Below are positions 1-64,000 of a stretch of DNA of 64,000 bases, one piece after another (positions within the stretch are counted from its first letter, which is position 1; the number at the start of each line of letters is the position of its first letter). This DNA comes from Terriglobia bacterium. Lineage in GTDB: Bacteria > Acidobacteriota > Terriglobia > 20CM-2-55-15. A program made the position numbers and the translations under genes. The notes under the pieces were generated by a model. That model was not told the DNA's origin. It searched no databases and saw nothing but the letters and a program-made list of their open reading frames with translations. The DNA is taken from NCBI GenBank assembly GCA_963664115.2, contig CAXWPJ010000006.1, positions 224,088 to 288,087 of the forward strand, given 5' to 3'.

Positions 1-2
1 TC

Positions 3-977
3 GGCCAGGATACAACCTTCCCCTCGTTGGAGTTTGCAACCGAGGATCATTCCAGTCACCTGGGCAGTTGCGCGGGAGACTTCCTGTGTTCTTACATGAG
101 CACAGTGTCCTGGCGGACGCCCACCCAGCCGCTCCCGATGGAGATCAACCCGCGTGTCGTGTTCGAGACGATGTTCGGGGGTTCCGAGTCCACTCCTGAA
201 GCGCGGCAGGCGCGATTGATTCAGAGCACCAGTATCTTGGATACGGTTGCTGAGAGCATCAGCGATCTGCGGCGGGATCTGGGCGCTGGCGATCAGGCTA
301 AGCTCGCCGAATATCTGGAAAACGTCCGCGAGATCGAGCGGCGAATTGTCCAGGGCGAACGGCAGCGCAGCGAAGCGAACCTGGAAGCACCGCCGACTCC
401 GGTCGGTGTGCCCGAGAACTGGGAAGAACACGTCGACCTGTTGTGGGAACTGGGCGCTCTGGCTTACCAGGGAGACCTCACTCGTGTCATCACTTTCATG
501 ATGTCTGCTGAGTTGAGCACACGCAGCTACCCGCAGATCGGTGTCGCTGATGGGCATCACCCGATATCCCACAACAACTTCGTTCCGGAACAGATGGCTA
601 AGAAGGCCAAGGTCGATGCTTACCATGTGCAACGGGTCGCGAAATTCCTGGCGCGATTGGAGTCCATTCCGGCCGGCGACGGGACGTCGCTCCTGGACAA
701 CTTCACATTGCTGTATGGAAGCGGCATGAGCAACTCCAATGCCCATGATCACGTCAACCTGCCGGTATTTGTTGTCAGCGGTAAGCTGGGCGGCAATCGC
801 CACATCAAGGCGGGCGTTGAAGCTGAAACGCGGGACAACGAGCTTGTGCCGAAGTTCAGCACGATGACAAAGATGTCGAATCTCCATCTCGCGCTCATTC
901 AGAGCTCGGGTTCTGAAATGGAATCCTACGGCATTGGTGAGCAAGAGAGCGATGGGGTATTCGATTTCTCCGTCTAG
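3..977 (+). CDS. DUF1552 domain-containing protein, C-terminal part (5' end outside the window)
   Basis: The frame is open from the first bases of the window (GQDTTFPSLEFATED...), so the listed ATG at 27 is probably internal. The motif GVADGHHPISHNNF and the overall sequence resemble the DUF1552 family. Stop TAG at 975-977. Confidence 0.8.
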   Translation, partial: GQDTTFPSLEFATEDHSSHLGSCAGDFLCSYMSTVSWRTPTQPLPMEINPRVVFETMFGGSESTPEARQARLIQSTSILDTVAESISDLRRDLGAGDQAKLAEYLENVREIERRIVQGERQRSEANLEAPPTPVGVPENWEEHVDLLWELGALAYQGDLTRVITFMMSAELSTRSYPQIGVADGHHPISHNNFVPEQMAKKAKVDAYHVQRVAKFLARLESIPAGDGTSLLDNFTLLYGSGMSNSNAHDHVNLPVFVVSGKLGGNRHIKAGVEAETRDNELVPKFSTMTKMSNLHLALIQSSGSEMESYGIGEQESDGVFDFSV

Positions 978-978
978 T

Positions 979-2824
979 CCCTGAACAAGCGTGATTGACG
1001 AGGAAATGATAGTGCAATAAGAGCGGAAGTACCCGAAATGCCCCCTCTCCGTGCGAAAAAAACCTTGAACAGATTCTTCGGAAAAGGAGGCATTTCAGAT
1101 GAACGATTATACGCGCAAGAACATGAGGAACCGCAAGCGGCGAATCGAACGTCGGCTTGGGGACCGGCATTGGACGGATCAGGTAGAGCCGATGTTTTCG
1201 GCGAGCAACATTCAGTACGAGATGGGAGAGCGGACGCGGGGCACATCGGTTGGTGGTATCGGGACGATGCAACTGGTGGCGCGGCGGACCGGGCTGATCG
1301 AAGCCATCGACAAGGGCGTGCATGTGTTGAAGCGGCACCTGCCGTATCACGAGTCGGATCACGTGCTGAACATCGCCTACAACGCCTTGAGCGGAGGAAC
1401 GTGCCTGGAAGACATCGAACTGCGGCGCAACGATGCGGTGTATCTGGATGCGCTGGGAGCGCAACGGATTCCGGATCCGACGACGGCGGGAGACTTCTGC
1501 CGGAGATTCGAGGCCGACGACGTGGAGTGTCTGATGGAGGCAACCAATCAAGTCCGGCTCGGAGTCTGGCGACAGCAACCGGCGGCGTTTTTCGAAGAAG
1601 CGGTGTTGGACGCGGACGGGACACTGGCCGAAACCACGGGGGAATGCAAGCAAGGGATGGACGTGGCCTACGACGGGACGTGGGGATATCACCCGCTGAT
1701 GATCTCGCTGGCCAACACCGCCGAACCGCTGTATCTGGTCAATCGTAGCGGCAACCGGCCGTCGCATGAAGGAGCCGCGGTCCGGTTCGACCAAGCCATC
1801 GCATTGTGCCGGCATGCGGGGTTTCGCCAGATCCTGCTGCGCGGGGACACGGACTTCAGCCAGACCCGGCATCTGGACGGATGGGACGACCAGCAGGTGG
1901 GTTTCATATTCGGGATTGACGCGATGGCGAACCTGAAGGCCCGGGCCGATGAACTGGAGCCGCGCCAGTGGAAGCGCCTGGAACGGCCCGCGAAATACGA
2001 CGTGGCGACCGAACCGCGCCAACGTCCCGACAACGTGAAGGAAGAGATCGTTCGGCAGCGCGGTTTCGACAATATCCGCTTGCAGGGTGAGGATGTGGCC
2101 GAGTTTCGGTATCGACCCGGAGCCTGCGATCGGGACTACCGTGTCGTCGTGGTGCGGAAGAATCTGTCGGTGGCCAAAGGAGAGCAGGTGTTGTTTGACG
2201 ACATCCGGTACTTCTTCTACATTACCAACCGTTCGGATCCGGCCGACCAGATTGTGATGCGTGCCAATCAACGGTGCAATCAGGAGAATCTCATTGAGCA
2301 GTTGAAGAACGGCGTTCAGGCGTTGCGGATGCCGGTCGGAGATCAGACCAGCAACTGGGCCTACATGGTGATCGCGTCACTGGCCTGGACACTGAAAGCG
2401 TGGTTTGCATTGCTGCTTCCCGAAACCGGACGTTGGGGCCAAAAATATCAGGCTGAGAAGCAAACCGTGCTGCGCATGGAGTTCAAAACCTTCTTGAACG
2501 CTTTCATGCTTGTGCCGTGCCAACTCGTGCGCACCGGGCGGCGCATTCTGTTCCGGATCCTGGCCTGGAACCGGTGGTTGCCGGTCTTGTTCCGCGGGGT
2601 GGATGTGTTGCGTCAGCCTCTGCGATGTTGACCCGATCATGACTCTGAGCCCGGGCGATCGAGGTCCCGGTTTCTGTCAACCGTCCAACACCAGCGAGGC
2701 TGAACTGAAACAGATTCAACAGAAACTCGATACCTGGAACAGGCCATCCGGGAACGGGATTCTATGCCTCGAATTCTATCGGCGCGAACTGGGCCTCGGC
2801 GGACTGGTTATGCGCTTGTTTTGG
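979..2824 (+). mobile_element. IS1380-family-like insertion sequence, apparently intact
   Basis: Single transposase ORF. Terminal inverted repeats CCCTGAACAAGCG (979-991) and CGCTTGTTTTGGG (2812-2824) match at 11/13 positions by eye. Identical TCTAGT lies immediately outside both ends (973-978 and 2825-2830), consistent with a target-site duplication. Length 1846 bp fits the family. Confidence 0.7.
1099..2631 (+). CDS. DDE transposase, IS1380-family-like
   Basis: 510 aa. The N-terminal block HESDHVLNIAYNALSGGTCLEDIELRRNDAVYLDALGAQRIPDPTTAGDFCRRF matches the pattern I recall for IS1380-type transposases. RBS AAGGAGG precedes the ATG. Confidence 0.75.
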   Translation: MNDYTRKNMRNRKRRIERRLGDRHWTDQVEPMFSASNIQYEMGERTRGTSVGGIGTMQLVARRTGLIEAIDKGVHVLKRHLPYHESDHVLNIAYNALSGGTCLEDIELRRNDAVYLDALGAQRIPDPTTAGDFCRRFEADDVECLMEATNQVRLGVWRQQPAAFFEEAVLDADGTLAETTGECKQGMDVAYDGTWGYHPLMISLANTAEPLYLVNRSGNRPSHEGAAVRFDQAIALCRHAGFRQILLRGDTDFSQTRHLDGWDDQQVGFIFGIDAMANLKARADELEPRQWKRLERPAKYDVATEPRQRPDNVKEEIVRQRGFDNIRLQGEDVAEFRYRPGACDRDYRVVVVRKNLSVAKGEQVLFDDIRYFFYITNRSDPADQIVMRANQRCNQENLIEQLKNGVQALRMPVGDQTSNWAYMVIASLAWTLKAWFALLLPETGRWGQKYQAEKQTVLRMEFKTFLNAFMLVPCQLVRTGRRILFRILAWNRWLPVLFRGVDVLRQPLRC

Positions 2825-2861
2825 GTCTAGTTAGCGTTAGTTAAGTTAAGGTCAGTGGCTT

Positions 2862-2912
2862 GGGTCTGGACCTTCTCCGATCCTCCATCGGAAGGGTTCA
2901 GACCAGCATTTT
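2862..2912 (+). terminator. Rho-independent terminator-like hairpin, probably the displaced terminator of the DUF1552 gene
   Basis: Imperfect long stem GGTCTGGACCTTCTCCGAT / ATCGGAAGGGTTCAGACC followed by a TTTTT run (2908-2912). It now lies just beyond the right end of the IS1380-like element. Confidence 0.55.
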
Positions 2913-2950
2913 TAGATATTTTTTAAGGGGTAGTGAGGAGGTATTCGAGT

Positions 2951-4372
2951 ATGCGTGTCCGACAAGTGTTAGGGCTGTTGCTGGTAACGGCGCTCACAGT
3001 CACCAGCGCGACAGCCCAAATCCGGAGTAGCAACGTTGATCTTGTCCGAGCGGTTAAGGATCAGGATATGGCGACCGCCCGTGAACTAATCGCGGCGGGT
3101 GCCGACGTGACCGAACAGGACAGTGAAACGATGACGGCTCTCCACTGGGCGGCACACTGGAATGATCTGGAGATGGTGGAACTTCTTCTCAGTGAAGGTG
3201 CCGCGGCAGAGGTGAGCAACCGTTACGGTGTGACGCCACTTCACGAAGCAAGTCTCGTCGCCAACCCAGAGCTGATCCAGGTGCTCCTCCGGGCGGGTGC
3301 GCAGGCGAACACGGGCTTCGGTACCGGTGAAACTCCGGTTATGACCGCGGCTCGAACCGGTAACGTAGAGGCCGTACGCATCTTGTTGACGAATGGTGGC
3401 GGGGTAGACACTAGCGAAGAGTGGCGTGGGCAGACGCCGCTCATGTATGCGGCCAGCGAAGGCCATGCCGAGATGGTGGCATTCCTGATCGAAGAGGGTG
3501 CCAACGTCGATCAGCTTTCCAGACTGATCGAGTTCGAAGAACTGGTGAGCGGCAACGGCGGCGCCGAAGTGAATCGGCCTCCAGGCGGCTTATCATCACT
3601 GTTTTACGCAGCGCGTAGCGGTGCGGATGCGGCCGGTGCAGTCTTGATCGCGGCAGGCGCAGATATGGACGTTCAGGAAACGCTGTACGGATTATCCCCG
3701 CTGGAGGCGGCCATCATCAATGGCCACTGGGATTTCGCAGCGATGTTGATCGAGGCCGGTGCCGACGTGGACAATGGCGCTCTCTACACGGCAATTGAAT
3801 CGCGCAATACACCGGCGTACACGAATCGACCGGCGCCTCCTAGACAGGACGTGAACTACGATTCTACGGACGTGATCGAAATGCTGCTGGCAGCGGGAGC
3901 CGACCCCAGTCGCGTTCACGACCAGACTGAGATGCCCGAACGTCAGGCGCAGGGAAGAGTCAACGTTCTGGCAGGTTCGAGGCCTTTGTATAGAGCGATG
4001 CTGTCCTCCGACATCGAGGGGATAGAGTTACTTCTGGCTCACGGCGCGAATGCTTCCGCAGGAGCCCGCGACGGTTCCACTCCTTTGATGATCGCAGCCG
4101 GAATGAGAGCCCGCGGTCGTTATGACAATGCTCTGGGACCGCAAGCTCCTGAGAGACTTGGCCTGGTGAAGTTGTTGCTTTCCAACGGCGCGAGTCTTGA
4201 TGCAGCTCAAGGCCGGAGCGGTGACACTGCGGCGCACTACGCGGCTCGGGCGGGTAACGAGCATCTGCTGGACTATCTGGCAGCGATGGGCGCCGACGTG
4301 AACCTGGCAAACGAGGAAGAGCAGACTCCGCGTGCTCTGCTCGCGACTCGCCTGGCTCGCTTAGACCCTTAG
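2951..4372 (+). CDS. Secreted ankyrin-repeat protein
   Basis: Multiple ankyrin repeats (TALHWAAHWNDLEMVELLLSEGA, TPLHEAS..., TPLMYAASEGHAEMVAFLIEEGAN, etc.). N-terminal signal peptide MRVRQVLGLLLVTALTVTSATAQ. The ATG at 2951 is preferred over the listed GTG at 2933 because AGGAGG lies 9 nt upstream. Confidence 0.9.
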   Translation: MRVRQVLGLLLVTALTVTSATAQIRSSNVDLVRAVKDQDMATARELIAAGADVTEQDSETMTALHWAAHWNDLEMVELLLSEGAAAEVSNRYGVTPLHEASLVANPELIQVLLRAGAQANTGFGTGETPVMTAARTGNVEAVRILLTNGGGVDTSEEWRGQTPLMYAASEGHAEMVAFLIEEGANVDQLSRLIEFEELVSGNGGAEVNRPPGGLSSLFYAARSGADAAGAVLIAAGADMDVQETLYGLSPLEAAIINGHWDFAAMLIEAGADVDNGALYTAIESRNTPAYTNRPAPPRQDVNYDSTDVIEMLLAAGADPSRVHDQTEMPERQAQGRVNVLAGSRPLYRAMLSSDIEGIELLLAHGANASAGARDGSTPLMIAAGMRARGRYDNALGPQAPERLGLVKLLLSNGASLDAAQGRSGDTAAHYAARAGNEHLLDYLAAMGADVNLANEEEQTPRALLATRLARLDP

Positions 4373-4385
4373 TCGTTATTTCGGA

Positions 4386-4421
4386 CGTGTCGTGTGTGTT
4401 AATTAGTACACGCACGACACG
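4386..4421 (+). terminator. Hairpin downstream of the ankyrin gene (terminator-like, no U-tract)
   Basis: CGTGTCGTGTGTGT - TAATTAG - ACACGCACGACACG, about 14 bp stem with one G-T pair. No T-run follows, so terminator function is uncertain. Confidence 0.35.
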
Positions 4422-4693
4422 GACCGCCTCTGATACGACCCTTCTTGGATTCGCGTACCGCTTGAGTTATTTGCTCATTCGGGTGCGCGAATAATTTTTC
4501 TGAGTCGATTTCCCTTGCGATCCAAGCAATCATAGATAGATACCTGTGAATGCAGTATCGACATTGCCTGTTTTGTGATTCCGAAAGAGGAGAGGAGAGG
4601 AGAAGATGGGGAGATTTGGAGCCGGATGGAAGCCGGCCCCGAGGTTAATTTGCGCATTGCTCATGCTGGTTGTGGGTGCTGCGATCGTTTCGG

Positions 4694-6078
4694 GAGTTAT
4701 AACCGAATCTGGTGTTTGAGGGATTGAATAAGAGCGGCGTATCTGGTTGATTTGTTGTGACAAAACTTCAAAGCAACCATAGGAGATACGCCACTGTGAG
4801 CAAGAGTAACGTGAATGGACCGGAAGGTCGAGAAACGATTGAGGATCCAGTAACAGAACTACTACGAGTTGGGGCACAGCAACTGATCCAACGCGCAGTG
4901 GAAGCCGAATTGGCAGAGCTGCTATCCCAGCACGGTGGCCGGCGAACTGAGACAGGAAACGCCGGGGTGGTACGCAACGGTTATCTGCCGGAACGCGAAC
5001 TGCAGACGGGATTGGGTCCGGTAACAGTCCAAATCCCGAAGGTCCGTGCCAAGACGGGCGAAGCTGTGACGTTCCGATCGGCCCTGGTACCACCGTACAT
5101 TCGGAAGACGAAGTCGCTGGAAGCAGCGGTGCCGTGGTTGTATTTGAAAGGCGTTTCCAGCGGCGAGATGGGTGAGGCCCTAAAAGTTCTTGTCGGTCCC
5201 CAGGCGCAGGGTCTGTCGGCGAGCACGGTATCGCGGTTGAAACAGGTTTGGGGCGAACAGTACCGCCTCGGATGCGAGGAGCGTTTGGATGCAGATCGCT
5301 GGGTCTATGTCTGGGCCGACGGCATCTACAGCGGACTTCGGGCGGAACAAACCAAGTTGTGTGCATTGGTCGTGATCGGCGTGAATGAACGCGGAGAGAA
5401 GCGTTTCCTGGCGATCGAAGACGGTGTACGGGAATCGACACAGAGTTGGCGCGAGGTCTTGTTGAAGCTGAAGTCCCGTGGGATGAATGTTCCGAAGTTG
5501 GCCATCGGTGACGGTGCGATGGGGTTCTGGGCCGCACTGGAGGAAATCTATCCCGAGACACGTCAACAACGTTGCTGGATGCACAAAGTCATGAACGTCC
5601 TCAACTGCCTGCCCAAGTCGGTCCAGGCGAAGGCGAAACAGGCCCTGCACTCGATCTGGCAGGCCGAGACGAAGGCAGACGCCGAGAAGGCATTCGACTT
5701 GTTCATTGAAACCTATGAACCGAAGTATCCGAAAGCCACACTCTGCCTGCAGAAAGACAGAGAGGAACTGCTGGCCTTTTACGACTTTCCGGCCAAGCAC
5801 TGGCAGAGCATCAGAACGACGAATCCCATTGAGTCGACCTTTGCCACCATTCGACACCGAACGAAGCGATCCAGAGGTTGCCTGACACGGGATGGCATGC
5901 TGCACATGATGTTCAAACTGGGCCAGTGCGCTGAGAACAATTGGCGACGATTACGAGGATTCGATGATCTGAGCAAGGTAATCATCGGAGTGAAATTCAA
6001 CGATGGTGTCGAAGCGACACAAGTCGATCAGGCCGCCGCTTGAATCAATCTCCTAAACACCACTTTTGACAATAACTC
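4694..6078 (+). mobile_element. IS256-family insertion sequence, intact, with 9 bp target-site duplication
   Basis: Left end GAGTTATAACCGAATCTGGTGTTTGAGGGATTGA versus the reverse complement of the right end GAGTTATTGTCAAAAGTGGTGTTTAGGAGATTGA (25/34 identical by eye). Perfect direct repeat TCGTTTCGG at 4685-4693 and 6079-6087. Length 1385 bp. Confidence 0.9.
4757..6043 (+). CDS. IS256-family (Mutator-type) transposase
   Basis: 428 aa. Typical IS256 blocks are present: ELLRVGAQQLIQRAVEAELAELL, RNGYLPERELQTGLGPVTVQIPKVR, WADGIY, QRCWMHKVMNVLN, IRTTNPIESTF. Confidence 0.95.
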   Translation: MTKLQSNHRRYATVSKSNVNGPEGRETIEDPVTELLRVGAQQLIQRAVEAELAELLSQHGGRRTETGNAGVVRNGYLPERELQTGLGPVTVQIPKVRAKTGEAVTFRSALVPPYIRKTKSLEAAVPWLYLKGVSSGEMGEALKVLVGPQAQGLSASTVSRLKQVWGEQYRLGCEERLDADRWVYVWADGIYSGLRAEQTKLCALVVIGVNERGEKRFLAIEDGVRESTQSWREVLLKLKSRGMNVPKLAIGDGAMGFWAALEEIYPETRQQRCWMHKVMNVLNCLPKSVQAKAKQALHSIWQAETKADAEKAFDLFIETYEPKYPKATLCLQKDREELLAFYDFPAKHWQSIRTTNPIESTFATIRHRTKRSRGCLTRDGMLHMMFKLGQCAENNWRRLRGFDDLSKVIIGVKFNDGVEATQVDQAAA

Positions 6079-6087
6079 TCGTTTCGG

Positions 6088-6385
6088 TTTCAGGGGTCGA
6101 AGCTTCGACGCTGCAACCAGCGGCGATCTCAGGGAGAAAGCTGCAAGAAGGGACAGCTCCGGATGCTGAGGCCTTGAGGCGAGGTCAGCAAATTGTGGAA
6201 AGTGCATATGCCATGAGTTGGATCTGGTGGAAAGCGAGCGGTTGAGCCGGGAGGACTGAGGATACATCATACAGGCGATGCTGGTGAACGGTTCCGATCT
6301 GTCGGAACGTGAAATGCCTCTGGTCCTGGACTACTTGTCGACGGCCTTTCCTGCGCGGCCTGCGGCCGCACCTGAAGAGGATTGA
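6088..6385 (+). pseudogene. Decayed cytochrome-c-like gene, downstream part (upstream part is about 4605-4693, separated by the IS256 insertion)
   Basis: Removing the IS and one TSD copy joins a hydrophobic N-terminal stretch (..VLAIVSVSG..) to ..APDAEALRRGQQIVES.. (frame 3). The sequence continues in frame 2 as ..CGKCICHELDLVESERLSRED-TGA-GYIIQAMLVNGSDLSEREMPLVLDYLSTAFP. This needs a frameshift near 6195-6205 and read-through of an in-frame TGA (6257-6259) where such domains usually have Trp. The haem motif is degenerate. Confidence 0.35.
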
Positions 6386-6480
6386 ATGAGAGAACGCCCG
6401 CCGAGGAGCTGAAACTGGACTCGCTCTGCCGGGAATCCCTCGTAAGGCAGAATGGTGATGTCGAAAGGAGGGTAGTAAAA

Positions 6481-6873
6481 ATGAGACTGTCATCGGCATT
6501 TGCGCTGGCGGCGGTGCTTCTGACAATGGCAACGCTGCCATCCGGTGTGCCGCTTGCCGCGGCGCATCATTCTCAAGCCGCGGCGTTCCATATGGATCAA
6601 TGGGTGGAAATTGAAGGGATTGTCCAGCGCTGGCTCTTCAGGAATCCACATCCCGTTCTTTACCTGGAAGTCATCGGAGAGAACGACGAACCCGTCACGT
6701 GGCAGATCGAGTTTGCCCCGGCGACCGTCCTGGCAAAGATGGGCTGGGACACCGAGACGTTTTTGCCGGGACAGGACATTGCCGCAAGAGGACACCCATC
6801 ACGCGCTCAGGGCACCTATGGCATGGCGGCTGGCGCTGAAATTACACGCGAAGATGGCAATCGGGTCCGCTGA
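6481..6873 (+). CDS. Small secreted protein, His-His mature N-terminus family (copy 1); possibly the Pfam DUF6152 family (from memory)
   Basis: ATG at 6481 preceded by AGGAGG. Signal peptide ends ..PLAAA, then HHSQAAAF. The core WVEIEGIVQRWLFRNPHPVLYL ... IEFAPATVLAKMGW ... PGQDIAARGHP is shared with the genes at 7893, 34519 and 37611. Confidence 0.85.
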   Translation: MRLSSAFALAAVLLTMATLPSGVPLAAAHHSQAAAFHMDQWVEIEGIVQRWLFRNPHPVLYLEVIGENDEPVTWQIEFAPATVLAKMGWDTETFLPGQDIAARGHPSRAQGTYGMAAGAEITREDGNRVR

Positions 6874-6982
6874 TTGAGAAACTACAACGAGCCCTCTTTG
6901 GCAGCCCTTGAGACTTCTGCCACGGGCTGTTAGGCCTTGGGTTCCGTCCGAATTTTTCGATCCCATAGGGAGTTTCAAGAAT

Positions 6983-7837
6983 ATGAACTGCACGAGGGAA
7001 GGGTTGCTGCGACAAAGAGTTCGAACCGCGTTGGGATTTTCGATTTTCGCCCTGCTTCTGCTGGGTTGTATGCCGATCCAGCTGTCGGCACAGCTGCCCG
7101 ACGCGTCCAACGGAGTGCCGGATCTGACCGGAATCTGGTCGAGAGGTAGAAATAACTGTACGCCTAATGGCGTGACCTGCCCCTTCATCTTCAGCGAAAT
7201 TCCACTGAAAGCGCGTGCGATAGGATTCATGGCCGCGTGGGACGAGGCCGCGGGACCCAAGTACGATTGTGTGCCGGCGACGTCACCGTCTGTTGTGGCG
7301 GACCCGTATTCCATTCAGATCGAGCAACAGATAGACCGCGTCATCTTCACTTACGAGAAGGACGACATCATTCGGACAGTCTGGCTGGAGGGTCACGGAC
7401 ACCCGGACCCGCAACCCTACGACTTTACAGTGCAGGGATACTCGACCGGCCGATATGAGGACGGAAACCTTGTCGTTGAGACGACGAAGTTCACCTTCGA
7501 TCCGCACGGGCTGGACGACATGGCGAACGTGCCATCCTCCACGTTGAAGCGCGTCGTTGAAAGTTCCTCCACGTTGAAGTGCGTCGTTGAAAGTTATTCG
7601 TCGGATGGAGAAAACATGAGGGCGGAGGTGGTGACAGAAGATCCCGTCTTTCTAAACGGGCCGATCCAGTTTGCCATTGAGTGGGTTCCCCAGGACGAAC
7701 CCTTGATACTTCCATATGCCTGCCTGCCAGAACTGGCGAGACAGCCGGCGCAGTTTATTCCTTCAAAATACGAAGATCCGGACATGTTCAGGGTGCGCCT
7801 TCCCGCTGCATTTCCACCGGCTGGAGAGCCCGAGTGA
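6983..7837 (+). CDS. Secreted partner protein of unknown function (copy 1)
   Basis: Signal peptide ..LLGCMPIQLSAQ. Collinear motifs DLTGIW, RTVWLEGHGHP, GYSTGRYEDGNLVVETTKF, EDPVFL and PYAC are shared with the genes at 35322 and 38128. ATG at 6983 is preferred to the listed TTG at 6908. Confidence 0.8.
   Translation: MNCTREGLLRQRVRTALGFSIFALLLLGCMPIQLSAQLPDASNGVPDLTGIWSRGRNNCTPNGVTCPFIFSEIPLKARAIGFMAAWDEAAGPKYDCVPATSPSVVADPYSIQIEQQIDRVIFTYEKDDIIRTVWLEGHGHPDPQPYDFTVQGYSTGRYEDGNLVVETTKFTFDPHGLDDMANVPSSTLKRVVESSSTLKCVVESYSSDGENMRAEVVTEDPVFLNGPIQFAIEWVPQDEPLILPYACLPELARQPAQFIPSKYEDPDMFRVRLPAAFPPAGEPE
7535..7594 (+). repeat. In-frame 30 bp tandem duplication inside the CDS 6983-7837
   Basis: TCCTCCACGTTGAAGCGCGTCGTTGAAAGT occurs twice in tandem (7535-7564 and 7565-7594) with one mismatch. 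It encodes SSTLKRVVES / SSTLKCVVES. Confidence 0.95.
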
Positions 7838-7892
7838 GTCAAACAGAGGGTCCTGATTCTCAAATGCTGGACTATAAAAAGAGGTTAATAGC

Positions 7893-8264
7893 ATGCGATA
7901 CTTTTTTCCCGGTCTGATTTTAACCGGCCTCTGTTTGTCAGCTCTTCCCGGGTTTGCCCACCACGCGACGACAGCCTTCTACCATCAGGATCAGTGGGTG
8001 GAGATCGAGGGTGTCGTCCAGCAGTGGCTCTTCAGGAATCCGCATCCCGTCCTTTACGTCCAGGCTCCTGACGCGGATGGAGAGATCCGGGTGTTTGAGA
8101 TCGGTTTCGCCCCGGCAACTGTGTTGGCAAAGCGAGGGTGGAGTACGGAAACCTTTCAGGAGGGCGATGTCATTCAAGCGAGAGGGCACCCGTCCAAGGC
8201 GCCAGGGACCTATGGGTTAAGTGGAGCGGCGATCCGTCGGGAGGATGGCACCGAAGTCCGTTAG
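7893..8264 (+). CDS. Small secreted protein, His-His mature N-terminus family (copy 2)
   Basis: Signal peptide ..LSALPGFA, then HHATTAFY. WVEIEGVVQQWLFRNPHPVLYV and FAPATVLAKRGW are closely related to copy 1 at both protein and DNA level. Confidence 0.85.
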   Translation: MRYFFPGLILTGLCLSALPGFAHHATTAFYHQDQWVEIEGVVQQWLFRNPHPVLYVQAPDADGEIRVFEIGFAPATVLAKRGWSTETFQEGDVIQARGHPSKAPGTYGLSGAAIRREDGTEVR

Positions 8265-8391
8265 AGGGCTCCTGGAGGTTGTCGAAAGTCATAGTCCTTA
8301 GGTCTTGCGCCAACCCGTGTAAGTTGAATAAAATTGGCTGTTTCGAATAGCTACATCTGCATATAAATCACAATTGGGTATAAGGAGATTT

Positions 8392-9411
8392 ATGACTCGA
8401 ATCAGTGGAGCCTCATTGCTGCTCGTTATAGTCGGGCTGATGGCTCAACCGGTAGAAGCCCGTCCGGAATTCTTCATGCAGTTCCAGAGTGATCCGTTTC
8501 GGAACGTGGAGCTGGATACCTGCGGGGTTTGTCACGAGAATCCGGGAGGCGGCGGTCCTCGAAACGAATTCGGTCTGACCTTCGCTGAGGCAGGATTCCA
8601 GATCACGCCGATGATGAGGGCGAATTATCCGGACCGATTCACGGTCACAACGTTGGAAACCGGAAACACACCCACGATCTCGGAACCGAACGTTGTCTCC
8701 AAAATTTACTTGTCGGACCCGGACAATGAATTGATGGTTGTCGAGTTTCTTGCGATAGACGAGGCCAACGCTTTGCTGGAACCCACAATGCAGGTCGTGA
8801 GTCTGTTGGGCGGTGCGGTCGGGGGGGAAGATGACCAGACGCCGGAGAATTCGATGAGCTTCTTCATTACCAGTACAGGTCCCGGCGATGGGGCCAACCT
8901 GGGCGGGTTGGCCGGCGCGGACGCGCATTGCCAGTCACTTGCGGACGCCGCAGGGCATGCAGACAAGACCTGGCGCGCATACCTCAGCACGAGCTTTGAT
9001 GGAGAGCCCGCCCTCAACGCAGGCGACCGCGTCGGCGGCGGCCCCTGGTATAACGCCAATGGGCTTCTCGTTGCGCAGGGCGTGCTCGACTTGCACAGTG
9101 ACGGGAACCGGCTTAGTAAAATGGGCTCTCTGAATGAAAGAGGAGAAGTCGTCAACGGCAGGGGAGACGATCCCAACCGCCACGATATCCTTACAGGAAC
9201 CCTGTTAAACGGTATGGCGGCAGTCGACATGAATTGCAGCAATTGGACCAGCAATGGTGAGGGCAGCGCTCTGCTGGGTCACCATGACCGCGAAGGTGGG
9301 GGGGACAATGGTAGTTCCTGGAATTCAGCCCATGCTTCGAGAAGTTGCAGTCAGGCCGACTTGCAGGCGACCGGCGGCGACGGCCTGTTCTACTGCTTCG
9401 CTATCGACTAA
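8392..9411 (+). CDS. Secreted protein with an N-terminal CxxCH motif and a C-terminal endostatin/DUF1554-like (C-type-lectin-fold) domain
   Basis: ATG at 8392 preceded by AAGGAG. Signal peptide ..MAQPVEA. CGVCH at 8521-8535 is followed by NPGGGGPRNEFG. The C-terminal ~185 aa (FFITSTGPG..GGLAGADAHCQ..TWRAYLS..CSNWTS..LFYCFAID) resembles the collagen XV/XVIII endostatin sequence as I remember it. Confidence 0.8.
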   Translation: MTRISGASLLLVIVGLMAQPVEARPEFFMQFQSDPFRNVELDTCGVCHENPGGGGPRNEFGLTFAEAGFQITPMMRANYPDRFTVTTLETGNTPTISEPNVVSKIYLSDPDNELMVVEFLAIDEANALLEPTMQVVSLLGGAVGGEDDQTPENSMSFFITSTGPGDGANLGGLAGADAHCQSLADAAGHADKTWRAYLSTSFDGEPALNAGDRVGGGPWYNANGLLVAQGVLDLHSDGNRLSKMGSLNERGEVVNGRGDDPNRHDILTGTLLNGMAAVDMNCSNWTSNGEGSALLGHHDREGGGDNGSSWNSAHASRSCSQADLQATGGDGLFYCFAID

Positions 9412-9444
9412 GCCGCTGACTCTCTGCGACAGTATTTTCTCGAA

Positions 9445-9486
9445 GAAGGTCCCTGGCCGTTGGGCAAGGGACCTTCTGTTGTTTGT
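9445..9486 (+). terminator. Rho-independent terminator-like hairpin
   Basis: GAAGGTCCCT ... AGGGACCTTC stem with a 12 nt loop, followed by the T-rich TGTTGTTTGT. Confidence 0.6.
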
Positions 9487-9558
9487 GGCTGGCGCTACGA
9501 GCCGAGTGCTCTGGGTCTGGTACGATTCCGAGACCGTGCATTGTGGATTCGATTTGAA

Positions 9559-9594
9559 GTCTCAAGATTGGTCTCAAGATTGGTTTCAAGAATG
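9559..9594. repeat. Three tandem 12-mers just upstream of the monooxygenase start
   Basis: GTCTCAAGATTG, GTCTCAAGATTG, GTTTCAAGAATG (two perfect copies and one 10/12). The array ends 11 nt before the TTG start at 9606. Confidence 0.9.
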
Positions 9595-9605
9595 AAGGTG
9601 ACGCT

Positions 9606-10691
9606 TTGAAATTTGGATATTTCACCTTAAGCGACAACGCGTACCCGAATAATCCCCGTTCACCTGAACAGTTCATTACAGAGATTCGGGAGCAAGCGAT
9701 CTACGCCGACCAATTGGGTATGCACTCGGCATGGATTGGAGAGCATCACTTCGATTCTCTTGGAGTCAATTCGCGTCCGGGTACCTTGCTGGCCAGCATT
9801 GTCCCGGTAACGAAGAATATCCGGCTCGCGCCTGCGGTTGCCGTACTCCCATTGCACCACCCTCTCGATGTTGCGGAAGAATGGGCCACGATCGATTTGA
9901 TTTCCGGTGGTCGCGTGGACTTCGCGGCGGGCCGCGGCTACGACAGGCGGGAGTATGATCCCTTCGGGGCTCCGTTTATGGAGTCCGCAGAAATATTTTC
10001 CGAGTCCATCGATGTCATTCTGAAAGCCTGGAACTCACCCGGCCCCTGGTCGCACGAAGGAAAATACTTCCAGATACCGGAGATGCAGATCACGCCGCAC
10101 CCGCTTCAGAAACCGATTCCTTTCTTCATCGCGAGCTTCTCTGAAACCAGTGTTGATATTGCTGCCAAACGGGGCCTGAACATCATCTACGCACCGTTTG
10201 CCGCGGGGATGGTATTCGGAGGTCTCGACCGGGCCGTAGATATATATCGGGAAAAATGCGCGAGTCACGACCGCACCGCGGGGCGGACCTTGTGCAGCTA
10301 CTTTGTCCACTTCGCGGACACACCCGAAGAGGAAGAGTTTGGACGGCAGGCTCAGATGTCATACTTCAAGAACTGCGCCTTGCCTGCTTTCCCGAAGAAT
10401 CCCGCGAAAATGCCGCCCACAATGCAGTACTTCATGAAGATCTGCGACATCCTCGAGAACATGCAGAAGGAAGACCTGACGGACAAATCGATTCTCATCG
10501 GTCCATCTTCGAAGGCCATCGAAACTCTTAAACGAGTCGAAGCTGCGGGAATTACCGAGGTCATCCTTTATTTCAACGTCGGCAATAAACCCCACCAGTT
10601 GGTAAAGGAGCAAATGGCCAAGTTTATGGAAGAGGTTGCGCCCGCGTTCGAGGGGGGGACGGACACTTCAGAGTTCGGGATAAATCCCTGA
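9606..10691 (+). CDS. LLM-class (luciferase-like) flavin-dependent oxidoreductase
   Basis: 361 aa. MKFGYFTLSDN...AIYADQLGMHSAWIGEHHF and the overall layout are typical of luciferase-like monooxygenases. The last 12 codons (GGTDTSEFGINP) are encoded by the palindromic element at 10655-10725. Confidence 0.9.
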   Translation: MKFGYFTLSDNAYPNNPRSPEQFITEIREQAIYADQLGMHSAWIGEHHFDSLGVNSRPGTLLASIVPVTKNIRLAPAVAVLPLHHPLDVAEEWATIDLISGGRVDFAAGRGYDRREYDPFGAPFMESAEIFSESIDVILKAWNSPGPWSHEGKYFQIPEMQITPHPLQKPIPFFIASFSETSVDIAAKRGLNIIYAPFAAGMVFGGLDRAVDIYREKCASHDRTAGRTLCSYFVHFADTPEEEEFGRQAQMSYFKNCALPAFPKNPAKMPPTMQYFMKICDILENMQKEDLTDKSILIGPSSKAIETLKRVEAAGITEVILYFNVGNKPHQLVKEQMAKFMEEVAPAFEGGTDTSEFGINP

Positions 10692-10725
10692 TACTCCAGG
10701 ATCGATTTCTGAAGTGTCCGTCCCC
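10655..10725. repeat. Palindromic element copy E1 (arms GGGGACGGACACTTC / GAAGTGTCCGTCCCC, 41 nt loop)
   Basis: Perfect 15 bp inverted arms at 10655-10669 and 10711-10725. It lies between convergent genes. The left arm and part of the loop fall inside the 3' end of CDS 9606-10691. Confidence 0.95.
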
Positions 10726-11612
10726 TTAGTCGATGGCGAAACAGTAGAACAATCCGTCGCCGCCGGTCGCCTGCAGGTTTTCCTGGCTGCATCCCCTGGA
10801 CGGGTGGGCCGCGTTCCACTGATCGCGATCATGGTGGCCCAGCATCGCCTGACCTTCCTCACCGCCGTTGGTCCAGCTTTCACACGTTAACGAATACCCT
10901 GCGTCGGCCATGTTCAGCAGGTCCAGCAATTCCCACGGCCACGCAGTACCATTCGGGCGTGAACCGGTGAGGATGTCGTGGCGGTTGACCTCATCTCCGC
11001 CGCCGCTGACGATTTCACCGCGCTCGTTTAACGCTGTCTCCTTCCTGAGGTTATTGCTGCTCGAATGCAGTTGCTCGATATTGTTGGAGATCATGATGCC
11101 CCGAGCGTTGTACCAGGGGCCCGGGCCAATCCGGTCACGCGCGTCCACAGGTTCCGTCTCACTGGTGATGCTCAGGTACGCCCGCCACGTTTTGTTTCCT
11201 GCGCCCACGCCTTCCGTAAGCAACTGGCAGTGTCCGTCCGCACCTGACAGTCCCCCAGATCACCGCCCCTTCCGGGACCATTGCTGGTCAGGAAAAAGCT
11301 GAAGTTCTGAGGAAGATCTCCCAGACTCTGGGTGCCAGGGGCTGATTCTGTGGCCGCGCTGAGGAACATGTCGGGATACTCCTGGCGCAGTGCAGGAGTT
11401 ATTGAATATCCCGCGATCTCGAAACCGCGACCAAAGACGTTGCGGGGTCCGCCGCCTCCAGGATCCTGATGGCAGACGCTGCAACCATCGATCCCGGGAC
11501 GCCGCATCGGATCGGCCAGATAGTCATCGAGGAACTCAGGAAATGCCGAGGCGGGAAGCGAGATCGATCCAAGTAAGAGTAGCAACATGAACATTCGATT
11601 TGTCCCAATCAT
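10726..11612 (-). pseudogene. Frameshifted paralogue of 8392-9411 (CxxCH + endostatin/DUF1554-like domain)
   Basis: The two listed ORFs (11172-11612 and 10726-11223) together are collinear with the 8392-9411 protein: signal peptide, CSVCH at 11469-11483, ..FFLTSNGPGRGGDLG then, in another frame, GLSGADGHCQLLTEGVGAGNKTWRAYLS...LFYCFAID. One extra G in the 5-G run (C-run 11252-11256 on the plus strand) would restore the frame. Confidence 0.8.
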
Positions 11613-11857
11613 TGAGTCCCTTTCGTTAAGTAATAATTCCGTGAGGGCTTCTAAAGGCGTAGTTTACGCCGCCTTTCGGAGTTGAGGCAACCGTCGGTCA
11701 CGCCCTTCAAATGGTTACTATCGACAGACTCCACTGTCCTTGTGATTGAATCATCCCTTCACGATTCCGTTATTGGATTTGCCGTATAGATCGTGCAGGA
11801 TAGCTTCAGATGCAGACGCCTGCCCAGTTTGTGACCAATCTGAAGGAGATTCGGCGG

Positions 11858-12979
11858 ATGAAAGGATTAGTCCTTTCGATTGCGTTGATAATGACCGCAT
11901 GGGTGCAATTCGGGCACACTGAACCCCAGACCCGCCAGCTGCCTCCACCCGGACTGCCCACCCCTGTGGCAGATGTGGCGGACCCTGTCACGAACATCAA
12001 AACACGACTTATCGAAGCCGCCACTCGGGGAGAAACTGCAGAGGTCGGGCAACTTCTTGAAGAAGGGGCCGACGTGAATACGATGAATCCCAGTGGTTTC
12101 ACCCTACTCCTTCTGACTGGTCTCGAAGGCCACGTCGATACGATGCGGCTACTGGCCGAGGCTGGTGCTGATCTGGAGGTCCGGGATGGCAACGGTGCGA
12201 CGGCGCTGATTCCACTGGTTGCCGAGGGCCGGATCGATTCACTCAGGGCATTGCTCGAGCTCGGGGCTGATGTCGATGCCGCTGATGACAACGGTGCGAC
12301 GGCTCTGATGGTGGCAGGTTTCCACGGTCTCTACGAAGTCGTTAAAGTCCTGCTCGCCGCTGGCGCCAGTGTCGATTCTGAAGACTTCAATGGGGCGACG
12401 CCGTTGTTGTGGGCGGCCTCGCGAGGCGAACAGCGCACAATCGAGCTCCTTCTCGACGGCGGATCCGATGTCAACCGGAAGGATGTCAACGGATGGACCG
12501 CATCCATGGTTGCGGCGATTCAGGGTCGCATCCAGGCTGTGGGGGTTCTGATTGATCGCGGCGCGGACCTGAGTATCCGAAACAACGGAGGGGGCACGGC
12601 GTTGATGGGGGCAGCCCTGGCAGGTCATGCCGATGTCCTCCAGATACTCCTGGATGCGGGGGGCGACGTCAACGCGGCTGACGCAGATGGTATTACAGCG
12701 TTGATGTGGGCTGCGTCGGAGGGACACATCGACGGTTTTGACAGACTGCTCCGTGGGGGTGCAGACGTCAACGCGGTTGCGGTTGATGGAGGGACGGCCT
12801 TGGTGATGACTGCATCCGGGGGGCATGCGGAAGTGGCTCGGCGCCTCCTCGATTCCGGAGCCGCCGTCGATTCCCGAACCACTAATGGGGGTGAGGCCCT
12901 TGCGGCGGCTCTGGCCGGTGGTTACACGGAGATTGTGGTCATGTTGCGGAGGGCCGGAGCCCGCCAACCCGCACGATAG
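11858..12979 (+). CDS. Secreted ankyrin-repeat protein
   Basis: ATG at 11858 preceded by AAGGAG. Signal peptide MKGLVLSIALIMTAWVQFG. About nine consecutive ankyrin repeats (NGATALM.AA..GH..VV..LL.AGA.V). Confidence 0.9.
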   Translation: MKGLVLSIALIMTAWVQFGHTEPQTRQLPPPGLPTPVADVADPVTNIKTRLIEAATRGETAEVGQLLEEGADVNTMNPSGFTLLLLTGLEGHVDTMRLLAEAGADLEVRDGNGATALIPLVAEGRIDSLRALLELGADVDAADDNGATALMVAGFHGLYEVVKVLLAAGASVDSEDFNGATPLLWAASRGEQRTIELLLDGGSDVNRKDVNGWTASMVAAIQGRIQAVGVLIDRGADLSIRNNGGGTALMGAALAGHADVLQILLDAGGDVNAADADGITALMWAASEGHIDGFDRLLRGGADVNAVAVDGGTALVMTASGGHAEVARRLLDSGAAVDSRTTNGGEALAAALAGGYTEIVVMLRRAGARQPAR

Positions 12980-13068
12980 CCTCTGAAAGAGCAATAAGAG
13001 AAGATCGACCCGCTATATTTCTTTCCTTCAGCAGCAACTGTAAGGACCCGATACTAAGGAGAACATTT

Positions 13069-14973
13069 ATGAGTATCCGATGGACGACGACCCTGGCCCT
13101 GGCAGCCGTGCTGATGGCCCCGGAAACCGGCATGGGCCGTGCGCAAAACACTGATTGGCCGATGTACAACCATGACCTGTACGGTACGCGCCATTCGCCG
13201 TTGAGCGAAATCAACACGGACAACGTCGGGGACCTCGCCCAGGCTTGGTCTTTCAATATAGGTCGGCTTGCCAGCTCGGGAGGTCTCACCGGAGGCTCTG
13301 AGGCGACACCCATCGTCGTAGACGGCGTGATGTTCCTGCCACTTGCCGATGCTGTCATTGCCCTGGACGCGGCGACAGGGGAGGAGATCTGGAAGTATCA
13401 GATGTCGATCGATGACCCGCCTTCCCGGCGCGGCGTTTCATACTGGGCGGGAAATAGCGACACTGCCGCACGGATCTACGTCACCTCAGGCCGCCAGCTC
13501 ATCGGGTTGAGCGCCTTCACCGGTGAGCCTACCGCGAATTTCGGTGACGGTGGCATTGTGGACATGGTCCAGGCTTACAACGGCGTACCCGCTGTATTTG
13601 AAAACCTGCTGCTCGTGGGGACCAACGGCGTTCCAGGTGCCGTCCGCACCATTGATGCTGTCACGGGAGACTTGGTTTGGGAGTTCCGTTCGGTTCCACA
13701 ACCCGGTGAGTTTGGAAACGACACATGGGAAGGAGACAGTTGGATGGACCGGACAGGCACCTACAGTTGGGCCTTTGCTCCGACCATGGACCCGGAACGC
13801 GGAATCTATTACGCAGTATTTGAGACCGCAGGGCCGATTGACTACTGGGGTGGAGACCGCATCGGCGACAACCTGTTTGCAGGTTCGATCGTTGCGCTGG
13901 ACATTCGAACGGGCGAAAGGCTGTGGCACTACCAGACCGTGCATCATGATCTCTGGGATTATGACCTGCCATCTTCGCCCACGTTGTTGGATGTGAACGT
14001 GGACGGAGAAATTGTTCCCGTCCTCGCGCAGACCGCTAAGACTGGTTACATGTACATTCTGAATCGTGTCACGGGAGAACCTGTCTTCGGGATTGAAGAA
14101 GTTCCCATGCCCCCGACCTCGGTTCCCGAAGATCAGGCTTCACTGACCCAACCGGTCCCGGTGAAACCGCCACCACTGGCTCGAGTGAGTTACAGTCCCG
14201 AAGACCTGGTGACGGCTGAGGACACCAATGCTGAACATGCCGCTTTCTGTGCGGAGTTGGTGGAGCGTAGCGGAGGCTTCTACAACGCCGGCCCGTTTAC
14301 GCCCTATGTGTTCCGTGAAGAAGGTGCGCCTCCTTATTCTACGGTTATCTTCCCCGGATCAGTGGGGGGCGCGAACTGGGGTGGAAACACGGCCGATCCG
14401 ACCTTGGGCTATGTCATCGTTAACACGATGAGCGAAGGCAGCTTTGGTTGGATCGAGAGAAGCCCTGAAGGCGAGCGCGTGCCCTACCGGCGGAACAGCA
14501 TTGTCGGACGGACTTCGCGCTTCCAGTGGTCCGACAACACGCCGGACTCGGGTGGGAACATCGTCGGAGCCGGTGAGATGGGGTGGCCCTGCCAGAAACC
14601 ACCCTGGGGTGAGTTGGTGGCTGTCGACGCTAACACGGGTGACATCGCCTGGAGGGTTCCTCTCGGCATCACGGAGGAACTTCCCCTCGAAAAGCAGCAG
14701 ACGGGACGCCTGAATTTCGGGGGCCCGATATCCACGGCCGGGGGTCTGGTGTTCATAGGCGCCAGCAATGACCGGCGCTTCCGCGCGTTCGATACCCGAA
14801 CGGGTGAAGAACTCTGGACCCAAGTTCTGGTGATGAGTGCCCACTCAGTTCCAATTTCCTATGCCGTTGACGGCAAGCAGTACGTGGCTGTTGTGGCGGG
14901 CGGCCAGCGCGGCGACGTCGACGACCCCGGCCCGGAAGGCGCCGAGGCCGTCGTTGTTTTTGCCCTGCCATAG
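13069..14973 (+). CDS. PQQ-dependent dehydrogenase (quinoprotein, beta-propeller), secreted
   Basis: 634 aa with a signal peptide. DWPMYNHDLYGTRHSPLSEI, repeated W-containing propeller motifs and HHDLWDYDLPS are typical of the glucose/quinate-type PQQ dehydrogenase family. Confidence 0.85.
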   Translation: MSIRWTTTLALAAVLMAPETGMGRAQNTDWPMYNHDLYGTRHSPLSEINTDNVGDLAQAWSFNIGRLASSGGLTGGSEATPIVVDGVMFLPLADAVIALDAATGEEIWKYQMSIDDPPSRRGVSYWAGNSDTAARIYVTSGRQLIGLSAFTGEPTANFGDGGIVDMVQAYNGVPAVFENLLLVGTNGVPGAVRTIDAVTGDLVWEFRSVPQPGEFGNDTWEGDSWMDRTGTYSWAFAPTMDPERGIYYAVFETAGPIDYWGGDRIGDNLFAGSIVALDIRTGERLWHYQTVHHDLWDYDLPSSPTLLDVNVDGEIVPVLAQTAKTGYMYILNRVTGEPVFGIEEVPMPPTSVPEDQASLTQPVPVKPPPLARVSYSPEDLVTAEDTNAEHAAFCAELVERSGGFYNAGPFTPYVFREEGAPPYSTVIFPGSVGGANWGGNTADPTLGYVIVNTMSEGSFGWIERSPEGERVPYRRNSIVGRTSRFQWSDNTPDSGGNIVGAGEMGWPCQKPPWGELVAVDANTGDIAWRVPLGITEELPLEKQQTGRLNFGGPISTAGGLVFIGASNDRRFRAFDTRTGEELWTQVLVMSAHSVPISYAVDGKQYVAVVAGGQRGDVDDPGPEGAEAVVVFALP

Positions 14974-15059
14974 CGACAGTCTTCGAGATGGTGACAGCTA
15001 CGCTTTTAGGTAAAAGGGTGTCCATCCCCATTTTTAGTTGCACTGCTTAAGGAGGAACC

Positions 15060-16094
15060 GTGCCGGGTTCGACGCTGTTACCGGCATCTCTAGTCGGATC
15101 TTACGCGCAACCGGACTGGCTGATAGACCGCGAGAAACTGGCCGGGCGTTTTCCACCACGCGTCCGGGCCACCGAGCTCTGGCGTGTGGATCCGCAGTGG
15201 ATTGAAGAGGCTCAGGACGATGCGACGCTGCTGGCCATTCTTGATCAGGAACGTGCGGGCCTCGACATCATTACTGACGGCGAGATGCGGCGGGAGAGCT
15301 ACTCGAACCGTTTCGCAACGGCGCTGGAAGGCGTCGACATAGAAAACCCCGGGACTGCGCTCGACCGCAGTGGCCACGCGAACCCCGTCCCTCGCGTAAC
15401 CGGGAAGATTCGCAGAAAACATCCCGTCCAGGTGCGTGACCTAGAGTTCTTAAGGGCCAACACCGATCGTATGGTGAAGGTCACCGTGCCTGGCCCGTAC
15501 ACGATGTCGCAGCAGGCACAGAACGACTTTTACGACGATCAGGAAGTAATGGCGCTGGATTACGCCGCAGCTGTAAACGAAGAAATTAAAGACTTATTCG
15601 CAGCTGGAGCGGACATCGTCCAGATTGACGAACCCTATATGCAAGCCCGCCCGGAGAAGGCCCGTAAGTATGGATTGAACGTGCTAAATCGAGCCTTGGA
15701 TGGTGTAAAGGGGAAGACAGCCGTCCATCTCTGTTTCGGCTATGCAGCTATCATCCATGAGAGGCCGGAGGGTTATTCCTTCCTGCCCGAACTCGCGGAC
15801 GCACATGTAGATCAGATATCGATCGAGACGGCGCAGTCTTCGCTGGACTGTAGAGTTCTTGAGACTCTTCCTGGCAAGACCATCATTTTGGGAGTGATCG
15901 ACCTTTCGACCGACGAAGTGGAGACTGCCGAAGTCGTCGCCCAGCGGATCCGCCGGGCCTTGCCGCACGTAGACAGACATCGGATCATCGTAGCGCCGGA
16001 CTGCGGCATGAAGTATCTGCCACGAGCCTCTGCCCTCGGAAAGATGCAGGCGATGGTGGCCGGCGCCGCCTTGGTTCGATCCGAAGTCGAGTAG
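15060..16094 (+). CDS. Cobalamin-independent methionine synthase (MetE C-terminal domain)-like family protein
   Basis: 344 aa. LPASLVGSYAQPDWL, ITDGEMRRESY, IVQIDEP and VHLCFGY follow the MetE/UROD-like pattern. GTG start with AGGAGG upstream. Confidence 0.8.
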   Translation: MPGSTLLPASLVGSYAQPDWLIDREKLAGRFPPRVRATELWRVDPQWIEEAQDDATLLAILDQERAGLDIITDGEMRRESYSNRFATALEGVDIENPGTALDRSGHANPVPRVTGKIRRKHPVQVRDLEFLRANTDRMVKVTVPGPYTMSQQAQNDFYDDQEVMALDYAAAVNEEIKDLFAAGADIVQIDEPYMQARPEKARKYGLNVLNRALDGVKGKTAVHLCFGYAAIIHERPEGYSFLPELADAHVDQISIETAQSSLDCRVLETLPGKTIILGVIDLSTDEVETAEVVAQRIRRALPHVDRHRIIVAPDCGMKYLPRASALGKMQAMVAGAALVRSEVE

Positions 16095-16097
16095 GTT

Positions 16098-17066
16098 CTA
16101 TTCCTGGGGCGCGACATTGTATTCGCGCGCGCGTTCCAGAATTTCGTCGTTTCGGGTAATCTGCCGGTCGATCTCACGGGGCAGGGTATTCTGCTCATTG
16201 GTTTCCGCCATCGTCCCCGTTGTTTTCAGTTCTTCCAACGCGTTGTAGATGGCTCCCTGCGCGATGTTTTGCAGGAAATTTGCGTACAGGGCTATCTTGA
16301 CGCGAGCTTCGGCGGCGTCCGACATGGGTGTGCCGGCACCCATCGGTCCCATCAGGGCGACATCGATGGCATCCGCTGCGCGCCGATTGCCAGCCAGAGG
16401 CAGGCCCCCCAGGAACAATGCCTCGGCGCCCGCTTCGGCGTACGCCCCTCCGCGTTCAAACGCTTCCGCTTCAGATCTTCCCGCAGCAAGCGCATCCGAG
16501 CGGGCGACGATCACCATCTCGGAACGCGCGTCAACGGCGGCGCGAATTCGATCCACCATCTCCCCGGTCGGAATGACGTCGGCGGTTTGACCGATTCTTT
16601 CGGTACGAATCCTATCCTCGAACATCACGGCCCCGACCCCGGCTCTTTCAAACGCGCGGGTGGTGCGGTACACGGTGAGCGGATTGCCTCCCCCGTTGTC
16701 GGCGTCGGCGAGCATCGGAATGTCGATCTGATCCACGATGCGTGAGGCATATTCGATGAGTTCGGTAAAGGACGTCAGGCCCCAGTCCGGATAGCCGTTC
16801 TCGATGCCGGCCGCTGTCCCGCCCACGAATACAGAAGGGAAGCCCGCGATATTGACGAGGCGCGCCGATTGACCGTCGTAGACCGCGATGCATTCGAACG
16901 GATCGTTTCTGCCGAGCAGTTGGCGAAACCGTCCGCCCATCGATGCTGAGGCATCGGTTTGCGGAACCGGTCCGAAACTGGCCGCGGATACGCGGGGGAG
17001 AGCGGCGATCGCCGCAGCGATTCCACCCAATTGAATGAAGTCTCGCCTGTTTTTCTTCTGACTCAT
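16098..17066 (-). CDS. Isocitrate lyase/PEP mutase superfamily protein with a twin-arginine signal peptide
   Basis: DADNGGGNPLTVYRTTRAFERAGVGAVMFEDR is the ICL/PEPM signature region. The N-terminus MSQKKNRRDFIQLGGIAAAIAALPRVSAA looks like a Tat signal. Confidence 0.8.
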   Translation of the reverse strand: MSQKKNRRDFIQLGGIAAAIAALPRVSAASFGPVPQTDASASMGGRFRQLLGRNDPFECIAVYDGQSARLVNIAGFPSVFVGGTAAGIENGYPDWGLTSFTELIEYASRIVDQIDIPMLADADNGGGNPLTVYRTTRAFERAGVGAVMFEDRIRTERIGQTADVIPTGEMVDRIRAAVDARSEMVIVARSDALAAGRSEAEAFERGGAYAEAGAEALFLGGLPLAGNRRAADAIDVALMGPMGAGTPMSDAAEARVKIALYANFLQNIAQGAIYNALEELKTTGTMAETNEQNTLPREIDRQITRNDEILERAREYNVAPQE

Positions 17067-17068
17067 GG

Positions 17069-17866
17069 TTAAGGTGCCTCCATCTTTAAGTTTGCCTCGA
17101 CCTCAAGCCGGATCATCCTAACATGGCTCTTTCCGGCGTCATCCAGGGGGTACTGTTCGAGATACGCGTTCACGCATTCGGATATAAACCCGTCCCTCAG
17201 TCTCTCCGGCACCTGATGTGTGTATGGTATCCATGTGGTTCGGATCCATCCGGCGAGGCCCTCGTGTCCTTGGTGAGTCATATCTTTTTCGACAAGCTTC
17301 AGACGGGTTGAGGTGAACCCCGCAGCAGGCAACCAAGTTTCATAGTCGTTGGTTGAATGAAAATAGTAGGAGAATTTGAACTCCGAAAAATATTCTTGCC
17401 ACTGTTTCTTGTGGATCACTTTTTCCATTGCGTCCACTATGCCGGCCGCATTGCCTTCGCCGCCACAGGAAACGAGGAGAGTGCCGCGGGATTTTAGAAG
17501 GCGGGCTGCTCCCGCCAGAAAGGCCGGGTGGTCGTCCACCCAGTGGAGAGCTGCGTTAGAGAAAATGATGTCAAAGCTCCGATCCGAAATAAGCTTGCGG
17601 GCATCCATCTGCTCAAATGCAAGGTTGGGGTAACCATCGGACCGATAGTGACCGGAGGCGTATTTGACGAAAGCCGCACTGCTGTCGATGCCAAGGACGA
17701 AACCCTCGGGCAGGGCCCGGGCAAGTTCTGTGGTAACGCCTCCATTCCCACACCCGACGTCGAGTACTGCTTCATCCCCTGCGAGATCGAGACGCGCAAT
17801 GAGCTCGCGAGCCCATGCAAGTTGAGCCTGAGAGTTGTTAGCGTAGTCTTCGGGGTTCCACTCCAC
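17069..17866 (-). CDS. Class I SAM-dependent methyltransferase (trans-aconitate methyltransferase-like)
   Basis: 265 aa. WNPEDYANNSQAQLAWARELIARL..VLDVGCGNGGVT follows the Tam-like N-terminus and SAM motif I. Confidence 0.85.
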   Translation of the reverse strand: MEWNPEDYANNSQAQLAWARELIARLDLAGDEAVLDVGCGNGGVTTELARALPEGFVLGIDSSAAFVKYASGHYRSDGYPNLAFEQMDARKLISDRSFDIIFSNAALHWVDDHPAFLAGAARLLKSRGTLLVSCGGEGNAAGIVDAMEKVIHKKQWQEYFSEFKFSYYFHSTNDYETWLPAAGFTSTRLKLVEKDMTHQGHEGLAGWIRTTWIPYTHQVPERLRDGFISECVNAYLEQYPLDDAGKSHVRMIRLEVEANLKMEAP

Positions 17867-18102
17867 TCTCAGAGATTATGGGATGGGGTGAGCTGACGCA
17901 AATGCCGAGCGAGGTTCAACCGGCGACGGGTAGGGGACAGGTCTCAGCCGTTGAAAACGGGGGGCCACTTCCTCTTGAAGGCACAACAAGTTATAATCTG
18001 CAGTTGCGCTTCCGGCCCCGGGAGCGAGTTGCCATACTGTTTCGATAGTGTTTCGGGAATTTAGAGAAATCCCGCCATCCACTTTCACTGAAGAGATCTA
18101 AA

Positions 18103-19185
18103 GTGCCCCGTTTCGAACAGGCCGAAGCCACTCTGTTGCGTTACAAACTGGATCAGCCCGTGGGCGGATCGGGTGTTGCGGCAATCGACGTCGCATTGGT
18201 CGAACTGAGGGACTCCGATGGTGCGACCGGTCTGGGTTTTTCTTACGTGCTCGACGGTGTCGGTGGGGAAGTTGTCCTGGCCGCGGCCCGCTCCGTGATC
18301 GAAAGGCTTGTCCTCAATCAGCCGTGTGTGCCCCCACAGGCCCTCTGGCGCCACATAGCGGCCAGTTTCAATCGTGGCGGTCTGGGGCCCAATATGGTCG
18401 CGCTGGCGGCCATCGACGTCGCCGCCTGGGACCTCGAAGCGAATCGACGCGGGATGCCCTTGGGCGTGGCCATGGGCGGTGCACCACGCGCTGTTCCCGT
18501 CTATGGGAGTGGCGGTTTTACGGCTGATCAGTCCCCGGCCGAAGCAGCGGAGACGGCGGCTGCCCATGCCGCACGAGGCCTTTCAGCCGTCAAGCCGAGG
18601 GTGCGGGGTGGCACAGGTGATGCAGCATTGATGGGAGCGGTAAGGGCGGCTCTACCTACAGACGCGGAATTGATGTTCGATGCCAACGAAAAATGTGATC
18701 TCATCCGTGCGCGTCGTTTGCTCGCCGAAGCTCGAGACCATGGGGCTCTATTTGTCGAAGAGCCGCTGCCTGCATCTGCCCTCGCCGGTTACCGTTCGTT
18801 GGCGGAAACTGGCCTGAGTGCGCTGGCTGCGGGCGAACACCTTCAGGGGCGCACCGCGTTCCTGCCGTACATTTCGGAACGTCTGGTGGGACTGATACAG
18901 CCCGACCTTTCGATGACGGGTGGATTGACACCCGCGTTAGAGATCGCGACCCTGGCTGAAGCCTTTGACGTGTCGATGTCCCCGCATTTTCTTCCGGGTC
19001 TCTTCGTGCATGTGGCAAGCGTTTCGCCGGCCGTGACATGGCTTGAAGAATTTCCCTTGCTGGAGCCTCTGTTTGAGGGGTGGCCTGAACTTGGTTCAAA
19101 CGGTCTCATGGAACCGCGCGAGGTTCCGGGTCATGGCTTGAGCGTTGCTCGGGATGTCCGGAAGAAATTTGCTCTTCGCGAATGA
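18103..19185 (+). CDS. Enolase-superfamily enzyme (mandelate racemase/muconate lactonizing enzyme family)
   Basis: 360 aa. The capping-domain pattern plus FDANEKCD and FVEEPLP are metal-ligand motifs typical of MR/MLE enzymes. Confidence 0.85.
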   Translation: MPRFEQAEATLLRYKLDQPVGGSGVAAIDVALVELRDSDGATGLGFSYVLDGVGGEVVLAAARSVIERLVLNQPCVPPQALWRHIAASFNRGGLGPNMVALAAIDVAAWDLEANRRGMPLGVAMGGAPRAVPVYGSGGFTADQSPAEAAETAAAHAARGLSAVKPRVRGGTGDAALMGAVRAALPTDAELMFDANEKCDLIRARRLLAEARDHGALFVEEPLPASALAGYRSLAETGLSALAAGEHLQGRTAFLPYISERLVGLIQPDLSMTGGLTPALEIATLAEAFDVSMSPHFLPGLFVHVASVSPAVTWLEEFPLLEPLFEGWPELGSNGLMEPREVPGHGLSVARDVRKKFALRE

Positions 19186-19353
19186 GTTATTATTGTCGCC
19201 TTGCGTAAGCGTAACGAAGGACTAAGCATGGCTATGGTGTGCACGGATTTCCGGATGCCGCTTGGCGGCGTCAAGGGGTCCGGTCACGGTCGAGAACTCG
19301 GTGTCCGTGGTATAAGAGAATTTACGAACTTCAAGACTGTGTGGATTAAATAG
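19186..19353 (+). pseudogene. Orphan 3' fragment of an aldehyde dehydrogenase gene
   Basis: The short open frame ends ..[33 protein letters not shown]-stop. This matches the conserved ALDH C-terminus (PFGGvK.SG.GRE.g..gi.eF...K.v). No N-terminal or catalytic part exists upstream, because the frame opens right after the stop of the preceding gene. Confidence 0.65.
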
Positions 19354-19410
19354 TGACAAGCGAAGCTCGGCTTGACAGGCCGAAAATTCTTCTGATTGGG
19401 TGATCGAAAT

Positions 19411-20292
19411 ATGGCGAAACTTGGGTATGTAGGTTTGGGCGAGATGGGTGGCCTGATGGTGAAGCGTCTGATGGAGAAGGGCCATACCGTAACGGGCTAC
19501 AATCGAACACAGTCGAAGGCTAAGTGGTTGATTGATCTGGGCATGGCGTGGGCCGATTCTCCCCGTGAAGTCTGCGAAGCGTCCGATATGACGCTCTCGA
19601 TGGTCAGCGATTCGAAGGCTGTGACGGAAATCGCGGAAGGACCGGATGGCTTGCTGGCTGGACTCAGCACCGGCAAGATATTGATTGAGATGAGCACGAT
19701 CAAACCCGGAGTGAGTGTCGCGATAGCCGAACGTGCTCGAGAGAAGGGCGGCGACATGGTCGATGTACCTGTTTCCGGCAGCCAACAGACGCTACGGGAT
19801 GGCAAGCTCTCGATGATGGTCGGTGGACGGCCCGAAACCTTCGAGAAGGTGAAGGCGATCCTGGCGGACATCGGCCCACGGACAACTTATATCGGCGAAA
19901 ACGGCCGTGCGCTGGCTATGAAACTCGCGGCCAACATCAGCGTTGCAGTGCAGATCGTGGCTTTCGCTGAAGGGGTCCTGCTTGCAGAGAAGAGCGGCGT
20001 CGATCGTAAGACCGCCGTCGATGTCCTGACCCACAGCGTCATGGGTTCTGCGCTCATACAGTACCGGGGACCGTTCGTTCTCGAAATGCCGGAGCAAGCC
20101 TGGTTCAACGTCAACATGATGCAGAAGGACTTGCTTCTCGCGCTGGAACTTGGTCGCGAGCTTGACACTGTTTTGCCGACGGCCTCGACAGCGAACGACC
20201 TCATGACAGTTTCGAGAGGCATGGGGTTCGCCGATCAGGACTTCGCCGTTGTTTTTAAGACCTTGGAAAGAATGTCTGGAGTTACAGAATGA
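19411..20292 (+). CDS. NAD(P)-dependent oxidoreductase, 3-hydroxyisobutyrate/6-phosphogluconate dehydrogenase-like
   Basis: MAKLGYVGLGEMGGLMVKRLMEKGHTVTGYNRT contains the Rossmann GxGxxG motif, and the rest is typical of the HIBADH family. ATG at 19411 is preferred to the listed TTG at 19396. Confidence 0.9.
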   Translation: MAKLGYVGLGEMGGLMVKRLMEKGHTVTGYNRTQSKAKWLIDLGMAWADSPREVCEASDMTLSMVSDSKAVTEIAEGPDGLLAGLSTGKILIEMSTIKPGVSVAIAERAREKGGDMVDVPVSGSQQTLRDGKLSMMVGGRPETFEKVKAILADIGPRTTYIGENGRALAMKLAANISVAVQIVAFAEGVLLAEKSGVDRKTAVDVLTHSVMGSALIQYRGPFVLEMPEQAWFNVNMMQKDLLLALELGRELDTVLPTASTANDLMTVSRGMGFADQDFAVVFKTLERMSGVTE

Positions 20293-21278
20293 CAAAATCT
20301 GCGAATCCCCACACTGCGGTTGAAGTCGAACAATGGCTTCGCATGTATCGGGGCATGCAAAAAATCCGATTGTTTGAGGATGCGGCGAACGAGCTCTACA
20401 CCGCAGCGATCATGCCGGGGTTGGCACACCTTTACTCGGGCGAGGAAGCAATTGCCGTGGGTGTATGCGAAGCGCTTCGGAGGGAAGACTACATTACCAG
20501 TACGCACCGTGGGCACGGCCATTGTGTTGCGAAGGGAGCGGATCTGGACCGGATGTTCGCTGAATTACTGGGCAAGCGAGCCGGCTACTGCAAGGGGAAG
20601 GGCGGTTCGATGCACATCGCTGACCCCGATACGGGCAATCTGGGCGCCAACGCCATTGTCGGTGGAAGCATTGGCATCGCAACGGGTGCGGCGTTTTCGG
20701 CCAAGCGGCTCGGGACAGACCTGGTTGCGGTCTGTTTCTTCGGTGACGGGGCACTTGGACAGGGATTGCTTTACGAGGCCATGAACATGGCCGCCCTCTG
20801 GAAGCTGCCCGTTATCTACGTTTGCGAGAACAATCTATACAACGAGTACACGCACAATTCCGAAACGCTCGCGGGCAACATCTTGGAACGCGGCTCGGCT
20901 TTTGGAGTGCCGGGTCATCATGTGGACGGCCAGGACGTGCGCGCCGTTTACGAAATTACAAACGGTCTTGTGGACCGAGCCCGCAAAGGTGAGGGCCCGT
21001 CCTACCTGGTTGCCGATACCTACCGTTTCCACGGGCATCACGTGGGCGATATCAATCGTACGTATTATCGTTCCAAGGAAGAAGAGAAGGAGTGGAAAAC
21101 CAATCGCGATCCCATCAAGAATTTCGGTGCGTGGTTGGTAGCCGAACAGATTGCCGATAGCAACAGTCTGAGTCAGATCGAGGCTGAAGTGCAGAGCGAA
21201 ATCGACGCGGCCGTCCAGTTTGCGAAGGACGCCCCCTACCCGGCTGTCGAAGAGGTGGATCAAGATGTCTATGCCTGA
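20289..21278 (+). CDS. Thiamine-diphosphate-dependent 2-oxo acid/acetoin dehydrogenase E1 alpha subunit
   Basis: 329 aa. YRGHGH, GKGGSMH, FFGDGA..QG and ENN.Y motifs are present. The start overlaps the previous stop (ATGA). Confidence 0.9.
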   Translation: MTKSANPHTAVEVEQWLRMYRGMQKIRLFEDAANELYTAAIMPGLAHLYSGEEAIAVGVCEALRREDYITSTHRGHGHCVAKGADLDRMFAELLGKRAGYCKGKGGSMHIADPDTGNLGANAIVGGSIGIATGAAFSAKRLGTDLVAVCFFGDGALGQGLLYEAMNMAALWKLPVIYVCENNLYNEYTHNSETLAGNILERGSAFGVPGHHVDGQDVRAVYEITNGLVDRARKGEGPSYLVADTYRFHGHHVGDINRTYYRSKEEEKEWKTNRDPIKNFGAWLVAEQIADSNSLSQIEAEVQSEIDAAVQFAKDAPYPAVEEVDQDVYA

Positions 21279-22266
21279 AACTCAAACTGCAGTACGTCAA
21301 CTCACACTGGGCGACGCTGTTCGCGAGGCGCTCAGCGAAGAATTACGGCGCGATCCAACTGTTCTCATTCTCGGCGAAGATATAGCCGAGGCCGGAACCG
21401 CCTTCAAGGTCCTGACCGGTATGGTCGATGAGTTTGGGCCTGAGCGCATCCTGGATACGCCAATATCGGAACCGGGCTTTACCGGAATCGCAGTCGGTGC
21501 TGCGATGACGGGTCTGCGTCCGGTGGTGGACATCATGTTTGGTGATTTCATTGGGCTCACCATGGATCAGATGGCGAACCAGGCCGCGAAGATCCACTAC
21601 ATGTCGGGGGGCAAGTGGAAAGTTCCGATGGTCATGCGGACGACACTGGGCGCAACCAGACGGACCGCGGCGCAGCACTCGCAATCACTGCAAGCATGGT
21701 TCTGTCACGTGCCGGGATTGAAGGTTGTCATGCCGTCGACGCCTTACGATGCCAAGGGACTGATGAAAACCGCTATCCGGGACGACAATCCCGTGGTGAT
21801 TTTCGAAGACAAAATGATGTACGGGCTGAAAGGTCCGGTCCCTGAAGAGGAGTACACGATTCCTTTGGGTGTGGCCGACATTAAACGTGAAGGCGATGAC
21901 CTGACGATTGTGGCGACCAGCAGCATGGTACAGGTGGCATTGGGTGCGGCTAATATGCTGGAAGAACACGACATCAGCGCCGAAGTGGTCGATCCGCGCA
22001 CGCTGTGGCCGCTCGATGAGCAGACCATTCTGGAATCGGTGAAGAAAACCTCACGTGCAATCGTCATGGACGAAGGGTACGGGCGATACGGCGTCATGGC
22101 CGAGCTCGCTGCGGTGATTGCGGAAGGTGCTTTCTTTGATCTGGAAGCACCCGTAAAGAGAATAGGAGCGATGCATGTTCCTATTCCGTTTTCTCCTCCG
22201 CTGGAAGATGCGACCGTGCCGACCGAAGAGATGGTGTTTGAGGCCGCGAAGGAACTCTGCGGTTAG
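21265..22266 (+). CDS. 2-oxo acid/acetoin dehydrogenase E1 beta subunit
   Basis: The transketolase-like pyrimidine-binding and C-terminal domains are recognisable (LTLGDAVREAL, GEDI, DTPISE.GF.G.A.GAA..G.RP). ATG at 21265 overlaps the E1 alpha stop by 14 nt. The listed ORF start at 21220 is inside E1 alpha. Confidence 0.9.
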   Translation: MSMPETQTAVRQLTLGDAVREALSEELRRDPTVLILGEDIAEAGTAFKVLTGMVDEFGPERILDTPISEPGFTGIAVGAAMTGLRPVVDIMFGDFIGLTMDQMANQAAKIHYMSGGKWKVPMVMRTTLGATRRTAAQHSQSLQAWFCHVPGLKVVMPSTPYDAKGLMKTAIRDDNPVVIFEDKMMYGLKGPVPEEEYTIPLGVADIKREGDDLTIVATSSMVQVALGAANMLEEHDISAEVVDPRTLWPLDEQTILESVKKTSRAIVMDEGYGRYGVMAELAAVIAEGAFFDLEAPVKRIGAMHVPIPFSPPLEDATVPTEEMVFEAAKELCG

Positions 22267-22416
22267 CAAGAGCCGGGGGGTTTTCGATCAGTACCAGCCG
22301 CTCAAATTAAGGGTGTGAGCGGCAGCATTGGCGCGGTGGAGCTCGAGCCTCTAGCCCTTGATCCGTAAGGAATTTTCAACTATTCTCACCTCATCCTAAG
22401 TCGAGAGAGAGGACCT

Positions 22417-23802
22417 ATGATCCAAGAGCCCGTTTCAGTCGAAAACACGCAGGTTCAAGAACTTGTGGCCCAAGCCCATGTGGCGCAAGCAGAGTTCGAA
22501 TCATTTTCTCAGGAGAAAGTGGACGCGATCGTCAAAGGCATTGGTAAATATGTTTACGATAATGCCGCCGAGCTGGCGAGGCTTGCCGTCGATGAGACTG
22601 AAATCGGCGTTTATGACGACAAAGTTCTCAAGAACAAAGGCAAGGCCCGCATTATCTGGAACAGCCTGAAAGGCAAAAAGTCCCGAGGCATCATTGGCGA
22701 GGACTCCGAGGCCAACATGATATTCGTGGCCAAACCCATGGGCGTGGTCGGAGCCGTGACACCGATCACCAATCCCATCGTGACGCCAATGTGCAACGCC
22801 ATGTTCGCCATCAAGACCGGAAACTCGGTGATTTTTGCGCCCCATCCCAAGGCCCAGAAATGCACCAAGGTTCTGACTGAGGCCTTCATGAAGGTAGTGA
22901 AAGACAACGGTGGACCGGACCACCTGGTTCAGACCTTGACGCACGTATCGATTGAAGCAACCCAGGAACTGATGCAGGCGGTGAATGTGATCGTCGCCAC
23001 CGGAGGCGGGGCCATGGTGAAGGCCGCTTACTCCTCGGGCAATCCTTCCTTTGGAGTGGGAGCCGGTAATGTGCCTGTGATCGTGGATGAGGATGCGGAG
23101 CTCGCCGACGCCACAGAAAAGATCGTCGCCGGCGCATCTTTCGACAACGGCATCATTTGCTCTCACGAACAGTTCGTCCTGGTTCCGGATGAGAAATACG
23201 CCGCAGCGCTGGAATCGTTTGAGGCGACGGGCAAGGTGTGGTTCACCGAAGACGAAACAGTGGTTCAGAAGTTCCGGGATGTCGTGTTTCCGGACGGTCA
23301 ACTCAACAGGGACGTGGTCGGCAAGTCCTGCCGGGAAATCGGGGCGCTGGCGGGAGCCGATGTGCCTGAAACTGCCCGTATCATCCTCCTCCCCGCCAGG
23401 GGCGCGGGCTCAGAGGACGTTCTGGCGAAGGAAAAACTTTGTCCTGTAGTTGCTATCCTTCCCTATAAGGATTTCAAGGAAGCTGTTGCCAAGGCGAAAG
23501 CCAATCTTCTGGTGGAAGGTGCGGGGCACTCTGCCGGCCTGCATTCCGGGAACGAAGCCAACATCCGCTACGCCGGTCTGGAACTGCCCATAAGCCGTCT
23601 GGTTGTGAACCAACCGTGTTCCTTCGCCGCCGGCGGTTCACTGACCAACGGTTTCGCCGCAACCACCACTCTCGGGTGCGGTTCCTGGGGTGGCAACTCA
23701 ATTTCAGAAAATCTGGATTACAAACACCTGATGAACGTTTCGCGAATCGGCAAGGTGATCGCGGACAAAAAGGTTCCGACGGACGATGAAATCTGGGCAT
23801 GA
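22417..23802 (+). CDS. CoA-acylating (acetylating) aldehyde dehydrogenase, EutE/PduP/AdhE-N-terminal type
   Basis: 461 aa. AQAEFESFSQEKVDAIV...DETEIGVYDDKVLKN... parallels the AdhE N-terminal aldehyde dehydrogenase domain. Confidence 0.85.
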   Translation: MIQEPVSVENTQVQELVAQAHVAQAEFESFSQEKVDAIVKGIGKYVYDNAAELARLAVDETEIGVYDDKVLKNKGKARIIWNSLKGKKSRGIIGEDSEANMIFVAKPMGVVGAVTPITNPIVTPMCNAMFAIKTGNSVIFAPHPKAQKCTKVLTEAFMKVVKDNGGPDHLVQTLTHVSIEATQELMQAVNVIVATGGGAMVKAAYSSGNPSFGVGAGNVPVIVDEDAELADATEKIVAGASFDNGIICSHEQFVLVPDEKYAAALESFEATGKVWFTEDETVVQKFRDVVFPDGQLNRDVVGKSCREIGALAGADVPETARIILLPARGAGSEDVLAKEKLCPVVAILPYKDFKEAVAKAKANLLVEGAGHSAGLHSGNEANIRYAGLELPISRLVVNQPCSFAAGGSLTNGFAATTTLGCGSWGGNSISENLDYKHLMNVSRIGKVIADKKVPTDDEIWA

Positions 23803-23837
23803 GACCTGCCCGTAATTGCCGTTTCAGTTTGATCCGA

Positions 23838-23861
23838 CTGCCCTTCGGGCCCGAAGGGCAG
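23838..23861. terminator. Perfect 24 bp palindrome downstream of the aldehyde dehydrogenase gene
   Basis: CTGCCCTTCGGG/CCCGAAGGGCAG. No T-run follows, so its role (terminator, attenuator or RNA stabiliser) is uncertain. Confidence 0.4.
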
Positions 23862-23999
23862 GAATCTTGATTCACATCCTGAGCCCGCGCCTCCCGCAAG
23901 CGGGACAGTTCTGGAGATAATCGCAGACAGCGCAAAAACAGAGTAAGTGCGGGTTACAGACTGAAGGCTTCCGTCTTACAACAAACAGAAGTAGAGGTT

Positions 24000-25208
24000 A
24001 TGGCTAAAAACGTAGTGATGCCTGCGCTCGAGATGGCGCAGGAAACGGGCACGATTGTTTCGTGGCTTAAAAAAGAAGGCGACGCTGTTACCAAGGGCGA
24101 GCCGCTTCTGGAAATCGAGACCGACAAGGCAACGGTTGAAATAGAGGCTCTTGCCAACGGTGTCCTCGCCGGAGTCAAGGCCGCCGAAGGCGACGAAATA
24201 CCGGTCGGCGAGACGATCGCATGGATCGTCGCTCCCGGCGAAGAGCCGCCAAAGGAGTCCGCATCGGCAACTTCCGGACGGAGCATGTCTCAGAAGGCCC
24301 GATCGAGTTCCGATTCAAACCCTCCGGGGGCGAAGGCCTCTGCCGCTGGCCGGAAGAAAAAGACGGGTGCTGGCGGGAAGGTATCTCCAAAGGCCCGACG
24401 CCTTGCTAAAGAGCATGGTGTCGATCTCGCGACCGTTGAGGGAACAGGCCCGGACGGTGCGATTACCGGCGAGGACGTTCTCGCTGCCCGGGAGTCTGCA
24501 TCGTCTGATGGTGGGGAGTCCACCGCTGCTACTGCGCCCCTCAGTGCAGTTGCTCGCCTGATGGCCGAGCGGACCACCCAGAGTTGGAATCAGGCCCCCC
24601 ACTTTTTCCTGACGCGTGATGTTGACGCCGTCGCACTCAATGATTTCCGTGCGAGAGTTCGACCGGGTATCGAGAAAGACAAGGAGATCAAGGTAACACA
24701 CACCGATATTCTGGTTGCTTTGATCGGAAGGGTACTGGTCAAGCACCCCAAGATGAATGCGAGTTGGGAGGGCAAGGGGATCCGTTTAAATCCAGAGGTC
24801 AACGTCTGCATCGCCATGGCCGTGGAGGATGGTGTCGTAAGTCCGGTGATTCCTGAAACCAACACAGCGGAACTGGGCGATATCGCAATGCGGCGCCGAG
24901 ACCTGGCCGAGCGTGCCCGGGCGGGTAAACTGCGTCCAGCAGACATCACCGGAGGGAATTTTACGGTCAGCAACCTGGGGATGTTCGCGATCGATGCTTT
25001 CACAGCAATCATCGTGCCGCCGCAGGCGGCAATACTCGCGGTCGGAGCCATTGCCGACCGGGTGGTGCCCGTCGATGGCCAACCCGGCATCCGTCCAACC
25101 ATGACGATGACATTATCGAGCGACCATCGTGTGGTCGATGGCGCTCAGGCCGCACTCTTCCTCAACGACCTGGTTGAAGCGATTAAAGATCCGGAAAAAG
25201 TGATGTAG
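24000..25208 (+). CDS. Dihydrolipoamide acyltransferase (E2) with one lipoyl domain
   Basis: Lipoyl-lysine motif EIETDKATVEIEA, an Ala/Pro/Ser-rich linker, a peripheral-subunit-binding domain (SPKARRLAKEHGVDL) and a catalytic domain ending SSDHRVVDGA. Confidence 0.95.
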   Translation: MAKNVVMPALEMAQETGTIVSWLKKEGDAVTKGEPLLEIETDKATVEIEALANGVLAGVKAAEGDEIPVGETIAWIVAPGEEPPKESASATSGRSMSQKARSSSDSNPPGAKASAAGRKKKTGAGGKVSPKARRLAKEHGVDLATVEGTGPDGAITGEDVLAARESASSDGGESTAATAPLSAVARLMAERTTQSWNQAPHFFLTRDVDAVALNDFRARVRPGIEKDKEIKVTHTDILVALIGRVLVKHPKMNASWEGKGIRLNPEVNVCIAMAVEDGVVSPVIPETNTAELGDIAMRRRDLAERARAGKLRPADITGGNFTVSNLGMFAIDAFTAIIVPPQAAILAVGAIADRVVPVDGQPGIRPTMTMTLSSDHRVVDGAQAALFLNDLVEAIKDPEKVM

Positions 25209-25240
25209 TCTCCGCCCCGCCCCAAGTGCCCGTCCCAGCC

Positions 25241-26641
25241 CTAAGGCAGAACCGGCGCCACGTACTCCAGCGTGTAGTTGAATATCCATACCAGGAAGAG
25301 AACTATGGGTACGTGTACGACAAACTGCATCATCGAGTAGCCGACGATGTCCCTCGCCTTCAAGCCCAGGATTCCCAGCAGCGGCAACATCCAGAACGGA
25401 TGGATCAGGTTGGCCAGTGCTTCGGTCGCGTTGTAGGTTTGGACCACCCAACCCAGATGGACTTCCAAGGACTTTGCGGCCTCCAGAACGTAGGGCGCTT
25501 CGATCAGCCATTTTCCACCTGCGGACGGTATGAACAAGCCGAGGAAAGCCGAGTAGATCCCCACTAGAATCGGGAAGGTGTGCCGGGTGGAAACGGCGAC
25601 GAAGAACTGTGCCATCTGTACTGCCAGACCCGACTCGGTCATGATCCTCACCATGCCGGCGTAGAGCGGGTACTGGACGAGGACTCCGGCCACGGATGGT
25701 ACCGCTCCCGTGACCGACTGCATGAATGAAACGGGCCGCCAGTGCAGCAAGAGCCCGGCGATCAAAAACAGGAAGATGTAGTGGTTTAATTCCAGCAGGA
25801 TACCCGCGCCGTTTGCGCTCACTTCCGTGAACAGGTAGAGGATTCCGATGCTCGAGATCAGGACGGTCAGGAAGGGGCTGTACTCCAGCCATTCGCCTGC
25901 TTTCTGAGGCCGTACCACCTCGGACGCAGCGGGTGTGTAGGTGACCCCCATGTCTTCCATGCTGCGTGCCTGTTTTTCGCCCGGAGCTGAGTAGTAGGCG
26001 ATAACCATCGACACGACAATCAAGATGACCGCAGTGGAGACGCTTTGCCACAACCCGATCGTCTGTCTGAGCGGTATAACGCCGCTGATGTCGGAGATCG
26101 ACTCTGGCAGCGAGTCGGGTGCCGCCATGATCAGAGCCGCCGAGGACGTCAGTCCTAGCGCCCACACGCTGCCAATGCCCAGATAGCCGGCGGCGCCAAT
26201 AGCGCGATAGTCCGCTCCGGGGACGCGGTGCGTCACTTCGCGAGCGAGGAGACCGCTAAAAATCAGACTGAAGCTCCAGGAGAGGCAGGAGGAGAGCATC
26301 GAAAACAGGGCAACGAAGGCCGCGGCGCTTTTTCCGTCCCACGGTATGCCCGCTATCCGTTGGATAAAGGCGAACACCGGGGGTGAAGTGGCCACCGTAT
26401 ACCCGGTGATGATGATCAAGGTCATCTGCATCGTGAAGGCGACCAGGTCCCAGAAACCCGCGCCAAACCAAACAGCAGTCTGAACAACCGAGTTGCCGAT
26501 CAGTAGACTCGCTGCGAACACGATGGCTACTGCCAGAAGCGCCAGAGCAAACGCATCCGGGAACCAGCGTTCAAAGAAACCAGACAGTCTGAGGCCAATG
26601 ACGGACAACCAGGATCCGGTCAGGGGTTCATCAGGTTTCAT
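25241..26641 (-). CDS. Short-chain fatty acid transporter (AtoE family)
   Basis: 466 aa polytopic membrane protein. The N-terminus ..RLSGFFERWFPDAFALALLAVAIVF and the overall length match AtoE-type transporters. Confidence 0.8.
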   Translation of the reverse strand: MKPDEPLTGSWLSVIGLRLSGFFERWFPDAFALALLAVAIVFAASLLIGNSVVQTAVWFGAGFWDLVAFTMQMTLIIITGYTVATSPPVFAFIQRIAGIPWDGKSAAAFVALFSMLSSCLSWSFSLIFSGLLAREVTHRVPGADYRAIGAAGYLGIGSVWALGLTSSAALIMAAPDSLPESISDISGVIPLRQTIGLWQSVSTAVILIVVSMVIAYYSAPGEKQARSMEDMGVTYTPAASEVVRPQKAGEWLEYSPFLTVLISSIGILYLFTEVSANGAGILLELNHYIFLFLIAGLLLHWRPVSFMQSVTGAVPSVAGVLVQYPLYAGMVRIMTESGLAVQMAQFFVAVSTRHTFPILVGIYSAFLGLFIPSAGGKWLIEAPYVLEAAKSLEVHLGWVVQTYNATEALANLIHPFWMLPLLGILGLKARDIVGYSMMQFVVHVPIVLFLVWIFNYTLEYVAPVLP

Positions 26642-26789
26642 AGGCGACAGATCATATCAAATCGTTGTTCCGTCCCAGCGGCCGGATCAAAGCGGTCGTG
26701 TGGCAAATTTGGAGCCCATGTTGATTACTGATAACTGACAGTCTATAGTTCAGTGCGGCAACCAGAGATGGATTTGACCCGAATTCGAT

Positions 26790-27965
26790 ATGAAACGTAG
26801 CGAGAACAGGTTTCTGACAACCCACACGGGGAGCCTCACTCGCCCCGCGGTGCTGGCGGAGTTTGCGCGCGCCCGCCAACAGGGGAACGTCAACGAGGGG
26901 GTGTACCGGAAGCAGCTCGCCGAATCCGTGACCGGCGTCGTCAGCCGGCAGGTTGAGGCCGGAATCGATGTCGTCAACGACGGCGAATTCGGCAAATCCA
27001 CGAGTTGGTCGCTGTACGCTCTGAAACGTCTGGGCGGTATCGAATTGCGTCCGGCCGAGGCCGGTGGCAATCCCTTTGACAGGGGAGCCGAACGGCACTT
27101 GTTCAAGGAATTTTACGAAGACCTCGAGAGCAGCCACGACAGGAGGTGGTCGGTTGTGACCCGGTTCGACGCCGTGTGTGTGGCGCCGATTGAGTACACG
27201 GGTCTGGACGAACTCAATCGCGATATCGGTAACCTCAAGGCGGCAATCGTGGGTCTGGATGTCGCAGAGGCGTTTCTGCCTGTTGCGGCGCCGGCAAGCG
27301 CTATTCCGGACCGCAAGAACGAATATTACAAGAACGATGAAGAGTGTGTTGTTGCGCTGGCGGAGGCTTTGCGAACCGAATACCGCGCGATTGTTGATGC
27401 CGGCTTCTTACTGCAGGTGGACGATGCCCGCGCCGCGGTGACCTATGACAGGATGGTGCCGCCGGCGAGTTTCGAGGAGTACTACACGTGGGTCGAACGC
27501 CATGTCGAGGTGCTGAACCACGCGCTCGAGGGGATTCCGGAAGACCGTATTCGCTACCATGTCTGCTGGGGCAGCTGGCCGGGTCCCCATGTCACCGACG
27601 TTCCGCTTGAAAAGATCGTCGACCTTGTTTTGAAAGTCCGGGCGGGCGCATACCTGCTGGAAGCCGCCAACGTACGCCACGAACACGAATGGCAGGTTTG
27701 GAAAGACGTGAAGCTGCCTGAGGGTAAGATACTGGTGCCCGGCGTGATCAGCCATAGCACCAACCTGGTCGAGCATCCAAAGCTCATTGCCGAACGCCTG
27801 CTCAGGTTTGCCAGTGTCGTCGGACGGGAGAACGTCATCGCGGGCAGCGATTGTGGTTTCGCACAGGAAGAATTCAATCAGAGGGTCCACCCCACGGTCA
27901 TGTGGGCAAAGCTGGAGGCCATGGCGGAGGGTGCCAAGATCGCGAGCCGGGAACTTTGGGGCTAG
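26790..27965 (+). CDS. Cobalamin-independent methionine synthase II (MetE-like) family protein
   Basis: 391 aa. FLTTHTGSLTRP, VVNDGEFGK, LQVDD and HVCWGSW are typical of the MetE-like family. Second paralogue in the window. Confidence 0.8.
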   Translation: MKRSENRFLTTHTGSLTRPAVLAEFARARQQGNVNEGVYRKQLAESVTGVVSRQVEAGIDVVNDGEFGKSTSWSLYALKRLGGIELRPAEAGGNPFDRGAERHLFKEFYEDLESSHDRRWSVVTRFDAVCVAPIEYTGLDELNRDIGNLKAAIVGLDVAEAFLPVAAPASAIPDRKNEYYKNDEECVVALAEALRTEYRAIVDAGFLLQVDDARAAVTYDRMVPPASFEEYYTWVERHVEVLNHALEGIPEDRIRYHVCWGSWPGPHVTDVPLEKIVDLVLKVRAGAYLLEAANVRHEHEWQVWKDVKLPEGKILVPGVISHSTNLVEHPKLIAERLLRFASVVGRENVIAGSDCGFAQEEFNQRVHPTVMWAKLEAMAEGAKIASRELWG

Positions 27966-28662
27966 CCGGCATGCTCGTCCGACTGAGACATTCAACGCAG
28001 ACGCTTCGGACGAACACCAACTCATCTGATTTGATGGACGGAAAGGGAAGCATCAACCCGGAGAATAAGGATCATGATGTGACCAAGGGGATTGGCATTT
28101 ATTGGGGCCCGTCCGGGTCGGGCGCCATCACTGCCATCGACGGGGAACTTGAATTCTTCCACCTCGTTGTCCAGCAGATACCGGGGTAGACGTCCATTTC
28201 CTGAGCGTTACGCCCCTACCCTTAAAGGCGAGCGGTTTGAAGCGGCCTGCGGACCCTGCCGGCTGCCTACCCCCATCTATGGTTTCTCCTAGCTTATTTC
28301 TCAAGAGGAGCCCTGCATTTTAATGACACTGTAAATTGTTATTTTCAAGATGTTTGCGGCGTTATTTGGCTAGTTTTATTGGGGTCGGAAGGTCAGGAAT
28401 CAAAGCAGGCACACCCATTGGAGCGGGCGCTCATCGAGCGCGCCTTCCGAATGCAGATCGCGATGGATTTTGAAAGGTGCTTCCACCACTCTTTCATCTC
28501 CAAATGGCCTGCTTAAGAGAGGCTAAGAGTCCCGGAAAGTAGAGGTTGACTCGCCCATTGCGGCGGTATAGCATTTCGCACTAAGTCTCGTCTCCTCACT
28601 GATAATGGGGGAGTTACGAGTGATTGAACCTTTTTCGTGTGTTTCGAGTGGAGGAAAACTCT

Positions 28663-31600
28663 ATGAAGCGACTAGTTACATGTCTTCTGGGTGTGGTCTT
28701 GATGACCGCGCTTGTATCCGTGCCAATGTTTGCGCAGGGTACAGCCCAGATTACAGGAACCATTTCAGACGCCACCGGCGCATTGTTGCCGGGCGTCGAT
28801 GTGTCTGTGACGAACACCGCGACGGGCGTGACCCGTGCGGTGGTCAGTAACGAAACCGGAGCCTATTCGTTGCAGAGCCTTCCGATTGGTGCCTACCAGT
28901 TGGAGGTGAGCTTGCCGGGCTTCCAGACCTTCGTGCAGACCGGCGTTTTGGCAGTCAATGACTCGGCCAATATCAATGTGAGCTTGCAGGTTGGCCAGGT
29001 GGCGCAGACCATCGAGGTTCAGGCCAATGCAGCCCTCGTTGAGACTCGTACGGTGGGTGTCGGCGAGCTCATTGAAAGCGCACGAATTCTGGAACTGCCC
29101 TTGAACGGCCGGAACGTGACCGAGTTGATCGTGCTCTCAGGTGCCGCGGTGTCGACGGGGACGTCGTCTTCGCGGAGCATGCCGGGGCAGCAGGAGATTT
29201 CGGTTGCGGGCAGCCAGCAGGGCGCTGTGGCCTACCTGTTGGACGGGGCACCCCACAACAACTGGTACGACAATCTGGCATTGCCGCTGCCGTTCCCGGA
29301 TGCGCTGGGTGAGTTCAAGATCGAAACCAGTGCGCTGCAGGCCCAGCAGGGACTGCGCTCGGGCGCGAACGTCAACGCCGTCACGCGCTCTGGAACGAAC
29401 GAGTTTCACGGCAACCTGTTCTGGTTCGTAAGGAATGACTTGTTCGGTGCCCGCGAGTATGGCGCCGCACGCAACAGTACGCTGAAGAGGAACCAGTACG
29501 GCGGGACCATCGGCGGACCGATCGCCCAGAACAAGCTGTTCTTCTTTACCGGCTACCAGGCCACGATCCAGCGGCGGGATCCCGGGACCACGGAACGTTA
29601 CCTTCCGACGCCCTATGCATTATCCACAGGCGACTGGAGCAAGATGTTGGACCCAGGATGCAGACCGCCGACTTCGAGTCTGTCCTCGACGCTCGAAAAT
29701 AGCACGACGGCGTCCGGCTATACCGGTGGCAACAAGATCGATCCGGCCTTGTACAGCCCGGTCGCGATGAATCTCATGAGTCGACTGCCGACCAACCTGA
29801 CCGACGACTGTGGCCGTCTCCTGTTCGGCAACATTTTGCAGGACAACGACTGGCAGTTGGTCAGCCGCGTGGACTATCAGATGTCCGATTCCCACTCCAT
29901 CCTGGGTCGTGTTCTGGTCACAACCGCGGATCGACCCAACCCGTATTCGATATCGGGCAATCCGCTGGCCAGCACCGTTGCTGGCTGGGATGACATGGCG
30001 CAGTCCATCACGTTGGGTGACACCTGGCTGATCAACCCGACAACGGTGTTGTCGACGCGTCTGGCGGTCAACTACAGCGAAATTTTACGTCTGGGCGCGG
30101 AATTCTTCAGCTGGGTCGATCTGGGCGTCAACAACTACTACACGTATCCCGACGTGGAGAAGTTCTTACGGATGGGCGCGGATGACGGCTTCTCGCTGGG
30201 CGGTTGTACGACCAATCCGGCGCCGTTTAAGACGTTCTCGGCCAGCATCAATTCCGACCTGAGTCTGTCCCGCGGCGACCACCAGTGGGGTTTGGGCGGA
30301 TATTTCAATCGGCTGGACTCCAACGGATACGCCAACTGTAACTCGGCCGGGAACTTCGACTTTGAAGGGAACCACACCGGCTGGGGCCTGGCCGACTTGA
30401 TGATCGGTCAGACGAATGACTTCACGCAGGCGACGCCGAACACGGCGCTGTCGAAGAAGTGGGTCGGCGCACTATATGTGGCCGACACCTGGCGCCTGAC
30501 GCCCAATGTGACGATGAGTTACGGCGTGCGTTGGGAGCCCGATTATCCCGAGACGATCACGAACGACCGCATCGTCAAGTTCTCCCGGGCTGCCTTTGAT
30601 GCCGGGACCAAGAGCTCGGTGTTCGTGAATGCGCCTGCGGGTATGTCCTTCGTGGGCGACTCCGGATTCCAGGGCACGAGCGGCCGGGACACGTTCGTTG
30701 CGAATTTCGCACCGCGGGTCGGTCTGGCATGGGACCTGTTCGGCGATGGCCGGACTTCGATCCGTGCATCCGGCGGGATCGGTTATGACTATCCCGACGG
30801 GCAGTTCCATCTGTGGACCTCCCTGACGCCGCCGTTCGGCGCGGACGTGAGGATTCCGAATGCGACCCTGGCCGATCCCTGGGCGACATTCCCCGGTGGG
30901 CGGACCCATCCGGTGAACACCACCGATCCCAACATCGGGTTCCCGCGGTTCCCGCGCATGTCGGCGATAGGAGATAACCTCCGGTCGTCGCAGACACAGA
31001 ACTGGAACCTGGCCCTGCAGCAGCAGGTCGGGGGCGACTGGCTGATGTCGACGACGTACATGGGCAGCCACACCATCAACATGGCGGGGGCCACCCAGAT
31101 GAACCCGGCGATTTACTTCCCGGGTGCGCCGGTGGACGGAGCGTGTACGGTCAGCCATTCCGGGGGGGTTATGATCCCGGCCGGAACTTACACGCTGAAC
31201 ACAGGCGGAGGCAGTTGCTCCACGAACGGCAATGTCAACAATCGGCGGATCCTGTCCCTGGTGGACGCCGCTAACGGACTCAATTATGGAGCTCTTGGCC
31301 TCACGCACAGCGGCGGGACGTCCAGCTACAACGGGCTGCTCGTCAGCATGCAGCGGCGCGCCGCTACAGGCATCAATATCAACACCAACTACACGTGGTC
31401 TCACTGCATCTCTCCGTATCACGATGATGGATTTGGCGGGACGGGTTTCAATGGAGACAACGTGTATCACGACCCGGACAACCGGGGCCGCAGCCGCGGG
31501 AACTGCCAGCAGGACCGGCGTCACAACTTCACGTTCACGACCATCGCCCGCTCGCCTGAGTTTGCCAATGCCGGCCTCCGGGCGGTCGCTTCGGACTGGG

Positions 31601-32043
31601 GTTTGTCGGTGATCTACCGCGCGAACTCGGGCAGCTATCTGAACATTCGGAGCGGTTCCCGGGATCTTGCGCGCAACGGCGTGAACCCGGGTAACCAGCT
31701 CGTGAACTACAACGGTGGCACGACGACCGGGGACGACGGGCCGGACGGGCAGTACCTGGTCCCGGCAGCGTTCTCGAACGCTGCGAAGGGCACATTCGGC
31801 AACCTGGGCCGTCGCAGCGTCCGGGGACCGAAGCAGTGGGATTTCGACGTCGCGCTGGCCCGGACGTTCAATCTGGGTGAGACCGAGACGCTGGAATTCC
31901 GGCTCGAGGCCTATAACCTGACGAACAGTTACCGTCCAGGCAGCCCGGAAGCCCGCGTGGGCCGCAGGAACTTTGGTGTGACTCGGGCTTTGGGTGCCGA
32001 CGATCCCCGGGTTCTGCAGTTCGCTCTGAAGTTGGGCTTCTAA
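28663..32043 (+). CDS. TonB-dependent receptor with an N-terminal carboxypeptidase-regulatory-like domain
   Basis: ATG at 28663 preceded by GAGGAAA. Signal peptide ..VPMFAQG. GTISDATGALLPGVDVSVTNTATGVTRAVVSNETGAYSLQSLPIGAYQLEVSLPGFQ is the CarbopepD_reg-like domain. A plug region follows, and the protein ends in the C-terminal aromatic residue (..FALKLGF). Confidence 0.9.
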   Translation: MKRLVTCLLGVVLMTALVSVPMFAQGTAQITGTISDATGALLPGVDVSVTNTATGVTRAVVSNETGAYSLQSLPIGAYQLEVSLPGFQTFVQTGVLAVNDSANINVSLQVGQVAQTIEVQANAALVETRTVGVGELIESARILELPLNGRNVTELIVLSGAAVSTGTSSSRSMPGQQEISVAGSQQGAVAYLLDGAPHNNWYDNLALPLPFPDALGEFKIETSALQAQQGLRSGANVNAVTRSGTNEFHGNLFWFVRNDLFGAREYGAARNSTLKRNQYGGTIGGPIAQNKLFFFTGYQATIQRRDPGTTERYLPTPYALSTGDWSKMLDPGCRPPTSSLSSTLENSTTASGYTGGNKIDPALYSPVAMNLMSRLPTNLTDDCGRLLFGNILQDNDWQLVSRVDYQMSDSHSILGRVLVTTADRPNPYSISGNPLASTVAGWDDMAQSITLGDTWLINPTTVLSTRLAVNYSEILRLGAEFFSWVDLGVNNYYTYPDVEKFLRMGADDGFSLGGCTTNPAPFKTFSASINSDLSLSRGDHQWGLGGYFNRLDSNGYANCNSAGNFDFEGNHTGWGLADLMIGQTNDFTQATPNTALSKKWVGALYVADTWRLTPNVTMSYGVRWEPDYPETITNDRIVKFSRAAFDAGTKSSVFVNAPAGMSFVGDSGFQGTSGRDTFVANFAPRVGLAWDLFGDGRTSIRASGGIGYDYPDGQFHLWTSLTPPFGADVRIPNATLADPWATFPGGRTHPVNTTDPNIGFPRFPRMSAIGDNLRSSQTQNWNLALQQQVGGDWLMSTTYMGSHTINMAGATQMNPAIYFPGAPVDGACTVSHSGGVMIPAGTYTLNTGGGSCSTNGNVNNRRILSLVDAANGLNYGALGLTHSGGTSSYNGLLVSMQRRAATGININTNYTWSHCISPYHDDGFGGTGFNGDNVYHDPDNRGRSRGNCQQDRRHNFTFTTIARSPEFANAGLRAVASDWGLSVIYRANSGSYLNIRSGSRDLARNGVNPGNQLVNYNGGTTTGDDGPDGQYLVPAAFSNAAKGTFGNLGRRSVRGPKQWDFDVALARTFNLGETETLEFRLEAYNLTNSYRPGSPEARVGRRNFGVTRALGADDPRVLQFALKLGF

Positions 32044-32066
32044 CTTAGAGTTACAAACAGTCATCG

Positions 32067-32097
32067 AGCGGCGGGGGCCCAGCCTCCGCCGCTTTTT
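32067..32097 (+). terminator. Rho-independent terminator of the TonB receptor gene
   Basis: AGCGGCGGGGG ... CCTCCGCCGCT stem followed by TTTTT. Confidence 0.75.
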
Positions 32098-32110
32098 CGT
32101 GGGCTGGAAA

Positions 32111-32173
32111 GGGACGGACACTTCCGTTGACATTTGGGCCTTATTGCGGTGTTTCGACTGAAGTGTCCGTCCC
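32111..32173. repeat. Palindromic element copy E2
   Basis: GGGACGGACACTTC (32111-32124) and GAAGTGTCCGTCCC (32160-32173) with a 35 nt loop CGTTGACATTTGGGCCTTATTGCGGTGTTTCGACT. Confidence 0.95.
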
Positions 32174-32325
32174 ACCCAAGAGCTCACGCGACGTTCCCCG
32201 GTGGGGGTGGCACAGTGTCGCCGAATCGCGCTAATATACGAGTGTGCTCCGAGTCGGCGCCTTCATAAAATTGCTATCCTTTCGGGAACTTATAATTCAG
32301 CAAAGAGTGGTCAGGAGAGTGTGAA

Positions 32326-33189
32326 ATGCGTTTTTGTCGTTTTGGAGAGGACCGTCTCGGTCTGGTCGAAGGTTCCCAGGTGCGGGATGTCACTGCGGCG
32401 CTCGATGTATTGCCCGATTACCGGTATCCACTGCCCGTAGTCGATCAGTTCATCGTAAATCTCGACAAGGTTTCGGCAAAGGCAAAGGCCATTGCCGCGG
32501 ATGCACCTCTCCTGGATCTGGCAGGGCTGAAGCTCCTGAGCCCTGTGGCGAATCCCAGCAAGATCGTCGGTGCGCCCGTTAACTACCAGAAACATATCGA
32601 CGAAGCCAAAGCCGATGCCGGTATTAATTCTGGGAACCCGGCCAACCTGGCCCCGATCCAAAAGATCGGCCTGTTTCTGAAGGCCTGTAGCGCGCTGGTG
32701 GGGCCGGGCGAGGGCATCGGTTTGCGAAAACTGGACCGCCGTAACGATCACGAAGTGGAGTTGGCCGTGGTGATGGGAAAAGCGGCGAACAGTGTGGCAG
32801 CGGCGGATGCGCTCGATTACGTCGCCGGTTATGCTATTGGCCTCGACCTTACGATTCGGGGTCCGGAAGAACGTTGCCTCAGGAAATCTCCCGACAGCTA
32901 CGCCGTTCTGGGTCCGTGGATCGTGACTGCGGACGAGATCGATGACCCGAACAACCTCGACCTGAAGCTTACGGTCAACGGTGAAGTCCGACAGGATTCC
33001 AATACGAAGCTCATGATCCTCAACGTGCGCCAGCTTATCGAGTACGCGTCGTCTTTCTACACGCTGCAGCCCGGCGACATCATTATTACAGGGACGCCGG
33101 AAGGGGTCAGTCCTATCGTGCCGGGAGACACGATCGTTGCGACTATAGAAAAGATCGGATCCATGGAAGTTGCCGTGCGGGCCGCGTGA
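32326..33189 (+). CDS. Fumarylacetoacetate hydrolase (FAH) family protein
   Basis: 287 aa. HEVELAVVMGK, GPWIVTADEIDDPNNLDLKLTVNGEVRQDSNT and GDIIITGTPEGV are FAH-family signatures. Confidence 0.9.
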   Translation: MRFCRFGEDRLGLVEGSQVRDVTAALDVLPDYRYPLPVVDQFIVNLDKVSAKAKAIAADAPLLDLAGLKLLSPVANPSKIVGAPVNYQKHIDEAKADAGINSGNPANLAPIQKIGLFLKACSALVGPGEGIGLRKLDRRNDHEVELAVVMGKAANSVAAADALDYVAGYAIGLDLTIRGPEERCLRKSPDSYAVLGPWIVTADEIDDPNNLDLKLTVNGEVRQDSNTKLMILNVRQLIEYASSFYTLQPGDIIITGTPEGVSPIVPGDTIVATIEKIGSMEVAVRAA

Positions 33190-33242
33190 TGAAAACAGGA
33201 CACTTGTCAGCGGGACCTCTACGTGTCGGAGGGGTGTAAAAC

Positions 33243-34328
33243 GTGAAGGAATCGAAAGAACTCAAGGCCCAGGCCTTTTCCTTTCAGAAGCCTGAAGCGA
33301 CAGAGGAACTGAAGGATTTCTACGACAGGCTGGGGGCCAGAAACATTGTGCCACTGTGGGAAATTCTCGGGGATGTACTAACAGCGTCGCCCACGACTCC
33401 CTGTGTGCCGGCCATATGGCGTTTCGACGACATCCGGCCCCTCCTGATGGAAGCCGGAGACTTGATCACGACGGAGGAAGCCGAACGCCGCGTCCTGTCG
33501 TTGCAGAATCCCGGGCTGAATGGTCAGCCGTGGATCACGACGAGCCTGTATGCCGCTCTCCAGTTGGTCCAGCCGGGTGAAATTGCTCAGTCCCATCGTC
33601 ACACCGCATCGGCCCTGCGATTCGTACTGGAGAACGGTGACGGTGGATACACATCGGTCGACGGCGAAAAAAGCACGATGCAGCCGGGTGATTTTGTTCT
33701 CACGCCTTCCTGGACGTTCCATGATCACGGAAATCCCGGAGACAAACCTATCATCTGGATGGACGGTCTGGATGTTCCGATTATCAATATGCTGGGTGTT
33801 AATTTCGCGGAGACCTGGCCCGAGCTGACCTATCCGGTGACCAAGACCGAGGGCGACGCCCTGACACGCTTCGGGAACAACCTTCTCCCTGTCGAATACA
33901 AGTCGTCATCTATGGCAGCGCCGATTTTTAACTACCCCTATTCACGGAGTCGCGAAGTACTTGAGCAGCTCTATAAGAACGGTCCGGTCCATGAGTGTCA
34001 CGGCGTGAAGTTGCAGTATGTGAATCCAGCTACCGGAGGGTACCCGATGCCGTCGATCGCAGGATTCATTCAGTTGCTGCCGCCCGGGTTCAAAGGAGAA
34101 GCGTACCGGTCGACCGATGGTACGGTATATTGCCCGACCGAAGGCAGCGGGCGGACGACAATTGGCAACCATACCTACGAGTGGAAGGAGCACGACGTCT
34201 TCGTTGTTCCGACATGGTATCGGGTGACCCATGAAACTGAAGAGGGCGCAGTCCTGTTCAGTTTCTCGGACCGCGCGGCGCAGAAGGCCCTGGGTTTGTG
34301 GAGAGAAGAAGCCCCGATTCTCGCTTGA
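33243..34328 (+). CDS. Gentisate 1,2-dioxygenase (bicupin)
   Basis: 361 aa. FYDRLGARNIVPLWE, HRHTASALRFVLENGDGGYTSVDGEKSTMQPGDFVLTPSWTFHDHGN is the characteristic cupin/His region of gentisate dioxygenases. Confidence 0.85.
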   Translation: MKESKELKAQAFSFQKPEATEELKDFYDRLGARNIVPLWEILGDVLTASPTTPCVPAIWRFDDIRPLLMEAGDLITTEEAERRVLSLQNPGLNGQPWITTSLYAALQLVQPGEIAQSHRHTASALRFVLENGDGGYTSVDGEKSTMQPGDFVLTPSWTFHDHGNPGDKPIIWMDGLDVPIINMLGVNFAETWPELTYPVTKTEGDALTRFGNNLLPVEYKSSSMAAPIFNYPYSRSREVLEQLYKNGPVHECHGVKLQYVNPATGGYPMPSIAGFIQLLPPGFKGEAYRSTDGTVYCPTEGSGRTTIGNHTYEWKEHDVFVVPTWYRVTHETEEGAVLFSFSDRAAQKALGLWREEAPILA

Positions 34329-34518
34329 CGGTCATTCGAACCCTACCGTGTTCCGGCCTTACCTTCAGGGCCACTCGTGTAACGAGTTCGAATCACCTCA
34401 CGACTCTTGAATGTCGGATGTCATGGGACTAGGCTTAATTCAGCGGCACACGACACCGCCACTTCGTGTGCGGAGTCAATAGAGTCACAGGGACAGTCTC
34501 TGATTTGAGGGGGAACTC

Positions 34519-34914
34519 ATGAAATCTAAAATTCTTGTTCTGCTTGTCGCTGGAATATTGGTATCGGGCGTGGCGGCCTATGCCCACCACTCCTTCACAG
34601 CGACTTACGATGAAGATGGATTGGTCGAGATTGAAGGGGAGTTGGTGCAGTTCCTTTTCCGCAATCCCCACTCCTGGGTCCATGTGATGGCTCCGGATGA
34701 AAATGGCGATTTGGTTCGCTACGGCGTCGAATGGGGTGGAGCCGGCCAGTTGGCGGGCGGCGGCGTGACCCGGTCTACGCTGAGGCCTGGCGACCACGTC
34801 ATTATTAGCGGTAACCCGGGGCGCAATCCTGCGGATCATAGAATCCGGATGCGGAGTCTCCGGAGGACGTCCGACAATTTTGGTTGGGGATTTGAAGGCG
34901 AAGACTTCGACTAG
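34519..34914 (+). CDS. Small secreted protein, His-His mature N-terminus family (copy 3)
   Basis: Signal peptide ..SGVAAYA, then HHSFTATYDEDGLVEIEGELVQFLFRNPHSWVHV. The mature part differs from copy 4 at only three residues. Confidence 0.9.
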   Translation: MKSKILVLLVAGILVSGVAAYAHHSFTATYDEDGLVEIEGELVQFLFRNPHSWVHVMAPDENGDLVRYGVEWGGAGQLAGGGVTRSTLRPGDHVIISGNPGRNPADHRIRMRSLRRTSDNFGWGFEGEDFD

Positions 34915-34957
34915 AGCTAAGCTTCACCCCTGCTGATCCCAGCAAAACGAAGACCAT

Positions 34958-35006
34958 AGGGCACGGTGTCCGCGTATTCGAGGATGCCGTGCCCTTACGC
35001 CGTTTT
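34958..35006 (+). terminator. Terminator-like hairpin after 34519-34914
   Basis: AGGGCACGG ... CCGTGCCCT (9 bp stem, ~20 nt loop) followed by ..CGTTTT. Confidence 0.4.
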
Positions 35007-35321
35007 GGTACCATTTTGATGAAGCCAATCGGTCGTGTCCGAACAGACAGCCGGGCGCTCCGAATGCCCTAGCCCCACCCGAGGTGTCCTGATGGTGACT
35101 GTGACGCTTCGCGGCGACAACCCGTGAGAAATGCGGGCTAAGACTTTTGCAATCAAATTCTTGACAAAGGATGTGCGGCTGTAGATAGTGGGGTGTCGCG
35201 CCTGTTTTCGGGATAAAAGCGGCTGTTTTGAGGCGCAGAGGTCACCCGAGAATCGTGTCGCGCCCCAAGGGGGAAAACGCCGCTCGTATTCGGAAGCTCA
35301 ACCGCCGAACCGGAGGATTAA

Positions 35322-36254
35322 ATGGATAAAGTCAGCCAGGCCAGGATTGTCGCTCCAGCGCTTCTGCTGGGTGCAATGCTGATTGTCGTGCCCGCCTTTG
35401 CGCAGACGGATTTGTCCGGCGAATGGAGGGTTGTCAGAAGTGAAGACAACTTTCACAATCCTTACAACGGAGATACGGGAGGCCTTCCGATGAACGCATC
35501 CGCGTTCAGGAGAGCCGACAGTTGGGACGCCTCGATCCAGTCACTGCCCGAATGGCAGTGTCGTCCCCACTCGGGCGCGTACATCACACGCGGTCCTTCA
35601 GCTCTGAAAATTTTCAAGCAAGTCGATCCTGTATCCCGGGAAATCGTTGCGTTCCATACCGAATGGTTGCGTTCAATCGACAATCCAATCTGGATGGACG
35701 GACGCGGGCATCCCTCAGAGTTAGCGCCGCATACCTGGTCGGGCTTCTCAACCGGCGAGTGGCAGGGCGATGTGCTCAAAGTGACGACGACGCATATGAA
35801 AGAGGATTATGTCCGGCGGAATGGCCCGCCTCAGGGCGACCGAACCACTATGACCGAATACCTGAGCCTCCGGTCGGTTGGGAATGAGGACTTTCTGTCC
35901 TGGACCAAGGTCGTATACGACCCCGACTACCTGACTGAGCCGCTCGTCCGAACAACGGAGTATATTCGGCGCCCGAACGCCCAAGTACCGCCTTATCCGT
36001 GTACGATCGTCACGGAAGTGGACCGGCCCAAAGGCTATGTGCCGAGCTGGTTCCCGGGTGAGAATCCGCATCTTGGAGAGCACGAAGAACACCTCGGTAT
36101 ACCCGCCGAAGCCAGCCGGCAGGGAGCCATCACGATGTATCCTGAGTTTCGGCAGGTCATCAAAGAGAACGGCTGGGAAGCGCGCCGCTTCGAATCAAAC
36201 ACGCCGGCGTTCGAGCAGCAACAAAATCAGCCGGCACCGCCGCAGCAACGATAG
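35322..36254 (+). CDS. Secreted partner protein of unknown function (copy 2)
   Basis: Signal peptide ..VVPAFAQ. TDLSGEWRV, PIWMDGRGHP, GFSTGEWQGDVLKVTTTH, YDPDYLTEP and PYPC are collinear with the genes at 6983 and 38128. GGAGGA RBS. Confidence 0.85.
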   Translation: MDKVSQARIVAPALLLGAMLIVVPAFAQTDLSGEWRVVRSEDNFHNPYNGDTGGLPMNASAFRRADSWDASIQSLPEWQCRPHSGAYITRGPSALKIFKQVDPVSREIVAFHTEWLRSIDNPIWMDGRGHPSELAPHTWSGFSTGEWQGDVLKVTTTHMKEDYVRRNGPPQGDRTTMTEYLSLRSVGNEDFLSWTKVVYDPDYLTEPLVRTTEYIRRPNAQVPPYPCTIVTEVDRPKGYVPSWFPGENPHLGEHEEHLGIPAEASRQGAITMYPEFRQVIKENGWEARRFESNTPAFEQQQNQPAPPQQR

Positions 36255-36360
36255 TTACTATGGGGCTGGCAGAATGCGGTGAGTCCCGAAAGGTTTCGAA
36301 AGCCTGCGGAACTTTCTATTTCGGGAACAACTCTTGTAATACAGTAGGTTGGAGTCATCG

Positions 36361-37485
36361 ATGAGGATAATCACCTTGAAAACCTCTGCCGGTTTGCGTA
36401 TCGCGCTGATGTGCGCTGCCCTCACTCTGCTCGCAGGAGCTGGCCTGGTGGAACGTGCACCGGCCCAGCAGAACGCCGAAATAGAAGTCGTCCATGTGCA
36501 AGGCAACATCTGGTTGTTTGGAGGAGTCGGTGGCAACGTCGTTGCTTCCCTCGGCCCTGACGGCGTCCTGTTAGTGGATGCTGGCCTCGAACCACGGGCG
36601 CCGGCATTGTTAGACGCGATCGGGGAACTGCAACGGGTACTCGATTTTGGGAGCGCACCGGCCCCCGCACGTTTCGGGGGAGCGGAGGGTTTGAAGACGA
36701 CGCCGACCTACACCCGCGCGCCGCCGAAACCGATTCGTTACATCATGAACACCCACTACCACCCGGATCACACGGGCGGCAATCAAACGCTTGCCGCTTC
36801 CGGAATAACCTACGCGGGGGGTAACGTTGCGGGCAGCATCAACGACGCGGATTTCGGTGCTGCGGTCTACGCGCATGAAAATACGCTCTTCCACATGGTG
36901 GATATGGACGTTCCGTTCCGCGGCCTGCCGACGGACACGTACTACAAAGAATTCTATAAACTCAGCCACTTCTTCAACGGCGAGGGCGTGCGTTTGGTTC
37001 ACCAGCCGAATGCCCATACCGATGGCGACAGCCTCGTGCACTTCCCGCGATCCGACGTCATCGTTGCGGGAGATATTTTTTTGACGACGAGCTATCCGAT
37101 CATCGATGTGGACCATGGGGGGCATGTCAACGGTATCGTCGACTCCTTGAACTACATACTCGACCTGGCCATCGCATCATTCAGAATGGAAGGAGGCACC
37201 TTGATCGTTCCCGGTCATGGAAGAATCAGCGATTCGGCCGACGTCGGCTACTATCGGGATATGGTGACGATCCTCAGGGACCATATTCAAATTATGATAA
37301 GCCGGGGCATGTCGCTCGAAGAAATAAAGGCAGCACAACCCACGCTGGGTTACGATGGCCGCTATGGCTCGGACACGGGTTTTTGGACGACTGACGACTT
37401 TGTTGAGGCTGTGTACCGGAACCTGACCGAAACCCCGGGGCCGATCCTGTATCCGGGATTAGCACCATACCCTTCGACGTTCTGA
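36361..37485 (+). CDS. Secreted MBL-fold metallo-hydrolase
   Basis: Signal peptide followed by the beta-lactamase-fold pattern, including NTHYHPDHTGGN (HxHxDH) and later His/Asp ligands (HTDGD, PGHG). Confidence 0.85.
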   Translation: MRIITLKTSAGLRIALMCAALTLLAGAGLVERAPAQQNAEIEVVHVQGNIWLFGGVGGNVVASLGPDGVLLVDAGLEPRAPALLDAIGELQRVLDFGSAPAPARFGGAEGLKTTPTYTRAPPKPIRYIMNTHYHPDHTGGNQTLAASGITYAGGNVAGSINDADFGAAVYAHENTLFHMVDMDVPFRGLPTDTYYKEFYKLSHFFNGEGVRLVHQPNAHTDGDSLVHFPRSDVIVAGDIFLTTSYPIIDVDHGGHVNGIVDSLNYILDLAIASFRMEGGTLIVPGHGRISDSADVGYYRDMVTILRDHIQIMISRGMSLEEIKAAQPTLGYDGRYGSDTGFWTTDDFVEAVYRNLTETPGPILYPGLAPYPSTF

Positions 37486-37610
37486 CGATGATTTGAGAAA
37501 TGTCGACCAATCGATGTTTCAATGAGCAGATAAACTGAATACAGAATATTACGGATAACTCACTTTTAATTTTATGTAAGAGACCGCCATTGTTTTAGGA
37601 GGAAGACCCG

Positions 37611-38006
37611 ATGAAGTTCAAACTGATCGCCCTTGCGCTTGCTGCCATGTTGGTGTCGGGTGTGGCTGCCTACGCTCACCATTCGTTCACCGCAACCTAC
37701 GATGAAGATGAATTGGTCGAGATCGAAGGGGAGTTGGTGCAGTTCCTTTTCCGCAATCCGCACTCCTGGGTCCATGTGATGGCTCCAGATGAAAATGGCG
37801 AGATCGTTCGCTACGGGGTCGAATGGGGTGGAGCCGGCCAGTTGGCGGGCGGGGGTGTGACCCGCTCCACGCTGAGACCCGGCGACCACGTCATTATTAG
37901 CGGTAACCCGGGGCGCAATCCTGCGGATCATAGAATCCGGATGCGAAGTCTTCGACGGACATCTGACAATTTTGGATGGGGATTTGAAGGCGAGGACTTC
38001 GACTAG
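37611..38006 (+). CDS. Small secreted protein, His-His mature N-terminus family (copy 4)
   Basis: Near-duplicate of 34519-34914. The signal peptides diverge, the mature parts are almost identical, and the DNA differs mostly at third codon positions. Confidence 0.9.
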   Translation: MKFKLIALALAAMLVSGVAAYAHHSFTATYDEDELVEIEGELVQFLFRNPHSWVHVMAPDENGEIVRYGVEWGGAGQLAGGGVTRSTLRPGDHVIISGNPGRNPADHRIRMRSLRRTSDNFGWGFEGEDFD

Positions 38007-38127
38007 TTTTAGAGATCTTGATCAACATCTTTCTGGATAAAGTAGAGATGAGAGGGCGATGGGCCCCCCGTGGAATTATGCCCGCCGCTCGGGTGCCGGA
38101 GGATGCCCGAGTGCCGGAGGAGAAAGA

Positions 38128-38922
38128 ATGATTCACAGAGTCCCACCAAAGACCGCTCTGTTGGCGTTGGCGGTTGTGGTGGTCATTGCACTTGTTGCGG
38201 GAGTGCCGGATGCATCGGCCCAGACAGGCGGCGGTGAGGCGCCACAGAGTGCGAGAGACGCGGCCCCGATCGATCTCGGAGGGTACTGGGTGTCTTTGGT
38301 CAACGAGGATTGGCGTCATCGTATGTTCACGGCGCAGGTTGGTGATTACGATCTCGTGCGTCTAAATGCCGATGGTCGCCGTATGGCGGACGCCTGGGTC
38401 CAAGAGGCGTCGCCGACGGGAGACGACTGTCTAATGACCTATGGTGCGGCGGGTATCATGCGCTTGCCTGGCCGGTTGCACATCGATTGGGCCGACGACA
38501 ACACACTGCAAGTCGACCTGGATGCCGGAACTCAGACCCGGCAGTTCTTTTTCGGAGAATCCGAATCGCCAGGTGGGCAACCGACCCGGCAAGGCTATTC
38601 CGTAGCTCGGTGGGAGACCTCCGGCGGCTCGGGGCGAGGCGGCGTGTCCATGAACGACATTCCATTGGGCGGACACCTGAAGGTGGTGACAACCAACCTT
38701 TCGGCCGGGTATCTCTTCAAGAACGGAATCCCGTATAGTAGCGACGCAGTGATGACCGAGTTTTTTGTCCCCATCGTGGAACCGGATGGTAGTCAGTACG
38801 TCTTGGTTCAGACCTTTGTTCAGGATCCGACTTATCAGACCCAGACCTTCGTGCGGACGCTGACCTTCAAGAAGGAATCCGACGGTCGGAACTGGAATCC
38901 GACGCCCTGTACTGAGTACTAA
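38128..38922 (+). CDS. Secreted partner protein of unknown function (copy 3)
   Basis: ATG at 38128 preceded by GGAGGA. Signal peptide ..VPDASAQ. IDLGGYWVS, GYSVARWE, LKVVTTNL, QDPTYQTQ and TPC are collinear with the genes at 6983 and 35322. Confidence 0.8.
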   Translation: MIHRVPPKTALLALAVVVVIALVAGVPDASAQTGGGEAPQSARDAAPIDLGGYWVSLVNEDWRHRMFTAQVGDYDLVRLNADGRRMADAWVQEASPTGDDCLMTYGAAGIMRLPGRLHIDWADDNTLQVDLDAGTQTRQFFFGESESPGGQPTRQGYSVARWETSGGSGRGGVSMNDIPLGGHLKVVTTNLSAGYLFKNGIPYSSDAVMTEFFVPIVEPDGSQYVLVQTFVQDPTYQTQTFVRTLTFKKESDGRNWNPTPCTEY

Positions 38923-39089
38923 GGCGTTCATGGAGTCATCCGGCAGGAGCCTGCCGGTTGGAGTCTAAATCTTCTTTGGGCTGTAGAGGAGTATCTGAAG
39001 TGAACGCGTTTTTTGAGCTGCTCTTCTTGCGCTCTCATCTGAAACTGTTTCGCTGTGAATTTTACACACTAACGAAAGAATAAAATAAT

Positions 39090-39581
39090 ATGGATTTTTT
39101 GCTGTGGCTTGAAACGACTTCTCTCGGAACGTGGGTGCGCGAGTCGCCCTCCTTGTGGGCTTATCCCAGCGTTCTGTTCCTTCACTCGGTTGGCCTCGCA
39201 TCCCTCGTAGGTATCAACGCCGCAGTTGACTTGCGCGTCCTCGGCTTTGCAAAGGGCATCCCTTTAAAGCCGCTTTCGCAGATGATCCCGCTGATGTGGG
39301 TCGGTTTTGGAGTGAACGCTGTTTCGGGGCTGATGCTCATTCTGGCCAGCGCGTCGACATTACTGCTGAACCCGACTTTCTGGGTGAAGATGTTATTCGT
39401 CACGGCGGCTGTGGTAACCATATGGCTGATGGACAAACGGGTGTTTGCCAACGCAGACGAGGGGGCCATACCCATGGAAAGCAAGGTCCTGGCGGGGGTC
39501 TCGCTCTTCTGTTGGACTGGAGCCATGGTATCGGGCCGGTTGATTGCTTACCTGGGTCCGGAAGCAGGGTTCCTGGTTTAA
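39090..39581 (+). CDS. Hypothetical integral membrane protein (about four TM segments)
   Basis: 163 aa, strongly hydrophobic with four helix-length stretches. No family recognised with confidence. Confidence 0.6.
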   Translation: MDFLLWLETTSLGTWVRESPSLWAYPSVLFLHSVGLASLVGINAAVDLRVLGFAKGIPLKPLSQMIPLMWVGFGVNAVSGLMLILASASTLLLNPTFWVKMLFVTAAVVTIWLMDKRVFANADEGAIPMESKVLAGVSLFCWTGAMVSGRLIAYLGPEAGFLV

Positions 39582-39721
39582 CAAGCTCGTAGCTGGCCAA
39601 CAGCGAACGGGTCCGCCGTGATCGTTCGGCGGGTCCAGCGTCCGCAATTCATCGGCGCTGTTGTTTCACCGCAAGGTGGATTAGCAGCGCCGATTGGCAT
39701 ATCGGGGAATTATTCGGCAGC

Positions 39722-40726
39722 ATGACCGTGCGTGTCGCAGCGATCGGGGTGAACCATTGGCACTCCCTTTACGACATGGCATACCTGCCGCAGTTGCAGA
39801 AAATGCCGGGAGTGGAGATCGTTGGCATTCACGACGACGATAACGGCATAGCGACCCACAGGGTCGAGGCTCTGGGTGGTGGTATTCCGATGTTCACCCG
39901 CTACAAGGCCATGCTCTCCGAAACCCGGCCCGATCTGGTTTTGGTTCTGGATAGACACGATAAAATGGCGGCGATCGCGGAGGATCTTCTGGATCGCCCG
40001 ATGCCGTTCATTATCGAAAAACCGGCGGGTTTCAACGCGGAGCAACTTCGGCGTTCGGTCGACAAAGCGGACGCTCCCGACCGGTTTGCAGCCGTTCCGT
40101 TCCAGCAGCGTTACTCTCCTTTGATCGAACATGCCCGCAGATTTCTCGACGATGGATCACTCGGTCCGATGCGGCACTTCTACTCCCGGTTGAACCGGCC
40201 GACTTCGGCCCGCTATCCACCCTGGGGTTCGGGCTGGATGCTGGATCCTGAATTTTCCAATGGTGGTTGTCTTCGCAACCTCGGGGGCCACGGGCTGGAT
40301 TGCTTCGTGTACTTGACTGGGGAAAGTGAAGACATCGGTGTGACCGGAGCGCAACTCAGTTGGAGCACGCACGAGCAAGCGGTCGAAGACTATGCCACCG
40401 TAATGCTGAGCACCGGGCGGGGTGTACTGGGTACGATCGAAGTCGGCAACGTGTTTCCTTCCGACGGCCGTGATGCGGAAATGAAGGTCGATTTTCAGGA
40501 GGGTATTTTGAAACTGGAGGGTAGCGCCGTCCGGCTATACACAAAGTCCGGTTCCCAGACGCTCCCGGTTCTGCCTGATCCACCATCGATCCTCGAAAAA
40601 ATAGTCGGGGCTTTGATTGCCGGGGACCGGCCGCCAGTGGGTATCCGCGACTGTTATCTTGCAGTGCGCCTCATCGATCAGGCGTATGTCGCGGCCGGCA
40701 ATCCATACGGAACTGCGTCCGTGTAA
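39722..40726 (+). CDS. Gfo/Idh/MocA-family oxidoreductase-like protein
   Basis: 334 aa. N-terminal Rossmann-like VRVAAIGVNHW.., EKP motif (FIIEKPAG) and a C-terminal alpha/beta domain. Confidence 0.7.
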   Translation: MTVRVAAIGVNHWHSLYDMAYLPQLQKMPGVEIVGIHDDDNGIATHRVEALGGGIPMFTRYKAMLSETRPDLVLVLDRHDKMAAIAEDLLDRPMPFIIEKPAGFNAEQLRRSVDKADAPDRFAAVPFQQRYSPLIEHARRFLDDGSLGPMRHFYSRLNRPTSARYPPWGSGWMLDPEFSNGGCLRNLGGHGLDCFVYLTGESEDIGVTGAQLSWSTHEQAVEDYATVMLSTGRGVLGTIEVGNVFPSDGRDAEMKVDFQEGILKLEGSAVRLYTKSGSQTLPVLPDPPSILEKIVGALIAGDRPPVGIRDCYLAVRLIDQAYVAAGNPYGTASV

Positions 40727-40769
40727 CATCGACGTGTCTCGTTTGAACGGCTGACGAAGGAGGGCCGGG

Positions 40770-41072
40770 ATGGTCAAACACATTGTTATCTGGAAACTGA
40801 AAGATAGGGCGAACGGACAGGGCAGGGACGCGAACGCGGCGGCGATCAAGGAAAAGCTGGAAGCTCTGGTCGGAGTCGTGCCGGGGCTTCTAAAAGCTGA
40901 AGTCGGTTGCGATTTTCGCGGGTCCGGGGAGTCCGCGGATGCCGGCCTGTACTCTGAATTCGAGTCCCGGGAGGCGTTCGAAGCGTTTCTCACCCATCCT
41001 GCCCACAAAGCGGTTCAGCCCTTTGTGAAAGAAGCGCGTAGCGAAAGGGTGATGATCGACTACGAGGTGTAA
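40770..41072 (+). CDS. Dabb (stress-responsive alpha/beta barrel) family protein
   Basis: 100 aa. MVKHIVIWKLKD... and ..FEAFLTHPAHKAVQPF are typical of Dabb domains. Confidence 0.85.
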   Translation: MVKHIVIWKLKDRANGQGRDANAAAIKEKLEALVGVVPGLLKAEVGCDFRGSGESADAGLYSEFESREAFEAFLTHPAHKAVQPFVKEARSERVMIDYEV

Positions 41073-41090
41073 TGGGGAGAGAGGCCGAGA

Positions 41091-41154
41091 GGGGACGGAC
41101 ACTTCTTGCTGCATCATTGCCTGAACGCTATATTTTGACTGAAGTGTCCGTCCC
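41091..41154. repeat. Palindromic element copy E3
   Basis: GGGGACGGACACTTC (41091-41105) and GAAGTGTCCGTCCC (41141-41154). The 35 nt loop is TTGCTGCATCATTGCCTGAACGCTATATTTTGACT. It lies between convergent genes. Confidence 0.95.
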
Positions 41155-41165
41155 TCCCTTCCCTC

Positions 41166-42854
41166 CTACCGGCACTCGAAGTTGCTTGCGACCCAATTGG
41201 CTCTATCGTTCTGCCCGCCCGCCGGACCGGCATATGTGGCCAGTTCGGGATAAGGGCAGATCTTGCGCTGATTGTCCACGACACCATCGGTGAGATGCTC
41301 TCCCACGAGGTAGTCGGGCGCGTTACCGTTTTCTACCCAGTCCCTCAGGGGAGCCAAACGGTCAAACGATTCGAGTCCGGGACCCCCACCACAGTGGCTC
41401 ATGCCAGGCACCATGAAGAAGCGTGCTTTTTCACGAGCGGCGTCCAGGTTCCCGCCGAAGGTTTCAGAAACTACGGATCGGTAATAATCCAGAGTCGGTT
41501 GCAGCTGCACTTCTGAATCACCCCACCCGTGCAACAAGAGAAGTTTGCCGTTTTCGCGGTTCAGGAAACGGTTCAAATCCGGATCCTTAGCATCCGTAAT
41601 CGACATCATGAAGTCGGCCTTTCCAGCCGTGAGGTCGTCGATGTCGAACTCCCACCAGGCAAACTCCGGAGGCGTGGCCGTTTTGTCCGGGACCTGGGTG
41701 ATGTCGTTCCGAATTGGCATCGGAACGCCTGGAGATTCTTCGTAGAACAGATAGTTGACGTGATCGAGTCCGTATATGAGCCGGAACGGCGTCATGTTGT
41801 TGCCTTCGTGGGCGTACACGTTGCGGCTCCAACCGTATTCGGAACCCAAAGCCAGGCCCTTGGTGATCTGAACCCCGCTGCTGTCGACCGGTCCCCGATA
41901 GAAATCTTTGATGGTTTGAAGTTGGGGCCGGGTGATGCAATCGTCCGCATCGACGCCTGCCGGACACATCCACTCGGCCAGATCGCGGTCCGGATCAAAG
42001 TTGCAGCTCGACGGGTCGGCCAGCAGGCCGTCGCTTATGCCGTCGAGGGCATCGCATTGGTCGATGACTGTGTCCCTCAATATTTCTGATTTCGTCAGGC
42101 TTTCGGGAATCCCATCGCCGTCGGTGTCAAAGGCCAGGTTGGCGGCGAAGTTGTCCTTGAAGACTTGCTGAGCCATCCAGACATGGCCGGCGTTGAGTGT
42201 TTGGTAGTCATAGACGGGCGCCTCCGCGACGATACCGTCGAAATCGGCCGGATACCGCTGGGCTTCCATGAGCCCTTGCCGTCCGCCCGTGGAGCAACCC
42301 TCAAAATAGGAGTATTCGGGCGCACGGTTGTAATAGCGACGGACCGCGGTTTTCGAAGCACTGGCCGTCAGGTGAATGGCACGATAGCCGAAATCGATGA
42401 CGGAGGGCATATCTTCACTACCGAACGACGCACCCGGATGGGTTCCCGCGTCATGGCCGGTATTCGAGTTCGCCACGGCGTATCCTTCCGCCAGTCGGTG
42501 ATCCGCCCAGTCCAAATCCCCATCCTTGCCGCCGTCTCCGATGTTGAGCAGCCTTCCGTTCCAGTTCGCCTGGAGTGGAAGTTGCATATGGAAGCGGATC
42601 CTTCCGGAGATGATGCCCTGGATATAGCAGTACTCGGGTGTCTCTCCTGAAGCGGGTACGAGCATCGCCTGTGTTAGCGTCAGGTCCAGGGCGCGGAGCA
42701 TGGACGCACACATAGCCGCATCTTGCGGAGACGCTTGAACACTCTGGCCGGCCACTGCGGGCGTTGCCAGGACCAAAATCGAAGCCACTGCGATCGCACC
42801 TAAAGTCGCCAGGTACTTGAACACTTCCAAAGTCCTCCTGTTACTCGTCCACAC
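41166..42854 (-). CDS. Tannase/feruloyl esterase family alpha/beta hydrolase, secreted
   Basis: 562 aa with a signal peptide. The GCSTGGRQGLMEAQRYPADFDGIVAEAPV nucleophile region and conserved Cys pairs are typical of the tannase/feruloyl esterase family. Confidence 0.9.
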   Translation of the reverse strand: MWTSNRRTLEVFKYLATLGAIAVASILVLATPAVAGQSVQASPQDAAMCASMLRALDLTLTQAMLVPASGETPEYCYIQGIISGRIRFHMQLPLQANWNGRLLNIGDGGKDGDLDWADHRLAEGYAVANSNTGHDAGTHPGASFGSEDMPSVIDFGYRAIHLTASASKTAVRRYYNRAPEYSYFEGCSTGGRQGLMEAQRYPADFDGIVAEAPVYDYQTLNAGHVWMAQQVFKDNFAANLAFDTDGDGIPESLTKSEILRDTVIDQCDALDGISDGLLADPSSCNFDPDRDLAEWMCPAGVDADDCITRPQLQTIKDFYRGPVDSSGVQITKGLALGSEYGWSRNVYAHEGNNMTPFRLIYGLDHVNYLFYEESPGVPMPIRNDITQVPDKTATPPEFAWWEFDIDDLTAGKADFMMSITDAKDPDLNRFLNRENGKLLLLHGWGDSEVQLQPTLDYYRSVVSETFGGNLDAAREKARFFMVPGMSHCGGGPGLESFDRLAPLRDWVENGNAPDYLVGEHLTDGVVDNQRKICPYPELATYAGPAGGQNDRANWVASNFECR

Positions 42855-43011
42855 GGGTTCCAGCTGCCGTCATGGAGGCGGGAATAAGAAAAGATATAAC
42901 CTTTTGGGCCCCCAGTCTAGCGGATGGGGAACACGACAGCGTGTAATATACTGCGGGGGTTTACCCGACGTTCCGGACAGAAGAACGAACCAAACAGATT
43001 GGAGACACGCG

Positions 43012-43989
43012 ATGGAAGGAAAGATAGGGCTGGAAGAGCATTTTGCGGTAGAAGAGACCTTGAACTTCTCCAAGCAATTCATGCCCGCGGACTATTGGAA
43101 CAAATTGAAGGGCCGATTGCTGGACTTCCATGAGGAGCGCATCGGCCTGATGGATCAGTACGGCATCCAGATGCTGATTATGTCCCTGAACGCACCGACC
43201 ATCCAGGCAATTCCCGACGTGGGACGGGCCATCGAAGTAGCCCGGATTGCGAATGACGTTCTGGCGGAGCAGGTCCAGAAGAGACCGGACCGGTTTCAGG
43301 GATTTGCATCTCTACCGATGCAGGACCCGGATGCCGCGATCGAAGAGTTGAATCGATGCGTGAAGGAACTCGGCTTTAAAGGCGCCTTGGTAAACGGGTT
43401 TTCGCAGGTGGGTGAAGAGGACTCGGCGATCTTTCTGGATGAAGAGCGTTACTGGCCGTTCTGGGAAGAGGTGGAAAGCCTCGATGTACCGTTCTATCTG
43501 CATCCCAGGGACCCGATTGCTAGCCGCCAGCAAGTCTATGAAGGCCATCCATGGTTTCTGGGCCCTTCCTGGTCATTCGGTGTCGAGACGTCTATTCATG
43601 CCTTGCGTCTGATGGCCTGTGGGATATTCGACAAGCATCCGCGTCTCAACATCATTTTGGGCCACCTCGGTGAGGGATTACCCTACAGCATCTGGCGCGT
43701 TGACCATCGAATTAAGAAGTCACCGCAGGGTATTCCTGCCAAGAAACCATTGGGCGACTATTTTCGGGCCAACTTTCACATCACGACCGCCGGAAACTTC
43801 AGGACGCAGACGCTGATCGATGCCCTCCTTGAAGTCGGGGGTGACCATTTGCTGTTCTCGACGGACTATCCCTTCGAAGAAATCAGCGATGCGGCCGATT
43901 GGTTCGACGTGACCAGCATCAGCGAGTCGGACAGGGTTAAGATCGGTCGTACGAACGCCATCAAGCTGTTTAAGCTTGATGACGTGTAA
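43012..43989 (+). CDS. Amidohydrolase-2 (ACMSD) family decarboxylase, gamma-resorcylate (2,6-dihydroxybenzoate) decarboxylase-like
   Basis: MEGKIGLEEHFA.., LNAPTIQAIPD, DVPFYLHPR, HPRLNIILGHLGEGLPY, FHITTAGNFRTQTLIDALLEVG and LFSTDYPFE closely parallel gamma-resorcylate decarboxylase as I remember it. ATG at 43012 with a GGAGA RBS. The listed ORF start at 42817 overlaps the divergent neighbour. Confidence 0.85.
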   Translation: MEGKIGLEEHFAVEETLNFSKQFMPADYWNKLKGRLLDFHEERIGLMDQYGIQMLIMSLNAPTIQAIPDVGRAIEVARIANDVLAEQVQKRPDRFQGFASLPMQDPDAAIEELNRCVKELGFKGALVNGFSQVGEEDSAIFLDEERYWPFWEEVESLDVPFYLHPRDPIASRQQVYEGHPWFLGPSWSFGVETSIHALRLMACGIFDKHPRLNIILGHLGEGLPYSIWRVDHRIKKSPQGIPAKKPLGDYFRANFHITTAGNFRTQTLIDALLEVGGDHLLFSTDYPFEEISDAADWFDVTSISESDRVKIGRTNAIKLFKLDDV

Positions 43990-44105
43990 GTGTGAGGCTT
44001 CCAGCGTCGGGCCAGCGATCAGCCTCCGGTCCCCGGTCAGGAGATCGAACAAGGCAAGTGACCGTTCGGGATGATGGCTGATTAAATGGGATTCTCTGAC
44101 CGGTT

Positions 44106-44276
44106 ATGACGTCCATGATGCTCACTGGGTTCGGGTTCCTTGTTTTCGGTTTCTTGATCGCTATGTACCAGCTGTGGCGTGTCTATCGCCGAGGCCGGAT
44201 TCGGGATAGAGAAGTCGCCTCGAAGCTTATGGAGTCCGCCTGGACCCGCACGCAGAAGACCGACGAGGATTCATGA
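44106..44276 (+). CDS. Possible small single-TM protein (56 aa, below the ORF-track cutoff)
   Basis: MTSMMLTGFGFLVFGFLIAMYQLWRVYRRGRIRDREVASKLMESAWTRTQKTDEDS: one hydrophobic helix followed by a basic tail. No clear RBS. It overlaps the 3' end of the convergent gene by 6 nt. Confidence 0.25.
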   Translation: MTSMMLTGFGFLVFGFLIAMYQLWRVYRRGRIRDREVASKLMESAWTRTQKTDEDS

Positions 44277-44738
44277 TCCTTCTACCGGAGTCCGTGCGAC
44301 GCGTCGGGTGACAAAGAGCACCACTGAAGCGGGTAGCCAGAGGATGGCAGCAAAAATTGTGGGGCCACCGATGAGATGGAAAGCTGCATGCGTCATTTCA
44401 CCCCCGATCGGACCCACCTCGCCTCCTGTGAATATATTGGCCGATCCCGTCGCCACAGCGATCGCGATCCCCAGGGTTATGATGGCTGCGGCCAAGGCGA
44501 TTTGGATGGAGAGAAGAACGAGAACCTGCGTGTAAGCGCCAAAACCCTTCTTGTGGACCATAACCGGAAATAAGACGACCGCGACGAAGCTAATTGCCGT
44601 CATGCTGAAGAACTCCGCGATAGCGGATGCTCCCACAAGTGACAGCAATAAACGGGCCAGTCCGACCGCGGCTGTTACGGTCAGCAGTATCTTTTGAAAC
44701 TGGACATACTCGCCAAAACTCTTGCTGAACAAAGTCAT
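44271..44738 (-). CDS. Hypothetical integral membrane protein
   Basis: 155 aa with four or five hydrophobic segments. No family recognised. Confidence 0.6.
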   Translation of the reverse strand: MTLFSKSFGEYVQFQKILLTVTAAVGLARLLLSLVGASAIAEFFSMTAISFVAVVLFPVMVHKKGFGAYTQVLVLLSIQIALAAAIITLGIAIAVATGSANIFTGGEVGPIGGEMTHAAFHLIGGPTIFAAILWLPASVVLFVTRRVARTPVEGS

Positions 44739-44845
44739 GGTGTGCTCCTCTCGGTATCCACTATCTTAGCGTGCCCCTGTTTGACCCCTGCAGGAAAAAA
44801 CTTATAAGCTGTGTCGTCCTTTCCTTTTTCCAGGAGCAAATAACT

Positions 44846-46777
44846 TTGATTTCGCGAAAACAACTCTTTGGCAATCCTCGAAAAGCACATGCGCGGATCA
44901 GCCCCGATGGACGCCACCTGGCGTATCTCGCTCCGGTAAACGGTGTTCTCAATATCTGGGTCGGGCCAACGGATGCGCCTGAGTCAGCGGGTCCGGTGAC
45001 CGAGGACACACATCGCGGGATTCGCTCGTTCTTTTGGGCACACACCAACCAGCATGTCTTGTACTCACAAGACACGGACGGTGATGAAGATTGGCACATC
45101 TACCGGGTCGACGTGGATTCGGAAGAGATCGTGGATCTGACGCCTGTCGGTCAGATCGCCGCGCGAATTCAGGGTGTCAGCCCTCGCTTTCCTGAGGAAA
45201 TTCTCGTAGGCATCAACGAAAGGGACGCTCGCCTCCACGATATCTACCGAATTCACATCGGTACCGGAAAAAGAACGCTCGTTCAGGAGAATCCCGGTTT
45301 CGCAGGATTCATGTGCGACGACGCCTACCGTGTTCGTTTCGCCCTGACCTTCACTCCTGACGCCGGCCACCTATACCTGAAGCCGGATTCGAAGGAGGGA
45401 TGGAAGGAGTTTGCGAAGATCGACCCCGTGGACGCAATGACCACGCATCCGATGGGGTTTGATAAGTCGGGAGATCGCTACTACCTGCTCGACAGTCGAG
45501 GGCGGGACAAGAGCGCTCTCAAGGCAGTGGATTTGGAGTCGGGGCAGGAAGAACTTTTGGCGGAAAGCGAGTTGGCGGATATCGATGGCGCTATCGTGCA
45601 TCCTATGGAAAGAAACGTGCAGGCTGTCACCTTTACCCATGCGAGACAGGAGTGGAGGGTTCTGGACCCGGCCATCGAGGCCGACATCGAATATCTGACA
45701 GGCGTGGCTGATGGGGAGCTCAAAATCACCAGTCGCACTCTCGACGATAGTCAGTGGACGGTGGCGTACACGATGGACACCGGTCCAGTTCATTTTTATC
45801 TGTACGACCGAGGGCAGCGCGAAGCACGATTCCTCTTCACGAGTCAGCCCGAACTGGAGAATCTGGGTCTGGTAAAGATGCACCCGGAGGTCATCCCGGC
45901 GCGGGACGGGCTTGGCCTGGTCAGCTATCTGTCTCTCCCGGCCTCCAGCGATTCGGGAGGCAGCGCCCGTCCCGATCAGCCCGTCCCTATGGTTTTGCTG
46001 GTTCACGGAGGGCCCTGGGCACGCGACGACTGGGGCTACAATCCCCAGCACCAGTGGCTGGCCGATCGCGGTTACGCCGTACTGTCGGTGAACTACAGGG
46101 GCTCGACCGGTTTCGGTAAGAAGTTTATTAACAGCGCGAATCGGGAATGGGCGGGGACGATGCACGACGACTTGATCGATGCCGTCAACTGGGCCGTCGA
46201 CGAGAAGATCGCCCTGAAGGGAAAAGTCGCGATTATGGGCGGCAGCTACGGTGGATATGCGACCCTGGTCGGGCTGACGTTCACACCCGAAGTGTTTGCC
46301 TGCGGGGTAGACATCGTGGGGCCATCCAACCTGATCACCCTGATGGAAAATCCACCGCCGTATTGGGTTCCACTGATGTCCATTATGAAAGTGAGAACAG
46401 GGGACTATTCGACCGCGGAGGGCCGCGAGTTCTTGAAATCGCGTTCGCCTCTTTTCCATGTCGATAGGATTTGCCGGCCATTGCTGATCGCCCAGGGAAA
46501 GCAGGACCCGCGGGTCAAGCAGGCGGAATCCGACCAGATCGTGGCAGCCATGGAAGCGAAGGGAATTCCCGTCAGTTACATGCTCTTTACTGAGGAAGGC
46601 CACGGATTTGCGAAGCCCGAAAACCGCCAGGCGTTCTATGCCGTCGCGGAGGCCTTTCTGGCCGAACATTTAGGGGGTGCCTACGAACCGATCGGGGACG
46701 CGTTCGATGGGGCGGCGTTCACCGTCCCCGCGGGCTCAACCGAGGTGCCGGGTTTGTCGGATGCTTTGGCCGACTGA
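44846..46777 (+). CDS. S9-family serine peptidase (prolyl oligopeptidase/dipeptidyl aminopeptidase type)
   Basis: N-terminal beta-propeller-like region and a C-terminal alpha/beta hydrolase with GGSYGGY (nucleophile Ser), D and H motifs. A TTG at 44846 follows AGGAG and is preferred to the listed start at 44771. Confidence 0.85.
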   Translation: MISRKQLFGNPRKAHARISPDGRHLAYLAPVNGVLNIWVGPTDAPESAGPVTEDTHRGIRSFFWAHTNQHVLYSQDTDGDEDWHIYRVDVDSEEIVDLTPVGQIAARIQGVSPRFPEEILVGINERDARLHDIYRIHIGTGKRTLVQENPGFAGFMCDDAYRVRFALTFTPDAGHLYLKPDSKEGWKEFAKIDPVDAMTTHPMGFDKSGDRYYLLDSRGRDKSALKAVDLESGQEELLAESELADIDGAIVHPMERNVQAVTFTHARQEWRVLDPAIEADIEYLTGVADGELKITSRTLDDSQWTVAYTMDTGPVHFYLYDRGQREARFLFTSQPELENLGLVKMHPEVIPARDGLGLVSYLSLPASSDSGGSARPDQPVPMVLLVHGGPWARDDWGYNPQHQWLADRGYAVLSVNYRGSTGFGKKFINSANREWAGTMHDDLIDAVNWAVDEKIALKGKVAIMGGSYGGYATLVGLTFTPEVFACGVDIVGPSNLITLMENPPPYWVPLMSIMKVRTGDYSTAEGREFLKSRSPLFHVDRICRPLLIAQGKQDPRVKQAESDQIVAAMEAKGIPVSYMLFTEEGHGFAKPENRQAFYAVAEAFLAEHLGGAYEPIGDAFDGAAFTVPAGSTEVPGLSDALAD

Positions 46778-46954
46778 GAGAGGCGGGCAAGGTGTCCGCT
46801 CCGAACCCGGTCAATGCCCCTTAATTAATTGATTACAAATGGATAAGTCCCCATTCGGGACCTCGATCCACCCCCAGCCCTCTCTGATCCTCGGCCATTT
46901 TCGCTTTGAAAACCACTGAAGTTCCAGCCTCTTGCCGACGATCAACAGACTGAG

Positions 46955-48535
46955 ATGTGGATCGTTCTGTGTGCTATGGCTTTGATCCTTGGGGGCGTCA
47001 TCGTCTATGACGTGATTCAGCGGAAACATGCCATTCTTCGGAACTATCCCGTCATCGGGCACTTTCGATATCTGTCCGAGGCCATTGGCCCGGAACTGAG
47101 ACAGTACATCGTCACGAGCAATAACGAAGAGCGCCCCTTCAGCCGGGACCAACGCAGCTGGATTTATGCTTCATCGAAAAGCGAGAACAACTATTCCGGA
47201 TTTGGCACCGACGATGAACTCGAACTCTCCCCCAACTACACCGTAATCAAGCATTCGGCATTTCCGCTTCCAAGCATTTATCCAGGAGATCCCGGTTACG
47301 ATGAGCGTCACCGCATCCCCTCGGCGAAGGTGCTCGGCCGGCATCGCCGACGTCGCAAGGCATTTCGGCCCGCATCCATTGTCAACGTATCCGGTATGAG
47401 CTATGGCTCCTTGAGTGGGGCGGCCATAGAAGCGTTAAATCGGGGTTCCGCAATAGCCGAGTGTTTGCACAACACCGGGGAGGGTGGCGTGTCTCCTTTT
47501 CACCAGTCCGGAGGTGAACTGATATGGCAGATCGGAACCGGCTACTTCGGATGTCGAGACAAGCAGGGCCGATTTTCGATGGAACGGTTTCGAGATACGG
47601 TAGCGGCACATCCGATTCGTGCCATCGAAATCAAACTCAGTCAAGGTGCGAAGCCGGGACTGGGCGGTGTCCTTCCAGGAAGAAAAGTGACCGAAGACAT
47701 TGCCAACGCGAGGGGAGTCCCCGCCGGTCAGACATGTGCCAGTCCGAACGCACACAGTGTGTTTACGGACGTGGATAGCATGTTGGATTTTGTAGAGACC
47801 CTCGCCGATGTCAGTGGCCTGCCCGTGGGTATCAAGTCGGCGGTCGGCGACTTGGGTTTTTGGAAGACCCTGGCCGGGGAGATGGCCGCCGGTGGACGTG
47901 GGGTTGATTTCGTCACGGTGGATGGTGGTGAAGGCGGAACCGGCGCCGCACCCATGGTGTTTGCCGACCATGTTGCCCTGCCGTTCAAAAACGGCTTCAG
48001 CCGGGTCTACCGGGAGTTCGCAGAGCAGGGTATTCACGAAAATGTTGTCTTTATCGGTTCGGGAAAACTGGGATTCCCCGAATCAGCGGTTTTTGCCTTT
48101 GCCCTGGGTTGCGACATGATTGCCGTGGCGCGGGAGGCGATGATGGCCATCGGATGTATTCAGGCACAGCGATGCCACACCGGACACTGTCCCGCCGGTA
48201 TTGCGACGCAGAACAAGTGGCTGGTGCGCGGACTCGACCCGAACTTGAAGGCGGACCGGTTTGCAAACTACATTTGTACCCTGCGCAAGGAGATTGCCGC
48301 GCTGGCCGGTGCCTGCGGGGTCGTGCATCCGGCATTTCTAAGCGACGAGCACGTTGAAATCCTGGATGGCCGCTTCGGAACGTCCTCGCTGTTTGAACTG
48401 TTCGGATACCGCGAGGGTTGGGGTCTTCCATCCCGGGTCGAGAGTGAGGAAATCTGCCGGTTGATCGGGCGCACCCATCCCGACACGATTTCCAACCTGG
48501 GGGAGCAATCCACCCCACTGAGATTGGCGAGCTAG
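46955..48535 (+). CDS. FMN-binding glutamate synthase family protein (GltB domain-2-like) with an N-terminal TM helix
   Basis: 526 aa. NVSGMSYGSLS, IKLSQGAKPGLGGVLPG.KV, VDGGEGGTGAAP and CHTGHCPAGIATQ. Confidence 0.9.
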   Translation: MWIVLCAMALILGGVIVYDVIQRKHAILRNYPVIGHFRYLSEAIGPELRQYIVTSNNEERPFSRDQRSWIYASSKSENNYSGFGTDDELELSPNYTVIKHSAFPLPSIYPGDPGYDERHRIPSAKVLGRHRRRRKAFRPASIVNVSGMSYGSLSGAAIEALNRGSAIAECLHNTGEGGVSPFHQSGGELIWQIGTGYFGCRDKQGRFSMERFRDTVAAHPIRAIEIKLSQGAKPGLGGVLPGRKVTEDIANARGVPAGQTCASPNAHSVFTDVDSMLDFVETLADVSGLPVGIKSAVGDLGFWKTLAGEMAAGGRGVDFVTVDGGEGGTGAAPMVFADHVALPFKNGFSRVYREFAEQGIHENVVFIGSGKLGFPESAVFAFALGCDMIAVAREAMMAIGCIQAQRCHTGHCPAGIATQNKWLVRGLDPNLKADRFANYICTLRKEIAALAGACGVVHPAFLSDEHVEILDGRFGTSSLFELFGYREGWGLPSRVESEEICRLIGRTHPDTISNLGEQSTPLRLAS

Positions 48536-48599
48536 CCCACATTTTTACTGTCGAAGCCGATTGACGCCCTGATGTCGGGCAGCATACCATCACAGTAGT

Positions 48600-50177
48600 T
48601 TGTGGATTCTCACCACTATTGTGATCGTTATCGTGGCGGTGACCGGCTACGATCTAATCCAGCGCAAGCACGCCGTGCTCCGCAATTTCCCCATCATTGG
48701 TCACTTCCGATACCTCTTTGAAGCGGTCGGCCCAGAACTCCGGCAATACATCGTCACAAGTAATAACGAGGAACGTCCTTTCAGCCGGGACCAGCGCTCC
48801 TGGATTTATGCGTCCTCTAAAGGTCAGAACAACTATCGGGGTTTCGGTACCGACGAAGAACTCGAGTTGTCGCCGAATTACATGATCATCAAGCACTCGG
48901 CGTTCCCCCTGATCGCGCCGAATCCCGAGGATCCCGCTTACGACCCGAGCCACCCCGCACCGTGTGCCAAAGTCTTGGGAGCCGCCCGGGGAAGGGAAAG
49001 AGCTTTTCGTCCGGCCTCAATCGTCAACGTATCCGGGATGAGTTTCGGCTCTCTGAGCGCTCGGGCTGTTGAAGCATTAAACATGGGGAGTCGTGAGGCC
49101 GGATGTCTTCAGAACACAGGGGAAGGTGGAGTGGCTCCGTGTCACAAGAAGGGTGGAGAACTGATATGGCAGATCGGAACCGGCTATTTCGGGTGCCGTG
49201 ATGAGCGCGGAGGTTTTTCCATGGAGCAGTTCCTGGAAACCGTCCATTCTGCTCCGATTCGCGCCATCGAAATCAAACTGAGCCAGGGCGCCAAGCCGGG
49301 CCTTGGCGGAGTGTTACCGGGAGCGAAAGTCTCTCCCGAAATCGCGGCTATACGTGGCATACCGGTCGGTCAAACGTGCGCGAGTCCCTCGCGCCACTCC
49401 GCGTTCGGCGATGTGGACAGCATGCTGGACTTCGTCGAGCTTTTGGCTGACAAGTCGGGATTGCCCGTAGGTATCAAATCGGCAGTGGGTGAAACCAATT
49501 TTTGGCGAACATTGACTCGCCAGATGGCGACGACGAACAGGGGGATAGACTTTTTGACGATTGATGGAGGCGAAGGTGGAACCGGTGCCGGACCTCTGGT
49601 GTTTACCGACCACGTCGCACTTCCTTTCAAGCAGGGTTTCAGCCGTGTGTATCGCGAATTTGCGGAAGCTGGAATTCAGGATCGTGTGGTTTTTATCGGG
49701 TCCGGTCGGCTGGGATTCCCCGAATCCGCCATCCTGGCGTTTTCACTGGGCTGCGACATGATCGCCGTCGGGCGAGAGGCGATGATGTCCATCGGTTGTA
49801 TACAGGCCCAGCGATGCCACACCGGTCATTGCCCCACGGGAGTTGCCACGCAGAACAAGTGGCTCATTCGCGGATTGGATCCTCAGCTGAAGTCCGCTCG
49901 TCTGGCCAACTATATCTACACCTTGCGTAAGGAACTGCTGTCGGTATCGCGGGCCTGCGGCCTATTTCATCCCGCATTGTTGACCGATGCCCACATCGAG
50001 ATTCTGGACGGGCGTTTTGGGGCGGCATCTCTTTTCGATGTGTTCCATTACAGAGATGACTGGGGTCTGCCTTCGAAGCGGGACACCAGAGAGATTTGCC
50101 GGATCATGGAAAGTTGTTCTGGCGTAGAGACCTCACCGGACATTCTGCCTGAGATGGCCGCTATGAATCCTCATTAG
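48600..50177 (+). CDS. FMN-binding glutamate synthase family protein, tandem paralogue
   Basis: 525 aa, collinear with 46955-48535 along the whole length, with the same motifs and N-terminal TM helix. Confidence 0.9.
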   Translation: MWILTTIVIVIVAVTGYDLIQRKHAVLRNFPIIGHFRYLFEAVGPELRQYIVTSNNEERPFSRDQRSWIYASSKGQNNYRGFGTDEELELSPNYMIIKHSAFPLIAPNPEDPAYDPSHPAPCAKVLGAARGRERAFRPASIVNVSGMSFGSLSARAVEALNMGSREAGCLQNTGEGGVAPCHKKGGELIWQIGTGYFGCRDERGGFSMEQFLETVHSAPIRAIEIKLSQGAKPGLGGVLPGAKVSPEIAAIRGIPVGQTCASPSRHSAFGDVDSMLDFVELLADKSGLPVGIKSAVGETNFWRTLTRQMATTNRGIDFLTIDGGEGGTGAGPLVFTDHVALPFKQGFSRVYREFAEAGIQDRVVFIGSGRLGFPESAILAFSLGCDMIAVGREAMMSIGCIQAQRCHTGHCPTGVATQNKWLIRGLDPQLKSARLANYIYTLRKELLSVSRACGLFHPALLTDAHIEILDGRFGAASLFDVFHYRDDWGLPSKRDTREICRIMESCSGVETSPDILPEMAAMNPH

Positions 50178-50254
50178 TATCCCGAGTTAAAAGTTCGCAA
50201 CAAAAGATTTTGCTCCGTCGTTGATGCGGAAGAGCTCTCCCGGCGTTACGAATT

Positions 50255-50506
50255 TCAATTCTCCGGCTTGACATCAATCGCCACGAGTCGTCCAAGAGAA
50301 GGCGGATAATGGCCCAAGTTAAGTCCGGTTCCGAAACCGATCTCAAGCGTATCGCCGCGGACGTTTTCCAGGGTTTGTTGCCGCACTTCATCGAAGTTTT
50401 CGCCCGACATGACGAAGTTCAGGATCCGGGGAAATACATAGCTCGAATACATGCCCATGTCTTTGGTCACAACCTGCGGACTCACGTTAACAGATCTCGA
50501 TGGCAA
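50255..50506 (-). pseudogene. Truncated class I SAM-dependent methyltransferase (N-terminal ~80 aa only)
   Basis: ..YVFPRILNFVMSGENFDEVRQQTLENVRGDTLEIGFGTGLNLGHYP..LVAIDVKPEN-stop. SAM motif I is present, but the ORF stops shortly after it and no continuation of the fold is seen in any frame. Confidence 0.5.
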
Positions 50507-50661
50507 TGAGCAGAAAGCCCAGAATTCGCAGAAATTGTGAGGCGGATTGGGATCAGCCCGGTGTTATAATACTCTGTTTGTTAGAGTTGGTGTTCTTCGG
50601 CAGCTGCAGTAAATGTGCCCGGGGAACTGCTGGATAGAAACACAATGGAAGGCATTCCCAA

Positions 50662-51528
50662 ATGAGTCGAACAGTACTCCTCGCAGAAGATGAGCGGATC
50701 GCCTGGGTCGGCTCCATCCCTTTTTTCCTGATTCATCTCAGCCCGATCCTGTTGATCTGGACTGGCATCCGGTGGGTCGACGTGGCCCTTTGCGTCGCGT
50801 TATATATTGGCCGAATGTTTTTTATTTCCGCCGGCTATCATCGATATTTCGCCCATCGTGGCTACAAAATGGGTCGGGTCATGCAGTTTGTGTTCGCCTT
50901 CGGTGGGGCCACAGCGTCCCAGAAAGGTGTGCTCTGGTGGGCCGGATACCATCGTCACCATCACTGGTATTCGGATCAGCCTGAAGACATCCATTCTCCC
51001 AAGAAGGGCTTCTTCTGGAGCCACATGGGCTGGATTCTTTGTCCGAAATATAATCGAACGCCGTCCGAAGTGATCGAGGATTTTGCGAAGTATCCGGAGA
51101 TCCGGTGGGTCGACAAACACTATCTCGTGCCGCCCATCCTGCTTGCGGCCGTTTGTTACCTCGTGGGTGGTTCGAGCGCACTCGTGGGTGGTTTCCTGCT
51201 TTCGACAGTCATTCTCTTTCACGGTACGTTCATTGTGAACTCGCTGACGCATCTGTACGGACGGCGGCGGTATGAAACCTCGGATACGAGTCGGAATTCA
51301 TTGCTGATCGCGCTCGTCACCGGCGGAGAGGGATGGCACAACAACCACCACTACTACGAAACGACGGCGAACAACGGCTTTTTCTGGTGGGAAATCGATA
51401 CCAGCTACTATGTCCTGAAAATCCTCAGCTGGATGGGCCTGGTGTGGGATCTGCGCCTGCCGCCCAAGTTTGTTCTCGAAGGCCGCCACGCGAGCTTCGC
51501 CGACTACGAAACGGAACCGCCAAGTTAG
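50662..51528 (+). CDS. Acyl-CoA (delta-9-type) fatty acid desaturase
   Basis: Three His boxes: HRYFAH, HRHHHWYSD and HNNHHYY. Membrane-spanning segments are present. Confidence 0.9.
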   Translation: MSRTVLLAEDERIAWVGSIPFFLIHLSPILLIWTGIRWVDVALCVALYIGRMFFISAGYHRYFAHRGYKMGRVMQFVFAFGGATASQKGVLWWAGYHRHHHWYSDQPEDIHSPKKGFFWSHMGWILCPKYNRTPSEVIEDFAKYPEIRWVDKHYLVPPILLAAVCYLVGGSSALVGGFLLSTVILFHGTFIVNSLTHLYGRRRYETSDTSRNSLLIALVTGGEGWHNNHHYYETTANNGFFWWEIDTSYYVLKILSWMGLVWDLRLPPKFVLEGRHASFADYETEPPS

Positions 51529-51531
51529 GAT

Positions 51532-51596
51532 GGGGACGGACACCTCGAACAAAATACACTCGCCGCGCCAAGATGCCACAGGGAGTGTCCGTCCCC
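51532..51596. repeat. Palindromic element copy E4 (slightly degenerate arms)
   Basis: GGGGACGGACACCTC (51532-51546) and GAGTGTCCGTCCCC (51583-51596). The reverse complement of the loop shares GGCGAGTGTATT with copy E6. Confidence 0.85.
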
Positions 51597-51609
51597 CAAT
51601 GTTCAAATC

Positions 51610-51885
51610 ATGTCCAAGCCGTTGAAAATTGCCATTCCTCTCATCCTGGGAGCCGGCTTTCTTGCGTATCTCGTCTATTCGTCTCTGGGGCTCGCATCAG
51701 TCACCTGTGAAGTTTGTATCCAGTTCAACGGACGGGTCGACTGCCGCATCGCTTCAGGGACAAGCGCTGACGAAGCGACCGACACGGGTCGCAACAACGC
51801 GTGTGCTCTGTTGACGAATGGGCGGGACGAACTGATTGCCTGCACGCAGACGCAACCACAGAGCACCATGTGCGCCCTCGAGTAA
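51610..51885 (+). CDS. Hypothetical small membrane-anchored Cys-rich protein
   Basis: 91 aa. An N-terminal hydrophobic segment is followed by a domain with six Cys (CEVC..C..C..C..C). No family recognised. Confidence 0.5.
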   Translation: MSKPLKIAIPLILGAGFLAYLVYSSLGLASVTCEVCIQFNGRVDCRIASGTSADEATDTGRNNACALLTNGRDELIACTQTQPQSTMCALE

Positions 51886-52013
51886 TCTCCCCGACTGCCG
51901 GACACCGCGTGTTTCTTCATATTCGAACCCTTTCTGCCGTTCGAGCGTCGAAGTATCTTAGCCGCCTGTGTCACAGGCGGCTATGGGTGGTTCGTAACAA
52001 AGGAGGTTCTTCC

Positions 52014-52730
52014 ATGAGCTTGCTCAGGTTGGTTCTGGTTTATTCCCTGATGGCGTCCCCGCCACTGTGGGCACAGTCAGAGGCAGACACCGATTCCGTC
52101 CTCACGGTTCAGGGAAGCGCGGAGGTTCGCGTCGTTCCCGATCTTGCGGTTGTGCGGTTGGGAGTCGTCGAACAGGCGTCGACAGCCGAGGATGCGCAGG
52201 ACGGCGTCAACGGCGTGGTGAACCGGATCATAAACGCGCTCAGAGCTGCCGGCATTGAGGAAAGTGACGTACAAACATCCCGCCTCACCTTGTCTCCGGT
52301 GTATTCACGGCAGCGTCCGGACGGAAACCAACCGCCAGCTATCATTGCTTACCGTGCGGCCAACACCATCACAGTCCGCGTTGAGGCGCTTGATAGGATT
52401 GGAGAGGTCATCGATGTGGCCCTGGGTGCCGGTGCCAACCAACTTGAGGGTGTGTCGTTCGAATTACAGGACGACAGTGCCTCCCGGCAGGCGGCTTTAA
52501 GGGACGCCGTAGGTGAAGCGCGAGACAAGGCCGAGGCCATCGCGGATGCGCTGGGCGTAGCACTTGTTTCAATTCTGTCCGTCAACGAAGGCGGCGTTAT
52601 GATCGGCAGGCCAGTCATGGAGATGAGCCGTGCCCTGTCTCTTCAGCAGGGTGCGCCCACTCCCGTTTCACCTGGAGAGGTGTCGGTGGGTGCATCCGTG
52701 ACGATTCAGTATCGCATCGAAGCGGACTGA
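52014..52730 (+). CDS. SIMPL (DUF541) domain-containing periplasmic protein
   Basis: ATG at 52014 preceded by AGGAGG. Signal peptide, then LTVQGSAEVRVVPDLAVVRLGV.. and ..PGEVSVGASVTIQYRI, which are typical of SIMPL proteins. Confidence 0.85.
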   Translation: MSLLRLVLVYSLMASPPLWAQSEADTDSVLTVQGSAEVRVVPDLAVVRLGVVEQASTAEDAQDGVNGVVNRIINALRAAGIEESDVQTSRLTLSPVYSRQRPDGNQPPAIIAYRAANTITVRVEALDRIGEVIDVALGAGANQLEGVSFELQDDSASRQAALRDAVGEARDKAEAIADALGVALVSILSVNEGGVMIGRPVMEMSRALSLQQGAPTPVSPGEVSVGASVTIQYRIEAD

Positions 52731-52760
52731 ACTACAGTTGGACCGCTGGCTTGGGACCCT

Positions 52761-53555
52761 ATGAAAGTCGTTCTGATCACAGGTGCATCCTCCGGTATTG
52801 GACGTGCCACTGCCCTCGAGCTCGCTTCCCCAGAAGTCACTCTGATCCTCGTTGCCCGGCGCATTGAGCTCCTGGAAACATTGGAGGCCGAAGTCCGGCA
52901 AACTGGCGGGGCTGCGATGAGCATTCCGGCCGATCTCAGTGTTTCCGAGAATGTGGACCGCATGATGGCCAGCGCTCTGGAGCGTCACGGGAGAATAGAC
53001 GTCCTGATCAACAACGCCGGAGTCGGTTACTACGGGACGGTAGAGCACATGTCCCGGGAAGTTATGGGCGAGATACTCGCTCTGAACTTTACTGCGCCTG
53101 TGATCGCCATACAGCGTGTGTTACCCATCATGAAGGCCAAGGGGCGGGGACACATCATCAACGTGTCGTCGGTGGTCGGGAAGAGGGGATTGCCCCTGTC
53201 GGGAATCTATTGCGCCTCGAAGTTCGCACTGGGAGGCATCAGCGAGTCCCTGAGGGTCGAACTCAGGGACGCGGGCATCCACGTAAGCCTGATCTATCCG
53301 GTCGCAACCGAGACTGAATTTTTCGGTGCTGTGCGCAGAGGCGACGTGAAAGGGGAGTTTTCTCCGGCCGGGTACGTACAACCGGCCCGGGACGTGGCCC
53401 GGGCCATCGCGCGTTGCATCCGCAGGCCGCGTGCAGAAGTCTATCCCTACAGGAGAACTCGGTTGCTAGTCTGGTTCAACGCCCTGTTTCCTACTGTCGT
53501 GGACAGAATGATGACGCCTTATGTTCGGGAGCGACTTGAGGCAAAGTCGAAATAG
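52761..53555 (+). CDS. SDR-family oxidoreductase
   Basis: VVLITGASSGIGRA (TGxxxGxG), NNAG and the catalytic YCASKFAL. Confidence 0.9.
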   Translation: MKVVLITGASSGIGRATALELASPEVTLILVARRIELLETLEAEVRQTGGAAMSIPADLSVSENVDRMMASALERHGRIDVLINNAGVGYYGTVEHMSREVMGEILALNFTAPVIAIQRVLPIMKAKGRGHIINVSSVVGKRGLPLSGIYCASKFALGGISESLRVELRDAGIHVSLIYPVATETEFFGAVRRGDVKGEFSPAGYVQPARDVARAIARCIRRPRAEVYPYRRTRLLVWFNALFPTVVDRMMTPYVRERLEAKSK

Positions 53556-53586
53556 AACTGAAATAGAGCCGAAATAGAACGGTTAC

Positions 53587-53889
53587 TCAGGTTCCCCGGA
53601 GGCTCAAGGTGCGGAACCGCTCTTTACACTCCTTGCAACGATAAGCCTTCCAGAAAAGAAAGGTTTTTTCGAGTCCGTGTCGCCGCGAGCGGCGGGCTTC
53701 TCCGCCGCATTTGGGACATTTGCGCTCTCGTGGAGGTCTGACCGACTTGAGCCACAAAGCGCCATTCTGTATCCGGTCACACTTCAGGCAGGAAAATGGT
53801 CGCCGGAGAAGCACCAGGGCCAAGTAATCGGTGAATGTCCGGAGTGCGGTTGCCTGCCAGTGTGTGTTGTTGCAGCGCGAACAGTGCAT
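53587..53889 (-). CDS. Hypothetical small basic protein with four CxxC pairs (double zinc-ribbon-like)
   Basis: 100 aa with CSRC, CLKC, CPKC and CKEC, and a high Arg/Lys content. No family recognised. Confidence 0.55.
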   Translation of the reverse strand: MHCSRCNNTHWQATALRTFTDYLALVLLRRPFSCLKCDRIQNGALWLKSVRPPRERKCPKCGGEARRSRRHGLEKTFLFWKAYRCKECKERFRTLSLRGT

Positions 53890-54039
53890 TGGAATAACGG
53901 CTCCGTGAGGATTTCAAGATAACTCATTTAATACGGTTTATGCAGGGTCGTGGTTACACACGGAGAGCTTTTGCGCGATGGAATCAACTGGGGCAGGTTA
54001 GAGGGGACCGGCGATAGGCGGGGACAGGAGGGGACGGAA

Positions 54040-54104
54040 GGGGACGGACACTTCAGTCGAAATAGCGCCATCAGGCGAAGATGTAGCGGGAAGTGTCCGT
54101 CCCC
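54040..54104. repeat. Palindromic element copy E5, preceded by GGGGAC reiterations
   Basis: Perfect arms at 54040-54054 and 54090-54104 with a 35 nt loop. Three further GGGGAC hexamers occur in 54003-54036. The right arm abuts the iscX stop codon. Confidence 0.95.
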
Positions 54105-54320
54105 TTAGTGGCGATCCTGCCACTCTTCGTACCAGGCCATTTGTATCGCTTCGAGCTTCTTTTCATTGGATGCTTTCGGGTCGTCGGCGAAATCCTCCAG
54201 TTCAGTCGTCCAACGGTGGAGATCGGTGAAACGGACGCCGAGTGGATCGGTTTCGGGAAAGCGATCGCACAAGGCGAGGGCGATGTCTTCGGTATCGGTC
54301 CAGTCCAGTTGTCTCTTCAT
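54105..54320 (-). CDS. iscX: Fe-S cluster assembly protein IscX
   Basis: 71 aa. LDWTDTEDIALALCDRFPETDPLGVRFTDLHRWTTELEDFADDPKASNEKKLEAIQMAW parallels E. coli IscX/YfhJ. It is the last gene of the isc operon. Confidence 0.9.
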   Translation of the reverse strand: MKRQLDWTDTEDIALALCDRFPETDPLGVRFTDLHRWTTELEDFADDPKASNEKKLEAIQMAWYEEWQDRH

Positions 54321-56119
54321 TGGATTTCCCTGACGCGTTTATTCTTGAGCGCCTTGCCGATGGCGGCAGTCATGATGAGTTCTGCAACCCGCATGGTCTT
54401 TTCGTTGAGTTGCTCTATGGCGTCCCGTATGACCTGGTGATCTTCAGTATTGATAGCTTCCCTGAGAGCCTCCACCGCAGTCTCAATTTCCTGTTTTTCT
54501 TCCGTGGGAAGCTGCACGTACTCTTCGTTCACACGACTCCGTTCGCAGGCGTCCAGGACCGTTCGGGCCTCGTTTCGTGCTTCGATCACCAGTCGGACGT
54601 CTATGTCTGCCTCTGCATGCTCGAACGACTCCAGTATCATCGTTTCAACCTGTTCATCCGTAAGTCCATACGTGGGCTTGATGTCGACGGACTGGAACTT
54701 GCCGGTCCGTTTTTCCATTGCTGAAACGTTCAGGATGCCGTCCGCGTCGATCAGGAATTTGACCTCGATCCGTGGCAGTCCGGCGGGCATGGGCGGAATA
54801 TTCTTGAGATCGAATTCCGCGAGGCTCCGGCAGTCCTCGACCAGCTCTCTTTCGCCTTGTAAGACGTGAATCTTGACGTTGGTCTGACCCTCTACGTACG
54901 TCGTAAAGGATTCGGTTGCACTGGCCGGGACCGTGGAATTTCGCGGAATGATCGTAGACATCACACCGCCGATCGTTTCGATGCCCAGCGAGAGCGGCGA
55001 CACGTCCAGAAGCAAGGTGTCACGGCGGTTGCCGGATAGGATATCGGCCTGTACTGCGGCGCCCAGCGCTACGACCTCGTCGGGGTTCAGTTCGGTGTGG
55101 AGTGCCCGTCCGAAGAGCTCCGCGACTCGGCTCCGGACCAGGGGGACGCGCGTCGAACCCCCGACCATCACAACCTCATCGATCGCCCTGGCCTCGAGAG
55201 CAGCGTCTTTCAGAGCCTGGCGACAGGGAACGAGGGTCCGTTCGATGATTGCGGCAATGCGTCCATCAAATTCATCACGGCTCAATACCCTCGAATAGTT
55301 CAATTCTGGCAGCTCGATATCTGTCTTTTCGGACGCCGAAAGATCCTCTTTCGCTTTGCGCATGGCCGCGCGCACCACCCCGAGGCCCCGGTTGTCGAGT
55401 TCTGCCTTCGTTTCTTCCTGTACCATACGGATCAGTGCCTGGTCGATGTCGTCTCCGCCGAGGTGTGTGTCGCCGCTGGTGGAGAGAACCTCGAAAATGC
55501 CTTCAGTCAATTTGAGGATGGAGATATCAAAGGTGCCGCCGCCGAAATCGTAGACAGCGATAATGCCCTGTTTTTTCTCCTGGAGTCCGTAGGCCAATGA
55601 AGCAGCTGTGGGTTCATTGACGATGCGTAAGACGTCGAGTCCTGCGATCCGCCCCGCATCTTTGGTGGCTTGCCGCTGGGCGTCGTTAAAGTAGGCCGGG
55701 ACCGTAATGACCACGTTCGTGATTTCTTCCGCAAGATCAGATTCGGCGCGTTCCTTGAGTTCTCGAAGCACGAAAGCCGACAGTTCAGGCGGTGTGTAGG
55801 CCCGGCCCCCAGCGTTTATCCGAATAATGTTATCGCTCTCGGATGAAGCTTCGAACGGGAGAAGAGACAGGTCATCCCTAACATCCTCAATCCCTTTCCC
55901 CATGAACCGCTTGATCGAAAATATAGTGTGGCCCGAATCGTCAAACATCTTCTCGAGGGCCGCGTTTCCCACGCTTACGGATTGGTCTGCGCCGAAATGA
56001 ATCACCGACGGGACCATGCGGCTCCCGTCGGGTCCTGCAATAATCCGGGGCGTACCGTCCTCCGCTACTGCCACGAGGCTGTTTGTCGTTCCGAGGTCAA
56101 TACCTACGATTCTCGCCAT
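54317..56119 (-). CDS. hscA: Fe-S protein assembly chaperone HscA (Hsp70 type)
   Basis: 600 aa Hsp70 (IVGIDLGTTNS, DLGGGTFD, etc.) located directly after hscB in the isc operon. Confidence 0.95.
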   Translation of the reverse strand: MARIVGIDLGTTNSLVAVAEDGTPRIIAGPDGSRMVPSVIHFGADQSVSVGNAALEKMFDDSGHTIFSIKRFMGKGIEDVRDDLSLLPFEASSESDNIIRINAGGRAYTPPELSAFVLRELKERAESDLAEEITNVVITVPAYFNDAQRQATKDAGRIAGLDVLRIVNEPTAASLAYGLQEKKQGIIAVYDFGGGTFDISILKLTEGIFEVLSTSGDTHLGGDDIDQALIRMVQEETKAELDNRGLGVVRAAMRKAKEDLSASEKTDIELPELNYSRVLSRDEFDGRIAAIIERTLVPCRQALKDAALEARAIDEVVMVGGSTRVPLVRSRVAELFGRALHTELNPDEVVALGAAVQADILSGNRRDTLLLDVSPLSLGIETIGGVMSTIIPRNSTVPASATESFTTYVEGQTNVKIHVLQGERELVEDCRSLAEFDLKNIPPMPAGLPRIEVKFLIDADGILNVSAMEKRTGKFQSVDIKPTYGLTDEQVETMILESFEHAEADIDVRLVIEARNEARTVLDACERSRVNEEYVQLPTEEKQEIETAVEALREAINTEDHQVIRDAIEQLNEKTMRVAELIMTAAIGKALKNKRVREIQ

Positions 56120-56682
56120 TAGTGCGCCACCTCGCTTTCTATGTCCCGTTCCATGTTTCGTATGTAGGCGGAGTGAGCAAGGATGTCGGCCAGTTTGGAC
56201 AATTGCTCTCTACGCATCTCGTCCGAGCCCGGATCCGATATCAACCCGTCCCATTTAGAGAACGCCTCCTGAAGCCGCTGGTCATAGTCCTCCCGCATCC
56301 GGGAAATATGTACCCTGGAGCCTTCCAGCGCTTCGACGAGTGCGTCCGTGTCATCTCCGGCTGCCCGGGCTGCCCGCAGCTGTTCCATTTCTTCGTTGAC
56401 CTCGAAAACCTCGGCGAGCAAAGCCTGGGGTACCTTGCTGGAGTCCACCTCAAAACCCTGGGACCGGACCAGGTATTCGGCCCGTTTGCTGGGTTCTCTT
56501 AACGTTCTGTAGGAATCGTTCAACAGAGCGGTCATCCGCAGCGCGCGCTCGCGTTCCTCCGGTGGTGAGCTAGTGTGAAAGTCCGGATGGTATTGCCGGC
56601 TCAAGGTGTGGAACTTTCTTTCCAGACTGTCGAGATCGATGTTCAGTACGGGTTCTAGGTTAAACACTTCGAAGTAATTCAT
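56119..56682 (-). CDS. hscB: Co-chaperone HscB (J-domain)
   Basis: 187 aa. N-terminal J-domain with HPD (YHPDFH) plus a C-terminal helical domain. The stop overlaps the hscA start by 1 nt. Confidence 0.9.
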   Translation of the reverse strand: MNYFEVFNLEPVLNIDLDSLERKFHTLSRQYHPDFHTSSPPEERERALRMTALLNDSYRTLREPSKRAEYLVRSQGFEVDSSKVPQALLAEVFEVNEEMEQLRAARAAGDDTDALVEALEGSRVHISRMREDYDQRLQEAFSKWDGLISDPGSDEMRREQLSKLADILAHSAYIRNMERDIESEVAH

Positions 56683-56748
56683 TGCTGCCGGACCTGAAAA
56701 AAAGGGCCGTTGTTAAACGGCCCTTTGAAATCGAACACGCGGGCGCTG

Positions 56749-57075
56749 TCAAATAGAGAAGGAGTCTCCGCACCCGCATGTATTTTTGGCGTTGGGGTTC
56801 ATGAAGGCGAATCCCTTTCCTGTCAGCCCGTCGTCAAAATCAAGAACCGTGTTGTTCAGGTAGATATAGCTTTTCAAATCACAGAACAGCTGCACGTCTT
56901 CCCGTTCAAAGACCTTGTCACCTTTACGCGTTTCGGTTTCGAAGCCCAGATTGTATGAGAGTCCGGAACAACCGCCGCCTTTGACGCCCACCCGCAGCCC
57001 ACCGGCATCAATCCCTTCCTTTTGCCGGAGCGTCTTGATCGCTTCGACCGCACGATCTGTGAGCTCAATCGCCAT
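56749..57075 (-). CDS. iscA: Iron-sulfur cluster insertion protein IscA (HesB family)
   Basis: 108 aa. GGCSGLSY and the C-terminal CGCGDSF motifs. Confidence 0.95.
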   Translation of the reverse strand: MAIELTDRAVEAIKTLRQKEGIDAGGLRVGVKGGGCSGLSYNLGFETETRKGDKVFEREDVQLFCDLKSYIYLNNTVLDFDDGLTGKGFAFMNPNAKNTCGCGDSFSI

Positions 57076-57096
57076 AACCGTTAACCTTCTGAGACC

Positions 57097-57504
57097 TTAG
57101 CCTTTTGTCCCGTTGTCGTTGTCGGGATGCTTGGTCTTCCAGTCCGATATCGCAGCCTTGATCGCGTCCTCGGCGAGCACCGAGCAGTGGATCTTGACCG
57201 GAGGGAGACTGAGCTCTTTAACGATCTCGGTATTCTTGATGGCGAGCGCCTCATCCAGCGTCTTGCCCTTGACCCACTCCGTTGCCAGGCTGGAGCTTGC
57301 GATCGCACTACCGCAACCGAATGTCTTGAACTTCGCGTCCTCGATGACGCCGCTGTCTTCATCGATCTTTATCTGCAACTTCATCACGTCTCCGCATTCG
57401 GGAGCGCCAACCAGCCCGGTGCCGACGTCGTCTTCATCCTTCTTAAACGATCCTACGTTGCGAGGATTGTTGTAGTGGTCAACAACTTTTTCTGAATATG
57501 CCAT
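57097..57504 (-). CDS. iscU: Fe-S cluster scaffold IscU
   Basis: 135 aa. HYNNPRNVG, GAPECGDVMKL, FKTFGCGSAIASSS, LPPVKIHCSVLA. Confidence 0.95.
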   Translation of the reverse strand: MAYSEKVVDHYNNPRNVGSFKKDEDDVGTGLVGAPECGDVMKLQIKIDEDSGVIEDAKFKTFGCGSAIASSSLATEWVKGKTLDEALAIKNTEIVKELSLPPVKIHCSVLAEDAIKAAISDWKTKHPDNDNGTKG

Positions 57505-57518
57505 CTGTCATCTTCTCC

Positions 57519-58742
57519 TTATTCTCCCGACCAGTTAACGGTGCTCAGATCGATTCCTTCCTTGACCATTTCATAGAGCGGCGACAATTCCCGCAACCGG
57601 CGTACGGTCCGCGTGACTTTCTCAGCGACATAGTCGACTTCCTCTTCGGTATTGAACCGTCCGATTCCGAAACGAATCGACGTGTGCACCAGTTCCTCAC
57701 CGACCCCCATCGCCTTGAGCACATATGAGGGTTCGAGGCTGGCGGAAGTGCATGCGGATCCTGAAGAAACGGCAATGTCTTCGAGTCCCATCAGCAAGGA
57801 TTCGCCTTCCACGTAAGCGAAACTCATGTTGAGATTTCCGGGTACACGCCGATCCGGATCACCGTTAATAAAGACTTCGTCCAGGTTCTCCTCAAATTTG
57901 CGACGCAACCGTTCGCGCAGCCCCAAAATCCGGACGGACTCCTCTTCCAGCTCTTCCTGCGCGATTTCTGCAGCTTTGCCGAAACCTACAATTCCGGGGA
58001 CGTTTAAGGTGCCCGAACGCATTCCGCGTTCGTGGCCACCACCATCGATAATCGGGCTCAACAGCACGCGGGGATTTCTACGGCGTACGTATATCGCGCC
58101 AACACCTTTGGGGCCATACATCTTGTGCGCGCTCAGCGAGGCGATATCGACATTCAAGTCCTGGACGTCGAAAGGAATCTTGCCTGCGGCCTGCACGGCA
58201 TCGGTATGGAAAAGAACTCCGTGCTCCCGGGCAATCCGGCCGATTTCCTGAATGTCCTGAATGACGCCCACCTCGTTGTTAACGGCCATAATCGATATCA
58301 GGATCGTCTTATCGGTAATGGCGCTCTTGAGCTCGTCGAGATCGATCAGGCCATTCGTGGCTACGGGCAGGAGGGTCACGCGTATCCCGTTCTTTCCAAG
58401 GTGCTTCGCACTATCGAGGATTGCCTTGTGTTCCGTAACGCAGGTGATGACGTGGTCGCCTTTCTGGCTGTACATTTCGGCGACACCCTTCAGGGCCAGG
58501 TTGTCGGATTCAGTTGCGCCACTGGTGAAGACGATTTCTTTCGGGCTCGCGTTGATCAGAGCCGCCACCTGTCGCCGCGCTCGATCCACGGCCTCCTCGG
58601 CATCCCAGCCGAACTTGTGATTGCGGCTGGCTGCATTGCCGAAGTTTTCGCCGAAGTACGGCAACATTGCCTCCAGAACCCGAGGATCGACCGGCGTTGT
58701 CGCGTGGTTGTCCATGTAAATGGGTTGAGTTATAGTCGTCAT
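57519..58742 (-). CDS. iscS: Cysteine desulfurase IscS
   Basis: 407 aa class V aminotransferase with [15 protein letters not shown] (PLP Lys) and SSGSACTS (catalytic Cys). Confidence 0.95.
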
Positions 58743-58753
58743 CCTCGTGTCTC

Positions 58754-59224
58754 CTAGTCTCGACTTCCCAATTCCAGGGGTTTCAGAATTCTTATCCCGG
58801 TCTTGTCAGCGTTCATCTCAAGCAATTCGGTCTCGGCCAGTTCGTGGATGGTGGTTTCCATCAACACCTGGATTACTTTTTCCTTGATGCCGCGAAGAGG
58901 ATCCCGGATCGAACACAATCGGAATTGCTCGCAGTCATCGTCAACTTCGCAGGGGGTCATCGTGATTGGACCCTCCAGCGCTTCAATAACCTCGATGACA
59001 CCGATTGATTTCGGCATCCGAGCCAGAGCGTATCCGCCGGTGGGGCCGGCATGGGATAGCAGCAAACCCTTGCGAACGAGTCGTTGAAGAACCTTGGCCA
59101 ACAGTTCTGACGGGATGTTATAGGTGCGGGCGATTTCGGGAGCACTGTGGGACTGCTCAGTATTCAAAGTCAGGTGTTTTAGCGCGATCAACCCGTAATC
59201 TGTTCTTTTGGATAGCCTGAACAT
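58754..59224 (-). CDS. iscR: Rrf2-family Fe-S cluster regulator IscR
   Basis: 156 aa. N-terminal wHTH ([18 protein letters not shown]), Cys residues in the cluster-binding region, and first position in the isc operon. Confidence 0.85.
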
Positions 59225-59309
59225 CGTGACTTCTCAGCTGCGGCGGTATACGCCCGGTTCTACACCTCTTTTTTCCTGCATTTTCTTGATTGTGGCTCGC
59301 GATCATATT

Positions 59310-59347
59310 CCCGACATAAACCATCGCCGATCAAAAGTGTCGGGTAT
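59310..59347 (-). promoter_or_regulatory. Candidate IscR operator in the iscR upstream region
   Basis: Read on the minus strand, 59347-59323 is ATACCCGACACTTTTGATCGGCGAT. This matches about 20/25 positions of the E. coli type-1 IscR consensus ATASYYGACTRwwwYAGTCRRSTAT as I recall it. A second CCCGACA half-site lies at 59310-59316, forming an inverted pair with TGTCGGG (59338-59344). Confidence 0.45.
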
Positions 59348-59478
59348 ATAAGCAAGAGTAGGTGATGGCCTGTACTGCGGTCAAGCCCAAAGTGTGGAGG
59401 GCTTTGGCCGAGGCCGTCTGCGAGGGGATCATGGCTGCATAAGCCATTGTTTTCAAAAGGTATATGAAATTCATTCGA

Positions 59479-60165
59479 CTATTCTTGAGCTGCGATGTCA
59501 AGAAGTCCGAGGAGGCCACTAAGGTCCTGAATGCGGGGTTTCCCATCTGCGGACTTTGGCGCGAACCGATCCACGAGAATGCTGTACAAGCCCGCCGCCG
59601 CCGCACCGTTAAAGTCCTGTTCGACGTCGTCGCCCGCAAATAGTGCTTCCGCCGGTGCCACTTCCAGCGCTTTGGCTGCTGCCAGGAAGATCCGTTGGTC
59701 CGGCTTGGAGTAACCGGAGGACTGAGCTGTGACAACGGTATCGAAATATTGCGCAATCCTGAGGTCGTCGAGGACCCCGCTGAGTCGGGAATCGAAATTA
59801 GAAACCACGCCGAGTCCGTATTGATTTTTCTTCAACGTTTCGAGTACCGAAATTGTTTCCGGGTAGCATTGCCAACCCTGGTCGGATCTGAAAACTTCGT
59901 AGACTTCCTCGAAGAAGGCGTCGAACCGCGGGAATGGCCCTAGATTGGCAAACACGGATCCTACCAAGGACTTCCACTCGGCTTTTTCGATAGGTACTCC
60001 GCGGGCATTCACCAGACGTAAGAATTCCTGGTCGATCGCGTTCGCATCGGTGTGAAAATCGTAAGCGGCGGCGACGCCTCCGTAGATTTTTCCAATCGTT
60101 CCGCGCGAGTGGAACAGCGTACCCACTGCGTCAAAGAGGACTGCTCGGATCAAAGTTCGACCCAA
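59479..60165 (-). CDS. HAD-superfamily hydrolase
   Basis: 228 aa. Motif I VLFDAVGTL, and later LGVVSNFD and FAGDDVEQD motifs. Confidence 0.8.
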   Translation of the reverse strand: MGRTLIRAVLFDAVGTLFHSRGTIGKIYGGVAAAYDFHTDANAIDQEFLRLVNARGVPIEKAEWKSLVGSVFANLGPFPRFDAFFEEVYEVFRSDQGWQCYPETISVLETLKKNQYGLGVVSNFDSRLSGVLDDLRIAQYFDTVVTAQSSGYSKPDQRIFLAAAKALEVAPAEALFAGDDVEQDFNGAAAAGLYSILVDRFAPKSADGKPRIQDLSGLLGLLDIAAQE

Positions 60166-61205
60166 CAGCCTTTCTTCGATGAAGCACGCGCAGCATCAAG
60201 AACCTGCTGGCTGATTAAACCGTCTTTGAAGTTGGGGTTGGGTGAAGGGTGCCCTCCTGCGATCGCGTCGACCAGCGAGTCAACAAGCGCACGAAACTGG
60301 GGACGGAGAAAATGACCGGCCTCTTTGGGTAACTGGTAGCGTGACGGGACCTCCAAAGCTTGCACCGCCCGGGCGCTTCTCTTGCCGCCCAGAATGGAGT
60401 GTCCGCGATAGTCCGGAATCACGAGTTGTCCCTTGCTCCCGTAAATCCCCACCTGTGACATTTCGACACCGGCGACTGCACTCATGTGGAGAACAGCCTG
60501 CGCTCCGGAAGAAAACTCGATGATCATCGCCGCCGCATCATCGCTCGTAACGGCCTGGCCCTCCCGTTCCTTTACGAAAGTCGATAGATCGCACATGACG
60601 CGACGCGGCTTGCCCATCCACATCTGGAGTGAATCGACTGCGTGAGAGCCGACCGCTCCGAGAAGCCCACCGCCACGCCGCTCGTCCGACCACCAGTTCC
60701 ATTCGACATCCTGGGCATCGGACCGCCAACCGAAGTGTGCGGAAAATTCCACCATCCGGATCTTACCCACGTAGTTTTGGCGAAGCAAATCCATGAGAAA
60801 TGTACGCGCCGGTAGATAGCGAAATTCGAAGTCCACCATGGCAATCACGCCGGCTTCGTCGGCTGCTTTAAGCATCGCTTCAGCTTCGGGGCTGTTCAGG
60901 GCGAAGGGTTTTTCGCACAGGATGTGGATTCCCCGTCGCGCGGCCGAGAGAACCATGGGGTGGTGGAGATGAGGTGGCGTCGTAATGCTGACCAGGTCCG
61001 GACGCTCGCTGTCCAACATCTCTTCGAAATCGGTGTAGGCGGCTCCGACACCATGCTCGGCAGCTACCGCCCGGGCCCGCTCGGCGCGTCCACTGGAAAG
61101 CGCGACAACCTGTGTGCGTGCATGAGATTGGAATACGGGTATCTGGACCGCCCCGGCAAAGGAGGTTCCGGCGACGGCAACACGAAGCTTCTTGGATTCG
61201 GTCAC
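60150..61205 (-). CDS. Gfo/Idh/MocA-family oxidoreductase
   Basis: GTG at 61205 preceded by GAGGAG gives VTESKKLRVAVAGTSFAG.., the usual family N-terminus, and the EKP motif (LCEKPFA). The longer listed ORF (to 61484) reads through the palindromic element E6 and is rejected. Confidence 0.85.
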   Translation of the reverse strand: MTESKKLRVAVAGTSFAGAVQIPVFQSHARTQVVALSSGRAERARAVAAEHGVGAAYTDFEEMLDSERPDLVSITTPPHLHHPMVLSAARRGIHILCEKPFALNSPEAEAMLKAADEAGVIAMVDFEFRYLPARTFLMDLLRQNYVGKIRMVEFSAHFGWRSDAQDVEWNWWSDERRGGGLLGAVGSHAVDSLQMWMGKPRRVMCDLSTFVKEREGQAVTSDDAAAMIIEFSSGAQAVLHMSAVAGVEMSQVGIYGSKGQLVIPDYRGHSILGGKRSARAVQALEVPSRYQLPKEAGHFLRPQFRALVDSLVDAIAGGHPSPNPNFKDGLISQQVLDAARASSKKGCWVEL

Positions 61206-61329
61206 GGCAAGGCACTCCTCGGCATGGATAGGGCCCCCTTTTGCGACGTAGGGGTCAGACAGCGGCACTGTATCAAGTTTGGTGTCGGTGTTCCAATTTA
61301 GGGGATTTGCGGAACGGGACGCACTCGAA

Positions 61330-61393
61330 GGGGACGGACACTTCATGCGACATTGTGACCTGGCGAGTGTATTGTGGCTGAAGTGTCCGTCCC
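61330..61393. repeat. Palindromic element copy E6 (in a divergent intergenic region)
   Basis: GGGGACGGACACTTC (61330-61344) and GAAGTGTCCGTCCC (61380-61393). The loop is ATGCGACATTGTGACCTGGCGAGTGTATTGTGGCT. Confidence 0.95.
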
Positions 61394-61461
61394 TTTCCAG
61401 AGGATCAAGTCGGAAATCTCCACCGTCCCCGAATTGCCATGGTAAAATCTGCGGCTTCTCT

Positions 61462-62766
61462 ATGGCACAGATTCGTCCATTCAAAGCTCTTCGGTATTCG
61501 AGCGAACAGGTTCGGGTGGATCAGGTGGTCACGCAACCCTACGACAAGATCAGTCCCGAAATGCAGGCCCGGTACCGAGCCCGGCATCCGAATAACCTCG
61601 TCCGTATCCTCCGGTCAGCATCAGAACCGGACCAGGACCCGAATGTTTCGCCTTATCAGAGAGCTTCAGAAACACTCAAGGCCTGGCGTCAGGAAGGCAT
61701 CATCGAGCAGGTGGAGGAACCGTCCCTGTTTGCGTATTTCCAGCGTTTCCGAACCCCGGAGGGTGATCGGTTCCGAACGCGTAAGGGATTTATCTGTTTG
61801 GCGCATTTGGAGGATTACGCCAACAAGATTGTCTTTCCGCACGAACAGACACTAACGGGTCCCAAGCAGGACAGACTCGAACTGTTGCGTCACACACGGA
61901 CACACTTCGGTCAGGTATTTCTTCTTTATTCCGATCCCTCCAGGGTAGTCGATGCCGTTCTCGACGACGTGGCTGCCGATCCGCCCGAAATCACGGTTCG
62001 TGATGAGTACGATGTAGAGCACATGCTCTGGCAAGTGTCCAATATTGAAGCGATTCGTTCGATTCAGGCTGCGATGGTGGACAAACAGCTCACGATCGCC
62101 GACGGTCACCATCGGTACGAAACGGCGCTTGCATTCCGTGACGAGAAGAGGACGGAAGCGGGTAGGGACGACGCGGGAGCTTTCGAATGGTTGATGACGA
62201 CACTGGTGAACATGGAGAGTCCGGGCATGACGATCCTGCCGACCCACCGTGTGGTGTCGAACCTCGCTTCGTATGATCCCGACAAATTCGTCGACCGCGT
62301 CCGGGAGTACTTCGACGTTCGGGAGGTCGGGAACGCGGGTCAACTGGCCACAGGTCTGGAGGAGGGCGGAGCCATTCGGCCGACCATTGGTATGGCGACT
62401 CAAGGGGGAGACCGTTTTGCCGTGTTTGAACTCCGGGATGGTTTTGATTTCAAGGCTGTTTTACCTGGCGTCTCAGTGACCCAGTCTCAACTCGACGTCG
62501 TGATTCTTCATGATCTGATACTGGGAAAGTGCCTGGATGTTTCAGACGAAGACGTGCGTGGAGAGAGCTATCTGCAATATGTCCGTGGCTTGGAGGCCGC
62601 CGTCGCTGAGGTTGAGGAGGGCAGGGCCCAGGTCTGTTTTCTGCTGAATGCAACCCGCATAGAACAGGTCCGGGACATCGCCCTTGCCGGGGAAGTTCTG
62701 CCGCAGAAATCCACAGATTTCTTCCCGAAATTGCTATCCGGCCTAACGATGTATTCGATGGATTGA
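61462..62766 (+). CDS. DUF1015 domain-containing protein
   Basis: MAQIRPFKALRYSSEQV.. is the typical DUF1015 N-terminus, and IADGHHRYETAL is also present. ATG at 61462. The listed upstream extension reads through element E6. Confidence 0.85.
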   Translation: MAQIRPFKALRYSSEQVRVDQVVTQPYDKISPEMQARYRARHPNNLVRILRSASEPDQDPNVSPYQRASETLKAWRQEGIIEQVEEPSLFAYFQRFRTPEGDRFRTRKGFICLAHLEDYANKIVFPHEQTLTGPKQDRLELLRHTRTHFGQVFLLYSDPSRVVDAVLDDVAADPPEITVRDEYDVEHMLWQVSNIEAIRSIQAAMVDKQLTIADGHHRYETALAFRDEKRTEAGRDDAGAFEWLMTTLVNMESPGMTILPTHRVVSNLASYDPDKFVDRVREYFDVREVGNAGQLATGLEEGGAIRPTIGMATQGGDRFAVFELRDGFDFKAVLPGVSVTQSQLDVVILHDLILGKCLDVSDEDVRGESYLQYVRGLEAAVAEVEEGRAQVCFLLNATRIEQVRDIALAGEVLPQKSTDFFPKLLSGLTMYSMD

Positions 62767-62777
62767 CGGCGCCCCGG

Positions 62778-63917
62778 TCAATCGCCAACCCGCTCTTCGT
62801 CGATGTCTCGCGGATCGGAATCTTCGGTCCATCGTTTCTTGAACATGGTTCTCAGATTTTCCACCATGGGTTCTCGATGATCGTACAGCCTCCGGAGAGA
62901 TCTCGGCCCTCGACGGTTTAAAGCGTAGGCCGTCAGGAGTGGCACCGCGATGGTCGAATCGATGTAACAGACGACGGCGTCGGGTAGCCGGTCCGGATCC
63001 ACCTTGCCCCAGCTCACTGCTTCGGCCGGCGTCGCGCCCGACAGGCCCCCGGTATCGGGGCGCGCGTCGGTGAACTGCAGATAGTAGTCGTGTCCCTTTT
63101 CTTCGAGTCCCAGAACCTCCTGGATTTGCGGCTCGGTCTGTAACATGAAGTTCTTGGGTGAGCCGCCGCCAATCAGGAGCGTGGCGCTCTTTAGATTCTT
63201 TTGCTTCGCTGCGTAGACGATGCCGGCGGTTTCGTTGACGTCGGCATTCACGTCAATCGAACACTTGCTTCCCAGCAACGCGTTTGCCGCAACGTTCATT
63301 CCGATCGAACTGTCTCCGGGTGAAGAGGTATATATCGGAATACCACATTCGTGGGCCGTCGCCACCAGGGACTTGTCTTTGATGCCGAGTACGCGCTCCC
63401 GCTCCAGGACATAACGCCCTAGCATGTGATGAAACTGGGCCGAGCTCATGCTGGTCTGGAATTCGGGTTCGCTAACCACTTTCTTTATGAAGTTATCGGT
63501 TTTCACGAGGACATCGTATTCGAACAGGATGTCGTAAATGCGAACGACGCCTTCTTTTCTCAGTATGCGGTCATCGAGGTCTGGAGACCCGCGGTGCATT
63601 TCCAGTCCAATGCCAAAGTGGATGTCGTGATACAGGTTGGCGCCGGTCGACACCATCCAGTCGATGAAACCTGCCCGCATCAGCGGAACGATGGCAGCCA
63701 TGCCCAATCCTGCCGGTGTCATTGCGCCCGAGAGACTCACGCCGACCACGACGTCATTCTCAAGCATCCGTTCGGTGAAGAGATGGCAGGCCTCGCGGAA
63801 TCGACCGGCATTATAGGCGTTAAAGGTTTGATCGATCAGTGCGACGAGAGACGTGTCGGATTGGATCGCCGGGGGAGCGATGTTTTTGCCTTTCAGGAAG
63901 TGTTTGTTGTGCGCCAT
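62778..63917 (-). CDS. Deoxyhypusine synthase-like (homospermidine synthase-type) protein
   Basis: 379 aa. The bacterial DHS-like pattern is present (..[13 protein letters not shown].., GGGSPKNF.., ..EAVSWGK..). Confidence 0.8.
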
Positions 63918-63927
63918 CGGCGAAAGG

Positions 63928-64000
63928 TCTAATGCTCGAAACCGTCCTTGCGGTCGGTACCCATAATTCTGATGACGAAAGATTCAGAGATTTCGATCAT
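63928..64000 (-). CDS. 3' end of an unidentified gene (5' part outside the window)
   Basis: The open frame ends ..[22 protein letters not shown]-stop (TAG, complement of 63928-63930). It is too short to assign. Confidence 0.3.

Follow-up and report, generated by a model that had tools for sequence, protein, structure and literature searches.

The DUF6152 family carries a conserved, predicted mature His-His N-terminus that may form a metal site on an OB-type fold and is linked to a secreted partner family

We identify four small proteins encoded in the window (the whole 64,000-nucleotide stretch of DNA that was analysed) as plain members of the family DUF6152 (PF19649), i.e., periplasmic or secreted proteins of about 110 residues with a predicted OB fold, whose mature chains are expected to begin with two adjacent histidines. 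From the alignments we conclude that this His-His (HH) terminus is a selected and functional feature, on which selection is very strong throughout a family of great size. The genes are linked to those of a second secreted family, here called PART, and we give somewhat better than even credence to the putative reading that DUF6152 carries an N-terminal-histidine metal site on an OB scaffold and acts with PART in periplasmic substrate processing. DUF6152 is one of the larger families without a function and is common in soil Acidobacteriota and Gammaproteobacteria. Its four genes in the window are the following.

6481-6873, plus strand: DUF6152 paralogue of the second subfamily, 130 aa; HH codons 6565-6570
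7893-8264, plus strand: DUF6152 paralogue of the second subfamily, 123 aa; HH codons 7959-7964
34519-34914, plus strand: DUF6152 paralogue, 131 aa, 92% identical to the 37611 copy; HH codons 34585-34590
37611-38006, plus strand: DUF6152 paralogue, 131-aa ORF (PF19649, E 3.8e-21); predicted signal peptide 37611-37676, His1-His2 codons 37677-37682, codon of the invariant His29 (F-R-N-P-H) 37761-37763

The initial annotation had described four ORFs with these starts, each encoding an AxA-type cleavage site followed by HH; all four are present on the plus strand, and the junctions AYA-HHSF (37611 and 34519), AAA-HHSQ (6481) and GFA-HHAT (7893) match those it quoted exactly. All four pre-sequences are of Sec type: a basic n-region leads into a hydrophobic core, and the c-region has the small-x-small pattern. 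The 37611 gene is preceded by a Shine-Dalgarno sequence (AGGAGG) 8 nt 5' of its ATG, and for the 6481 gene, whose mechanically called ORF begins at an upstream TTG (6382), the length of 130 aa is counted from the ATG, the same start as in an identical database protein (P0133).

Family membership is direct: the four ORFs match PF19649 with 64.2-75.4 bits (E 1e-17 to 4e-21; gathering threshold 27 bits), the match spanning the end of the signal peptide, the HH pair and the OB core, and the homologues are likewise assigned to PF19649 in precomputed annotation. A profile built from the four paralogues finds 11,360 clusters (50% identity) at E<=1e-3 and 3,932 at E<=1e-10. The closest genomic relatives are MAGs labelled as Terriglobia/Acidobacteriota, Vicinamibacterales and Gammaproteobacteria, including Ca. 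Rariloculaceae, and the window is syntenic with Terriglobia-labelled MAG contigs at 82-86% nucleotide identity. No NCBIfam model matches the four proteins, a TIGR03943 match (E about 0.05; 13 bits against a cut-off of 89 bits) having been dismissed as noise, and a sequence search of the PDB with the DUF6152 family profile gave nothing significant. Our literature searches found no publication mentioning DUF6152 or PF19649, and none on an OB-fold protein with an N-terminal histidine in the periplasm.

Comparing the four paralogues with each other, the identity to the 37611 protein is 92% for the 34519 copy and 34/35% for the other two, which divides them into two subfamilies (37611 with 34519, and 6481 with 7893), and the blocks HH, VEIEG and LFRNPH are invariant in all four. 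In the close pair, the mature part differs by 23 synonymous and three non-synonymous codons and the signal peptide by seven synonymous and eight non-synonymous codons, with 35% of the signal-peptide nucleotides differing and unrelated flanks, so that purifying selection begins at the predicted cleavage site; the pair seems to stem from a duplication long ago, maintained by strong purifying selection, rather than from a recent gene conversion. Antisense ORFs of 119 and 134 aa overlap these two close genes on the minus strand (37572-37931 and 34435-34839), and an antisense ORF of the same cluster recurs in 39 loci; we interpret these as a probable by-product of sense-gene conservation and not as real genes. 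Because the four paralogues are homologous, their HH termini are not four independent events, and a family-wide test was needed.

In this test, which covered the 295 homologues with an intact N-terminal region, HH stands exactly 28 residues before the histidine of an x-P-H motif in 285 sequences. The spacing is likewise fixed in 118 of 123 representatives, and remote homologues found among the neighbouring genes (E 1e-10 to 1e-36) carry the same Ala-His-His junction and P-H at identical spacing, for example ...AAA-HHGGDVEWAD...FQFPH. In the 76-sequence alignment, which includes both subfamilies, the invariant columns are H1, H2, G18, F25, N27, P28, H29, G60, G69, G76 and P78, which makes one more invariant histidine, His29 in mature numbering, a candidate for a second or third ligand. 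The alignable conserved region starts exactly at HH, while upstream of it both length and sequence vary freely.

The residues around this boundary also bear on cleavage. Residue -1 is Ala in 265 of 287 homologues, while a further 20 have Gly or Ser there, residue -3 is A, V, L, G, S, T or I in 283 of 287, and mature position 3 is Ser in 242 and Ala in 38 of the same 287. The -3/-1 signal-peptidase rule is satisfied directly before HH in 95.3% of the 295 homologues, and the pre-sequence, of variable length (mode 22 aa), has an n-region with a median charge of +2, a strongly hydrophobic core and almost no charged residues in its last 15 positions. We therefore infer that signal peptidase I (SPase I) probably cleaves just before HH. 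Accordingly, the mature His-His N-terminus that the initial annotation had predicted for these secreted proteins is upheld by the family-wide pattern, and its argument that a conserved HH is a functional HH gains force from the 285 homologues with the pair in its canonical position. His is residue 1 in only about 2.6% of the signal-peptide-cleaved proteins of the SignalP 6.0 training set (PMC12537917), and the selection on HH across the family matches what would be expected of a functional N-terminal chelator, which is the premise of that same study.

AlphaFold2, run on the mature 37611 protein with the 76-sequence alignment, gave a model with a mean pLDDT of 88.3 and a pTM of 0.80. Its topology (beta1 14-24; a loop with F-R-N-P-H29; beta2 31-37; beta3 43-49; a helix 53-58; beta4 71-79; beta5 86-94) identifies the fold class, as modelled, as a classic OB fold of five strands and a helix. 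Residues 1-3 (HHS) have a pLDDT below 50 and are hence unplaced. His2 and His29 are invariant candidates for the second His ligand; the fixed 28-residue spacing argues that the N-terminal segment may be structurally constrained relative to the beta1-beta2 loop. Among the best 50 Foldseek matches in the PDB there are only generic OB domains (E about 1e-3, TM 0.5-0.57), including SSB/Rim1, the anticodon-binding domain of LysRS, Stn1 and ExoVII, and none of CopC, YcnI, LPMO, DUF4198, CusF or TIMP is found in this top 50.

The mechanism that we propose would begin with Sec export, after which SPase I would cut behind A-x-A and leave His as residue 1 and His as residue 2. The free alpha-amine and one or both imidazoles of His1 and His2 would then most likely form a transition-metal site, which the invariant His29 of the beta1-beta2 loop (F-R-N-P-H) probably completes. 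The resulting chelate would resemble a histidine brace or the GHK type (NH2-X-His) and would be borne by a fold to which no site of this kind has been assigned before. Metal binding and the ligand set of DUF6152 are thus put forward as probable features of the mature chain. DUF6152 would work with PART, the genes being usually adjacent and sometimes fused, in periplasmic modules that also include a metal-dependent hydrolase of the metallo-beta-lactamase (MBL) or amidohydrolase type and that lie beside TonB-type receptors and gentisate-pathway genes. The genes of the window that are relevant to this proposal are listed below.

6908-7837, plus strand: PART paralogue, at most 309 aa, start codon uncertain, between the 6481 and 7893 DUF6152 genes
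28624-32043, plus strand: TonB-type outer-membrane barrel, upstream of the 34519 DUF6152 gene
32326-33189, plus strand: FAA-family hydrolase, upstream context
33243-34328, plus strand: cupin of the gentisate-dioxygenase type, upstream context
35322-36254, plus strand: PART paralogue, 310 aa, downstream of the 34519 DUF6152 gene; no Pfam match
36349-37485, plus strand: secreted metallo-beta-lactamase-fold hydrolase (MBL) with HxHxDH (PF00753, E 9e-17), between PART and the 37611 DUF6152 gene
38128-38922, plus strand: PART, 264 aa from the ATG at 38128, with a GGAGGAG Shine-Dalgarno sequence, directly downstream of the 37611 DUF6152 gene

Every DUF6152 gene of the window adjoins a PART gene (260-310 aa), and the PART genes are homologous to each other (35322-36254 against 38059-38922, E 3e-10, and against 6908-7837, E 4e-13). 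Pfam and NCBIfam scans give no match for PART, a sequence search of the PDB with the PART profile gave nothing significant, and its 2172 homologues at E<=1e-3 are labelled 'hypothetical protein' or left unnamed, none with a functional label. The invariant alignment columns of PART are Trp, Gly and Cys positions, without a conserved His. A PART model (pLDDT 80) is an antiparallel beta-barrel, for which Foldseek returned weak avidin/streptavidin matches (E 5e-3, TMq 0.28) that support the assignment as an antiparallel barrel and nothing beyond it.

The gene linkage between DUF6152 and PART extends to the related loci, where counts were made from HMM domain matches around 120 DUF6152 genes; single-linkage clustering of ORFs was dropped because read-through ORFs merged MBL, DUF6152 and PART into one cluster (cluster 0). 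A same-strand PART gene lies within 400 bp of 55 of the 120 DUF6152 genes and somewhere in the locus for 81 of them, and about one third of the DUF6152 genes have no PART within 6 kb. Natural DUF6152-PART fusions that keep both the signal peptide and the Ala-His-His junction (377 aa at 3402-4535 in locus L081, and P0273) provide Rosetta-stone evidence for a joint action of DUF6152 and PART. Fusions in the order PART to DUF6152 that lack HH (P0258 and P0291), together with a number of long 'DUF6152' proteins, give the impression of frameshifts or chimeras in the metagenome calls and were set aside. The linkage is strong but not obligatory, as seen in a close relative of the window, the Terriglobia MAG locus L002, syntenic with the window at 31-47 kb, in which both DUF6152 genes stand side by side without the PART-MBL segment between them and without the downstream PART; this difference is a naturally occurring polymorphism in which the partner genes were deleted or inserted.

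The typical order in the first subfamily is PART-MBL-DUF6152-PART, and an MBL homologue occurs in 39 of 80 related loci and is no more than 3 kb away from 49 of the 120 DUF6152 genes. The MBL of the window (36349-37485) has weak matches, below the cut-off, to SoxH-related 'quinoprotein relay' metallohydrolase models of NCBIfam. Loci of the distant second subfamily read PART-DUF6152-amidohydrolase-PART-DUF6152, with the amidohydrolase in the place of the MBL. The TonB-type barrel, the FAA hydrolase and the gentisate-type cupin recur beside DUF6152 and PART in unrelated loci, and further recurrent neighbours are TonB-dependent or OMP_b-brl_4 receptors, GST, tannase/feruloyl esterase, PQQ dehydrogenases and SBF-type transporters. 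The window itself is a catabolic island that includes a PQQ dehydrogenase, the FAA hydrolase with the gentisate-dioxygenase-like cupin, and a tannase/feruloyl esterase (13069-14973, 32326-34328, 41166-42854), and the same families surround DUF6152 and PART in other phyla. Genes for CopA, CopC, CopD/YcnJ, multicopper oxidases, Cus, Nik or Znu were not seen in the window and about 90 loci, nor were metal transporters, regulators or chaperones seen in the neighbourhoods, with one exception, a fragment of an RND pump that recurs in 5 of 80 loci and, read by eye from its sequence, seems heavy-metal-efflux-like. This context points away from copper homeostasis and suggests instead a periplasmic module in which aromatic substrates are processed after import.

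Several other features of the window lie close to these genes. A DUF6644 membrane protein (39090-39581) follows the DUF6152-PART pair directly and is conserved there in 4 of 80 loci, all of them the closest relatives. Just downstream of the 7893 gene, a secreted protein of 345 aa (8374-9411) has a haem-c-type CxxCH motif (C-G-V-C-H) near its N-terminus and a sub-threshold match to DUF1554; a faint DUF1554 protein is also encoded a few genes downstream of DUF6152 in locus L087. Immediately upstream of the first DUF6152-PART-DUF6152 cluster there are two transposase genes (1099-2631 and 4757-6043; DDE_Tnp_1_4 and Mutator family), which suggests that this cluster sits at a mobile or rearranged spot, and bacterial ankyrin-repeat proteins of 479 and 389 aa (2933-4372 and 11810-12979), unusual for a catabolic region, flank it.

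For the joint role of DUF6152 and PART, a metal-dependent catalytic or accessory unit could be the first choice, followed by a metal relay to the Zn-type hydrolase and then by a regulator reaching into the metal site of the hydrolase, all three being putative. A bolder form of the first, to which we assign a small probability, is a hitherto unrecognised two-component periplasmic metalloprotein in which a brace-like centre of His-His and His29 on the OB-fold subunit is combined with the calycin- or avidin-like barrel of PART, which would present a hydrophobic aromatic substrate. The two together would carry out, or gate, the oxidation or hydrolysis of plant- or lignin-derived aromatics on their way from TonB-type receptors to the gentisate pathway; if true, catalytic histidine-brace enzymes would gain a new class beyond LPMOs and pMMO.

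The hydrolase neighbours allow for a different emphasis, namely that DUF6152 is a periplasmic metal relay or buffer, most plausibly for Zn, which loads the adjacent MBL or amidohydrolase with HH and His29 as the transfer site. Two unrelated metal-dependent hydrolase superfamilies indeed recur beside DUF6152, the MBL at the frequencies given above and the amidohydrolases in the distant subfamily, and a His-rich N-terminus is known from the periplasmic Zn protein ZinT. However, the linkage to PART, which lacks a conserved His, is both tighter and more general, many DUF6152 genes have no hydrolase nearby, and Zn-uptake or Zur-type genes were not seen in the neighbourhoods, so we regard the relay as unlikely, if still worth weighing.

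The unplaced N-terminal tail of the monomer model, the adjacency to and fusion with PART, and the adjacency to Zn hydrolases would also suit a contact element, in which HH is not a free metal site and instead docks into PART or reaches into the active-site metal of the hydrolase, in the latter case as an inhibitor or regulator comparable to TIMPs, which likewise combine an OB fold with a functionally critical free N-terminus. The structural searches placed no TIMP among the top matches, there are two DUF6152 genes per hydrolase while many loci are hydrolase-free, and the fixed 28-residue spacing between HH and an invariant His of the same chain suggests an intramolecular site; a docking role for HH seems to us rather improbable.

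The initial annotation had favoured a periplasmic copper chaperone or homeostasis protein of the CopC/YcnI type with a canonical Cu histidine brace, and had likened the proteins to CopC, YcnI and LPMOs. Of this likeness the N-terminal His after cleavage stands, and only that. Additional conserved His residues would fit a copper brace, and in general chemistry both NH2-His and NH2-X-His termini are strong Cu(II) chelators, but a Pfam scan at E<=0.1 returned only DUF6152 and sub-threshold noise, with no LPMO, CopC (PF04234) or YcnI (DUF1775) domain, and the predicted fold is an OB fold and not a beta-sandwich or cupredoxin. Homology to CusF was rejected at an hhalign probability of 1.8%, and no CopD, YcnJ, CopA or multicopper-oxidase neighbour was seen in the window and about 90 loci. 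Four copies per 64 kb in catabolic clusters are likewise unlike the pattern of homeostasis genes, and N-terminal His proteins can prefer Ni, as does DUF4198 (PMC12537917); copper is no more than a candidate metal here. DUF6152 is therefore not a relative of CopC, YcnI or LPMOs and does not belong to a copper-homeostasis operon, and a copper brace of this type appears very unlikely to us. Least probable of all is a signal-peptidase cut elsewhere, e.g., after S-F-T five residues further on, with HH conserved for another cause, since the +5 offset passes the permissive -3/-1 rule in 76% of homologues (offsets +1 to +4 in <2%) but would use Thr at -1, which is disfavoured and rare in real sites, against Ala at -1 before HH in 92%, would remove from the mature chain the two residues that the family conserves most, and disregards that alignable conservation begins exactly at HH.

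Returning to the reading that we favour, a metal site on an OB scaffold that acts with PART, its interest lies in the place of N-terminal-histidine metal sites in biology, where LPMOs, pMMO, CopC and the 'anglerases', a recent addition, all rely on them. To our knowledge, every characterised site of this kind sits on a sandwich-type fold. If the reading holds, DUF6152 would put an N-terminal-His metal site on an OB fold and would represent a secreted binder with a new partner and a new context. The pairing and fusion with PART, together with the metallo-hydrolase and aromatic-catabolism neighbours, provides a handle on the function of two dark families, and could lead either to a metal relay of a new kind in the periplasm or to an oxidative catalyst, likewise new, that bears on the turnover of lignin and tannin.

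Among the known systems, TIMPs offer an analogy. They have an OB fold whose N-terminal residue ligates the protease zinc, and they carry Cys1 and disulfides. The N-domain of TIMPs and DUF6152 may be alike in the OB fold, in a critical free N-terminus after signal cleavage and in the zinc hydrolases that adjoin DUF6152, whereas DUF6152 has neither Cys1 nor the disulfides and shows no sequence or specific structural match to TIMP. CusF, a periplasmic OB-fold chaperone for Cu(I)/Ag(I), is also a small periplasmic OB fold with a His near the mature N-terminus; DUF6152 differs from it in that it lacks a Met-rich Cu(I) site and its genes do not neighbour CusCBA.

Termini of the NH2-His (brace) and NH2-X-His (GHK-type) kinds are strong chelators of Cu(II) and Ni(II). 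The DUF6152 terminus is not of the ATCUN type (NH2-X-X-His), having Ser or Ala at position 3, and it conforms to NH2-X-His with a His at predicted mature position 2 in 285 of the 295 homologues. With the LPMOs (AA9/AA10), CopC and PmoB, and with the mono-histidine-brace proteins YcnI and Ang-1, DUF6152 shares secretion, a conserved His as the (here predicted) first mature residue and further conserved His residues. A histidine brace is defined by the N-terminal amine and the pi-N of the first His together with the tau-N of a second His in a T-shaped N3 arrangement (PMC10952591), and the chelation expected for DUF6152 would likewise use the alpha-amine and an imidazole. DUF6152 differs from the brace proteins in that its second His follows directly at position 2, in its predicted OB fold, where LPMO, CopC and YcnI have an Ig-like, FnIII or cupredoxin sandwich, and in its loci, which have no copper-handling partners, whereas the CopC and YcnI systems have CopD and YcnJ.

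The closest parallel in approach is the signal-strapping study, in which a conserved N-terminal His after cleavage predicted metal binding in four out of four families tested, namely DUF4198 (Ni), DUF6702, and Ang-1 and Ang-2 (Cu), with the metal preference set by the geometry of the additional ligands, e.g., the facial N3 site of DUF4198 for Ni (PMC12537917). DUF6152 is not among these four characterised families, and it differs from them in its modelled OB fold, the structures of DUF4198 and Ang-1 being beta-sandwich or Ig-like, and in its catabolic context of gentisate-pathway genes and hydrolases instead of Ni/Co transport or HupE/UreJ permeases. What it has in common with them is that it is a DUF family with a conserved His right after the signal peptide and with TonB receptors often near.

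Follow-up and report, generated by a model that had tools for sequence, protein, structure and literature searches.

A family of long-looped, REP-like palindromes dispersed between the genes of an uncultured Terriglobia genus

Introduction

In soil, Acidobacteria rank with the most abundant bacteria; to our knowledge their repeat content has barely been catalogued. A 64,000-nt stretch of a contig from an uncultured soil acidobacterium (Terriglobia), here called the window, carries six short palindromes with closely matching arms. All six lie between genes, oriented either way with respect to their neighbours, and the genes beside them are ordinary chromosomal genes. This raises the question of what kind of element is repeated here, how it may have spread, and whether its copies are kept by the host or are the decaying products of a mobile system.

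Results

The six palindromes are copies of one family

The elements are 63–71 bp long, have arms of the form GGGGACGGACAC(T/C)TC and GA(A/G)GTGTCCGTCCCC, and lie at 10655-10725, 32110-32174, 41091-41155, 51532-51596, 54040-54104 and 61330-61394 (copies 1 to 6); the original prediction had placed each of them to within 1 nt. The strict pattern GGGACGGACACYTC-N25-50-GARGTGTCCGTCCC matched five times in the window and never in 100 dinucleotide-preserving shuffles. Copy 4 (51532) escapes this pattern solely because the three innermost positions of its arms do not complement each other. All 12 arms retain an unbroken 11-nt core, GGGACGGACAC. The original prediction gave arms of 14–15 bp; in several copies the stem reaches outward to 17–19 bp (GAAGGGGAC...GTCCCCTTC). 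The six palindromes are genuine copies of one non-random repeat family. Chance palindromes or an assembly artefact are a negligible explanation in view of the empty shuffles, of the same copies in independent assemblies of the same species in ENA (L134, L135 and L152; 99.96–99.98% identity) and of further copies in related species.

A family HMM (nhmmer) detected no further copies in the window. The 10-mer GGACGGACAC occurs exactly 13 times, 12 times in the arms and once alone. This solo GTGTCCGTCC 10-mer at 11230-11239 lies just upstream of ORF 10726-11223 (minus strand), about 500 nt from copy 1; it was scored at E=0.27 by nhmmer and may be a decayed half element or a chance match.

Each copy folds into one long hairpin, with z-scores of −2.6 to −7.4 for RNA folding and −5.4 to −6.0 for DNA folding. 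Once copies 4 and 5 are reverse-complemented, the 35-nt loops of copies 2–6 align without gaps and are related, with a consensus of approximately aTGCnACATnnTGGCCTGnnGnnTGTATTTCGaCT and about half of the positions in common. The window loops differ by 30–45%, while all twelve arm cores are perfect. The relationship proposed earlier for all the loops therefore holds for copies 2–6 and not for copy 1, whose palindromic interior is not homologous to the other loops. Copy 1 represents a separate subfamily and resembles copies in L001 and L004 as well as two short variants in L154, a further contig of the same sample.

Position of the copies relative to genes

Copy 1 (10655-10725; 71 nt, no strand assigned) belongs to the short-loop, extended-palindrome subfamily, with arms GGGGACGGACACTTCAGAG.../...TTTCTGAAGTGTCCGTCCCC and a partly palindromic interior. 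It is located between convergent genes: a luciferase-like ORF (9606-10691) ends 37 nt inside the element, and the stop codon of ORF 10726-11223 (minus strand) abuts it. Copy 2 (32110-32174, plus strand; 14-bp arms, 35-nt loop) lies 67 nt past the stop codon of a CarboxypepD_reg/OMP_b-brl_4 gene and 152 nt upstream of an FAA-hydrolase gene. A hairpin followed by a T-run just upstream of copy 2 appears by eye to be the terminator of the CarboxypepD_reg/OMP_b-brl_4 gene; the terminator scan did not flag it. Copy 3 (41091-41155, plus strand) is flanked by a Dabb and a tannase gene that converge on it; the two stop codons are 19 and 11 nt away.

Copy 4 (51532-51596, minus strand), whose loop is reversed, begins 4 nt past the stop codon of a fatty-acid desaturase gene, and 14 nt separate its end from the ATG of a co-directional gene of 91 aa. 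The loop is also reversed in copy 5 (54040-54104, minus strand), which abuts the stop codon of iscX (PF04384) at the end of the isc/hscA operon and is convergent with an SDR gene. Copy 6 (61330-61394, plus strand) occupies the divergent region between a GFO/IDH/MocA gene and a DUF1015 gene, 70 nt upstream of the DUF1015 ATG, and has a stem of about 19 bp including its flanks. The contexts given in the original prediction are correct throughout, namely convergent genes for copies 1 and 3, co-directional genes for copy 4, an abutting stop codon for copy 5, divergent genes for copy 6 and a position behind a terminator-like hairpin for copy 2. The loop points along the direction of transcription in copies 2 and 5 and against it in copy 4.

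The GFO/IDH/MocA gene beside copy 6 is called with 398 aa and a start codon inside the element (window 61346), and its counterpart in the relative L156, which is without the element, has 351 aa. Gene callers thus stretch ORFs into the elements (copies 1 and 6), which matters for annotation, and the hairpins could also disturb long-read assembly or transcript 3′ ends.

Several local duplications were also observed in the window. These are the DUF6152 genes at 34507-34806 and 37599-37898 (84% nucleotide identity), tandem Glu_synthase paralogues at 46955-48535 and 48600-50177 (about 75%), a 30-nt tandem duplication at 7535-7594 (97%) and a 94-nt inverted match (80%) between 9319-9412 and 10725-10818, the 3′ ends of ORF 8374-9411 and ORF 10726-11223.

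Evidence for a DNA-level element rather than an oriented RNA signal

An RNAalifold alignment of 13 members yielded the 14-bp stem alone, with an unstructured loop and no covarying pair. Searches against Rfam 15 gave no hit at gathering thresholds and none at the elements at E≤1, and a structured RNA was rejected on these two grounds. The flanks are mixed in C and T without a T-run, so that the GC-rich hairpins lack the T/U tract of an intrinsic terminator, and scans revealed no promoter-like or terminator-like sites at copies 2, 3 and 6. By eye, the loop suggested a mobile sigma-70 promoter, with hexamers similar to TTGACA and TATATT at a spacing of 17 nt; this candidate was rejected since both hexamers vary considerably from copy to copy and no promoter-like sites emerged from the scan. 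Taken together, the two loop orientations and the lack of T-tracts, promoter and terminator sites, Rfam matches and covariation argue for a DNA-level element and against an oriented RNA signal.

No consistent flanking direct repeat of at least 3 nt, and hence no target-site duplication, was seen at any copy. In a full-text literature search with the arm 10-mer, the matches listed were unrelated papers, mostly of the primer type. Together with the Rfam result this is in line with the original prediction, in which the sequence was not recognised as a described family. The family is previously undescribed; the kind of element is an ordinary, known one.

Distribution and copy number

Among 185,579 species-representative genomes the strict pattern was found in six stretches, five of them in three "Terriglobia bacterium" MAGs. 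The number of strict matches in each related Terriglobia MAG (1–3) is an underestimate, because a single arm substitution abolishes the match, as in L156. Seven pattern hits were obtained in viral contigs, none of them a family member.

Two further stretches of the window species were available. The next 10 kb to the right of the window (L152) contain zero copies. L154, a 21.5-kb stretch from another contig of the same sample, was attributed to the window species because it shares the insertion sequence (IS) of the window at 99.9% identity. It carries a single long-loop copy, which is degenerate and accompanied by an additional solo arm, and two short-loop palindromes, GGGGACGTACACTTCAGAAT..., at 8101-8148 and 12337-12390 with arms GGG(G/C)ACGTACACTTCAGAAT. 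Compared with the window arm, the short palindromes show a G-to-T exchange that is mirrored in both arms of both copies, the sole clear both-arm change seen within the species. Over the 95 kb of this small sample (window, L152 and L154) elements recur at a density of approximately one in 10 kb. That the copy number is high across the genome had been deduced from the window; it is plausible, but the additional 31 kb attributed to the same species, which are without an intact long-loop copy, did not bear it out.

We do not claim a cross-phylum superfamily around GGGACGGACAC, as loose matches to the 10-mer palindrome in metagenomes are mostly unrelated hairpins and the enrichment of G/C beside the core in these matches is weak (25/71). 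Decamers of the type CACGGACNNN build 44 of the 115 unique loose-pattern matches. These 44 hairpins have (CACGGACNNN)n on one arm and the complement on the opposite one, with a 10-nt periodicity, and occur in many soil and sediment metagenomes (loci include L008, L014-L016, L018, L025, L046, L060, L065 and L087); we know of no repeat type to which they correspond.

Presence, absence and decay in relatives

Relatives of the window were collected through tannase homologues and through the members of 90%-identity protein clusters. Copies 2, 3 and 4 are present in L137 (tannase 97% identical at the amino acid level) and differ there by a few substitutions, among them one that affects an arm of copy 3. 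L155, from a 4,556,585-bp contig of one Terriglobia MAG, is syntenic with the window at about 85% nucleotide identity. In it, copy 3 has one decayed arm (GGGGACGAATAAACGCTTC) and a loop that is 74% identical. In L156, a relative at about 86% nucleotide identity, copy 5 shows one arm substitution and a loop identity of 77%. Copies 3 and 5 are thus old insertions, as their orthologues with decayed arms and diverged loops are found in relatives at 85–86% nucleotide identity.

Other sites are empty. In L139 (tannase 80% identical at the amino acid level) the copy-4 site reads TAG, 20 nt and ATG, whereas in the window it consists of TAG, 3 nt, the 65-nt element, 14 nt and ATG; compared with this empty site, the insertion of copy 4 is clean. 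The copy-6 site is empty in L156. At the copy-2 site (window 32044-32325), behind the terminator-like hairpin of the OMP gene, the more distant relatives L138, L139 and L141 have other palindromes. Those in L138 and L139 (about 21270-21560) are GTAG-type REP-like hairpins (tgtaggtgcggtctgtgaccgcaca), and the one in L141 (about 11360-11670) reads GGGGACAGACGCCTCTGTCC-acaag-GGACAGAGGCGTCTGTCCCC and fits the GGGGWSAS terminal inverted repeat motif (PMC3733652).

L002 and L154 also contain copies that are truncated or degenerate. Non-orthologous copies in two Terriglobia MAGs (L002 and L003) match the full length of copy 6 at about 87% identity; copy 6 is the window copy nearest to the apparent master, with the old copies 3 and 5 more distant. 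At the sequence level, the similarity between these copies points to a "master" lineage that is conserved. The pattern seen in the relatives is the one that such a lineage would leave behind if it replicated and its daughter copies drifted neutrally. In the orthologous comparisons approximately 7 changes were counted at 60 arm positions versus 17 at 70 loop positions, numbers too small for a decision. Since it was via their arms that the copies were recognized, the perfect arms of the window are no sign of selection. The family documents dated gains, losses and decay of REP-like elements across sister species of an uncultured Terriglobia genus.

Two further differences between the relatives were noted near the elements. 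An 819-bp SDR gene lies between the tannase and Dabb genes in L155 (11104-12006), L138 (11659-12482) and L141 (1767-2649); in L155 it directly follows the element, and it is deleted in the window (41072-41166) and in L137. One endpoint of the deletion is within about 0–18 nt of the edge of copy 3, so the element may have promoted the loss of the gene. A 57-nt noncoding block at window 35085-35141 (minus strand) is 82% identical to L002 5881-5937, from a different MAG, where it directly abuts an element copy. The block has no Rfam hit, and the window region around it (34915-35138) does not align with L155.

Likeness of the arm to REPs beside RayT genes of other Terriglobia

The arm of the family is similar to the 5′ half of a REP hairpin (GTGGGACGGACACTCCTGTCCGTC) flanking RayT (HUH-Y1) genes in other Terriglobia loci. 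When the window arm GGGGACGGACACTTC is set against the REP tail, 5′ stem and loop start, 13 of 15 positions are equal, a likeness that exists partly by construction since L037 and L095 were found in a loose metagenome search with the arm's own 10-mer palindrome; beyond the 10-mer, the arm matches the REP at just three of five further positions. In both loci hairpins with arms (G)GGACGGACACTCCTGTCCGTC stand on either side of an ORF (L037, 2456-3088, minus strand; L095, 11902-12402, plus strand) that encodes an IS200-like Y1 protein (Y1_Tnp, PF01797). The L037 protein scores 46 bits against PF01797. The score of the L095 protein, 20.8 bits, is just under the cut-off of 23 bits, with the HUH and Y motifs present (EHVH / WQ / YIRQNA). 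The latter protein has 2395 homologues. Many carry the annotation "REP element-mobilizing transposase RayT", and several are encoded in MAGs of Terriglobales or Sulfotelmatobacter.

Four additional loci (L142, L143, L144 and L146) were fetched via protein homology and are independent of the DNA pattern. The sequence GTGGGACGGACACTC(C/T)TGTCCGTC adjoins the RayT gene in L142 and L143, and a covarying form of the REP, GTGGGTCGGACACTCCTGTCCGAC, is found beside it in L144 and L146. The RayT-flanking REPs of L095, L142 and L143 contain GTGG, and every arm in L095 contains GACGGACA-CTCC-TGTCCGTC.

In Terriglobales the RayT gene is repeatedly adjacent to a gene for a PDDEXK_5 (PF11645) nuclease fold (L143 7967-10576, L144 9267-10489, L142 10001-11491, L095 11157-12402). 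The order pdxT, PDDEXK_5, RayT, miaB is conserved in L143 and L144-146, and this recurrent synteny suggests a vertically inherited, domesticated gene pair.

The original prediction recommended a search for a cognate RAYT. None came to light: tblastn detected no Y1/RayT gene in the window or in the other loci of the genus (about 190 kb non-redundant, 266 kb with overlaps), and none of the 120 RayT homologues listed among the 2395 lies on a contig of this genus. The cognate enzyme is accordingly hypothetical. The suggested RAYT link gains indirect support from the resemblance of the arm to RayT-flanking REPs of other Terriglobia and none from the gene content of the genus loci, in which no short RayT-type REPs were seen either. 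Two candidate genes were rejected. One, located between a half and a full copy in L002, reads as dienelactone-hydrolase-like by sequence inspection; the other is a RayT-like gene in L071 that is without flanking hairpins.

Discussion

A REP/REPIN-like family and how it may propagate

We consider it probable, at roughly 60%, that the elements form a non-autonomous REP/REPIN-like family of an uncultured Terriglobia genus that is, or formerly was, propagated by a RayT-type HUH enzyme. The elements are selfish and of mobile origin, and we read them as "double-foot" REP/REPIN-like elements. From the arm resemblance and the insertion pattern we infer mobilisation by RayT, with a system active now or formerly in this genome.

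Under such a mechanism, the two feet (GGGGACGGACACTTC and its complement) would correspond to the 5′ tail and stem of a RayT-flanking short REP, and the 35-nt unstructured spacer would stand in place of the inner half-stems of a REP doublet. Replication would expose the element as single-stranded DNA, allowing the hairpin to fold, and a RayT-type enzyme would recognise the foot of the stem and cut and rejoin the single strand. The element could then be excised or copied into other intergenic sites without target duplication. As intact feet would be required for recopying, the feet would look invariant, while the spacer would drift and give rise to a master sequence with a cloud of variants. 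Inserted copies would be inherited vertically, decay slowly and occasionally be lost. Effects on the host would probably be incidental, such as a stable hairpin at a transcript 3′ end or an occasional adjacent deletion.

Alternative explanations

A fairly unlikely alternative is that the hairpins, perhaps born by transposition, are now kept site by site because a GC-rich stem is useful to the host. The stem could shield the 3′ ends of mRNAs, dampen read-through between convergent or adjacent genes or serve as a binding site for a host protein, and the arms would be conserved by selection in situ and not by a filter on replication. The hairpins are indeed strong, four of the six copies are placed right at the 3′ ends of genes (0–4 nt past the stop codon for copies 4 and 5), and copies 3 and 5, which predate a split at about 85% nucleotide identity, have kept perfect arms in the window with loops diverged by 23–26%. 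The last point loses its force through the ascertainment effect described above. Furthermore, orthologous arms are decaying in L155, L156 and L137, which speaks against a general constraint on the arms, and in other relatives the sites are empty without apparent replacement. The occurrence of the loop in both orientations to transcription, the absence of a T-tract or another terminator-like signal, the lack of covarying pairs and the position of copy 6 in a divergent promoter region instead of at a 3′ end likewise fit poorly with a role of this type. Host selection and propagation by RayT are not mutually exclusive.

A conserved, asymmetric loop of 35 nt is atypical of REPs. It might indicate a distinct hairpin architecture, mobilised by an HUH enzyme or maintained by the host, in which feet derived from a RayT-associated REP are combined with a single long stem and the loop, conserved across species, serves as a functional module; we regard this as clearly unlikely. 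If it were true, the loop could for example be the real cleavage or guide site for a Y1 enzyme acting in trans, or a site for a host factor, and the window species would actively keep its arms perfect while sister species without the enzyme let them decay.

More doubtful still is a classical MITE, that is, an internally deleted IS of a DDE transposase, with the 15–19 bp arms as terminal inverted repeats and the 35-nt loop as the remnant of the interior. Perfect terminal inverted repeats around a conserved asymmetric interior are the usual anatomy of MITEs, and the window does contain one IS that is multicopy in the species. This IS (974-2830) encodes a 510-aa DDE_Tnp_1_4/DDE_Tnp_1 transposase (ORF 1099-2631), and further copies of it are present in L152 (98%, apparently frameshifted) and L154 (99.9%). 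Its ends, CTAGTCCCTGAACAAGCG and CTAGACCCAAAACAAGCG, are unrelated to the arms, and we therefore rejected it, the sole IS seen in the window, as the parent element. A DDE-type origin is also at odds with the lack of a target-site duplication at any copy, with the clean insertion revealed by the empty copy-4 site, with the likeness of the arms to REPs beside RayT genes and with the very small size of 63–71 bp.

The REP/REPIN-like reading therefore remains the one that we prefer. The family opens no new field. Should the RayT link be confirmed, its "half-REP foot plus long loop" would offer a natural variant for probing recognition by RayT.

Comparison with known systems

Small size, terminal inverted repeats and intergenic dispersal are shared with Correia elements of Neisseria, ERIC and BOX/RUP. 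Those families have target duplications (TA for Correia) and measure 100–150 bp or more; the window family is set apart from them by this description, being shorter and without target duplication. Of the affinities proposed originally, that to REP/BIME-type dispersed miniature palindromes stands; the absent target-site duplication and the differences in presence between relatives fit a REP-like biology better than that of Correia or ERIC elements (DDE-type MITEs).

Di Nocera et al. (2013, PMC3733652) describe RAYT-like genes of Acidobacteria (TIRYT/TIRtrons) flanked by inverted repeats with a shared GGGGWSAS motif; such repeats may also be dispersed as families, frequently in the form of dimers. 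Compared by motif alone, GGGG[AT][CG]A[CG] agrees with the arm start GGGGACGG at seven of eight positions, with G for A at position 7, and with the start of the L141 palindrome (GGGGACAG) at eight of eight. No TIRYT gene was found next to any of the copies.

Several features are shared with the REP/REPIN systems of RAYT/TnpA_REP enzymes in E. coli and Pseudomonas fluorescens. Here too, short GC-rich intergenic hairpins occur in both orientations without target duplication, their presence differs between related genomes, and the population consists of a master with variants; in addition, the window arm resembles RayT-flanking REPs of the same bacterial class. Like canonical REPs, the elements are short, palindromic, multicopy and extragenic hairpins (six intergenic copies in 64 kb) and are inserted without target-site duplication, which is what the action of HUH-Y1 enzymes leads one to expect (Quentin et al. 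2018, PMC6006769). With 63–71 nt they lie at or just over the upper limit of the published size range of REPs, 21–65 nt (PMC6006769). They differ in the foot, for no copy has the canonical 5′ GT[AG]G (GTAG or GTGG): GGGAC is preceded by A, G or C (aaG, gaG, aaA, aaC), giving feet of GGGG, AGGG or CGGG. They also differ in architecture. REPs and REPINs have loops of 2–5 nt or are doublets of two small hairpins, whereas the window arms are not self-complementary and the long-range stem alone forms, as one perfect stem of 14–19 bp around a 35-nt unstructured, sequence-conserved loop. Since the GT[AG]G foot is absent, neither a Y1 gene nor a short REP was found in the genus loci and the resemblance of the arm is partly constructed, we describe the elements as working like REP/REPIN and do not file them as canonical REPs.

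Among described forms, the "double-foot" long REPs of TnpA_REP subclass 2.4, which are proposed to originate from a central deletion in an inverted REP dimer (Quentin et al. 2018, PMC6006769), have the same arrangement in that the 5′ foot motif returns as its reverse complement at the 3′ end, and the window family fits the origin proposed for them. Their feet are GT[AG]G/C[TC]AC and they belong to Cyanobacteria, Bacteroidetes and various other phyla (PMC6006769), in contrast to the window foot GGGGAC.../...GTCCCC, and the motifs of the RayT relatives (EHVH / WQ / YIRQNA in L095) differ from those of subclass 2.4. Judged by its sequence, the window element as a whole resembles an inverted REP doublet in which a 35-nt spacer has taken the place of the inner half-stems.
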